Program-made: the position numbers and the translations under genes
The notes under the pieces: model-generated
Told to the model about the DNA's origin: nothing
Seen by the model: only the letters and a program-made list of their open reading frames with translations
Databases searched by the model: none
From: a virus
Lineage: Duplodnaviria > Caudoviricetes
Length of the DNA: 26,069 bases
Direction: 5' to 3' (one strand)
IMG/VR virus record: IMGVR_UViG_3300011416_000292
Location: 1 to 26,069 of that record
Shown: in pieces, positions 1-26,069 of the stretch
How the letters are laid out: each line of letters opens with the position of its first letter
How positions within the stretch are numbered: position 1 is the first letter of the stretch

Positions 1-2
1 AT

Positions 3-1325
3 AGTCGTCGCTGACGGATAAAGATGCAGGTCGACGTAATCATCAAACTTATCAATAAACTTTTCCGTGCAACTGACATTTATACAGCCGGCACCATAGC
101 CAGAAGGGTTGTAAGTAGTCATCTGTTCCAGCATACCTTGTAGTCCCGCTAGAGGGTTCATGCCTGGAACGTAGGTTGCCGACACCAGTTGCACCCGCCA
201 ATCAGGGTCAACAGCCTTAAATGCGTCATAAACCGCAACTTGATAAGTCATCCAGACAGGATTAACATAACTGCCGCTATAACCAACGTCAGGCAGGATA
301 CGCAGGAAATAGTTTGCTTCATTGAGTGGTTCGATAACTATTACGTCAAGATCGTCCTTGTACCTCTCTGCCAGAAACTCCGCTTGCGGCATGATATAGT
401 ACGGCAGCAGTTCAGCAAGAGTGTCATAATCCGGCATGAGCGCAGGCCAATCGCGTGAATATGGATGGGCCAACGCAAGTATAAGTTTCATACCGTACTT
501 ACGAGCATTGAATACCGCACGATCTACAGCCGACCAATCGTCATTTTCAGATATGGTGATCGGTTGACCACTCCAAAGATGATGCTTGGCAGGCAAAGCC
601 CATTCTCGAACTACCTTGATCCCCATTTCGTGCATCTTCTTGTAGGCAAAATCCACCCTGTCAAGCGTGGCGTTCCACGGATCCCCGTAATCATCGCCGC
701 CAAGATAGTAAAGAGCGTCAGAATAACCGCGCACGGTATCACCGTTACATCCCATTTCTACGGTAGAACGGAATACCCCGCCATCAGCACGTTTGTCACT
801 TACAATGTCATTTAGTAAGTAGTTGTATATTTTAGAGTTAATGGTCATAGCCAATATTTCAGGCTCTTTAATGATGGTGCTGTCTGCGGGTTCCTTACCG
901 CTATTTAGCGCACTCAGCGCATCCTTGACCGTTGTGCCGGTGACGGTGGAGGTGTTGGATACCTGTGTATCGGAGATCCCGGTCAGGCTTGCCCCGCTGC
1001 CGGTGGGGGTCAGATACGTTACTGCTGCTTCGGTCTTGGTCAGGCGGTCATTTCCGGTGTAGATGGAAAAAACAGATGTTGCCAGTTTTTCTGCTACTGC
1101 CGCGTTGACCGCATCAAATTTGTCACCTGTTGTGGATGTGAACAGGTCGAATATGCTTTTGTCCGCTTTGCCGGCGAGTTGGTTCTTAACCGCTGTTGAA
1201 CGGTTCAGATACCTTGCCTCATTGACGTATTTAGTTATATCGCCAGGGCCGGAATAACTGATATTTACCGCGCAAGCAATCAGGAAAACAACAGCCAGGC
1301 CATACCCTTTAATGTCTCTTTTCAT
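3..1325 (-). CDS. Tail-associated glycoside hydrolase, clan GH-A (GH5-like TIM barrel), 3'-truncated by the window edge; signal/lipoprotein-like N-terminus
   Basis: Absent from the ORF track because it has no stop in the window. Manual translation from ATG 1325 (ATGA overlap with the upstream stop): MKRDIKGYGLAVVFLIACAVNISYS..., then MHEMGIKVVREW, WSAVDRAVFNARKYGMKLIL, LAERYKDD..VIEPLNE (NE acid/base motif), YDAFKAVDPD, VDLHLYP. Confidence 0.75.
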   Translation of the reverse strand, partial: MKRDIKGYGLAVVFLIACAVNISYSGPGDITKYVNEARYLNRSTAVKNQLAGKADKSIFDLFTSTTGDKFDAVNAAVAEKLATSVFSIYTGNDRLTKTEAAVTYLTPTGSGASLTGISDTQVSNTSTVTGTTVKDALSALNSGKEPADSTIIKEPEILAMTINSKIYNYLLNDIVSDKRADGGVFRSTVEMGCNGDTVRGYSDALYYLGGDDYGDPWNATLDRVDFAYKKMHEMGIKVVREWALPAKHHLWSGQPITISENDDWSAVDRAVFNARKYGMKLILALAHPYSRDWPALMPDYDTLAELLPYYIMPQAEFLAERYKDDLDVIVIEPLNEANYFLRILPDVGYSGSYVNPVWMTYQVAVYDAFKAVDPDWRVQLVSATYVPGMNPLAGLQGMLEQMTTYNPSGYGAGCINVSCTEKFIDKFDDYVDLHLYPSATT

Positions 1326-1756
1326 AGTTCCTCCGTTGCAAGATCCCCATCTTTTACATAAAGCCTGTAAGCGATTGCCGTCAGTGCGTCGTTGATGATG
1401 TTGTTCTGTTCCGTTCCTGACGCAAGTTCAATGATTGCCAGCGTCCCGTTGACCGTCTGCACCTGATAAAATAGTCCGCTTACTGGATCAAGAACTGTTA
1501 CGCTGATTGCTGTGCCGCTCGGCAGTTCCGTTGTCCTGAGTTGCCCATTGTTAATCTGAATGTTGTAGACTTTGCCATTCTCAGTGTCGGAAACTATCGT
1601 GTTCGGGGTAGGAACCCCACCAGCCCCAGGCCATGATCCGCCATCCCAAAGAGGAAGACCACCAGATGATACAGAACAGTGAGACAAGAATTCCAGTGCC
1701 GCGGGTGACAGGCCGCGGTCAGGCAAACCGGTCCTGTTGTTGTGCCTGTATTTCAC
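1322..1756 (-). CDS. Hypothetical tail-associated protein (~144 aa) with three short beta-rich repeats
   Basis: Likely GTG start at 1756 overlapping the upstream TGA (GTGA), rather than the track start 1807. Repeats: D..NGKVYNIQINNGQL / D..SGLFYQVQTVNGTL / D..TAIAYRLYVKDGDL. Confidence 0.6.
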   Translation of the reverse strand: MKYRHNNRTGLPDRGLSPAALEFLSHCSVSSGGLPLWDGGSWPGAGGVPTPNTIVSDTENGKVYNIQINNGQLRTTELPSGTAISVTVLDPVSGLFYQVQTVNGTLAIIELASGTEQNNIINDALTAIAYRLYVKDGDLATEEL

Positions 1757-2106
1757 GGGTACGAAGCACCGTTTACCGAAATAGCCACCGCATTTGCGGC
1801 GTCGCAAAAGGCCCTGATGGTCGTGCCAGGCAGAAGAGCATCGTTAAGAACGAAGAAGGCTGAAGAGTCTTCTTCGCCGGCGGCTTCGACTGGTTGCTGG
1901 TCGAATCTCCTATTCGCTGGAGTCGGGGTCTCGTCAGGCGGCACAATATGCACCGTCACTTTTCTGGCCGTTGCGGATGTATTACACAAGCGCATACTGG
2001 TCAGACAAACGACTTTGGTCTTCATCAGATCAGTGGTCGGCACTTTGTATAAGACCGCCAGCGTGTCTCCTAAAAGCGCACCTTGTATGATGGGGATAGG
2101 GTTCAT
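1753..2106 (-). CDS. Small beta-sandwich virion/tail protein (~117 aa)
   Basis: Start MNPIPII at 2106 has GAGG upstream. The LYKVP...LCNTSATARKVTVHIVP...IRAFCDAANAVAISVNG pattern is typical of small phage tail-region proteins. Confidence 0.6.
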   Translation of the reverse strand: MNPIPIIQGALLGDTLAVLYKVPTTDLMKTKVVCLTSMRLCNTSATARKVTVHIVPPDETPTPANRRFDQQPVEAAGEEDSSAFFVLNDALLPGTTIRAFCDAANAVAISVNGASYP

Positions 2107-2132
2107 AGAGTCCTCATTACCACGTTGTCGGG

Positions 2133-2789
2133 TCAATACACGATCATCAGGATGCCGGTTGATGTGCGGTAAACATTGCCTGCTCCCAATCCACCCGTGA
2201 TGGCAGCGGTATTGTCGGCATATACCGGTATGCCCGATAGCGTTATGACCGGAGCTGTCAGGCTGATGGATTCTGCCCCAGCTATTTCTGTGTTCCCTTC
2301 CAATAAGGACACGAGACCTGTTTGAACCGCATTCTTCAGGGAATACAGGTAGACCGATACCCCGTTATTGATTACCCTTGATTCGTATACGCCAGAGGTG
2401 GCAACGGATATTATCCTGTTATTTATCTGCCCTTGTATCCCGCTTTCCACACCATCCACATAATTCAGTTCATCAGTGCTGGCGGTCAGTCCATCAAGTT
2501 TGTTGATCTCATCCGCAGAAGCAGTGACTGGAGTTGCCCCCAGAACGAGTGAGGGAGTGGTTACCTTGACAGAGGCTGTGATCTCTGTGGCAGTGATCGG
2601 ACCAGTAACGACTCCACCAGTTTTGTCCACCTTGGAATTGACTGCCGCCGCGATGTTCCCGAACTCCGACCTGATTTCTGCCGATGCCCCGCTGCCGCCG
2701 AAGATTGGTTCGCCTGATGGGGTGTAGTCCATGGGGATGCCTCCTGAAATAAGTAATGTGATCGTTATCAACTGGACGATGTGTTTCAT
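2133..2789 (-). CDS. Tail fibre/tail-attachment-like protein; alternative in-frame start at 2732
   Basis: GGAGGT before ATG 2789 and AGGAGG before ATG 2732 (MDYTPSG...). Contains fibre-like repeats VTASADEINKLDG / LTASTDELNYVDG and a C-terminal YADNTAAITGGLGAGNVYRT motif. Confidence 0.7.
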   Translation of the reverse strand: MKHIVQLITITLLISGGIPMDYTPSGEPIFGGSGASAEIRSEFGNIAAAVNSKVDKTGGVVTGPITATEITASVKVTTPSLVLGATPVTASADEINKLDGLTASTDELNYVDGVESGIQGQINNRIISVATSGVYESRVINNGVSVYLYSLKNAVQTGLVSLLEGNTEIAGAESISLTAPVITLSGIPVYADNTAAITGGLGAGNVYRTSTGILMIVY

Positions 2790-2809
2790 TGCTACCTCCG
2801 TAAAACGAG

Positions 2810-2849
2810 AATACCCTGCCGACCTTCTACTGAAGGAGAGCAGGGCATT
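2810..2849 (-). terminator. Long stem-loop downstream of the giant gene; putative terminator/attenuator
   Basis: Minus strand AATGCCCTGC-TCT-CCTTC-AGTA-GAAGG-TCG-GCAGGGTATT, followed by CTCGTTTT and then the RBS of the next gene. Confidence 0.5.
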
Positions 2850-2929
2850 GAAGCACGGCTATTGTGTTTCCGGCAGGCCAAGAGGACTGCACTTTATGAG
2901 GTGTTACGTACCACAAATTTTGCTAATGT

Positions 2930-5900
2930 TCAACGATTGAATGCTTTAATTAACTTGTCGTAGATAATCTCTTCCTCTTCCTCGATGTCCTTTACCCGGT
3001 TCCGCTTCTCGGCGAAGGGCATGTCCGACAGCCTGATGGCATCCACGGCATCCCGTTTGGCCTTGGCCAGCTTCATCTGCCGGTCGGCCAGGTTCGCCAC
3101 GGATATCAGGTCGGCGTTGTCTTCCTTCAACTGGTTGGCGACCTCCGGGTTCTTGTCCTTCTTGGCGGACTTCCACTCTTCCGCTGCAGTCTTGGCGTCC
3201 CCAGCGATCTGGTAGAACAGCTGCCGGGTGTCCTTGACGTTGTTCTCCTTGCCCAAGACCGAGACCATCGGGATCTCCCCGACCTCGGGACCACTGCCGC
3301 CATCCACCATGCCGAGACCGACCTGGGCCAGACCGACTGACTGGTCAATGAACGTGAAGGCACCACCTAATATCGACCGGGTGTAGAACTTCAGCACCTC
3401 GGGGGATACATCGACTGCACCGGAGGAATACTTCGTTCCACCGGATATATCATTCAGGGCAGCCGAAGTCTTCTCGTACAGAGTTCCCTTGGTGGCCCGG
3501 TACATGTTCTGGGAATCAGGCTTCGACTCACTGTATTTTGTCGGCGCGATGGGTGATCCAAAGCTCCCCAGATTCGTGGCCGGTGCCAGTAGGAGTTTCG
3601 GGACTGTTGGTAACATGGCGACCGTGCTTTTCCAGTTGAGACCTTCATGGGTGACCGGATTTCCCAGCGGTGAGAGGCCGTCCATGATGGCACTGGCCAG
3701 GTTCATGGCAGTCTTTTTGTCAGCCTTTCCGTGGGCAAGGTCGTTGATGGCATATCCGATCCCCACGAAGGATCCGTACTCATAAGGAAGGGGGATGGTC
3801 AGGAATGACTTCTCGCCGGTCCTGATGACAAGGTTGCGGTTCTTGGTGGACCGGCCGACCTTTTCCCATTCGTCGTCATCATCGCCACCGATCCCCCGGG
3901 AGAGTTCGGCAGCCATGTACCCCACCATGGCCATGGCGCCGACCAGTGCCTGCGCCTGGTGCTTGTGCTTGGACTCCGTGAGGGCGAAGATACTGCGCTG
4001 GATACCTTGGACAGCCGGGTTGAAAAATAGCCACAGGGCTCCCATCTGGGGGCCGAGTTCGCCCTTCTTGTCGAAGTTGATGGTTGAGTTCTTGGCGGCC
4101 TCTCCTGCTTCGGCCTCTGACTTCCCTTCTTCCACCAGGGTGATGAACGTGGCCACCCGGAATGCATTCTCTGAGATGGAGTTCATGGCTTCGATCATCT
4201 TGAGGAAGTGACCCAGGATAGGTATCTTCTCGAATCCGGCCACACCCGATTTCGCCAGGGCCTTCGTTCGGGCATACATCGGGCTCCGACCTTCTGCGAT
4301 CTGCTCGTCATAAACTTGACGGTAGGTGGCGATGGCCCCGATGTGTTCATGGTACATGGACTCAACATCATCGCCCAGCCGCTCAAGGGAGGACAGATAG
4401 GATGCCCCGGTGGACCCGCCCTGCTTGCGGTAACGGTCGATCCACTGACTCTTGCTCGGATCCTTGCGACCCTTCCAGAACTCCTTGACCGCCTTGGGGT
4501 AGTTGGCTGCAATCTTGGCTGCCGTGGCCACCCCGTAGTCCCCTGTCAGGTTGACCATGCCAGAGGTGAAGTCCCGGATGGTGTTCCTGATGGTGAACCG
4601 CGGGTCGTATCCGGTGTAGGCCCGGGAGAAATAGTTGTTGATCGTCTTCCCGATTGTCAGCAGAGTTCCGAGCCCTTCCGCCCCCATGTTGGTCAGGGCG
4701 TCGGCAGAGATCTGGTCGTTGATCTGGATGCGGACCTGGTGCCCTTTGACAAAGGCATTGACCTCGTTCTTGCCCAGCATCGGGCTGACCATCATCTTGA
4801 CTGTCGGGTCGGTTGAGATGTCCACCACGTAATCATCGATCGGAGTGTGATATTGCGCCCGGTGAGCAGCGACGAAATCATCAGCCTCTTTCTCTGTACC
4901 GAAGGCACCGATCACCGTACCCTTGAATTCAGCCGTGTAGACCTTCTGGTTCTTGAAGACCCTGCGGAGTTCCGGCTTACCTACTGTTCCGATGGCTGGG
5001 TCGTTGGCCTCGACCAGCAGGGAAATAATTTGGAGATTAACTTTATTTTTTTCTATTGTCTTGATGGCCGATTCACGGGCCTTGATGATGTTCTCCAAGA
5101 CATGTTCCTCGCGGAGTTCATGCCCTGCCCTGCGCTTGAGGTTGCGATTGACGACCTGACCCTTGCCTGCCCCGGGCTTCGTGTCTCCCTCACCACCACG
5201 CAGCGGGACGTAATGAGTATATGCACCCTGCCAGGCGTCTCGCATTTCCTGAGAGATGATGCCTGCCTTGAGCAGCATGTCCGCCGACTCATCCGAGAAT
5301 GCCCTGAAACGGTTGGCGATGCTCTCCAGCTTGGCGAAGTCTGCCCGGGCCTTGTAGACCTTCAGTGCGTCTGCAGCTTCCTTGTCGGTGACACCGAATG
5401 CTGTAGCAGTGGGGTCCTTGTGCAGTTCTCGCATCGCCTGATTCGCTTCAGCGGCGTGTTGCATCAGCAGGAAGTCGCTGATGTCGTCCAGTTTGATCTT
5501 CTCCTTGGCGGCCTCTTTGATGAGGGGGCCAACCTGAAGGTCCATGAAGCGCGATAACTGGTCAGCGGTCTTGCCAGCTTGAACTGCGAGACCCCTTGAT
5601 ACGTCCGCTTGTTCGGAGAGGACAACCCCGTTGTCTTCCAAGTACTCCTGCAGCACATCCAATCTGTTGAACTTATTTTGGAACTTACGTTTCAACAGTT
5701 GATATGGAGTTTCCACCGGAAGATTATTTTGTCTTACCGAATACTTTGGTGAATCGCCTTGACTAGTTGTCCCATCTAGTATACCATTGGATATCTTTTC
5801 TATGGAGGTAAGCATATGCCGAATGTCATCTGTGCCTTTTGCGGAACCACTACCCACAAACTGCCGTACCAGATCAGGCAGAGTAAGTCCGGTAGATTCT

Positions 5901-8900
5901 ACTGCTCTTACGAATGCAGTCAATCTGACCATCGTAGTGTATGGGTCGACTCCGAGGGATATCAGAGATCCAAGGTTGCTGGACGGTCCCCTCTCATCCA
6001 TCGTCAACTTATGGAGAAGCATCTCGGGCGCAGACTGTTGTCCAGTGAAGTCGTCCACCATATTAACGAAGACAAGACGGACAACAGGATTGAGAATCTT
6101 GCTATCCATAGCAGATCTGGCCACATGTTCGAGCACAATCCCTTGAGTTTTGATATCAAGGCCGCTGAAACCATGCTCAAGGAAGGACTTTCTGTGAACG
6201 ATGTCGCTGAAAAACTTGGTGTCACTCGCGGCATCTTGAGTGGTGCTTTTATCCGTAGAGGCACGACCACCAACGCGGTCAGAGGACTCCCCCCTCAAGT
6301 TGAGAGAAGACCTTTGCAACTCCCTGAGATAGTCGAGTGCATCAAGAAAAGCTGGTCCCTGGATCAAATGGCTGACTTTTTTAAATGCAGTACGAGTTTC
6401 ATCAGGGACACCATCAGGAGTAATGGCACCTCTCTGAGAAAGATCAGGGTGTCTCTCGGTCTCCCCGCTGGCATCACGCCCAATCGGATTTACTGATTCA
6501 CGTTTCTGTTTTACCGAGAACATCGGGTAGGATGCAGGAGTCTTGTCTGTGATGGGGATGTAGGGGACAAGGATAAGCGTGGACTGAGTGCCTGGGTTGA
6601 TAATATCGTAAAAGCCAGTTTCTCTATTCTGCCTTACCTGTAAATCTTCTGTGGCATGGTTTCTTTTAAGGAATATTTCAGCGGCCTCTCTACTGGTGAA
6701 ACCACGCTCTACTACAGGGCGGGCGTTCTTTTCGCCGATGCTTGTTTTACCTACCCCCTCTTTCCCATACTTCTTGAACAGGGCAGGGAGAGTACGATCA
6801 TAGAGAGCCTTCAGTCCAGCCCCCCCAATCGACAAATCCAATCCCGAGAGAATCTTTTCTGACTCATGGTATTTTTGCTTTACAGAGTCTTTAGACTGAT
6901 TTAGAATATCAGCATGAATATTCAAAAGTTTTGCGAGTTCTGTGGTGTTGAGATTTTTCACAAGTGGCCTTCCCATCTTGCTAGGAAGAGGTTCTGCTCC
7001 AGAACGTGCAGGTCTAGTTTTCTGTGGGATACCGTCAGTGCCAAGATGGAAGATGCGTCCAGGGCTTACAATGCCGACAATTTCTCTCGCGCTGAGATCA
7101 CTTGTCCGCAATGCGGGAAGAAGCGCTACGTCTCCCCTGCCATCCTCAAGGCTGGTGCTAAGTTTTGCTCCAAGGCTTGCTCCGACATCGCGCATCGCGT
7201 TGACAACCCCAACCGCCACAGGACTACGTTCATTGATGGCAAGCTCACCAAAGACCATATCCTTATTGTGGAAAAGGCTATCGGCAGAAAGATGGTTCGC
7301 GGAGAGGATATTCATCACATCAACGGGCAAAAGCGAGATAACAGCCTGCTTAACCTGATCGTGTTGAAGCATGGACAACACACTTCCGTCCACTGTATCC
7401 AAAGGCATCAGAAACGCCATCTTAGTGCCGTAGACATTATCAGCCAGTTCCCCGATGCCTTGTGGCTTGGTAGCCTCGTCCCATAGTGGGTTGCTCGAGG
7501 CCCCTTCCCCATCGCTTATTTTCTTAGCTATTTCTTTGCCAAGATATTCCTCTATGGTTTTATCGGTTGCCCTAGATTCAGTCCAAAGACTATGCCCATC
7601 TTTTTCTGCCGAGACCTTGTATGTGCCATCTTCGTTCGGCTGATAAGCGATTTCATCTACCTGCTTGCTCAAATCATACCTTGCCGCCTGCATGGCACCG
7701 GTCGTGAAACTCACCCCGTCAAATCCGTTCTCCTTGGCATAGGCCAGTACACGCTTGACGCCGATATCGTAGATGCGCTTGACCAGATATGAGGGCATTT
7801 TCTTCTGGTTGGCAAATGACGGACCCTGCATCTCTTCGACAAAAAGAATTTTGCCCTGCTCGGTCTCGCGCTCGTTGAAGCGGATTCTTACTATCGGATT
7901 CGTGATCGATTCGTATTGCGAGTGGCCGTCTTGCCATTTACCAGCCTCTCCTGCTACCCGTTTCTTATAGTTTGGGTGCTCTTTTAAATCACTTCTTGCC
8001 TCTTCCTCTGTAGGCCATCTTCCCATTCGTTCGCCATCAAGAAACGCATCAACTCCATTTTTTGCAGGAGTTGTCGTTATGACTGATGCAGAGGATAAAC
8101 CGAGTCCCGGTGCTGTTACAAACATCTCCCTGTACGATCCTGCTGCTGCACCAGGTTCTGTGTATTGGGAGAAGTGGGTGACATCTTCTCGAAAGTCGCC
8201 AACTTCTTCTTGGTATCTTGCGTGTGCTTCGCTTTGTTCGGCTGGCGATAACTCTGAATAAGGGGTTTCTTCGTTCGCTCCCCCTTCGTCATTCCACCAT
8301 GCCTCAACATCACCCATATCAGGTTCGCCCAGCACCACATCCTCAAGCTCAACAGAATTGGCCTGAATCGCTTCCAGTACTTCCGCCTTGGTCACCGCCT
8401 TGCCTTCGTCGAACTCTCCCAGCACGGTGCCGATTTCGTCCTCTGTGACTCCATTGTTGCGTAACATGGAACGGAGTTGTGGAACGAACATGCGACCTGA
8501 CATCTTCTGCTCGACCACTTCCGCCAGTTTCGACCGGAAGGGCTGCAGTCTTTCCCTTGCTTCCTTGAGAGAGTACCGGATGTCAGGGTTGGTGGGGTCA
8601 AAGGAACCGCGATTTCCGATTGCGGATTTTATCTGGGTAGGGGAATAAACAATGTAGGCTTTCCGGCCATCTGCCCTCACTATTTTCCCATCATAACCTC
8701 GGGACAGTGATTCTTCTGCTATCGTGATTCCTTTTGCTATTGCTGACTTCTTGATATCTCCTGCCACTCTATCAGGAACTGGGTTTTCAATCTTAATGTA
8801 GACGGGCATAATGTTACCGCCCCGCCCTGTTTTGTTTGCATATTCCGCCGCATATTTGGTTGACTCTGTGAACATGAAGGCGCCCACAAAACCACCCGTG

Positions 8901-11900
8901 CGGGATGTCGTGTGTTCATCGGAAAACGCATCAAAATCAGCAGGAGTCCCATGATAAACGACCAACGGATTCCCATCCTCATCCACCACACGGCTATTTT
9001 TAAACCATGCTTTGAACTCAGGTGTCTCTGTCTGCTTGGTGGAGAACAGAGGACCGTTTTCGATTCCTGTCTTGATGGTAGTTACTGCAGCGGGATTGTA
9101 AATCACCACACCGCCGAACGACCTGTCGAAGAGCCCGTCTACTCCCGCTTTTTTCATGATGATTGGGAGTGAGTCGCTGGATAAGAGATTCCCTTTTTTC
9201 GACAGGACATCCCACCTCATGGAATCCACTTCATCCCTGAGGTCAAGTATTTTTGCAGTGTCTTTGATTTTGATGGCGATTACGGACCCGCCACTCTCAT
9301 CTCCTGACATGTCAGCGTAATTACTCTTTGCCAGACCGTAGTCCGATGCCAGATAGAGACCCTTCCCGAAATATCCAGCAGTGGTTTTGTTGAGGTCTAT
9401 CTTCTTGTGGATGGACTCAGCCGAAGATTTCTCGGTGCCATGGAACATAACCCTTCCTGCCCATCCCTTGACTGGGACGTCTTCGGGGTCGATTGAATAC
9501 TTGGAAACCAGGTCGTCCGCGCCAAGGTTTTCTGTCTGCTGTGCAACAGGAGTGACTGGGCCGGCGAACCCTATAAACTCCTTGGAGAGTCTGATGGCAT
9601 CTTCGGCACTAACCTGAGACGCAGACAAGTTGTTACCTGATTTGCCTTCTGCCCTCCAGACACCGAATTCTTTGTACGTTCTCCAGCCGTTCGACCAGAC
9701 GGTCTCTTCATCTCTCAGTCGCTTCCCCTTCACCGAGAACTGCACATCATCCAGCACCGGCTTCATCGGATTGCCTTGGTCTGACTCTTTGTCCATATTC
9801 TCATAAAGGAATGGATCGATGATTTTCTTGACTGCTTCCAGATCAGGGAACAGGTCGGTGACGTCCAGCCCGTTGCGCTTGCCTGTGTCCAGCAGCCTGT
9901 CGATGGCATCGGCGATGGCCCTGAACAACTTGGGTGCCACCTTGGACAACCCGCGCCAGAACTCCTTGTCGTGCCACCGTGTAGCAGTGAGGTCGGCGAT
10001 GATTTCCCGGTTGACCTCATCGGTTGAAAGGTCGCGTTTGCGGTTGGTCTCCAGCCATTCATGGTAGGTCGCCCGGGCCTCGGGGTCAGCCAGAGCAATA
10101 ATCTTGTCCATGACTTCAGTGTACCCATCCGACCTCTCGAATGAATGGGTGATCTCATGGCCTACCACTACCAGCATGGGATGTGTGGTGTCTTGGGCAA
10201 GGAAGATATTCCCCCCCCAGTAGACTCCGTTGAAACGAGTGGATTGTTTTACGAAGATGGGTTTCTGGATGCCGAGAGCAGCGGATATCTTGAGGACATC
10301 CTTCTGCTCTGGCGTGAGGTCTGTTGCTACTTCAAGGGTTTCTCCGACTGCTCGGGAGAGCCCTGCGGCTTTTTGTTCTGCCAGGGCCGTGGGAAACGGT
10401 CCTTCATCTGGAAGTGTGGTGCTGTCCTGTCTCCCTGTGCGAACCGATGGTTGCACTCCGACATGTACTGGTACGCTTCGTCCGTTGTCATAACCACCCT
10501 CCTCAAGGATGACCTTCTGTGCAGCCGGTTCGATCTGGTCCCAGCGAACCTTGGGAGTCTTGGTAGAACCTGCCCTCTCCAGCAGGTCCTTTCTCTCAGA
10601 CCGTTTGAGGCCGTCCCACCAGCGAGTTACTTTTTGTTCTGTTCTACCCTCTTCTTGAACCTGTCCCTCATTGACTGCAGAAACAGTTTCCGATCCTTCG
10701 GCTGCAGTTTCTGGCTCACTCGTTCCAAACATTTCGTCAAAGAGTCTGAGAGCTTCATTGGCTTCCTCCGGTGTTAAATCCTGTTCGCTGAATGTATCGG
10801 CTTCATGGTCAACGGCCTGTAACGATTCCTCAACGTCTTCTTGCGAGAGTTCAGGGAATCTATCAAGTATTGCCTCAACATCATCAGGATGGATAACAGG
10901 GTTGCCACTGGCCTGCGCTCTGACCATATCGGCAAACGACTGTGTGTCTACTTCTCCATTCACATCAAGGGTGACATTCCATCCTTGGTCCCGCATGTCC
11001 CGCGCCATCAGGTCAAGGCCAATTCCATTCTTGCTCTTGATTCTCAGATACCGTGCGCTGCTGGTTTCCTTCGGGTCGATGAACTTTGCCAGTGATTCAG
11101 GAGTGATCCCCCCACCCTGCTTGATATCGCTGAACAGATTGCGCGGACCTTTGGGCTTGGCTACTTTTTCTTTTTGCGGCTGAGAAGTTCCTGTTCCTTT
11201 TTCTCCAACGCCGGTATTGTCACTGACGGTGGTTGGCCCTCCAGGTGCTCCATTCCTATTTCCTTCAGGAGCGACTTGTCCGACATGGTGAACCTCCTTG
11301 GCTGCTTCCTTCGCCTTCTTTACTCTCACGGACGCCAGTTCAATGGCGGTCTTGGCACTGTCCGCTTCACCGAATTCACTGACTCCGATATGGAGACCGG
11401 TCCCGGGTGCCTTCCCTTTCGGGTGGGCAAGATCAGACAAACCATTTTCCTTGGCGTAAGCCTGTATCTTACCGTGTACCACTTTCAGGGCTTTTGTCAA
11501 ATCTTCTTTTGAAACGCCCGGGGCGATGACGGCCAGCTCATCCCCACCCTTCCTGATGACCTGGGCCCCCTTGAACTGGCTGACCCCTTCTCTGAGAATA
11601 TCTGCCATGGCACGGAAGTGCGTGTTCGCTTCTTCCTCGCCTCCGGGGAGCTCATTCAATCCCCCGAGGTTATGGATGTCGGCGATGGCATAGGCCACCT
11701 TCGATCCCTGGTTATCGTGGAGATCCCATGCACGTTTGAGGGTGGGCCCATGGTGGCGCCGTTCGATCAACCCGGTCTCGGCATCGGGAGTGCGCTCGTG
11801 CTTCCGCCGATCTTCCCGAGTCTTCTCAACGGCCGGGTGTCCCGGTTCCAACCCCGTTTCGATCAGGTCCTGCGCTGCCTTGTCGGCGATGACATCTGCT

Positions 11901-14260
11901 TCGTGGGGGAAGGTTACCTCAGTTTGGTCCCGCACGTCGGACAGAGGCGTTTCCCCTTGCACACTTTTTTCTGGCACTGCGGACACTTCATTCGATTCTC
12001 CTTTTGCGACTGGTGTCTCAATTTGAGAAGTTTCCCCCGGCAGGGATGGGGAGGGGGCCACCCCTGCCGGAGTATTGGCTTGCTCTACAGGGGAGGGACC
12101 CGGAGCAGAACCAAGTTCAGTGAGTGCCTCGAGTGCAGCCCGATGCTCCTCAACCTTTGCCAGTGCGGAGTCTCTCGACGCACCTTTAAGCCTGTTTGCG
12201 GCGATGCCCCATGATTTCATGCCCTGCCCATGGATGGCGATCTGCTGCTGTTTCTCTGCCTGAACCTGCTCGGAACCTGGTGCCTGGTCCCATGCCGCTC
12301 GGAGACCTTCATGCCCTTCTGTCGCAAGTTGAGACTGGATTGTCTGGAAACCACGCTTGGCTGCCAGGTCCTGTGCGAAGGTCGCGTAATCCTGACCGGC
12401 CAGCTTTGCCGCTGCAGCCTGTTCGGCGATAGGCGCAGGGGTTGGTTGGGGGGTGAACTCCTCGGGGCTCACAGGGGCCTTCTCGTTCACTGAAGGAGAA
12501 ACCACACCTTGTGATGTCTCGGCGATGATCTGGTCGACAGTCTCTGCAGGGGCAGCAGGTTCTTCTGTGGTCGTGGCGCCACCCAGTTTACTAAGCAGGT
12601 CGGCCTGATGCTCGGGAGACCCTACCGTGCCATTAACAGTCTCGTTGGCGGCGGCGATCGCATCGTCGACAGAGACGCTTCCATTGCTGATACCGGTGTC
12701 GGGAACTTCGACCTTCGCCTCGGCCGGCGCATTGAACTGCTCCCACCCTTTATCGTTGGCGACCATGCCGACCGGTTCGCTTTCGAAACCCTTCCACCCT
12801 TCTCCAGTAGGTTCGACCGGAGCAGTGAATATATCAGCACTGTACGGCAGTGCAGAGTTCGAAGTGACTGCGTTGGTGATGTTGGTCCGGGCGGTCTGCT
12901 TCTCTTCTTCAGGAATAGCACTGGCGTCCACGACTGCCATCAGTTCGTTGGCTGCCGATACCCGAGACTTGGCTGCAGATATCTTTGCCTGCGCCAGGGT
13001 CTCCCCTTTGGCGGTGAATTCCGCTACCTTCTCTGGGGTCACCGGTGAGAACAGGTCTTCCTTCAGTCTGGTGGATTGTCTGGCCTGTGATATCTGCCCG
13101 GCTGTTTCGAAGCCACCGGTCACCGCGGCACCGGACACACCACCGACAATTCCTGCCTCAATCATGCGCTTATTGATGTACTCTTCGCGGGTCATCCCGA
13201 TGGGGAGTTTGACCATGCCAGTGTCGAGATCCTGCTCGGCCTGGAACTTCTCTGTCCCCACTTCCGACATGCCTTCGAAGGGGACATCAGCTGCAGCGTG
13301 AAGAGCGATCGCAGTGCCGCGCTTTGTGGCGGATTTGGATATGTCTTCGAAGAGTGCCTGCCCTGTGTTGGTCCCCGCCACCTTGGCGACGAAGTTCCTG
13401 ACCACACTGGCGGACCCGCCCATCGGAAGGAACTTGGCACCGAAGGCACCGGCCTTTATGATCGATGCCTGTGCGGAGTTGCCGGCCATTTCGAAGCCTG
13501 CCTCGTACACTCCGTACTTGGCAGCTGCGGCCTGCATCTCGTCCTCGCTCATCTCGATCTTGCCCTGCTCTTTTGCTTCCCGCAGGTCCTTCAGTCTCTG
13601 CAGGTATGAGTCCTGGTACATCAGGTAATTGGAGACGCTACCACCACCAGGGAGAAGATTGGGCACCATGTACATCATCGACCTGGGCAGGTTCTCAATC
13701 ACCTGACCTGTGATACCCATAGCGGAATCTTCTTCGAACTTTCCGCCGGTCACACCCTTGTCGACCGACCGCAGGGCCCCGCCTACCGTACCCCTCAGAC
13801 CACCAGACTGCTCGGCCACAATCTGCTCGGTTGGAGCGGTGCGCTGGATGTGAGTCTGGCCTTCTTCATCCGTCCAGGTCTCGGTGTCTGGCGTACCGAA
13901 AAGGCCCACGTCGCTGCGGTTGACATCGAGCGGATCACCTTCGATCAGGTTACCGATGCTGGATATGGCGGACGTGCCTGATTTATACAGACTCTTTCCG
14001 ACTTCTTTTGCGGTAGGAATGATGCCGTGAGGAACGAGATCAGTAGGAAAAAGTGGATCCGTACCGGTAGCGATTGCCTCGGTTACGTTGGCCGGCTGGG
14101 TGCGGTCGGCGTAGAGCTCACCATCATAGATGGAAGGCTTTACCTTGCCTTGGGTTGCGAAGTCGGTCTGGTCATCGAAGGTGATCTCGTCACTGTCAAG
14201 AAAAGTGCCGCCCTTCTTGGGGGTATCAAACTGGACCTCCGAAGCGTCAAAGAAAGTCAT
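2930..14260 (-). CDS. Large polyvalent (virion-ejected/internal core-type) protein, 3776 aa
   Basis: Continuous ORF with RBS AAGGGG, located after the ejection-type genes. Contains GGDEF, HExxH, two ART-like and LPD38-like segments. About 470 codons are antisense read-through of two HNH cassettes. Confidence 0.9.
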   Translation of the reverse strand: MTFFDASEVQFDTPKKGGTFLDSDEITFDDQTDFATQGKVKPSIYDGELYADRTQPANVTEAIATGTDPLFPTDLVPHGIIPTAKEVGKSLYKSGTSAISSIGNLIEGDPLDVNRSDVGLFGTPDTETWTDEEGQTHIQRTAPTEQIVAEQSGGLRGTVGGALRSVDKGVTGGKFEEDSAMGITGQVIENLPRSMMYMVPNLLPGGGSVSNYLMYQDSYLQRLKDLREAKEQGKIEMSEDEMQAAAAKYGVYEAGFEMAGNSAQASIIKAGAFGAKFLPMGGSASVVRNFVAKVAGTNTGQALFEDISKSATKRGTAIALHAAADVPFEGMSEVGTEKFQAEQDLDTGMVKLPIGMTREEYINKRMIEAGIVGGVSGAAVTGGFETAGQISQARQSTRLKEDLFSPVTPEKVAEFTAKGETLAQAKISAAKSRVSAANELMAVVDASAIPEEEKQTARTNITNAVTSNSALPYSADIFTAPVEPTGEGWKGFESEPVGMVANDKGWEQFNAPAEAKVEVPDTGISNGSVSVDDAIAAANETVNGTVGSPEHQADLLSKLGGATTTEEPAAPAETVDQIIAETSQGVVSPSVNEKAPVSPEEFTPQPTPAPIAEQAAAAKLAGQDYATFAQDLAAKRGFQTIQSQLATEGHEGLRAAWDQAPGSEQVQAEKQQQIAIHGQGMKSWGIAANRLKGASRDSALAKVEEHRAALEALTELGSAPGPSPVEQANTPAGVAPSPSLPGETSQIETPVAKGESNEVSAVPEKSVQGETPLSDVRDQTEVTFPHEADVIADKAAQDLIETGLEPGHPAVEKTREDRRKHERTPDAETGLIERRHHGPTLKRAWDLHDNQGSKVAYAIADIHNLGGLNELPGGEEEANTHFRAMADILREGVSQFKGAQVIRKGGDELAVIAPGVSKEDLTKALKVVHGKIQAYAKENGLSDLAHPKGKAPGTGLHIGVSEFGEADSAKTAIELASVRVKKAKEAAKEVHHVGQVAPEGNRNGAPGGPTTVSDNTGVGEKGTGTSQPQKEKVAKPKGPRNLFSDIKQGGGITPESLAKFIDPKETSSARYLRIKSKNGIGLDLMARDMRDQGWNVTLDVNGEVDTQSFADMVRAQASGNPVIHPDDVEAILDRFPELSQEDVEESLQAVDHEADTFSEQDLTPEEANEALRLFDEMFGTSEPETAAEGSETVSAVNEGQVQEEGRTEQKVTRWWDGLKRSERKDLLERAGSTKTPKVRWDQIEPAAQKVILEEGGYDNGRSVPVHVGVQPSVRTGRQDSTTLPDEGPFPTALAEQKAAGLSRAVGETLEVATDLTPEQKDVLKISAALGIQKPIFVKQSTRFNGVYWGGNIFLAQDTTHPMLVVVGHEITHSFERSDGYTEVMDKIIALADPEARATYHEWLETNRKRDLSTDEVNREIIADLTATRWHDKEFWRGLSKVAPKLFRAIADAIDRLLDTGKRNGLDVTDLFPDLEAVKKIIDPFLYENMDKESDQGNPMKPVLDDVQFSVKGKRLRDEETVWSNGWRTYKEFGVWRAEGKSGNNLSASQVSAEDAIRLSKEFIGFAGPVTPVAQQTENLGADDLVSKYSIDPEDVPVKGWAGRVMFHGTEKSSAESIHKKIDLNKTTAGYFGKGLYLASDYGLAKSNYADMSGDESGGSVIAIKIKDTAKILDLRDEVDSMRWDVLSKKGNLLSSDSLPIIMKKAGVDGLFDRSFGGVVIYNPAAVTTIKTGIENGPLFSTKQTETPEFKAWFKNSRVVDEDGNPLVVYHGTPADFDAFSDEHTTSRTGGFVGAFMFTESTKYAAEYANKTGRGGNIMPVYIKIENPVPDRVAGDIKKSAIAKGITIAEESLSRGYDGKIVRADGRKAYIVYSPTQIKSAIGNRGSFDPTNPDIRYSLKEARERLQPFRSKLAEVVEQKMSGRMFVPQLRSMLRNNGVTEDEIGTVLGEFDEGKAVTKAEVLEAIQANSVELEDVVLGEPDMGDVEAWWNDEGGANEETPYSELSPAEQSEAHARYQEEVGDFREDVTHFSQYTEPGAAAGSYREMFVTAPGLGLSSASVITTTPAKNGVDAFLDGERMGRWPTEEEARSDLKEHPNYKKRVAGEAGKWQDGHSQYESITNPIVRIRFNERETEQGKILFVEEMQGPSFANQKKMPSYLVKRIYDIGVKRVLAYAKENGFDGVSFTTGAMQAARYDLSKQVDEIAYQPNEDGTYKVSAEKDGHSLWTESRATDKTIEEYLGKEIAKKISDGEGASSNPLWDEATKPQGIGELADNVYGTKMAFLMPLDTVDGSVLSMLQHDQVKQAVISLLPVDVMNILSANHLSADSLFHNKDMVFGELAINERSPVAVGVVNAMRDVGASLGAKLSTSLEDGRGDVALLPALRTSDLSAREIVGIVSPGRIFHLGTDGIPQKTRPARSGAEPLPSKMGRPLVKNLNTTELAKLLNIHADILNQSKDSVKQKYHESEKILSGLDLSIGGAGLKALYDRTLPALFKKYGKEGVGKTSIGEKNARPVVERGFTSREAAEIFLKRNHATEDLQVRQNRETGFYDIINPGTQSTLILVPYIPITDKTPASYPMFSVKQKRESVNPIGRDASGETERHPDLSQRGAITPDGVPDETRTAFKKVSHLIQGPAFLDALDYLRELQRSSLNLRGESSDRVGGRASTDKSTTQDAASDTKFFSDIVHRKSFLEHGFSGLDIKTQGIVLEHVARSAMDSKILNPVVRLVFVNMVDDFTGQQSAPEMLLHKLTMDERGPSSNLGSLISLGVDPYTTMVRLTAFVRAVESTGLTLPDLVRQFVGSGSAKGTDDIRHMLTSIEKISNGILDGTTSQGDSPKYSVRQNNLPVETPYQLLKRKFQNKFNRLDVLQEYLEDNGVVLSEQADVSRGLAVQAGKTADQLSRFMDLQVGPLIKEAAKEKIKLDDISDFLLMQHAAEANQAMRELHKDPTATAFGVTDKEAADALKVYKARADFAKLESIANRFRAFSDESADMLLKAGIISQEMRDAWQGAYTHYVPLRGGEGDTKPGAGKGQVVNRNLKRRAGHELREEHVLENIIKARESAIKTIEKNKVNLQIISLLVEANDPAIGTVGKPELRRVFKNQKVYTAEFKGTVIGAFGTEKEADDFVAAHRAQYHTPIDDYVVDISTDPTVKMMVSPMLGKNEVNAFVKGHQVRIQINDQISADALTNMGAEGLGTLLTIGKTINNYFSRAYTGYDPRFTIRNTIRDFTSGMVNLTGDYGVATAAKIAANYPKAVKEFWKGRKDPSKSQWIDRYRKQGGSTGASYLSSLERLGDDVESMYHEHIGAIATYRQVYDEQIAEGRSPMYARTKALAKSGVAGFEKIPILGHFLKMIEAMNSISENAFRVATFITLVEEGKSEAEAGEAAKNSTINFDKKGELGPQMGALWLFFNPAVQGIQRSIFALTESKHKHQAQALVGAMAMVGYMAAELSRGIGGDDDDEWEKVGRSTKNRNLVIRTGEKSFLTIPLPYEYGSFVGIGYAINDLAHGKADKKTAMNLASAIMDGLSPLGNPVTHEGLNWKSTVAMLPTVPKLLLAPATNLGSFGSPIAPTKYSESKPDSQNMYRATKGTLYEKTSAALNDISGGTKYSSGAVDVSPEVLKFYTRSILGGAFTFIDQSVGLAQVGLGMVDGGSGPEVGEIPMVSVLGKENNVKDTRQLFYQIAGDAKTAAEEWKSAKKDKNPEVANQLKEDNADLISVANLADRQMKLAKAKRDAVDAIRLSDMPFAEKRNRVKDIEEEEEIIYDKLIKAFNR
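3360..3870 (-). other. LPD38-like domain of the polyvalent protein (approximate bounds)
   Basis: WEKVGRSTKNRNLVI...FLTIPLPYEYG...SPEVLKFYTRSILGG, preceded by AKNSTINFDKKG..LWLFFNPAVQG, the usual C-terminal arrangement of phage polyvalent proteins. Confidence 0.65.
5759..5809 (+). promoter_or_regulatory. sigma70-type promoter and Shine-Dalgarno for antisense HNH-1
   Basis: TTGACT (5759-5764), 17 nt, TACCAT (5782-5787). GGAGGT at 5804-5809, 6 nt before ATG 5816. Confidence 0.7.
5816..6496 (+). CDS. HNH homing-type endonuclease (Zn finger + HNH_3-like + two HTH-like repeats), nested antisense in the giant gene
   Basis: CAFC...YCSYEC; IHRQLMEKHLGRRLLSSEVVHHINEDKTDNRIENL..H...H; C-terminal EGLSVNDVAEKLGVT and SWSLDQMADFFKCS. 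Has its own promoter and SD. Confidence 0.9.
   Translation: MPNVICAFCGTTTHKLPYQIRQSKSGRFYCSYECSQSDHRSVWVDSEGYQRSKVAGRSPLIHRQLMEKHLGRRLLSSEVVHHINEDKTDNRIENLAIHSRSGHMFEHNPLSFDIKAAETMLKEGLSVNDVAEKLGVTRGILSGAFIRRGTTTNAVRGLPPQVERRPLQLPEIVECIKKSWSLDQMADFFKCSTSFIRDTIRSNGTSLRKIRVSLGLPAGITPNRIY
6879..6907 (+). promoter_or_regulatory. sigma70-type promoter for antisense HNH-2, predicted leaderless transcript
   Basis: TTTACA (6879-6884), 17 nt, TAGAAT (6902-6907). The ATG begins at 6914, the expected +1 position, and there is no SD. Confidence 0.7.
6914..7486 (+). CDS. HNH homing-type endonuclease (two Zn fingers + HNH_3-like), nested antisense in the giant gene
   Basis: CEFC...FCSRTC and CPQC...FCSKAC; HILIVEKAIGRKMVRGEDIHHINGQKRDNSLLNLIVL..GQHTSVH. 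Confidence 0.9.
   Translation: MNIQKFCEFCGVEIFHKWPSHLARKRFCSRTCRSSFLWDTVSAKMEDASRAYNADNFSRAEITCPQCGKKRYVSPAILKAGAKFCSKACSDIAHRVDNPNRHRTTFIDGKLTKDHILIVEKAIGRKMVRGEDIHHINGQKRDNSLLNLIVLKHGQHTSVHCIQRHQKRHLSAVDIISQFPDALWLGSLVP
8570..9030 (-). other. ADP-ribosyltransferase-like domain (ART-PolyVal type) of the giant protein
   Basis: TPEFKAWFKNSRVVDEDGNPLVVYHGT...FMFTES..YAAEYA...GGNIMPVYIKIENP...GYDG...YIVYSPTQIKSA. Confidence 0.75.
9080..9460 (-). other. Second ART-like domain of the giant protein
   Basis: VMFHGT...GYFGKGLYLASDYGLAKSNYA...GVDGL...VVIYNP (H-G-T / G-x-G-x-Y pattern). Confidence 0.7.
9890..10270 (-). other. Zincin-like metallopeptidase domain of the giant protein
   Basis: FNGVYWGGNIFL...VVGHEITH (HExxH, near 10146-10162) with downstream EIIAD. 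Confidence 0.65.
10327..10491 (-). CDS. Putative overprinted microprotein (54 aa), +1 frame of the giant gene
   Basis: AGGAGG-GTGGTT-ATG; MTTDEAYQYMSECNHRFAQGDRTAPHFQMKDRFPRPWQNKKPQGSPEQSEKPLK*. Confidence 0.5.
   Translation of the reverse strand: MTTDEAYQYMSECNHRFAQGDRTAPHFQMKDRFPRPWQNKKPQGSPEQSEKPLK
11161..11286 (-). CDS. Putative overprinted microprotein (41 aa), +1 frame, directly after the GGDEF domain
   Basis: AAGGAGGT-TCACC-ATG; MSDKSLLKEIGMEHLEGQPPSVTIPALEKKEQELLSRKKKK*. Confidence 0.55.
   Translation of the reverse strand: MSDKSLLKEIGMEHLEGQPPSVTIPALEKKEQELLSRKKKK
11310..11790 (-). other. GGDEF (diguanylate cyclase-like) domain of the giant protein
   Basis: DAETGL...AYAIADIHNLGGLNE..G.EEAN..FRAMADIL...VIRKGGDELAVI...LHIGVSEF; the GGDEL codons are at 11534-11548. 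Confidence 0.8.
11914..11991 (-). CDS. Overprinted 25-aa zinc-ribbon microprotein, +1 frame of the giant gene
   Basis: AAGGAG-AATCGA-ATG; MKCPQCQKKVCKGKRLCPTCGTKLR* (CPxC-x10-CPxCG). Confidence 0.7.
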   Translation of the reverse strand: MKCPQCQKKVCKGKRLCPTCGTKLR

Positions 14261-14269
14261 ACGGTCCCC

Positions 14270-15331
14270 TTATGGTGTCCAGTATTGTTTGCCCTTCGGC
14301 GCTTTCGGATTGAAGTAAACAGGTTTCCCGCCAGAAGTTTTACCGGTCGGAGTATACCCTGCTGGTACACTGGATTCAAGGGTTTTAACTTTGTTGCCCT
14401 TCGCATCGGTCCACTCTGACGCAGGGGGGCCATCATAACTGCTGTGGGTAGACGTGATGGGTACCGGACCACGTCCGACCTGTCTCTCCAGTCTGGTACG
14501 TTCAGCCTGCTGCGCTTGCGACAACTCCCCGACCCTGGCTTCGATATCGTCCAACTGGGACAGACGCTTCTCGGCAGCCACGGTTGCCTTGGTCTTGCCC
14601 TTCTCAGTGGATTCAGCGTCTTTGTCGTCTCTCTTGCTGGCCGCAATGGCTTTTGCTGTGGCGTTGTTCCCTTCGGCGATTTCTTTCCTGATCAGACCCT
14701 GCTGCTCGATCTCCAACTGCCGTGCTTCCTGCTTATCTTCGCGTTCCTCTTCCTTCGCAACCTTCTTGCTGTTGAGTATCTTGATGTTCTCGGCCTTGTC
14801 GATGATGGCCTGTTCCTTCTCCGTGTAGACCGGGTTGGCCGATTCAAGCAGGGACTTCCGTGGTTTCTTGATGCCCAGCGAATTGTCGAGTTCTTCCCGG
14901 GCGGTCGGAGAGGCTTTCTTGACCCCCTCCACCGTTGCTTCCTTGGCAGACTCGGATTCAGCACGGCCGCGCCCCTCTTCCTTGGCGTCGGATGCGGATT
15001 TCTTGAGCTTGATTGCTTCCTCCAACTGATCCTGTGTCTGGGGAACCCCATCGATCTCATAGTCGGTGACAGTCCTGCCGGCCTTGCGATTTTCCGCCGC
15101 TATCCGGTTCTTCTCTCTCTGGTCCTCCCGGTCTTCAGCTGCAGTGATCCGCTTATCCTGAACCTGATCATCATGAACCTGCTTTAGCTCCTGCAGGTTC
15201 TCCTGCTTCAACGCCAGGGCCTGATCACGTTCGGCGATAAGGGCAGCCTTGTTCTGGTCGTCCAGCATCTTGTAGCCGGCCATCGCGCCGCCTTGGACTG
15301 CACCTGTCATTGCCTGGAATAGTAAGGACAT
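14270..15331 (-). CDS. Charged, helical putative ejection/internal virion protein (~353 aa)
   Basis: AGGAG before ATG 15331 (MSLLFQAMTGAVQGGA). Coiled-coil E/K/R-rich body; lies immediately upstream of the polyvalent gene. Confidence 0.65.
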   Translation of the reverse strand: MSLLFQAMTGAVQGGAMAGYKMLDDQNKAALIAERDQALALKQENLQELKQVHDDQVQDKRITAAEDREDQREKNRIAAENRKAGRTVTDYEIDGVPQTQDQLEEAIKLKKSASDAKEEGRGRAESESAKEATVEGVKKASPTAREELDNSLGIKKPRKSLLESANPVYTEKEQAIIDKAENIKILNSKKVAKEEEREDKQEARQLEIEQQGLIRKEIAEGNNATAKAIAASKRDDKDAESTEKGKTKATVAAEKRLSQLDDIEARVGELSQAQQAERTRLERQVGRGPVPITSTHSSYDGPPASEWTDAKGNKVKTLESSVPAGYTPTGKTSGGKPVYFNPKAPKGKQYWTP

Positions 15332-15335
15332 GACA

Positions 15336-15866
15336 TCACTCTCCTGTTTTGGAAGTTTGGAACGAGGCCATACCAGCACCGTGAGCATATTTCCGAGCAA
15401 TTTGTTGTATCCTCGGCTGCGCGGCGATGACTTCCTTACGCATCTTCGGCGGCATACTCCTGACGTCTGCCTGCATGGTCACCGCCAGTTTCTTCGAGTC
15501 CACCCGGCCGGCCTTGATCTCGGCCTTCAGGTAATCCTGCAGCGACACAGAGAAGGCCAGCAGTTCAAGGTCGGGGTTGAGATTGAACAACTTGGCTGCC
15601 TCGCCGATCTCCACGATCTCAGGGACTATCGCCCTGGCAGCGGCGGCTTTGACCACATCCTGCACCTCAAGGTTCGACTTCCTGGCCTCGGAGTCCACCC
15701 GCTGCATGACCATGACCAGGACATTGGAAACCCGCTGGACAGGATCGGGACCGGTTAGCATCTTCACCACTCCATCTCTGGTCTCAGGGGAGTGCAGAAG
15801 TATCAGTGCCTTGGCAACGTACTTCTCACCATCGGCCTTCAGGTCTTCCTTGCTGGGCTGTATCAT
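15336..15866 (-). CDS. Hypothetical helical protein in the ejection module (176 aa)
   Basis: AAGGAG RBS, ATGA overlap with the upstream gene, codon usage like its neighbours. Confidence 0.7.
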   Translation of the reverse strand: MIQPSKEDLKADGEKYVAKALILLHSPETRDGVVKMLTGPDPVQRVSNVLVMVMQRVDSEARKSNLEVQDVVKAAAARAIVPEIVEIGEAAKLFNLNPDLELLAFSVSLQDYLKAEIKAGRVDSKKLAVTMQADVRSMPPKMRKEVIAAQPRIQQIARKYAHGAGMASFQTSKTGE

Positions 15867-16645
15867 GCCGGTACTCCTTGGGGTGCCGTGGGTACTGCGG
15901 CAACAGGATTGAGATTGCGGTAATCCATCAGACTTGGTGCTGCTGTGACCTGTGCGACATCAGCCTTGGCGGTTGTGGTGGCGGCTGCGTTCTTGGTAAC
16001 CGACCCCACAGGGATTTTGTACCCAGTGTAGGGTTTGATAACGGCATCTGCCCTGTCGCGCTCCTGCTTCTGTTTGATGGCATCTGCGGCGGATTCCGCA
16101 GCGTCTGCTTCACCAAGGGCCTTGGCACCTTGGCCGAGTGCCCCCATGCCTACGGTCAGCATCTCCTTACCCGTGATACCTGCGGTTGTGCCGCCACTCA
16201 CGATTCCTCCACCGCCTCCCGCTGCGCCTCCCGCTGCGCCTCCAGCACCTCCAGCACCTGCTATACTCGGGGCCGCTATTGTCCCTGTTGCCCCTCCCAC
16301 TCCGTTCAGTGTTATGTTCCCTGCAGAGGTCGTGATCTCACCGCCCAAGGAAGCTGGGGCGATTGTTGGGGTGGCAAGTGGACCAACACCACCACCTGAC
16401 CCACCAGCACCGGAAGCACCAGCACCAGCGCCCACTTGCTCGAACCCGGCCAGTGCCCCTGCCGTGACAGCCCCCAGCAGGCCACCGATCAGAGCACCTT
16501 TCAGGATGTTGCCACCGGTCGCCGCAGCTACTACAGCACCAACAACCGCCCCGATTACCAACCCGGTGATAGCAGCGGAAGTCACTGCGGCCATGGTCGC
16601 GCCAAATCCTATCCCTACGAGGGTTGCCGCCGTCACGATTGCCAT
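15863..16645 (-). CDS. Gly/Ala-rich DNA ejection (pilot-like) protein with hydrophobic N-terminus
   Basis: GAGGAGG RBS; long hydrophobic G/A/V segments; follows the GNAT gene, as in podovirus ejection modules. Confidence 0.65.
   Translation of the reverse strand: MAIVTAATLVGIGFGATMAAVTSAAITGLVIGAVVGAVVAAATGGNILKGALIGGLLGAVTAGALAGFEQVGAGAGASGAGGSGGGVGPLATPTIAPASLGGEITTSAGNITLNGVGGATGTIAAPSIAGAGGAGGAAGGAAGGGGGIVSGGTTAGITGKEMLTVGMGALGQGAKALGEADAAESAADAIKQKQERDRADAVIKPYTGYKIPVGSVTKNAAATTTAKADVAQVTAAPSLMDYRNLNPVAAVPTAPQGVPA
16215..16259. repeat. Short in-frame tandem repeats
   Basis: (CCTCCCGCTGCG)x2 then (CCTCCAGCA)x2, encoding the GGA/GGAA low-complexity run. Confidence 0.7.
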
Positions 16646-16646
16646 A

Positions 16647-17111
16647 TCAAAGCCTCCTCAAAAAGTTGTTGTCCATGTGAATCATTCCATCTTTCTTGTA
16701 GTGCTCGATCACCCGTGGTGATTCTTCCCTGACGGTTGAGACCATGACCAAGACAGTCGCACCCTGCTCTTTGCCCCATTTATAGAACTGCCTTCTGAGC
16801 CCCAGTGCTGCCATGGGGTATTTGCCTCGGTTTTCTTTCGGGATGAACCAACCCCGTTCAATCAAGGTGATGATGTTACCGTTCCACTGCCAGGGTGCTA
16901 CGAGACCAATGATCCCGCCGATTATCTGCCCATCGACCTCGGCCACTAGAATGCAGCAACTGTCGAGATCGATGTGGTCCTGCAAAAGGAACTCAATCGT
17001 GTCAGGGTCGGGAGTCATTCCGAGGGCTTCCAGTTCAGGGACATCAGTCATAAAGGAAGCGCACATCTCCATCATCACCGGGATGTCCCTATATTCGGCA
17101 GGGCGGATCAT
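16647..17111 (-). CDS. GNAT-family acetyltransferase-like protein (~154 aa)
   Basis: MIRPAEYRDIP...ILVAEVDGQIIGGIIG...WFIPKENRGK...WGKEQGA...HYKKDG. Start 17111 with AGGAG and ATGA overlap. Confidence 0.8.
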   Translation of the reverse strand: MIRPAEYRDIPVMMEMCASFMTDVPELEALGMTPDPDTIEFLLQDHIDLDSCCILVAEVDGQIIGGIIGLVAPWQWNGNIITLIERGWFIPKENRGKYPMAALGLRRQFYKWGKEQGATVLVMVSTVREESPRVIEHYKKDGMIHMDNNFLRRL

Positions 17112-18529
17112 GCACCCGCTCCTACGCCACCCCATCCGCCTATTGGCATAATAATCCAGGTGTTGTTGACAAACTCTTTACGGTAGCCGGCCGGTTCAGG
17201 ATCGGCCTCATTCCATGGTGCCCAGTTATAGGCCTTCATAAAGGGGCTGTTGATTGCTTCGTCCTGTCTGGTCTTGAGGTCGGCGTTGTACCTTTCCAAC
17301 TGAGTGCCACCGGTTGCGGGTGTGGTCCCCGGGGTTGTGCCGGGGGTCGTTGTGGGAGCCCAGTTCGATTTGTAGGTGTACCCAGATATCGCAAACATGG
17401 TCTGCGCCTGGGCATCGAAATCCTGATTGATCTGGTCGATCATCCTGATTTTGTCCTGCTCGGAAAGCTGGGCAGTCGGGGTCATGTTGATACCCTTGAT
17501 CGTGTCCAGCCTCTGTTGGGAGAGAGTGCCGAAGGACTCGACCATCCGGTCCTGCGTTCCCCGGTCGAGCTTGGTGAGGTCAAACTCCATGGTCTTGGCC
17601 AGCCTGTCCATCTCCAGTTTGTAAGTCGCATCGTCAGCCTGTTTCCTGAGAGCGGCATTATTCTCGGCATCCATGGTCTTGAGGTCTTTGTTGGCCTGGA
17701 TGTTCTGCTCGTTCTCTTCCTTCCGGTAGCCGGCATTCTCTTTGGCCTGGGCTGACCCGAGGAGAGAATTGTAACCGGTCAGGTTGATGTCCTGATTACC
17801 CTGCTGTGCCAGCTGCCCGGCGTTGGCGTTGATGGTTGCGTCCTGCTGGGCGATGGGCAGGGCCGAGTCAATGGCCGCCTTCTGTCCCGCCCCGACCGCC
17901 ATGGAGGAATTGATCAGCCCCCGTGAGTTAGCTTGGACCATGGCATTGGCCTTGGCACTCTGCATGTACTTGCTGTCGGCGTGGAGCAGATCGTTCAGCT
18001 GACCGGCCACAGTCTCTTTGTCCCCGATGGTACGGGCGACATTGGTTGGTGCGGTAACAGAAGCAACGGTCGTTGGTGAAGGCGTAGGAAATGTCGGGGT
18101 GCCTGCTGTTGTTACCGGTGTGGTTCCTGCCGCAGGAGGTGTGCCTGTAGTATCGCCGACCGGAGGAGTCACCACCGGGGTGTCTACCACTGGAGGAGTC
18201 ACAGTTGTGCCGCCCGTTGGTGGTGTGGTAACCGGGGGAGTTGTCCCGCCCTGCCCTGCCGTTCCAATCAACCCTGTTGCGGGAGGGGGTGTGGTATCGC
18301 CGGCGGGAGGAGTTGTCGTCCCTGCAACCGGAGGAGTTGTGGTTGTTCCAGCAGGAGGTGTGACTGTGCCGCCAGTAGTTGGTGGAGTCACGGTGCCAGT
18401 GGGGGGAACGTACGGAGGGTCGTAATAAGGGTCCACTCCTGATGCCCACCCGTTACCTGGATCCCAGTCGCCATTGTTGTACGCGTCTTCGAGCCCGGCT
18501 GCTATTGCTGCGTCTCTGGATGCTCCCAT
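17108..18529 (-). CDS. Putative virion/ejection protein with Pro/Thr-rich N-terminal linker (473 aa)
   Basis: GAGGT RBS. Conserved-looking core ETVAGQLNDLL..DSKYMQSA..NAM...NSRGLINSSMAVGAGQ.AAIDSALPIAQQDA. Confidence 0.7.
   Translation of the reverse strand: MGASRDAAIAAGLEDAYNNGDWDPGNGWASGVDPYYDPPYVPPTGTVTPPTTGGTVTPPAGTTTTPPVAGTTTPPAGDTTPPPATGLIGTAGQGGTTPPVTTPPTGGTTVTPPVVDTPVVTPPVGDTTGTPPAAGTTPVTTAGTPTFPTPSPTTVASVTAPTNVARTIGDKETVAGQLNDLLHADSKYMQSAKANAMVQANSRGLINSSMAVGAGQKAAIDSALPIAQQDATINANAGQLAQQGNQDINLTGYNSLLGSAQAKENAGYRKEENEQNIQANKDLKTMDAENNAALRKQADDATYKLEMDRLAKTMEFDLTKLDRGTQDRMVESFGTLSQQRLDTIKGINMTPTAQLSEQDKIRMIDQINQDFDAQAQTMFAISGYTYKSNWAPTTTPGTTPGTTPATGGTQLERYNADLKTRQDEAINSPFMKAYNWAPWNEADPEPAGYRKEFVNNTWIIMPIGGWGGVGAGA
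18040..18420 (-). repeat. Degenerate (V/T)TPP(A/V/T)-G-T peptide repeats
   Basis: Roughly ten TTPP/VTPP units, with recurring GGAGGAGT/GGAGGTGT on the + strand. Confidence 0.7.
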
Positions 18530-18541
18530 GTTGTACCTCTC

Positions 18542-20620
18542 TTAACGCATCATCCTGCGGGGGGAATAGTGAACCAGAAAACTGTTGATCGTGAAGGCCG
18601 GGACATAATCGTACGATCCGTTGATGGCAATAGCGATGTTCTCTGCGGTCCCGTCAATCCCGACCTCTACAAAGTCAGTATCGTTGGTGTCCCAGAAGAA
18701 ATTGTCCCAGATGAATGAATCCCACCGGGATGACCCGACGTACCGATCATAGGAATAAAAACCTGGCTGGGAGTAAGCCGAAGAGTCATATCCGAGGATG
18801 TGCCCGAACCTGAACTTCACGAATGACCCGAAGTCGGCTGCCAGTTCAGGGACGGCCTTGCGGTATCGCTTGAGGGTGCGGGGACTCTTGGCGTTGGAGT
18901 AGTTCATCGTCAGGTTGAAGTCTATGGGGTCCCCGTCGAAGGAAGTCCCTTTCTCCATCTGGTAGACCATGCCGTTGGTTGACCCGAAGTAAATCACATC
19001 GGCACCACTTGAATTCTTCCCCTCATAACAACATCTGACCGGGTTCGGAAAGTAGACCGGCATACACCCCAGTAACTTACCGTTCACCACGGTGATGAAG
19101 ACCCCATACCCGTCACTGAAGAATATCCGGTACTGGCTCTTTCGCCGGCAGAGAGTCGAGGCCGTCATCAGGTTGATCTTGCTGGTGATGAACGGCAAGA
19201 TGGTGTTGGTCAGGGTCGACTGCGTGAAGTTCCCGTACTGCAGGGCGGTCTGGACCGAGTTCACCCCACGGTCGTCGAACACGAAACTCTGGGACATGTT
19301 CTGGGCTGAGAAAGGCACCGCCCCTGTCCCTGTGTTGTACGTGACGAGGTTCCAGTCGGTCGGCCCCGTGCCATAAAGAATGCTGGTATTGTTCCGGTTG
19401 AACAGACCTAGAGTTGCAGTGCTGGTCCCCCCAGGCATGGAGAGCATCTCGGTGATTGCGCTTCCGGTGGCCAACTCCCCTGCTCCGCTGAGGGCAGTGA
19501 AGTTATAGGGCAAGCCGGGTGCCGAGTGCATGGCCGAGGATCCGATGGAGAGGAACAGAAAACCCTTGTGCGCTACAACATGTGTGGGAGTATCCGTGGT
19601 CGCCCCGGTGGAGATCGGCACCAAGATATCGCCGTCGAACTCGAAAGCCTTATTGACCCCATCACACCCGTAGATTCTGGTGGTCGGTTCCTGTCCGTAG
19701 AAGTTGTGTTCCTCGAACTCGAAACGCCCCCCGGGCAGCATGGATATCTGGACCTGCGTATCGGCGAGGGTGACATCAGCCGTGCCGGCCGTGGCCGCCG
19801 CAGCGAAAAGGATTCCCGACCCGGCCTCTATGATCAGCCGGCCGAAGGCATCGCCTGCTTGCCACTCCCCACCTTCAAGAACTACCCGCTTAATCAGGGC
19901 GGTCTCTACCCCTTGGGTGAGTGTATCTCCGTCAGCTGGGGTATCGGTCCCGCCATCGGTGAAGGGCACTGAATAGTAGAAAGGTACCGCTACCCATCCG
20001 CCGGCCGTGCTTTTGTAAAGCACCAATGCATCCGCCCCGGCGTTATCGCGGAAGGCGTAGACGACATCGTTGAACTCAAATACCCCCCTCACCGGACCGG
20101 ACCCAGGGACTGCTGCAATGTCTGCCCTGAATTGATCAGCCACCGCGTTCTTGACAAGACTGTCCTCTTCGGGAGTAGTCACGCTGCCCTGTAATGCGCC
20201 AACAACCCCAGCGTACTGACTGGAAGCATCCACTGCGTCACCCAGAAGGATAGTCCCAGTCACATCAGTTAGAACATACATGCAGTTGTAAAATGCGGGA
20301 CCGGAGAAAAACTCTCCAGTGGCGTAAGCTACTGTCGCCGTGGCACCACCGGTAAACGTCAGTGCGCTCCCTATGGCGGGGATCAGTTCGGATTCACTGA
20401 CTTCTATTATCTGGTAGAGATGGCCGGATGCGCTATCGGCCGGAGAAGGTCGGCCGTCAAACCGTTCATACCCCACGATCCTTGAATACCCACCGGTGAC
20501 CGCCGCTTCAAAGTTGAGCGAGAATCGAGCAAACGTATTCGCCAGGGTCAGGGTAGGGGTGATCTGGTCGAGACCTCCCTTACAGACGATGGCGTCTATG
20601 TTTATGCTGGGACGGTTCAT
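18542..20620 (-). CDS. Tail nozzle/stabilisation protein (P22 gp10 / tail tubular B-like), 692 aa
   Basis: GGLD..TP...NFE....GGYSRI.GYERFDG N-terminus, beta-propeller-like body, C-terminal WDSFIWDNFFWD; directly after the adaptor gene. Confidence 0.7.
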   Translation of the reverse strand: MNRPSINIDAIVCKGGLDQITPTLTLANTFARFSLNFEAAVTGGYSRIVGYERFDGRPSPADSASGHLYQIIEVSESELIPAIGSALTFTGGATATVAYATGEFFSGPAFYNCMYVLTDVTGTILLGDAVDASSQYAGVVGALQGSVTTPEEDSLVKNAVADQFRADIAAVPGSGPVRGVFEFNDVVYAFRDNAGADALVLYKSTAGGWVAVPFYYSVPFTDGGTDTPADGDTLTQGVETALIKRVVLEGGEWQAGDAFGRLIIEAGSGILFAAAATAGTADVTLADTQVQISMLPGGRFEFEEHNFYGQEPTTRIYGCDGVNKAFEFDGDILVPISTGATTDTPTHVVAHKGFLFLSIGSSAMHSAPGLPYNFTALSGAGELATGSAITEMLSMPGGTSTATLGLFNRNNTSILYGTGPTDWNLVTYNTGTGAVPFSAQNMSQSFVFDDRGVNSVQTALQYGNFTQSTLTNTILPFITSKINLMTASTLCRRKSQYRIFFSDGYGVFITVVNGKLLGCMPVYFPNPVRCCYEGKNSSGADVIYFGSTNGMVYQMEKGTSFDGDPIDFNLTMNYSNAKSPRTLKRYRKAVPELAADFGSFVKFRFGHILGYDSSAYSQPGFYSYDRYVGSSRWDSFIWDNFFWDTNDTDFVEVGIDGTAENIAIAINGSYDYVPAFTINSFLVHYSPRRMMR

Positions 20621-21306
20621 ATGAAGCTGTCACCCATTTCAATCGTAGGACCGTAGTCGAGCATCAGGTTATTGTGGAGGTCTGCCGCTTCCCGGCCGGC
20701 GATTTCGATCTGCTCACTGGCCACCTCGAAGTATCCGTACTTCCGGGCCGCCCGGTAGACGATCAGCATGTGGTACTCGTCGGGGATGATCGGGGTATCG
20801 GTATCCGCCGCGAGGACCTGGGCCGAACGGTAATACTCAGCAGTGGTGACGTAGATATCATTGGGCGTGAACCCGAACTTGACACTGCGGTCAGGCGCGA
20901 CACAGACATAGAGTGGCCGGCCAGTGGTCAGCCGCCGGGAACCGAGCTCATAGAAGTCGCGGAACTGCGTGTAGTTGAGGTACTGGGTCAGGATGATCTC
21001 GGTCGGGATCCCTGCGGACTGGAGGTACTGCCGGAAGGAATAGGTCTTCCACCGCCTGAAGTCAGCCAGGTCGATGGCCAGCCCCGGGCCCACCGCATAG
21101 GTGCCGACATTCGCAACCGTGTTGAAAATGACGGACTTCCGCATGAACTCCCAGTCAGACCGTTCGTTGGCTAGTTCAACCCATGCTTGGGCAACCCAGT
21201 CTATGAGGCGTTTCATTTCCCCCGTCTGGCCTATTACCGTCGTGGGACCATTGCCCGATATCCCGCATTCTTGTTTTGTCCGCCTACATAATTCAAGGAA
21301 GTTCAT
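20617..21306 (-). CDS. Head-to-tail adaptor (tail tubular protein A-like), 229 aa
   Basis: MNFLELCRRTKQECG...WVAQAWVEL...DWEF...TPIIPDEYHMLIVYRA; position before the nozzle gene. Confidence 0.75.
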   Translation of the reverse strand: MNFLELCRRTKQECGISGNGPTTVIGQTGEMKRLIDWVAQAWVELANERSDWEFMRKSVIFNTVANVGTYAVGPGLAIDLADFRRWKTYSFRQYLQSAGIPTEIILTQYLNYTQFRDFYELGSRRLTTGRPLYVCVAPDRSVKFGFTPNDIYVTTAEYYRSAQVLAADTDTPIIPDEYHMLIVYRAARKYGYFEVASEQIEIAGREAADLHNNLMLDYGPTIEMGDSFI

Positions 21307-21310
21307 TGTC

Positions 21311-21907
21311 TTACCGCCTTCTCATGGGGACATCAAGTGGCTTATTTCTTGACAGTCGAGCTATGACTGCTTGCACGGTTAATCCATATTTAACGGCCAA
21401 TTCGTTTGTGTTTAACCCTTCGTGGTAGATAGTGTTTCTCTTGTTCCGGTTTTGCATTTTGAGCGGTATCCACACGCAATTGCTAGGTTCATAACCAACA
21501 TCTAACTTAATCCGCTCAATGCTGTATCCAACGGGGCATGGTCCCATGTCTGCATAAAAGGTTTCAAAATTCTCCCATTCCTTACAGACCTTAATTCCTC
21601 TGCCACCATAGTTTTTAAAAGAAATATTCTTAGCATCACTACATCGTGACTTAACCCCTGTCCATATTCGGTACTCTTTACTTTTGCTCATTCCATGTGT
21701 GGTGCTTCTGATTTTTGTCGTGTAACGGCCCAAGCACCCACAGCTTTTTATAGCTCCTGATTTAAGGCAATCCGCCCGTACAATGTGGTGCCTCCCGCAA
21801 CTACATAAACATAACCATGTAGCATTCCCGCTTTTATCTATGCCTTCTCTCTTCACTACGGCCAACTGCCCATACAGAAATCCAGATAAATCTTTTACTT
21901 TATTCAT
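21311..21907 (-). CDS. Free-standing HNH-type homing endonuclease (~198 aa)
   Basis: DLSG..YGQL...WLCLCSCG...SCGC...HGMS...W..VKSRC...YGGRGIKVC.EW..FETFYADMG..P...SIERI...YEPSNCVW...QNRN. AT-rich; start 21907 with AGGGAG. Confidence 0.85.
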   Translation of the reverse strand: MNKVKDLSGFLYGQLAVVKREGIDKSGNATWLCLCSCGRHHIVRADCLKSGAIKSCGCLGRYTTKIRSTTHGMSKSKEYRIWTGVKSRCSDAKNISFKNYGGRGIKVCKEWENFETFYADMGPCPVGYSIERIKLDVGYEPSNCVWIPLKMQNRNKRNTIYHEGLNTNELAVKYGLTVQAVIARLSRNKPLDVPMRRR

Positions 21908-21941
21908 AGCGATCTCCCTTCGCTCTCCAAGGTTTGATTTA

Positions 21942-21989
21942 GCGGCAGACATGGTGGAGTCCATGTTTTTCGGGAGCTACCCTAGCCGC
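21942..21989 (-). ncRNA. Three-way-junction structured RNA, resembling the phage C4 antisense RNA class
   Basis: GCGGC-TA-GGG(TAGCT)CCC-GAAAA-ACATGG(ACTCCA)CCATGT-CT-GCCGC, with all three stems perfectly paired. The family assignment is from memory only. Confidence 0.55.
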
Positions 21990-21992
21990 ACC

Positions 21993-22029
21993 TCTTTATA
22001 TCAGTTATAAAAAATTAACGCTATCTCCT
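21993..22029 (-). pseudogene. Degenerate remnant of the adaptor gene 5' end
   Basis: AGGAG-ATAGC-GTT AAT TTT TTA TAA CTG ATA TAA AGA = V-N-F-L-*-L-I-*-R, versus adaptor M-N-F-L-E-L-C-R-R. Confidence 0.5.
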
Positions 22030-22661
22030 TATACCGGGAATTCAAGGTAGGTGCCGGGCTTATTTTTCTGGATGTGAAAGTCTGCACTCAGGGCGAAGGC
22101 CTTGGCCGCATAGGTGTTGCCTGTGGTCTGCCGGTAAAGGCGGCACATGATGACGCTTGACTCTACCAGTAGAGTGCCAGACAGTGTGGCAACGGCAGAC
22201 TTCTTTTCCAGTACAACGCCAGGGGCTGCGACTGTGGCCTCTACTATGGTTGTGCTCCCAATAGGCACTCCGTCATTCAAGGCCACATACTCAATACCCC
22301 AGATGACATTCCCTGTTCCGGTTCCAGAAGGTGCCCAGTGAATATGGAACTTAATGTTGGTCCCGGCTTTGTACGCGTGTGGTAATTGGGCGTCGAAGAA
22401 AACTTCCTGAAGAGCGGAGTTACTGAATGCTGTGGCGTAGACCCCGACCGACCCAGCACCGTCATCAGCCAGTTTCTCAAAAGTAGGGTCCGAGTTGCCG
22501 AGACGTTTCGCCTGGGACAGGCTGACCTTCACGTCATCCCATGCCAAAAACTCGGTGGCGTCCTCATCCAGCACCCCGTTGTTGTACCAGGAGAAAAAAG
22601 GGCGCAGCATGGTCCTCAGTGCTTTGTACCAGATGTCTGTGTCGACGCTGATGGTTTTCAT
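22029..22661 (-). CDS. Hypothetical beta-sandwich virion protein (210 aa)
   Basis: AAGGGG RBS; QLPHAYKAGTNIKFHIHW..., jelly-roll-like alternating pattern; lies in the head/neck cluster. Confidence 0.65.
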   Translation of the reverse strand: MKTISVDTDIWYKALRTMLRPFFSWYNNGVLDEDATEFLAWDDVKVSLSQAKRLGNSDPTFEKLADDGAGSVGVYATAFSNSALQEVFFDAQLPHAYKAGTNIKFHIHWAPSGTGTGNVIWGIEYVALNDGVPIGSTTIVEATVAAPGVVLEKKSAVATLSGTLLVESSVIMCRLYRQTTGNTYAAKAFALSADFHIQKNKPGTYLEFPV

Positions 22662-22675
22662 ACTCGCCCCTTATC

Positions 22676-23140
22676 TCAGACTGCTTCCGACATCCGCTTG
22701 CTGAACCACTCGATTCCTTTTTCGCCCGAGGGGTCACTGATGATGGAGAACGGGAACTTGTGGGCATTGTGCTGCCGGATGGCATACGTGCGCTCTCCTG
22801 CCCCGTTCTGGATCTCCGGTGTCGACACCCTGGCCGACTTGACGATCAGGCAGTCAACGTGCTTGCGTTTGGCCAGTGTCTTCTGACCGCGGAAGAACTG
22901 CTTGAAGACCCCATTACATCCCACCGTCACAGGGTTCTCGGCGTTCTCATCCGTGGTCTCGTGGACCATGACGATCAACTCCTCCTCCATAAAGGCCAGT
23001 TCGTCCAGGTAATCTGCTTTGCCGTCTCTCTCGGTAACCAACTCCAATGCCCCTCCATTCGTATCCAGAGTCCCGTCGCCGAGGATGATATCCTTGGGCT
23101 GCCCTACGTTCATGCCGGTTGTATCTTTCTCTCTTGCCAT
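22676..23140 (-). CDS. Conserved-type hypothetical phage protein (154 aa)
   Basis: GGAGGGG RBS; ELAFMEE.L.V...NPVTVGCNG...RG...KRKHVDCL. Confidence 0.7.
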   Translation of the reverse strand: MAREKDTTGMNVGQPKDIILGDGTLDTNGGALELVTERDGKADYLDELAFMEEELIVMVHETTDENAENPVTVGCNGVFKQFFRGQKTLAKRKHVDCLIVKSARVSTPEIQNGAGERTYAIRQHNAHKFPFSIISDPSGEKGIEWFSKRMSEAV

Positions 23141-23168
23141 TTTCCCCTCCGGGGTTCGTTTTTTTCTC

Positions 23169-23543
23169 TAGCCAGCCAGCTAGAGGTTAAATCAGTTTTT
23201 CAATGGTCTTTCCGTTGTCGTTCATCAGGTAGCATTGGGTGTTGCAGAACAGATGTACGGCACCCAACGATTCAGAGTGGAACGCCAGGAACAGGATTGA
23301 CCCATCAGCCGGTTTCTGCTCTGCAAACCATATTTCCTGCACATCTGACGGTAAGCCCCATGTAGCGTTCTCTTTCCTGAAATGCTCTTCGCTGGCGTAC
23401 ACCGAATAATGCAAACCTTGAACATCCTCGAAATAACGCCACGACTCCATTGGGCAAAGATTGCTGTTCGGATCATTTGTTGCTCTCATTTTGAGAATCA
23501 TTGTCTATCTCCCTATCTGTCTGTTTGTATAGCTGGCTGGCTA
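23169..23543. repeat. Perfect 14-bp inverted repeats flanking the 104-aa gene
   Basis: TAGCCAGCCAGCTA (23169-23182) and TAGCTGGCTGGCTA (23530-23543). Confidence 0.85.
23187..23501 (-). CDS. Small hypothetical protein (104 aa) ending in YLMNDNGKTIEKL
   Basis: AGGGAG RBS; lower GC than neighbours; beta-rich. Confidence 0.75.
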   Translation of the reverse strand: MILKMRATNDPNSNLCPMESWRYFEDVQGLHYSVYASEEHFRKENATWGLPSDVQEIWFAEQKPADGSILFLAFHSESLGAVHLFCNTQCYLMNDNGKTIEKLI

Positions 23544-23549
23544 AAATAA

Positions 23550-23600
23550 GGGGAGCCCGTTACCCATCTCATACGGAGTAGGATTCACTGGCGGCCCCCC
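23550..23600 (-). promoter_or_regulatory. Extended stem-loop followed by TTATTTT (terminator or cis-regulatory RNA)
   Basis: GGGGGGCC/GGCTCCCC outer stem, internal loop, and CCTA-CTC(CGTAT)GAG-A-TGGG inner stem. Confidence 0.55.
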
Positions 23601-23606
23601 AGGTTG

Positions 23607-24143
23607 TTACACGATCTGCGGACGGTCGGGCAGGGTGCAGACGGACTGCGCAGTGACGGAATAGGCTGTCGCTGCGGAGTTCATTGCGCCGGTTGCTACC
23701 GATGTGGTGCCGAAGATGTGAGTTCCGCCGGCGGTGAAGTCCGTGGCGACCTTGACCACGAAGTAACCGATGGGGCAGAGGTTGTTGGGGATGGCCGGGA
23801 ACTCCGGGGCATCAAGGAAGGCACCGGCGGTGTACGCTGCGGAGTTCCCCTGCAGAGGGACGATCTCGCTCTGCACGAAGCGCATGGTTGCTACCGTGCC
23901 GGTGGAGACCACACAGGCCACGAAGATGCACCCCAGACCGGGGCCGACACCCTTGGGGGCCAGACCGGTGTTCGGGTCGAGGAAACTGGTGACAGCCGTG
24001 TTGCTGGCTGCGGTGGTGGTGTAGGCTTTACCCCTGATGCTGACGGTGCCGGCAGTGGTAATGGTCACAGTGGTTGTAGTACCCATCGTGACACCACTGT
24101 TGTGGAGACATGCGGTGAGTCCGTTCAATGCTGTTGGTTCCAT
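23607..24143 (-). CDS. Putative capsid decoration/cement protein (178 aa)
   Basis: AGAGGAG RBS; T/A/G-rich; second gene after the MCP. Confidence 0.6.
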   Translation of the reverse strand: MEPTALNGLTACLHNSGVTMGTTTTVTITTAGTVSIRGKAYTTTAASNTAVTSFLDPNTGLAPKGVGPGLGCIFVACVVSTGTVATMRFVQSEIVPLQGNSAAYTAGAFLDAPEFPAIPNNLCPIGYFVVKVATDFTAGGTHIFGTTSVATGAMNSAATAYSVTAQSVCTLPDRPQIV

Positions 24144-24170
24144 AACTCATTCTCCTCTGAAATGTGATTT

Positions 24171-24680
24171 TTAGATCAATGCTGTAGGGTCGAAAGATCC
24201 GACCGTGTTGACGTAGACGGCGTTGGGGACGACAGTGGCATCATCCAGGGCGATAGTGCCGCCCACGAAGTCACCGGTGCCGGTCGGATTGATGATCACG
24301 AACCCGACCATGGCCTTCTTCTCAGGGATGGGCGGGAATCTCACTGCCCCGAGGGTCGCGCCGGCCTGTCCCATGGTAGTGGTCAGAGTGCCAGCCTGAT
24401 CGACGAAGATGACGAAGATGTTGAACGTGGCGTTGACCACTGTTCCGACCAGGGCAGCACTGTCGGTGTTGGCCGCAATCGATACCAGGACACCGTTGAC
24501 CACAGCCTTGCAGAGTGTGCCGGCTTTCACCAGTACCCCGCCGCCAGCCTTGATGGCCAGACCACCGGTCGACAGGAGCATGCTGGACATCCGTGCGTAG
24601 ATGCCGCGGATCATGGCGTTGAGCAGCATGCCGTCTTTCTTGTCGGCAATCGCGTTTGTGAGTTCTCCGAGTTTTTGCAT
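24171..24680 (-). CDS. Putative capsid decoration/cement protein (169 aa)
   Basis: AAGGAG RBS; A/G/T/V-rich; immediately after the MCP. Confidence 0.6.
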   Translation of the reverse strand: MQKLGELTNAIADKKDGMLLNAMIRGIYARMSSMLLSTGGLAIKAGGGVLVKAGTLCKAVVNGVLVSIAANTDSAALVGTVVNATFNIFVIFVDQAGTLTTTMGQAGATLGAVRFPPIPEKKAMVGFVIINPTGTGDFVGGTIALDDATVVPNAVYVNTVGSFDPTALI

Positions 24681-24693
24681 AACTTCTCCTTCG

Positions 24694-24724
24694 TAGGTAT
24701 GGGGGGCCGAAGCCCCTCATCCTA
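24694..24724 (-). promoter_or_regulatory. cUUCGg tetraloop hairpin after the MCP stop
   Basis: TAGG-ATG-AGGGGC-TTCG-GCCCCC-CAT-A-CCTA. No U-tract follows, so it is more likely an mRNA-stabilising or attenuating hairpin than a terminator. Confidence 0.65.
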
Positions 24725-24733
24725 GTATGTGGG

Positions 24734-25798
24734 TTAGTCCGTGAGGACGGATGCGCCGACTTCTGCTACGGCCATGTGCAGGGAGTTCAGGAGCACGGCA
24801 TTGTAGTAGCAGCTTGCGCCGATGTAACCACGCTGACCGGTCGGGTCGTTCTTGTCGATCTGGCCGGGCGTGAGGTCGTGAACGTCGAGGGACTTGGCAC
24901 CGCGCAGGGCAATATCACCCCATGCATCGCGGCCGGCAACGACGACCTGGTAGACGTCGATGTTGGAAGCACTGGTGGAGATCAGGCCCAGCGAACCGAC
25001 TGCGGCGCCGGAGTCCTGAACACAGACCAGTTCAGGGGAGGCGATGATGCGGAACTCTTCTACGGTCCCGAACTCGTAGGGGCTGACGGTCTTCATCGTG
25101 CCGTACTTGGCGACCGGTACGAACCCGGGGATGTCACGGACGTCAGGCTTGAGGTCGGTGTGGATGAACACGAAGAACGATGCTTCCACGCCCGAGGTGC
25201 CGTACTTCGGCGAGGCGGAGAGAATCTCGGTGACCTTGTCGGTGTGCTGGATGTCCAGCCCTTTGGTGATCTTGCGGAGCATCTTCAGGGTCAGCTTGCC
25301 GTTGACTGTGGCGCGGCTTGTGCCGGTCCCGCCATAGTACTTGTTGGTGCAGGATTTGATCACGCCGAAACGGACCAACTCGCGTACCAGTGCCAGACGC
25401 TCACCGGTCTGCATCTTCATGGCGCCCGGGACGTCGTCCTCGTACAGGTCGGCAGTACGTTTGGTATAGCCGAAGAGCACGGTGTACTCGTTCAGGGTGA
25501 CCGTGATGTCCTGCGGGGTCAGTGTCTCAGCGTTGGGTGTTACACCTTCGCTGGAGAGGTGCTGGTTGACCAGTGCCTGGGTGCGGTCGCCGGTACCGTC
25601 TGCGAAGAAAGTATTGGGCGAAGCGGATGTGGCGTTGACCGGCAGCCAGCGACGGTAGATGACGGTGTCGCCACTGTTCTTCGGCATCGGCTTGGTGTCG
25701 CCGATCAGGCCCAAAATTTCTCTTGGGATCGCGTGGGTGAGTATCTCCCCTTTAATTTTTCCGATTCGCTGTGCGGGTGTGAGCATTGTGGATAACAT
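24734..25798 (-). CDS. Major capsid protein, N4-gp56-like family
   Basis: AAGGAG RBS; PMPKNSGDTVIYRRW, LSSEGVTP, ITVTLNEY, EFGTVEEFRII, DKNDPTGQRGYIG; strongly biased codons. Confidence 0.9.
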   Translation of the reverse strand: MLSTMLTPAQRIGKIKGEILTHAIPREILGLIGDTKPMPKNSGDTVIYRRWLPVNATSASPNTFFADGTGDRTQALVNQHLSSEGVTPNAETLTPQDITVTLNEYTVLFGYTKRTADLYEDDVPGAMKMQTGERLALVRELVRFGVIKSCTNKYYGGTGTSRATVNGKLTLKMLRKITKGLDIQHTDKVTEILSASPKYGTSGVEASFFVFIHTDLKPDVRDIPGFVPVAKYGTMKTVSPYEFGTVEEFRIIASPELVCVQDSGAAVGSLGLISTSASNIDVYQVVVAGRDAWGDIALRGAKSLDVHDLTPGQIDKNDPTGQRGYIGASCYYNAVLLNSLHMAVAEVGASVLTD

Positions 25799-25822
25799 AG
25801 CTTGTTACTCCTTTGATGTGAT

Positions 25823-26068
25823 TTATGTTTTGCGGCCGTAACTGGCCATCATTGCTTCTTCTTCTTCATCGGTGCCCCTCGTACCTACGGCACCGCGCCG
25901 GCCGCCCTGTGGGACGATGGCGGACTCCAACTGCTCTTTCTTCGCTAGGTCTTCTGCTATTCTCTTGTCCTCGGACACCTTCCATGCTTTGAACTCAGTC
26001 AGCTTGGCCGACACATAATCGGCGTTATTGGTGGCTGCGAGTTCCGCCGCGTCTTCAGGCGAAAGCCG
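25823..26068 (-). CDS. C-terminus of putative scaffolding protein (5'-truncated by the window edge)
   Basis: Frame open to the edge: ...RLSPEDAAELAATNNADYVSAKLTEFKAWK...LESAIVPQGG...TDEEEEAMMASY; directly upstream of the MCP. Confidence 0.6.
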   Translation of the reverse strand, partial: RLSPEDAAELAATNNADYVSAKLTEFKAWKVSEDKRIAEDLAKKEQLESAIVPQGGRRGAVGTRGTDEEEEAMMASYGRKT

Positions 26069-26069
26069 G

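Follow-up and report, generated by a model that had tools for sequence, protein, structure and literature searches.

Homing endonuclease genes within coding sequences are usually described as dependent on self-splicing introns or inteins, and I-HmuI (PDB 1u3e) resides in a group I intron. In 2025 it was suggested that some intragenic homing genes need no splicing, based on the ShiLan domain and Pacc40 gp60, in which "hidden" HNH genes lie within genes for DNA methylases of mycobacteriophages (Arsenault, Gosselin & Gogarten 2025, PMC11855218). Inteins with an antisense LAGLIDADG endonuclease ORF have also been described (Gorbalenya 1998 and Gogarten 2002, as cited), as have actinobacteriophage inteins with antisense LAGLIDADG and VSR-like endonucleases (bioRxiv 10.1101/2025.01.02.630785). 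Finally, antisense homing endonuclease genes are found in nuclear group I introns (PMC9548176).

Our analysis concerns a stretch of viral DNA of 26,069 nucleotides (hereafter, the window). A preliminary description had reported two complete plus-strand HNH genes inside an uninterrupted minus-strand ORF of 3776 aa, a layout that ORF calls and HNH_3 matches bear out (Table 1). Its interpretation was that the larger gene, the host gene, tolerates these mobile elements as translated passengers; overall this is supported, and all three of its testable predictions held. With a probability of about 80%, as judged from sequence, the host ribosome reads through intact antisense HNH_3 genes as a passenger peptide, without RNA or protein splicing. 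Read-through without splicing is the best reading because the avoidance of certain codons goes beyond chance and because it is the HNH frame, and not the host-frame peptide, that is under selection.

Table 1. Features of the locus, with positions in the window.
Feature	Position	Strand	Remarks
Host polyvalent protein gene	2930..14260	-	uninterrupted ORF, 3776 aa; Pfam domains
Insert 1: HNH-1 cassette and upstream signals	5750..6496, approximate		comparison with homologs
Promoter-like TTGACT-17-TACCAT upstream of HNH-1	5759..5787	+	consensus match 9/12; putative
Shine-Dalgarno GGAGG	5804..5808	+	7 nt ahead of HNH-1 ATG; direct sequence reading
HNH-1 gene	5816..6496	+	226 aa, HNH_3; Zn ribbon, HNH core and two HTH modules
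Genuine host sequence separating insert 1 from insert 2	6506..6856	-	35-61% identity to homologs
Insert 2, about 216 codons	6857..7504		missing from 36/36 homologs compared
Promoter-like TTTACA-17-TAGAAT	6879..6907	+	match 10/12; ends 6 nt before HNH-2 ATG; putative
HNH-2 gene	6914..7486	+	190 aa, HNH_3; N-terminal Cys clusters

The host gene encodes a polyvalent protein. According to the criteria of Iyer et al. 2017 (PMC5512222), such proteins are carried in virions for delivery into the host, and combine many unrelated effector domains with polyvalent-specific domains in one giant polypeptide; such a combination of domains is present here. Specifically, its Pfam domains include GGDEF (residues 826-987), ART-PolyVal (1760-1887) and LPD38 (3462-3665), and its last 480 aa match "DarB-like antirestriction" proteins of Bcep22/GP4-like phages. 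The gene belongs to a late operon, on the strand that also carries the major head and tail genes and downstream of both, a context that would fit packaging into the virion. The host sequence between the two inserts is the C-terminal part of a conserved domain and carries the "GLDLSIGGAGLKALYDRTLPALFKKYGKEG" motif. Positions 5687-8300 are also covered, with 0 differences, by an independently made assembly of the run from which the window probably derives, whereas a search for RNA runs with this sequence found none.

Both HNH genes lie in codon-to-codon antiparallel register with the host gene, as had been proposed. Their starts are offset from its low end by multiples of three (5816-2930 = 3x962; 6914-2930 = 3x1328), and therefore every HNH codon corresponds, in exact reverse complement, to a single host codon; HNH-1 is the codon-aligned antisense of host residues 2589-2815 and HNH-2 of residues about 2259-2449. 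On the host strand, an HNH ATG reads as His and an HNH stop codon as Ser or Leu, so that a complete HNH gene is invisible to the host frame. The sole cost of this register is the avoidance of three codons (TTA, CTA and TCA), every one of which has synonyms. We confirmed that neither gene uses any of them (0/227 codons in HNH-1, 0/191 in HNH-2), and HNH-1 does contain the 19 Leu and 23 Ser counted previously. In 17 other ORFs of the window, these three account for 1.44% of codons (66/4590); a comparator ORF at 21311..21964 (-), which matches PHROG 374 "HNH endonuclease" at 5e-59 and has no match in Pfam, uses TTA six times and TCA four times. Codon-aligned antisense is the only stop-free alternative frame in either gene, the remaining four containing 5/4, 17/11, 8/7 and 19/16 stops (HNH-1/HNH-2). 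Given the host's own Leu and Ser codon usage, the probability of lacking all three codons is 6.9e-3 and 4.0e-2 for the two genes, which yields a joint probability of about 2.7e-4, or about 3e-5 with the register counted. Furthermore, among 116 antisense open frames of at least 140 aa in 17 giant polyvalent ORFs, the three with a Pfam match (E<=1e-4) are all HNH_3, namely HNH-1, HNH-2 and one frame in a further locus (L019).

The two embedded genes look like intact nucleases. Each matches 11-14 HNH families in PHROG, and both exceed the curated cut-off (24.8 bits) of Pfam HNH_3 (PF13392), HNH-1 with 37 bits (E 2.5e-9) and HNH-2 with 29 bits (E 8e-7). In HNH_3 nucleases, the key residues are a conserved His...Asn...His core along with Zn-binding cysteines. 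C6, C9, C30, C34, H62, H81, H82, N90, N94, H103 and H107 are invariant across 25 members of the clade. The predicted structure (pLDDT 92.8) resembles a solved HNH nuclease, the best match being I-HmuI. From these residues and the predicted model, the HNH enzyme looks catalytically intact. The claim that each gene has its own promoter fared less well. While promoter-like hexamers do stand directly upstream of both starts, their frequency is not above that in shuffled sequence (four sites in the insert region vs 2.2 +/- 1.5 in shuffles), and no Shine-Dalgarno sequence was found ahead of HNH-2.

Alleles that lack the inserts were predicted, and they were found. Insert 2 is missing in 36/36 giant homologs and insert 1 is missing in one homolog (P0022), where its flanks are joined directly. 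Insert 2, with "IGKEIAKKI" on one side and "SGLDLSIGGAGLKALYD" on the other, occupies a variable loop in a polyvalent-protein domain that is conserved but has no name; the flanks of this site are 0-94 aa apart in homologs and about 215-290 aa apart in this phage, and the position corresponds to just 6-20 residues in 9/9 aligned homologs. Insert 1 is flanked by the host linker motifs "...YPMFSVKQKRE" and "SPKYSVRQNN...", and its low-coordinate limit is uncertain by about +/-60 nt. For this insert, only 4/97 homologs matched on both sides, and these are distant, the best being 46-51% identical; when a protein is modular, the lack of one module is less strong evidence that it was inserted. Presence/absence polymorphism thus exists for both inserts among homologs that are diverged, none of them near-identical.

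The arrangement recurs well beyond this phage. We identified 28 distinct codon-aligned antisense HNH genes in long open frames, comprising the 2 in the window and 26 from other phages, all uncultured (8 from viral contigs, 9 from metagenome contigs and 9 from MAG contigs). Among viral loci, 8/80 have a codon-aligned antisense frame of more than 2000 aa; the embedded layout was present in 9/10 of the best metagenome matches and 9/9 of the best MAG matches, in a survey that left out 46/160 loci as short contigs. Polyvalent-protein domains occur in 21 of 27 embedded host frames, the other six being short contig fragments without a recognized domain. The embedded genes are deeply diverged (<80% identity), and their insertion sites vary from host to host. 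Most of them cluster on the tree, which requires 5 label changes vs 24.8 when labels are shuffled (0/500 shuffles that low); the trees are quick or FastTree reconstructions whose key groupings have SH-like support of only 80-87. With 28 cases that are mostly grouped, the suggestion of a recurrent strategy is strongly supported.

Across these relatives, the predicted codon depletion is complete. Host-frame stops in embedded genes are not as frequent as TTA, CTA and TCA in free ones; the opposite was found, with none in 28/28 embedded genes vs 2.9% of codons in 75 non-embedded relatives, that is, 2.9 potential host stops per 100 codons of the codon-aligned antisense frame. Only 6/75 non-embedded relatives lack the three codons altogether. 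Avoidance is complete even where the host uses the avoided codons for 40-58% of its Leu, and under the host's own codon usage its probability in three AT-rich hosts is 1.8e-5 (L027), 3.5e-5 (L029) and 5.5e-7 (L031); the summed log10 P for the first 10 embedded genes is -24. The expectation that selection acts on the HNH frame rather than on the host-frame peptide was likewise upheld. Identity was higher in the HNH frame than in the host frame in 7/7 pairs, and dN/dS was 0.25-0.48 in the HNH frame, or dS was saturated, as it was in several of the pairs compared, vs 0.71-1.04 in the host frame.

Since the reading frame is unbroken by the inserts, translation in the phage probably continues across them. 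Each insert would then leave a passenger peptide of about 215-250 residues in the giant protein. This protein, built like beads on a string, probably tolerates the extra peptide because insert 1 lies in a linker between domains and insert 2 in a variable loop. Expression of the HNH genes would be driven by signals of their own on the other strand. The cassettes would spread by homing, with an insert-free allele cleaved at co-infection and repaired from the filled copy.

It is unlikely that the HNH proteins or the passenger peptides have been domesticated, being kept for the benefit of the phage and not as selfish elements. Their role could be that of a nuclease directed at rival phages or at the DNA of the host, of a spacer within the cargo protein, or of an antisense regulator of the late gene, and a comparable idea is raised for methylases in the Discussion of PMC11855218. 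Purifying selection on HNH frames that are apparently catalytically intact would fit such roles, as would the long-lived association with one class of host gene. But the patchy distribution (insert 2 is absent from 36/36 homologs), the differing insertion sites and a host-frame dN/dS of about 0.7-1.0 are typical of selfish mobility and therefore count against domestication. Domestication is compatible with the read-through mechanism.

We consider it very unlikely that cryptic splicing takes place, in which an unrecognized self-splicing intron or intein-like element removes the inserts, as in inteins whose endonuclease is encoded antisense. Among the same HNH relatives, some antisense HNH genes do belong to inteins (L071, in a terminase large subunit, and L100), and such inteins likewise require an open host frame. 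Both served as positive controls, matching Intein_splicing at 9e-12 and 3e-10. When the 28 embedded passengers were searched with flanks of +/-80 aa, 0/28 matched Hint or intein families at E<=1, while 2/2 controls were detected; the host-frame peptides of the window matched no Pfam or PHROG family, and no Hint or intein family even at E<=10. Outside its HNH ORF, insert 2 has about 25-30 codons to spare and insert 1 about 20, so that neither has space for a splicing domain of roughly 100-130 residues. Inteins begin with Cys, Ser or Ala and end with His-Asn, followed by Cys, Ser or Thr. No His-Asn precedes the downstream junction of insert 2, where "...YHESEKIL" is followed by "SGLDL" and the junction is placed within a few residues. 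As for introns, an Rfam search of positions 5000-8200 on both strands (E<=10) detected no intron family, only four chance-level snoRNA, miRNA and CRE rows, and the insert sequence external to the HNH genes, only about 20-90 nt, is too short for a ribozyme core. Moreover, an RNA-spliced insert needs no open host frame, yet the frame stays open against strong codon bias. The reported absence of intron and intein hallmarks is therefore corroborated by empty profile searches that detected the intein controls. Still, an unknown kind of splicing element, or proteolysis, may remove the passenger, as far as can be told from sequence.

The idea that the inserts are a neutral accident, recent, in frame and stop-free by chance and unselected, in a giant gene that is maybe already non-functional, gains something from codon-aligned antisense being the cheapest frame to keep open (free relatives have 2.9 stops in it per 100 codons), from the frequency of shadow ORFs in giant polyvalent genes (113/116 antisense frames) and from a window-only joint chance (about 3e-5 to 3e-4) that is not astronomically small given many natural insertion trials, but it is scarcely credible when the same layout is found in 28 diverged genes (<80% identity), at 3.5e-5 to 5.5e-7 per gene in AT-rich phages, with host frames open for hundreds to thousands of codons on either side and embedded genes clustered on the tree.

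Beyond read-through itself, we give even odds to a broader view: that these genes represent an old, large HNH lineage specialized for a backward, codon-for-codon life in giant polyvalent genes, and a third general solution by which a homing gene can reside in coding sequence without doing harm. On this specialized-lineage reading, neither intron nor intein is needed because TTA, CTA and TCA are never used. If true, the price for the host is a set of passenger segments, each about 200 residues long, which drift almost freely and therefore could seed new protein modules, and which could promote module shuffling at conserved linkers. Our results point to long, selected two-strand coding and provide a simple rule for detecting further cases. 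They are also a caution for annotators: in giant phage proteins, some "domains" are a mobile gene in reverse complement.

Compared with known systems, the window inserts differ from free-standing HNH homing endonucleases, which lie between genes and are not read through by a host ORF, and from the gene for I-HmuI, for which there is likewise no host-ORF read-through. The nuclear genes of PMC9548176 are also antisense to their host gene but sit in a self-splicing rDNA intron, and therefore no host frame must stay open. Antisense-endonuclease inteins come closer, in that a host ORF stays open across an endonuclease gene encoded on the other strand (bioRxiv 10.1101/2025.01.02.630785); there, a flanking Hint domain removes the peptide after translation, whereas the window inserts have no detectable Hint domain and no room for one. 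The nearest parallel is ShiLan, in which a complete HNH gene occupies a non-host frame, the host frame is stop-free, neither an intein nor an intron can be detected, translation is presumed to turn the insert into an additional loop, and the distribution is disjunct (PMC11855218); its HNH is 38% identical to HNH-1 over residues 4-107. However, the ShiLan HNH occupies the third frame of the host strand, where leaderless initiation on the transcript of the host gene is presumed, and the words "reverse", "antisense", "complement" and "opposite" do not appear in that paper. The two embedded genes of the window run opposite to their host gene in codon-aligned register, a Shine-Dalgarno sequence precedes HNH-1, the host is a giant polyvalent gene with two inserts, and the embedded relatives are mostly grouped. 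Because ShiLan and the antisense-endonuclease inteins have been published, the principle is less unprecedented than the preliminary description held. The hidden-HNH principle is thus not wholly new; what is new here is an antisense, intein-free variant common to a whole clade. Our findings carry the ShiLan idea over to the other strand and to a class of host gene that is different and much larger, raise the number of cases from a handful to at least 28 diverged genes, and add a quantitative signature, the complete avoidance of three codons.

The preliminary description of this DNA had placed two complete plus-strand HNH genes wholly within an uninterrupted minus-strand open reading frame (ORF), in codon-to-codon antiparallel register. 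Our analysis confirms this observation. ORF calls with Pfam and PHROG searches recovered both genes, HNH-1 and HNH-2, and the start of each coincides with the low base of one host codon (5816 − 2930 = 3 × 962; 6914 − 2930 = 3 × 1328), so that HNH and host codons pair one to one as reverse complements. When antisense genes are aligned in this way, host stops can arise from TTA, CTA, and TCA only. As had also been stated, neither gene contains any of the three (0 of 227 codons in HNH-1, despite its 19 Leu and 23 Ser; 0 of 191 in HNH-2), while in either gene each of the remaining four alternative frames is interrupted by 4 to 19 stops. In a control scan of 17 giant polyvalent ORFs, 113 of 116 antisense open frames of at least 140 aa had no Pfam match (E ≤ 1e-4), and the three that did were all HNH_3, namely both window genes and one in a related viral locus (L019). 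Antisense shadow frames are thus common, but HNH-1 and HNH-2 are nevertheless real genes.

The claim that each gene has its own promoter held in part. There is a promoter-like site at both, but the promoter scan did not rise above chance. Upstream of HNH-1 the site is accompanied by GGAGG; at HNH-2 it ends 6 nt before the ATG, and a Shine-Dalgarno sequence is absent. No PDB structure matched the HNH-1 model in Foldseek at E ≤ 1e-3; the weak top match was I-HmuI, subsequently supported by VIA-align. The sole phmmer matches of HNH-1 among PDB sequences, to the polymeric immunoglobulin receptor, were rejected as spurious (Cys-rich). Elsewhere in the window, a gene of low GC content (0.43), with neighbors on the same strand, matches PHROG 374 "HNH endonuclease" (5e-59) without a Pfam family and is probably a further mobile nuclease gene. 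It does use the avoided codons, as first reported; we count TTA six times and TCA four times.

Features of the window, of the giant protein, and of related loci and proteins
Feature	Sequence	Position	Strand	Description
Giant ORF	Window	2930..14260	−	3,776 aa, uninterrupted; longest ORF
HNH-1	Window	5816..6496	+	226 aa; Pfam HNH_3 above curated cut-off; many PHROG HNH families
HNH-2	Window	6914..7486	+	190 aa; Pfam HNH_3 above curated cut-off; many PHROG HNH families
Probable mobile nuclease gene	Window	21311-21964	−	
Conserved domain	Window	7517-8542 and 6506-6856	−	Host residues about 1907-2252 and 2469-2585
GGDEF	Giant protein	Residues 826-987		Pfam
ART-PolyVal	Giant protein	Residues 1760-1887		Pfam
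LPD38	Giant protein	Residues 3462-3665		Pfam
Passenger-like segment	P0040	Residues 4269-4456		
Passenger-like segment	P0042	Residues 1262-1493		
Passenger-like segment	P0124	Residues about 1277-1526		
Intein-containing gene	L071	359-2641	−	HNH_3 at 1732-2262 (+)
Intein-containing gene	L100	3953-6841	−	HNH_3 at 5638-6351 (+)
HNH-1 clade member	L028	1894-2475		Between two minus-strand genes
N6_N4 DNA methylase ORF	L095	5330-6910	−	527 aa; HNH_3 at about 5956-6411 (+)
"DNA methylase" CDS g59	L266	1980-3830	+	HNH-1 relative at 2501-2818 (+)

The record that makes up the window (26,069 nt) has a completeness of about 40%. On the strand of the giant ORF, a major head protein gene and a tail gene lie upstream of it, and the C-terminal part of the product is 31-32% identical to "DarB-like antirestriction" proteins of Bcep22-/GP4-like phages. 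Together with the Pfam domains, these features mark the ORF as a polyvalent protein gene that belongs to a late structural operon, and by analogy with the polyvalent class, as characterized by Iyer et al. (2017; PMC5512222), the giant protein would be packaged into the virion. The giant protein also has a conserved domain (about 460 residues; motif GLDLKVGGEGLKxLYDxTLPALFKKYGKE) without a Pfam family; this domain recurs in over 100 giant phage proteins. Positions 5000-8500 had no megablast match among GenBank phages.

Several lines of evidence indicate that the HNH genes were inserted. When the giant protein was compared with its 36 best homologs by BLASTP, the stretches matching query residues about 1907-2250 and about 2471-2585 were 0-94 residues apart in the homologs versus about 215-290 here (36/36). 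In an alignment of nine homologs, the site of insert 2, the DNA carrying HNH-2, is a loop of 6-20 residues flanked by IGKDLAxKI and SGLDLKVGGEGLKxLYDxTLPALFKKYGKE, within the conserved domain that lacks a Pfam family. Insert 1, which carries HNH-1, is flanked by two linker-like motifs (...YPMFSVKQKRE and SPKYSVRQNN...). At this position only one linker is present in P0022, the protein closest to the C-terminal module (46-51% identity). The expectation of alleles without the inserts among related polyvalent genes was thus borne out at the insert 2 site in all 36 homologs and at the insert 1 site in P0022, the latter being weaker evidence of insertion, with alignments on both sides in only 4 of 97 matching proteins, which are modular. 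The host-frame peptides of both inserts matched no Pfam family (E ≤ 10) and no PHROG. The single sequencing run listed as containing this stretch is a DNA run, probably the source; no RNA run was listed. Contigs assembled independently from this probable source run, with differing depths (7.5, 3.9, and 10.6), break at window positions 5243-5322 and 5687-5694. These breaks lie near the low-coordinate edge of insert 1 and could reflect population variants, for example, filled and empty alleles.

An insert of this kind might be removed by splicing, yet no hallmark of an intron or intein was found, in agreement with the preliminary description. A search of Rfam with positions 5000-8200 on both strands (E ≤ 10) gave no intron family and only four chance-level rows (snoRNA, miRNA, and CRE). 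Hint and intein families were absent at E ≤ 1 from all 28 passengers, that is, the host-frame peptides read opposite embedded HNH genes, and from their 80-residue flanks. Two intein controls matched Intein_splicing (L071, 9e-12; L100, 3e-10), so the scan finds inteins with antisense HNH genes where they are present. Moreover, the insert DNA extends only about 20-90 nt beyond the HNH ORFs, leaving no space for a ribozyme core or for the about 100-130 residues of an intein splicing domain. In both control loci, the antisense HNH_3 gene occupies the usual place of the endonuclease domain at a register offset of 2, not codon-aligned; the L071 intein lies in a terminase large subunit. HNH-1 and HNH-2 are therefore complete, inserted, codon-aligned antisense endonuclease genes without a detectable splicing element.

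Our results reveal selection on the open host frame. TTA, CTA, and TCA make up 2.9% of codons in 75 relatives that are not embedded (3.8% at <45% GC), and only 6 of the 75 have none. Given each host's own Leu and Ser codon usage, a gene would lack all three by chance with a probability of 6.9e-3 (HNH-1) or 4.0e-2 (HNH-2). The probability falls to 1.8e-5 (L027), 3.5e-5 (L029), and 5.5e-7 (L031) in AT-rich hosts, which rely on these codons for 40-58% of Leu and 28-37% of Ser. Summed over ten embedded genes, log10 P is −24, so the proposed depletion in related inserts is evident. The related question of which strand is under selection was answered in favor of the HNH frame, whose protein was better conserved than the host-frame peptide in 7 of 7 embedded pairs. 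For example, L046 and L096, inserted at a common site immediately after the InPase domain, are 62.6% identical in the HNH frame versus 34.7% in the host frame. Differences between paired genes fall mostly at HNH third positions, and dN/dS is 0.25-0.48 (or dS is saturated) for the HNH frame versus 0.71-1.04 for the host frame. The HNH genes are thus under purifying selection while the passengers drift, and the host strand shows no constraint other than staying open. Across many phages, the open host frame is kept by selection.

The arrangement had been suspected to be a recurrent strategy, and we recovered 28 distinct embedded HNH genes (<80% identity between any two, after removal of L132, a duplicate of L046). 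Searches for related loci returned no relatives with HNH-1 alone and three, all free-standing, with HNH-2 alone. A degenerate DNA pattern of the conserved host motif led to 20 viral loci; L019 carries a 153-aa HNH_3 + HTH gene, codon-aligned and antisense within a 4,537-aa ORF with InPase, AAA_34, and Helicase_C_4 domains. An HNH alignment search gave 80 viral loci, in 8 of which the HNH gene lies inside an antisense stop-free frame of >2,000 aa, codon-aligned in all 8; the viral-contig hosts tested all have domains found in polyvalent proteins. A clade alignment searched against metagenome and MAG contigs added 160 loci, of which 114 were analyzed and 46 on short contigs were dropped by eye. 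The embedded layout was seen in 9 of the 10 best metagenome matches and 9 of the 9 best MAG matches, several open to the contig ends, and polyvalent-protein domains in 12 of 19 host frames scanned. Among the tblastn matches of HNH-1 to cultured phages that were listed (25 of 59 records at 1e-5; 60 of 96 at 1e-3), there was no antisense-in-polyvalent case.

Most of the embedded genes group together phylogenetically. On a FastTree phylogeny of 104 HNH proteins, the embedded label changes 5 times, compared with 24.8 in shuffles (0/500 as low); 24 of the 28 embedded genes fall within one group of 27 (support 80), and a subgroup of 19 is entirely embedded (support 87). These supports are modest, related sequences cluster by descent, and the tree does not fix the number of independent origins. 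In a quick IQ-TREE analysis, HNH-1 forms a clade with six other embedded genes and L028 (SH-aLRT 99). The codon-aligned antisense frame of L028 is a complete 193-aa ORF that starts, with an ATG, immediately after the stop codon of the upstream gene; it would be annotated as a hypothetical protein. HNH-2 and the embedded gene of L191 form a pair of long branches (support 85). The HNH-2 passenger shares 33-43% identity with segments of the giant proteins P0040, P0042, and P0124, which lie in the same host domain at other positions (equivalent to residues ~2133, 2180, and 2170 of the window's giant protein versus 2253). This suggests that one host domain was invaded repeatedly, and HNH ORFs would be expected opposite these segments. 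A search of viral contigs recovered no DNA for P0042. With a method that needs shared 5-residue words, the HNH-1 passenger matched no other giant protein in the collection at E ≤ 1e-3.

Taken together, the sequence data support the proposal that each insert is read through without splicing. The host ribosome would insert His at the HNH ATG and Ser or Leu at the HNH stop codon, translating the gene body into a passenger of about 215-250 residues, which the giant protein may tolerate because the inserts sit in a linker or variable loop. It is possible that the passenger is subsequently removed by proteolytic processing, as proposed for some polyvalent proteins by Iyer et al. (2017). In the read-through scenario, the HNH genes would be expressed from their own signals, and the cassettes would spread by homing. 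Insertion sites vary between hosts, including low-complexity linkers, positions adjoining FxPxxx(D/N)IxY-type linker motifs, and the motif at the N terminus of ART-PolyVal (FKxWFGxSxVVDxxGxPLVV). In L027, L114, and L110, the HNH gene splits or borders this motif, which may be a homing target.

Related arrangements have been described. PMC11855218 describes two cases in mycobacteriophage methylase genes, the ShiLan domain and Pacc40 gp60, each with an HNH gene hidden on the same strand in a different frame; the host frame is free of stops, there is no intein or intron, and the opposite strand is never mentioned. HNH-1 and the ShiLan HNH are related (38% identity). Among our loci, L095 is an opposite-strand counterpart of this arrangement: its methylase ORF contains an antisense HNH_3 gene (offset 2) that interrupts the methylase Pfam domain without closing the frame. 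L266, the cultured cyanophage Cr-LKS3 of Cylindrospermopsis (OM373202.1), carries a ShiLan-type hidden HNH outside actinobacteriophages, its HNH-1 relative being on the same strand and out of frame (offset 521 = 3 × 173 + 2). Inteins with antisense endonucleases are reported in bioRxiv 10.1101/2025.01.02.630785, citing Gorbalenya 1998 and Gogarten 2002; the types in its available text are LAGLIDADG and VSR-like, whereas those of L071 and L100 are HNH. Our literature searches turned up no account of intein-free HNH genes lying antisense in polyvalent genes or in other giant ones, though the supplements of that preprint may list antisense HNH cases. The window case resembles the antisense-endonuclease inteins in being antisense and ShiLan in being splicing-free; beyond both, it brings a new class of host, a large clade, and codon-avoidance statistics.

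Follow-up and report, generated by a model that had tools for sequence, protein, structure and literature searches.

Can a giant phage gene hold further small genes, read in another frame, in the stretches that join the domains of its product? The question is raised by the window, i.e., the whole 26,069-nucleotide stretch of DNA analysed here, which is an IMG/VR virus record and carries a minus-strand gene whose 3776-aa product contains zero cysteines. By its content this product is a polyvalent protein, a single chain that joins many unrelated domains, polyvalent-specific Pfam domains among them: ART-PolyVal (residues 1760-1887, 105.9 bits), LPD38 (residues 3462-3665, 96.8 bits) and a GGDEF domain (residues 826-987, 40.3 bits) all score above their cut-offs, and a neighbouring gene matches the SU10 adaptor. 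A preliminary description had proposed that a series of three SD-led ORFs of 25, 41 and 54 aa, starting at 11991, 11286 and 10491, is overprinted in the +1 frame of its linkers as a hidden operon. The three ORFs were found as described, and two antisense ORFs of the same gene match Pfam HNH_3 above the cut-off, which bears out the antisense HNHs also claimed there. The features are as follows.

2930..14260, minus strand: host giant gene, 3776-aa polyvalent protein (from the ORF list and translation)
11998..12003, minus strand: SD of ORF1, AAGGAG, 6 nt before the ATG, over host residues K-G-E
11914..11991, minus strand: ORF1, 25 aa, zinc-ribbon-like, MKCPQCQKKVCKGKRLCPTCGTKLR, +1 frame, stop codon included
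11300..11785, minus strand: GGDEF-like domain, Pfam match, host residues 826-987
11292..11299, minus strand: SD of ORF2, AAGGAGGT, 5 nt before the ATG, over host codons K-E-V
11161..11286, minus strand: ORF2, 41 aa, helical, MSDKSLLKEIGMEHLEGQ..., +1 frame, stop codon included
10498..10503, minus strand: SD-like AGGAGG of ORF3, 6 nt before the ATG, over host codons E-E-G
10327..10491, minus strand: ORF3, 54 aa, +1 frame, without support and likely a chance ORF

Each nested ORF is contained entirely in the host gene, is read in another frame and has an SD and a start codon of its own. The ATGs are at gene offsets 2269, 2974 and 3769 (each offset 1 modulo 3, i.e., the +1 frame), the host residues over the SD and ATG sites read KGESNE (ORF1), KEVHHV (ORF2) and EEGGYD (ORF3), and the SDs match or exceed in strength those of the window's ordinary genes. 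ORF1 and ORF2 flank the GGDEF domain, as had been claimed: ORF1 ends at host residue 782, the module conserved across relatives runs from residue 783 to about 1003, and ORF2 starts at residue 992, past the Pfam match. The sites exist, but their number by itself is no proof of function, and it is the relatives that supply functional evidence. The common frame is to be expected because codon structure favours +1 ATGs (117 out-of-frame ATGs in +1 versus 12 in +2). Under the null model that the preliminary description had called for, the count of SD hexamer plus ATG in the +1 frame is near chance, with 3 observed versus 1.44 expected by synonymous shuffling (P=0.16) and 1.07 by codon permutation (P=0.10); adding an ORF of at least 25 aa, a post hoc length criterion, brings the expectation to 0.62 and 0.44, respectively (P=0.02 for both). 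The nested lengths are ordinary, given that 29, 16 and 11 of the 61 +1-frame ATG-ORFs reach at least 25, 41 and 54 aa. A series forming a hidden operon was therefore an overstatement. RNA structure around the nested starts is only mildly weaker than average and not decisive (minimum free energies of -7.9, -11.1 and -10.9, with means of -13.3 over the 117 +1 ATGs and -9.6 over 15 real starts).

What separates ORF1 and ORF2 from chance is conservation. A profile was built from 9 copies of ORF2 and searched in 22 relatives fetched by GGDEF similarity alone (24-41% identity). The window and 20 of these relatives gave a match, in the +1 frame and located where the GGDEF module ends on its 3' side (E 1.6e-23 to 3.2e-3). 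With a diverged copy seen by eye in L016, the nested gene is present in the window and 21 of the 22 relatives, L024 being the one exception without a copy; that is, 22 of 23 GGDEF-module genes hold ORF2 at the same spot, and their other domains differ (relatives' giant genes also carry InPase, Kinase-PolyVal, LPD1 and LPD5). Further nested members of the family occur in L027 and L035, the latter from Dokdonella soli JCM 15421, where a 94-aa member lies within a frame of 2594 aa that also encodes the GGDEF module (E=6.5e-66). At the first profile position, 19 of 21 copies have ATG and one has GTG, with the start shifted by one codon in another; the SD match is at least 5 nt in 14 of 21 and 4 nt in the remaining 7, and the open frame in relatives spans 39-79 aa. 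The family, which has no name, has the consensus MSxExRLxRLGLxHLxDxPEEL; the window's copy is without the near-invariant R6 and R9, and many copies have basic C-terminal tails.

Sequence comparison across relatives points to purifying selection on the nested frame of ORF2. In 20 sequences compared over codons 1-16, pairwise identity averages 58% for the nested frame, as opposed to 27% and 30% for the host and +2 frames, and differing codon pairs are synonymous in 42% of cases in the nested frame versus 3.7% (host) and 11.7% (+2; 22 sequences). Nucleotide diversity at nested codon positions 1, 2 and 3 is 0.475, 0.284 and 0.499, while the corresponding positions in the 48 nt upstream of ORF2 give 0.637, 0.703 and 0.594, so that the host third position is the most variable there. 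Before the ATG, the +1 frame shows no conservation (10% identity), and the host frame over the overlap is G19/A15-rich and of low complexity.

The ORF2 family also came out of an unbiased clustering as the largest cluster among 422 alternative-frame ORFs from 26 host genes, grouped with phmmer instead of all-against-all BLAST of the alternative frames without composition correction, which was too noisy. A third cluster (L007, L022 and L027) probably echoes, off frame, a host domain that is conserved. A likeness to DUF3008 of a +1 ORF common to L015 and L019 was dropped, there being no Pfam match.

That whole genes were captured, as the preliminary description had also suggested, fits ORF2, for which free-standing homologues are known. 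The profile matches 25 predicted proteins of 46-114 aa, and all 14 of those read start with MSxExRL. Free-standing members in L032, L033, L034, L036 and L037 belong to small integrative elements, where they have integrase or toxin-immunity genes on one side and an RPA replication initiator plus ParA-like gene on the other. No polyvalent-type GGDEF module was found within about 10 kb of the free-standing genes, nor across the genomes of two carriers (best E=6.7e-10, ordinary cellular GGDEF level); an ORF2-family protein can thus function without that module. Apart from the centre genome, the family had no match in the 399 class-level bacterial genomes that were scored. Searches of Pfam, PHROGs, NCBIfam, PDB sequences and Foldseek PDB gave nothing usable on the function of the family, the ESM Atlas gave unnamed clusters (best score 0.79), and neither DNA-binding nor known immunity families matched. 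A likeness to the SAP, HeH or Rho-N helix-extension-helix motif was rejected, with no Pfam, NCBIfam or PDB match (21, 11 and 13 members scanned, plus the profile) and no Foldseek match.

For ORF1, the evidence of nested-frame selection is weaker, with 4 copies, in which block identity is 0.55 and 0.50 in the nested frame versus 0.28 in the host frame for both blocks. ORF1 has the knuckles CPQC-x9-CPTC, and the same layout occurs in L004, L021 and L099 (36 of 64 parts were covered by the pattern scan), where the counterparts are SD-led, in the +1 frame, 24-25 aa long and embedded in cysteine-free giant genes. All four show two CPxC knuckles 9-10 residues apart and retain the four cysteines, start, stop and length, in hosts without detectable mutual similarity. 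Within the window, ORF1 is the only CxxC...CxxC in the five alternative frames of the host gene (expectation 0.002 in +1 by synonymous shuffling, and 0.21 per gene over the five frames), and the only one among 36 same-strand off-frame ORFs to give any match at E<0.005. ORF1 and its counterparts align to the whole 23-26-residue models of Zn_ribbon_3 (PF13248), DZR (PF12773; E=1.2e-4 for ORF1) and Zn_Ribbon_1 (PF13240), but score 15.8-24.3 bits, below the gathering cut-offs of 25-27.3 (best 22.5 against 27.3 in the window, and 24.3 against 27 in L021), and, unlike zinc-ribbon proteins, they are only 24-25 aa long and embedded in another gene. No in-frame zinc ribbon was found among the homologues, 6 of 6 giant proteins being without cysteine. 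The ORF1 product would be a minimal, putatively zinc-binding peptide with four cysteines.

ORF3 is different, and is likely a chance ORF. Its peptide had 0 phmmer matches among 1.84 billion representative proteins and no match to known families. Searches for comparators gave little: tblastn of host residues 1030-1560 and 1-780 against all loci found nothing, residues 1040-1350 had one homologous protein, spanning residues 1026-1168 only, and no viral contig aligned to the HExxH region. With the two conserved genes set aside, 1 SD+ATG site is left versus 0.62 expected. The claim that ORF3 precedes a peptidase domain holds as far as it lies before a HExxH stretch (GHEITH), the host protein having no Pfam peptidase match at E<=0.01; likewise, of the hidden genes that had been proposed, ORF1 and ORF2 stand on their +1-frame conservation in distant relatives, whereas ORF3 is without homologue, family or comparable region. 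Close relatives of the window itself were found neither by blastn against phage records nor in viral contigs searched with a 633-aa segment or with P0002, metagenome contigs returned the window's own contig only, and among sequencing runs the region is listed in one DNA run, possibly its source, and in no RNA run.

The fixed place of ORF2 behind the GGDEF module is matched by a predicted contact between the two products. In a complex model, the ORF2 protein is placed on the C-terminal helix of the module and on its catalytic residues, with a score of 0.79 versus 0.00 for the best of 3 controls, runs agreeing in at least 96% of contacts and a partner pLDDT of at least 84. Among solved complexes 116 of 157 attain this mark, against 2 of 215 mismatched pairs; the calibration holds only roughly because our own, shallow alignments (24 and 21 rows) fed the model. 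In alignment numbering, the predicted interface on the module comprises residues 77, 79-80, 83, 123, 125-126 and 182-207, including D79 and D125/E126 of the GGDE motif, which belong to the invariant residues of the module (D79, N82, G85, G124, D125 and E126); on the ORF2 protein it is predicted to involve residues 2-10 and 20-40.

The best explanation, to which we give about an even chance, takes ORF1 and ORF2 for conserved small genes that lie within linker-coding stretches, in the +1 frame, and are likely translated from their own SD and ATG, with ORF3 a likely product of chance. ORF1 and ORF2 both recur, with ATG and SD, at corresponding positions of giant genes that are only distantly related, and protein-level conservation is carried by the nested frame, not the host frame. 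Ribosomes would initiate internally on the giant mRNA, so that the small proteins would be made in the cell expressing the giant gene and separately from the giant polypeptide, which, from the description of the polyvalent family, is presumably packaged and delivered with the DNA. The ORF2 product, predicted as a short helix, an LGLxHL turn and a long charged helix, would bind at the C-terminal helix of the GGDEF module before it and reach the module's catalytic acidic residues; from this predicted docking we read it as a partner specific to that module, which it would most likely inhibit or hold. The idea of a cognate inhibitor is plausible for ORF2, as it fits both the fixed place after the GGDEF module and the complex model; the two would travel as one cassette, like an immunity gene behind a toxin domain. 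More tentatively, and on balance we think it somewhat unlikely in full, polyvalent genes may carry +1-overprinted antidotes in their linkers, shufflable with the module: a helical plug of 40-80 aa would sit on the catalytic face of the cyclase in the producing cell and be left behind at injection, arming the enzyme in the next host only, and the 25-aa zinc ribbon would be a second layer.

A quite possible alternative, which we do not favour, accepts ORF1 and ORF2 as real embedded genes and lets ORF2 act alone, e.g., as a nucleic-acid-binding or regulatory factor of mobile elements; its place behind GGDEF would then be an accident of history, in which a GGDEF gene lost its stop codon and so took in a free-standing gene lying downstream, module and linker having been shuffled as a unit since. 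Free-standing copies in genomes with no such module, the basic tails of many copies and a host reading that resembles an off-frame G/A-rich linker across the overlap all speak for it. It has to contend with a complex model that beats three controls (0.79 versus 0.00) and falls on invariant catalytic residues, with the retention of the ORF at the same spot in 22 of 23 GGDEF-module genes despite their differing other domains, and with the lack of a match to any DNA-binding family.

The embedded-gene reading itself is opposed by three accounts to which we give little weight. ORF1 and/or ORF2 could be fossils of captured genes, still recognisable and no longer translated or useful; capture is plausible given the free-standing homologues, and ORF1 is known from 4 genes only. 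We nevertheless find this improbable, since a decaying relic would lose what ORF2 keeps at 24-41% GGDEF identity, namely its start (ATG or GTG in 20 of 21), its SD, an open frame of 39-79 aa and a 42% synonymous share of differing codons, and the ORF1 copies retain cysteines, start, stop and length in mutually dissimilar hosts. That all three ORFs are chance, arising where SD-like Lys, Glu and Gly codons are followed by NAT-GNN pairs (a +1 ATG) in linkers, is very improbable, even with a site count near expectation (3 versus 1.4, P=0.16), the +1 bias from codon structure, ordinary ORF lengths and SDs encoded by host K-G-E, K-E-V and E-E-G: it fits ORF3 only, cross-genome conservation of the nested frame and free-standing homologues excluding it for ORF1 and ORF2. 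Frameshifting is used by phages elsewhere, and an A-rich run (AAAAAAG) lies inside ORF1, so the +1 segments might be reached by programmed frameshifting, in which case the giant protein would be cut short and end in a zinc-ribbon or helical tail instead of small proteins being made separately. This hardly deserves credence, and was rejected on the conserved ATG and the free-standing starts: the conserved peptide begins exactly at an SD-preceded conserved ATG, free-standing genes begin at the same Met, no conserved slippery site was seen upstream, and the +1 frame before the ATG is only 10% identical.

As small genes embedded in a larger one, ORF1 and ORF2 have a known parallel in lambda Rz1, which is likewise contained entirely in Rz, in the +1 frame, and has an SD and start of its own. 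Rz1-type o-spanin genes, also usually missed by gene callers, resemble the ORF2 family in that some genomes carry them embedded and others as a separate gene (a survey, PMC6139136, counts 182 embedded, 228 overlapped and 118 separated systems). In contrast with o-spanins, ORF1 and ORF2 are not lysis proteins; ORF2 is without cysteine and ORF1 (MKCPQC) without signal peptide or hydrophobic leader, which leaves both without a lipobox. Their host is not an Rz but an 11-kb polyvalent-protein gene whose inter-domain linkers the nested ORFs occupy, and ORF2 is predicted on the preceding enzyme domain of its host rather than, as Rz1, on the host C-terminus across the periplasm. GGDEF domains have been noted in the polyvalent proteins of phages and conjugative elements (Iyer et al. 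2017, PMC5512222), and the domains of the host and its relatives agree with the available part of that description, in which linker-embedded genes are not described ("overlap" and "frameshift" occur 0 times, and "nested" for a hairpin fold only). Polymorphic toxin-immunity cassettes likewise place a small gene at the end of an enzymatic domain and move it with that domain between architectures, as is seen for ORF2, which is predicted to bind over the active site; unlike there, ORF2 is overprinted on the host linker with no preceding stop codon, and toxicity and neutralisation are putative.

Gene callers discard ORFs inside longer ones, so nested proteins of this kind are absent from the annotations of giant phage genes. 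An ORF2-type embedded gene is kept in at least 24 highly diverged polyvalent-protein genes, which makes the "linkers" of these multi-domain proteins coding space, and comparing nested-frame with host-frame conservation provides a search recipe for other giant genes of mobile elements. If ORF2 holds or inhibits the GGDEF module, this would explain how an 11-kb multi-enzyme delivery protein can be made without enzyme action in the producer, and ORF2 would be a small, testable binder of a GGDEF-type nucleotide cyclase.

The host gene of this 26,069-bp virus record is a single ORF whose product scores above the Pfam cut-offs for ART-PolyVal, LPD38 and GGDEF, and on these matches it is classed as a polyvalent protein, as the term is used by Iyer et al. 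2017 (PMC5512222); an SU10 head-tail adaptor match in a nearby gene puts the giant gene next to virion genes. The three SD-led ORFs of 25, 41 and 54 aa claimed within it in the preliminary description were all found, all offset by 1 mod 3 and with SD signals at least as strong as those of the window's ordinary genes, and the antisense HNH genes also claimed there correspond to two ORFs above the HNH_3 cut-off.

Features of the giant gene and of the ORFs overlapping it
2930..14260, minus strand: host ORF, 3776 aa
11914..11991, minus strand: ORF1, 25 aa, AAGGAG-6-ATG
11161..11286, minus strand: ORF2, 41 aa, AAGGAGGT-5-ATG
10327..10491, minus strand: ORF3, 54 aa, AGGAGG-6-ATG
10627-10758, minus strand: fourth +1-frame ORF, absent from the preliminary description, 43 aa, GGAGG-6 nt-ATG, basic amphipathic peptide
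5816-6496, plus strand: antisense HNH_3 ORF, 37.0 bits (Pfam cut-off 24.8)
6914-7486, plus strand: antisense HNH_3 ORF, 29.0 bits (Pfam cut-off 24.8)

Out-of-frame ATGs in the host gene are far more frequent in the +1 than in the +2 frame (117 vs 12) because NAT-GNN codon pairs are common, and the frame shared by the three ORFs therefore needs no explanation; their lengths are ordinary. The three sites are real, but their number barely exceeds chance: three +1 SD hexamer + ATG sites are observed where synonymous shuffling predicts 1.44 (P=0.16) and codon permutation 1.07 (P=0.10), while the P=0.02 obtained for sites with an ORF of at least 25 aa depends on a length criterion chosen after the data had been seen. 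SD-like hexamers across 2930-14260 are fewer than expected under synonymous shuffling (13 vs 23.0, with 98.5% of shuffles reaching at least 13), a deficit that would fit avoidance of ribosome-binding sites within the gene, against which the strong sites that are kept stand out.

Close relatives of the window were found in none of the collections searched, and in distant giant proteins similarity is confined to the GGDEF module, beginning at host residue 783; an alignment of this module used as query retrieved 22 viral loci (24-41% identity). A +1-frame ORF of 39-79 aa lies at the module's 3' end in the window and in 20 of these 22 loci, matching an ORF2 family profile (MSxExRLxRLGLxHLxDxPEEL) with E-values from 1.6e-23 to 3.2e-3; a diverged copy in locus L016 was recognised by eye, and locus L024 has none. 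The first profile position is ATG in 19 of the 21 copies and GTG in one, and 14/21 have an upstream SD match of 5 nt or more, the SD being encoded within conserved host residues K-[KE]-[GE] and the ATG within an [NDHY]-[VE] pair. Conservation of SD, ATG and ORF in homologues, the check proposed in the preliminary description, holds for ORF2: over codons 1-16 the copies are 58% identical when read in the nested frame, vs 27% in the host frame and 30% in +2. The nucleotide position that varies least follows the host pattern up to the ATG and the nested pattern beyond it, and the synonymous share of differing codons is 42% in the nested frame vs 3.7% in the host frame, which reads as a Gly/Ala-rich linker across the overlap. 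In the window, ORF2 takes up the interval that separates the GGDEF module from the conserved host domain after it (from near residue 1026). When 422 alternative-frame ORFs of 26 host genes were clustered without bias, the ORF2 family emerged as the largest group, with the zinc ribbons forming a second one; as judged from sequence comparison, ORF2 is a conserved embedded gene.

The evidence for ORF1 is thinner and points the same way. Its 25-aa product, MKCPQCQKKVCKGKRLCPTCGTKLR, matches zinc-ribbon Pfam models over their whole length at scores under the cut-offs (DZR, E=1.2e-4, 22.5 vs 27.3 bits), the other ORF1-type copies all match below threshold too, and among 36 same-strand off-frame ORFs it alone matches below E=0.005. 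It is the sole instance of the CxxC...CxxC pattern across the five alternative frames, where synonymous shuffling gives 0.002 in +1 and about 0.21 over all five; the host valines over its cysteines are GTG in 4/4 cases, vs 69/260 valine codons gene-wide. SD-led, +1-frame counterparts of 24-25 aa in loci L004 and L021 share its layout—M-x-CPxC, basic loop, CPxCG, short tail, stop—and the L004 counterpart precedes the InPase domain of a polyvalent protein. A pattern scan of 36/64 parts of the viral collection yielded 119 loci, with two matches nested in a frame of at least 300 codons: L056, the contig of L021, and L099, a new instance. The L099 host (reverse strand, host frame L099:3-3677) is cysteine-free over at least 1225 codons, has no detectable similarity to the L004 host, no Pfam domain and, over the 2 kb downstream, no GGDEF module; it may represent a different type of giant delivered protein. 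Nested-frame identity among ORF1-type copies is 0.55 and 0.50 in the two blocks, vs 0.28 in the host frame of both. Cysteine is also absent from the 3776-aa window protein (2930-14260), from six homologues of 2627-4972 aa (P0002-P0006, P0032) and from host frames in 16/22 loci (L003-L024); the nested zinc ribbon has 4-5 cysteines and the giant proteins none.

Comparison with relatives shows that the nested frame of both ORF1 and ORF2 is constrained at the protein level, and both are very probably real genes. ORF3 as a nested gene found no support: it lacks a family match, has no match among 1.84 billion representative proteins, and lies in a host region where no relative was found for a conservation comparison. 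Once the two conserved genes are set aside, one SD + ATG site is left vs 0.62 expected, and ORF3 is likely a chance ORF. The start of the ORF at 10627-10758 is among the least structured about 1% of the 117 +1 ATGs (MFE -4.1); this ORF lacks a comparator, and none of its Pfam matches falls below E=0.0087. Another +1-frame ORF (…AQARLMAAAAHNP[KE]FAK…), without a Pfam match, is common to two giant genes (L015:1944-2123, L019:2151-2294), which shows nothing yet because the contigs are close kin. The codons of both HNH ORFs line up with those of the giant frame, which is open throughout them; GC drops to 0.47-0.50 there, and host residues about 2253-2471 form an insertion relative to homologue P0003 that coincides with the second. 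They resemble homing-endonuclease genes that were inserted in antisense orientation and through which the giant frame continues.

ORF2 has free-standing homologues. Its profile picks up 25 predicted "hypothetical" proteins, 46-114 aa in length, with an MSxExRL start in 14/14 of those inspected, and a search with the small protein retrieved further nested copies in L027 and in Dokdonella soli (L035), the latter with a 2594-aa frame and a GGDEF module (E=6.5e-66). In five bacterial loci (L032, L033, L034, L036, L037) the gene has no overlapping long frame and is located in small integrative elements, with an integrase, an AHH nuclease with Imm11 or else a CdiI_3 protein, an RPA replication initiator and a ParA-like ATPase as neighbours.

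Free-standing members, all upstream of an RPA replication initiator and a ParA-like gene
L032:2171-3546: start overlaps the stop of the preceding CdiI_3-domain gene
L037:1621-3174: follows an AHH nuclease + Imm11 pair
L033:573-6044: in a small integrative element

The family is rare (0 matches in 399 scored class-level genomes besides the centre genome) and has no match in Pfam, PHROG, NCBIfam, PDB or Foldseek. AlphaFold2 predicts a short helix (3-9), a turn and a single long helix (19-54), with a mean pLDDT of 89 for a 60-aa member (52 sequences) and 74 for the window's copy.

Modelling with the neighbouring domain, also proposed in the preliminary description, was run for ORF2. With the GGDEF module (24-row alignment, residues 30-225) and the 41-aa protein (21 rows) as input, the predicted docking scored 0.79 and the best of three controls 0.00, with at least 96% contact agreement between runs and partner pLDDT of at least 84; the benchmark, in which 116/157 solved complexes and 2/215 mismatched pairs met the mark, applies only roughly because custom alignments were used. 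The long helix is predicted to lie on the module's C-terminal helix (residues 182-207), and the interface to include residues 77, 79-80, 83, 123 and 125-126, taking in invariant D79 and D125/E126 of the GGDE motif. The model fits the fixed place of ORF2 behind the GGDEF module across genes that otherwise vary in domain content. The main rival is that ORF2 is an autonomous small factor captured via read-through fusion, which the free-standing copies favour; no polyvalent-type GGDEF module was found within about 10 kb of them, nor elsewhere in two of those genomes. Binding of the module by the ORF2 product is slightly more likely than not; inhibition or holding of it is rather less likely than not. 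By analogy, the logic of ORF2 behind the GGDEF module resembles that of a toxin domain followed by an immunity gene.

Literature searched on polyvalent proteins with overlapping, embedded or nested genes or GGDEF yielded no description of such genes, and nested genes in polyvalent-protein genes are not mentioned by Iyer et al. 2017 (PMC5512222). Lambda Rz1 inside Rz has the same architecture, and its family also includes embedded, overlapped and separate forms (PMC6139136). Internal initiation on the giant mRNA would yield the ORF1 and ORF2 products, so that these small proteins would be made in the producer cell, outside the delivered polypeptide.

Follow-up and report, generated by a model that had tools for sequence, protein, structure and literature searches.

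A putative zinc-ribbon microprotein gene embedded out of frame (+1) within a giant polyvalent-protein gene of a phage

Among the embedded genes of phages are E within D and B within A in phiX174. A further case is Rz1, which, like the gene described here, is a small gene lying wholly inside a larger one (Rz) on the same strand, in another frame and with a start of its own (PMC9144972, PMC10269572). The larger gene at the present locus, found in a window of 26,069 nucleotides (the whole stretch of DNA that was analyzed), resembles those of the phage polyvalent proteins (Iyer et al., 2017, PMC5512222), gp69 of JC1 and gp47 of phi24B in its LPD38, ART-PolyVal and GGDEF domains and in its position after tail genes, within the head-tail operon. 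The encoded protein is very large and combines unrelated enzyme domains with LPD domains, as polyvalent proteins do. Its homologues are virion-associated (the DarB-like gp69 of JC1, PMC9144972 Table 6; phi24B gp47, bioRxiv 10.64898/2026.04.10.717836) and, by analogy, it is itself likely to be a virion ejection protein. Nested out-of-frame genes are not mentioned in the passages covered of the polyvalent-protein sources (PMC5512222, PMC9144972, bioRxiv 10.64898/2026.04.10.717836), nor were any in polyvalent or DarB-like genes found in the literature covered, which included few subscription papers, so that a prior mention is possible. At this locus, gene callers give one 11-kb gene.

The nested gene (Table 1) occupies the +1 frame across host residues 757-782, where the host frame is open for more than 750 codons before it and about 3000 after it, and thus lies wholly within a longer open reading frame of another frame while possessing its own ribosome-binding site, start and stop. 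The product, MKCPQCQKKVCKGKRLCPTCGTKLR, carries its cysteines in the arrangement C3-P-x-C6-x10-C17-P-x-C20-G; the peptide, stop, Shine-Dalgarno (SD) sequence and spacing given for this site in an earlier note, made from the letters alone, all proved exact. The +1 frame is open for another 31 codons upstream of the ATG, and the ORF lister begins at TTG 12021 (35 aa); the ATG is taken as the start because the SD sequence fits it and because, at two related loci (L260 and L198), the frame is closed by a stop 1-2 codons ahead of it. No promoter stands out between positions 10000 and 15000 (4 found vs 1.6 expected), and none of those found directly precedes the ribbon on the same strand. The stretch occurs unchanged in one contig of one DNA run, which is perhaps the window's own source and so not independent; no RNA datasets containing it are listed.

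Table 1. Coordinates of the nested reading frames, the host gene and its domains in the window
Feature	Position	Strand	Remarks
Nested C4 zinc-ribbon microprotein CDS	11914-11991	-	25 residues with net charge +8; lies +1 to the host frame; zinc binding predicted
Shine-Dalgarno AAGGAG	11998-12003	-	6 nt spacer to ATG; spelled by host-frame Lys-Gly-Glu codons
Second +1 nested ORF, 41 aa	11161-11286	-	AAGGAGG 6 nt upstream; directly after GGDEF
Third +1 nested ORF, 43 aa, charge +9	10627-10758	-	GGAGG 6 nt upstream
Fourth +1 candidate ORF, 54 aa	10327-10491	-	AGGAGG 6 nt upstream
Host gene, 3776-aa polyvalent (DarB-like) protein	2930-14260	-	LPD38, ART-PolyVal, GGDEF domains
GGDEF domain of host protein (aa 826-987)	11300-11785	-	first domain after ribbon; E 4e-10
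ART-PolyVal domain of host protein (aa 1760-1887)	8600-8983	-	E 4e-30
LPD38 domain of host protein (aa 3462-3665)	3266-3877	-	E 2e-27

Fifteen further members were found, making a family of 16 with the window's own, and every one lies in the +1 frame within a very long frame, although +1 nesting formed no part of any search pattern; 13 came from Cys patterns, and two (L005 and L059) solely via host-gene homology. The earlier note had named loss of the Cys codons in relatives as the outcome that would overturn its claim, and the opposite was observed: the four cysteines and the following glycine are invariant in all 16 aligned members. All 16 also have a purine-rich SD-like tract ahead of the ATG (two search patterns had GGAG built in). 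Of the 16, 12 retain the two CxxC halves together with a stop at codon 24-29, and four extend beyond the usual stop, reaching 38-68 aa. Pfam domains specific to polyvalent proteins (LPD, InPase or ART-PolyVal) are present in 9 of the 15 hosts of the further members, and GGDEF or SNF2/methylase in three more. Of 91 viral SD+CPxC matches, 18 are short (45 aa or less), and 6 of these sit +1 to a frame that stays open through the locus, vs none of the 73 long ones; with a second search pattern, 11 of 26 loci are nested. The distribution of the family is patchy. No close relative was detected by blastn in 50,697 phage records or by a strict pattern, the best 25 of 56 tblastn matches of the peptide in cultured phages are generic ribbons only, the peptide of another locus (L277) found no match as a query, and PHROGs yielded only unknown-function matches with E above 1e-3.

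The identity of the peptide as a zinc ribbon, for which the earlier note proposed a comparison with Pfam, is borne out by the CxxC-x(9-11)-CxxCG arrangement, which spans the profiles, but not by the scores, which are 19-22.5 bits overall (E 1e-4 to 1e-3) and remain under the curated cut-offs of 25-27: Zn_ribbon_3 (PF13248) gives 20.5 bits vs 27 over profile positions 4-26 of 26, and Zn_Ribbon_1 (PF13240) 19 bits vs 25 over positions 1-23 of 23. The likeness to these two families and to DZR (PF12773) thus consists in CxxC-x10-CxxCG over the whole profile at sub-cut-off scores, whereas here the ribbon is the whole protein rather than an N-terminal domain and is far more basic. The peptide is predicted to fold around one zinc ion via its four cysteines (AlphaFold pLDDT 86-88 over the ribbon). 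The nearest folds are RanBP2/NZF-type C4 fingers, at a Foldseek E of 0.4 or worse, which is not significant (top rows, rmsd 0.6-1.4 A over 24-28 residues; best fold comparison, Z 4.4, rmsd 2.5, 35 aligned residues). These fingers and the ribosomal bL32 and eL40 ribbons have the same Cys spacing and may share the two-knuckle fold predicted for the peptide, the matches again being non-significant; since a shared fold alone is uninformative on function, this likeness assigns none. The RanBP2 consensus includes a Trp before the first Cys and a conserved Asn, neither of which appears in the family alignment. The haloarchaeal C(P)XCG microproteins are likewise one-domain, four-Cys proteins under 70 aa, 5 of 14 purified ones held no zinc, and they differ in being free-standing cellular genes, whereas the ribbon described here is phage-borne, nested and basic (PMC11241148).

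The substitution patterns bear directly on the nature of the nested frame. Between the window and L260, the nearest member, 19 of 23 residues are identical in +1 vs 6 of 23 in the host frame, the differences are distributed 3/4/14 by +1 codon position, and 12 of the 21 base changes are silent in +1, compared with 40 of 207 possible changes (19% expected, p=1.4e-4); the flanks are 20-23% identical. Five disjoint near pairs together show 78 changes, of which 35 are silent in +1 and 14 are silent in the host frame. This is the purifying selection on the nested frame expected of an embedded gene, and it is very likely, judging from the sequences, that the small gene is kept by selection on its own peptide and that the DNA encodes a second, hidden protein; that the nested ribbon is a real gene we hold with high confidence. 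A chance shadow of the host frame would be expected to behave in the opposite manner, as true shadows do (92% for the host frame but 58% for +1, the changes falling at the host wobble position), and the patterns of the window-L260 and near pairs have largely refuted this highly improbable reading. What speaks for it is the abundance, in the giant gene's +1 frame, of ATG (117 vs 12 in +2) and of SD-like tracts; total counts of strong SD+ATG in +1 are not significantly above the synonymous null, either in 76 giant genes (128 vs 120) or in the window's giant gene (5 vs 2.2, p 0.16), and many +1 starts are therefore attributable to chance, while in-frame internal starts are depleted (31 vs 88). 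The ribbon itself is another matter. The earlier note thought the coincidence of motif, start, stop and SD hard to ascribe to chance; when the host linker was recoded synonymously 5000 times, just 5 versions retained the ribbon, permuting the codons of the giant gene gave any ribbon micro-ORF in 2 of 2000 copies, and 76 dereplicated giant genes contain three (the window's included) vs 0.02-0.14 expected. None of 100 dinucleotide shuffles matches the ribbon pattern, a weak test in that the pattern was drawn from this site. The host-frame linker over the ribbon has no counterpart in any of 76 homologues, its strict-pattern signature matches this protein only among 77, and no close relative of the linker protein was found in viral contigs. 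A relic, that is, a former free-standing small gene crossed by read-through at gene fusion and now silent or only aiding ribosome loading, would fit the DNA similarity among members, which starts at the ATG and stops at the stop codon, and the presence of free-standing 30-aa basic ribbons (L181 type) in the head operons of other phages. It is nevertheless improbable, given that silent sites are saturated between the window and L260 while the residues are conserved, which shows long selection on the peptide, that 188 loci include no free-standing member, and that L181-type peptides score 18-24 bits against the family profile vs 38-50 for the members from which it was built. A programmed -1 frameshift following initiation at the internal start, by which a truncated giant protein would begin with the zinc ribbon, is extremely doubtful: the six-A run within the window's ORF, where slipping by -1 would lead into the host frame, is absent from L260, L218 and L264, and the retention of both CxxC halves and the stop in most members also argues against it.

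The explanation that we favor, at a probability of roughly 60%, is that of a selected nested +1 gene whose own ribosome-binding site would serve, late in infection, for its translation from the mRNA of the giant gene; the product would be a basic zinc knuckle acting as an accessory nucleic-acid binder within the infected cell. The late timing is suggested by the location of the host gene in the head-tail operon and by the virion homologues. Nucleic-acid binding is a tentative assignment, made because the charge is +4 to +8 in all members (vs about 0 for most ordinary phage ribbons) and because there are weak matches to the rRNA-binding bL32 (E 0.006 for the family profile), eS31 and Nop10; the basic charge may be a by-product of +1 frame composition, which in this gene includes 18-22% K/R in both regions measured. 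Of the frames, +1 is the permissive one, in which Glu/Gly codons spell SD tracts and NAT-G spells ATG, and the wobble position of the small gene allows host-frame stops to be avoided. The linker can tolerate a nested gene because it is unconserved. The nested gene could instead be real with a product that binds protein, as an inhibitor, antidote or chaperone for the neighboring domain or acidic linker of the giant or for a host target; we consider this unlikely, if well ahead of the readings weighed above. RanBP2/NZF-type fingers mostly bind proteins, the host frame reads as acidic where it crosses the ribbon (-4 vs +8), the next domain after the ribbon is InPase in six hosts and GGDEF in 3 of 16, and three genes have the 41-aa nested ORF or a weak look-alike of it after GGDEF. 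However, no one host domain goes with all members (InPase, GGDEF, RadC, zeta or none), and 73 of 76 giant genes are without a ribbon micro-ORF, which argues against a general chaperone.

The overprinted layer suspected in the earlier note is substantiated as a set of nested genes, which may have arisen by overprinting or by capture. Other nested families recur across giant genes (TnpV-like, 122-aa and 70-aa). Five loci also have a second nested ribbon gene, which no search targeted and which terminates on the SD sequence of the next gene, in the manner of a small operon. In searches of 18040 frames, the 41-aa ORF is weakly resembled by +1 ORFs behind GGDEF in L275 and L273 (E 0.065 and 0.51), the 43-aa ORF has weak +1 look-alikes in L274 and L286 (E 0.19 and 0.91), and no +1 homologue of the 54-aa ORF was found. 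It is conceivable, at somewhat less than even odds, that giant polyvalent genes are systematically dual-coding, their linkers holding a hidden, swappable +1 operon whose microproteins (zinc ribbons and the TnpV-like, 122-aa and 70-aa families), in part translationally coupled, would be produced off the same late mRNA to serve the cargo of the giant as antidotes, as chaperones or as co-packaged effectors. A whole unannotated gene layer would then travel with conflict modules. If polyvalent linkers routinely hide conserved microgenes, catalogues of phage small proteins miss a recurring class, the "random" linkers are partly the shadow of another gene, and the recoding or partial deletion of DarB-like genes would strike unseen genes. 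The family offers many independent cases, with a clear frame rule (+1), for studying the origin of nested genes, and a 25-aa peptide is easily synthesized and tested.

Compared with Rz1/Rz and with E/D and B/A of phiX174, the host gene here is an 11-kb multidomain one and the nested gene has 25 codons and is patchy and cassette-like; furthermore, several nested genes, some of them start-stop coupled, are found here in successive linkers.

With a probability of about 0.9, the ribbon gene, a 25-codon, four-Cys micro-ORF lying in the +1 frame of the 3776-codon polyvalent (DarB-like) host gene and spanning host residues 757-782, represents a real family of nested microgenes. The Shine-Dalgarno (SD) sequence, spacing, start, stop and cysteine motif that an earlier note had placed at 11914..12003 are all present on the minus strand, and its view that their coincidence is hard to attribute to chance is borne out: such a micro-ORF arises in 2 of 2000 codon-permuted copies of the host gene and survives 5 of 5000 synonymous recodings of the host linker. 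Because so few recodings retain the ribbon, the codon choice of the host appears to be set by the second frame. The Pfam comparison proposed in the same note gave a mixed outcome: zinc-ribbon profiles match the peptide end to end (DZR, E 1.2e-4; Zn_ribbon_3, E 3.2e-4; Zn_Ribbon_1, E 1.2e-3), but all scores fall below the cut-offs.

Features of the window and TnpV-like nested genes of other phage loci
Feature	Position	Strand	Details
Host gene	2930-14260	-	3776 codons
Ribbon gene	11991-11914	-	ATG at 11991, TAA at 11914; 25 codons; MKCPQCQKKVCKGKRLCPTCGTKLR
SD of ribbon gene	12003-11998	-	AAGGAG, six bases before ATG
Further +1 starts in host gene	11286, 10758, 10491		strong SD, 6 nt, ATG
HNH_3 endonuclease gene	5816-6496	+	GGAGGT 5 nt ahead of ATG
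HNH_3 endonuclease gene	6914-7486	+
ORF amid structural genes	21311-21964	-	217 aa
TnpV-like nested +1 gene	L143:3233-3556
TnpV-like nested +1 gene	L150:2066-2290
TnpV-like nested +1 gene	L071:2946-3275

Relatives were collected by two routes. The first started from the host gene, took no account of the ribbon, and reduced 178 loci plus the window to a dereplicated set of 76 giant genes, none shorter than 1500 codons (L100 in this set is the window's own contig); three of them have a +1 micro-ORF that reads M-CxxC...CxxC-stop (the window and the phage loci L005 and L059, with L060 a duplicate), compared with 0.02 and 0.14 in all under two nulls. The second used DNA patterns that did not require nesting (GGAG plus MxCPxC-x9..11-CPxCG) and returned 91 loci, where 6 of 18 short ORFs (up to 45 aa) are in +1 relative to a frame that stays open from one end of the locus to the other (L264 confirmed), against 0 of 73 longer ORFs, three of which have a frame open for 107-164 codons on each side; the Fisher p of 3e-5 is a guide only, because the 91 loci include near-duplicates. 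Two further patterns contributed L277 and six other members, with nesting in 11 of the 26 loci of one scan. The resulting family has 16 members, every one in +1, with net charges of +4 to +8; among the other 15 host frames, nine carry LPD, InPase or ART-PolyVal domains, three carry GGDEF or SNF2/methylase domains and three are fragments without a Pfam match. The locus L273 holds two separate nested Cys-rich micro-ORFs in a single giant gene (host codons 394 and 483), and free-standing 30-aa basic four-Cys microgenes occur in the apparent head-morphogenesis region of another phage group (L181, L187, L190, L231, L241, L254).

The pattern of substitution shows selection on the +1 frame. Between the window and its nearest relative, L260, whose host is a 3229-codon LPD38 ORF, 19 of 23 residues are identical in +1, against 6 of 23 in the host frame; the search pattern dictated eight of these ribbon residues, and 11 of the other 15 match as well. 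The differences fall 3, 4 and 14 on the three +1 codon positions, and 12 of the 21 changes are silent in +1, compared with 19% of possible changes (p 1.4e-4); 3 of 21 are silent in the host frame. In five disjoint near pairs, chosen by eye, 35 of 78 changes are silent in +1 and 14 of 78 in the host frame. The 90 bases on each side of the ribbon gene are 20-23% identical.

In this 26-kb virus record, major head, adaptor and tail genes lie upstream of the host gene on the same strand. The host protein contains GGDEF, ART-PolyVal and LPD38 domains; matches to its C-terminal part come from DarB-like proteins of Bcep22-like, Ralstonia, Stx and Vibrio phages. Of its homologues, JC1 gp69 (PMC9144972) and phi24B gp47 (bioRxiv 10.64898/2026.04.10.717836) are virion-associated, the latter being a proposed ejection protein. 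None of 76 homologous proteins matches host residues 700-830; the ribbon therefore lies in an unconserved linker just before the GGDEF domain. The giant ORF fully encloses two HNH_3 endonuclease genes in antisense orientation and remains open through both, and antisense homologues are found within the giants L042 and L070. The 217-aa ORF among the structural genes resembles, by eye, a gene of the homing-endonuclease type, with no significant Pfam match.

The overprinted layer to which the ribbon had been assigned is supported for a subset of starts. Across the 76 giants, strong SD+ATG combinations in +1 number 128 versus 120 in a synonymous null; this lack of overall excess argues against a blanket reading and implies that only some such starts are genes. 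In-frame internal starts of this kind are depleted (31 versus 88 expected), and +1 starts are not. The 288 SD-led +1 ORFs yield eight cross-locus clusters, compared with none from 23 in +2. In five clusters, conservation in +1 clearly exceeds that in the host frame (45/31, 34/26, 71/56, 38/28 and 71/58%), and in one the two are level (49/50); the remaining two, with the reverse pattern, are shadows of conserved host domains. The three further +1 starts of the host gene all lie within linkers; two have weak +1 look-alikes in corresponding positions of other giants (E 0.065-0.9), and the third has none. Directly upstream of the ribbon gene in L274, L278, L285, L286 and L287 lies a member of another nested +1 family, 42-44 aa long and containing four Cys and two Trp, for which no pattern had been written before its discovery. 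The C-terminal codons of these upstream genes supply the ribbon gene's SD, and their stop falls 0-3 bases ahead of the next ATG.

Individual nested +1 families were also noted. One of the clusters resembles TnpV (E 6e-4, below the cut-off). Its sequence also has an in-frame match to the C-terminus of phrog_938 (E 5e-21), and the module may therefore alternate between existence as a nested gene and as an in-frame tail. A 122-aa family (L001, L002, L040, L091, L131, L145; 45% identity in +1 versus 31% in the host frame) has no significant Pfam or PHROG match, and every member of a family of about 70 aa (L006, L048, L054, L056, L140) ends in Leu-His before the stop.

Ribosomes would load at the internal SD on late mRNA to yield the 25-aa peptide. 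AlphaFold, given a 16-row alignment headed by a 35-aa TTG-extended form, assigns pLDDT 86-88 to the ribbon; the model comes closest to RanBP2/NZF-type C4 fingers and ribosomal ribbons, with no match reaching significance, and the family profile matches bL32 (E 0.006). Four Cys do not guarantee zinc (PMC11241148). Given the charge of +8 on 25 residues, we tentatively favor binding of the predicted zinc ribbon to nucleic acid in the producer cell, although this charge could in part be a side effect of Glu/Gln-rich text being read in +1. Protein binding ranks behind it as the less likely reading. The host domain next after the ribbon varies among the 16 members (InPase in 6, GGDEF in 3, other or none in 7), which argues against a single cognate target. 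Occurrence in 3 of 76 giants identifies the gene as accessory. As to origin, the confinement of similarity to the stretch from start to stop hints at a captured cassette, and the lack of a free-standing family member in 188 loci is compatible with long residence or with an origin at the present site.

Nested genes within polyvalent genes receive no mention in the accessible parts of PMC5512222, PMC9144972 and PMC10269572, nor was a report of them found in the article passages and abstracts searched. Both components of the arrangement are of already known kinds, namely embedded genes, such as Rz1, and four-Cys microproteins.
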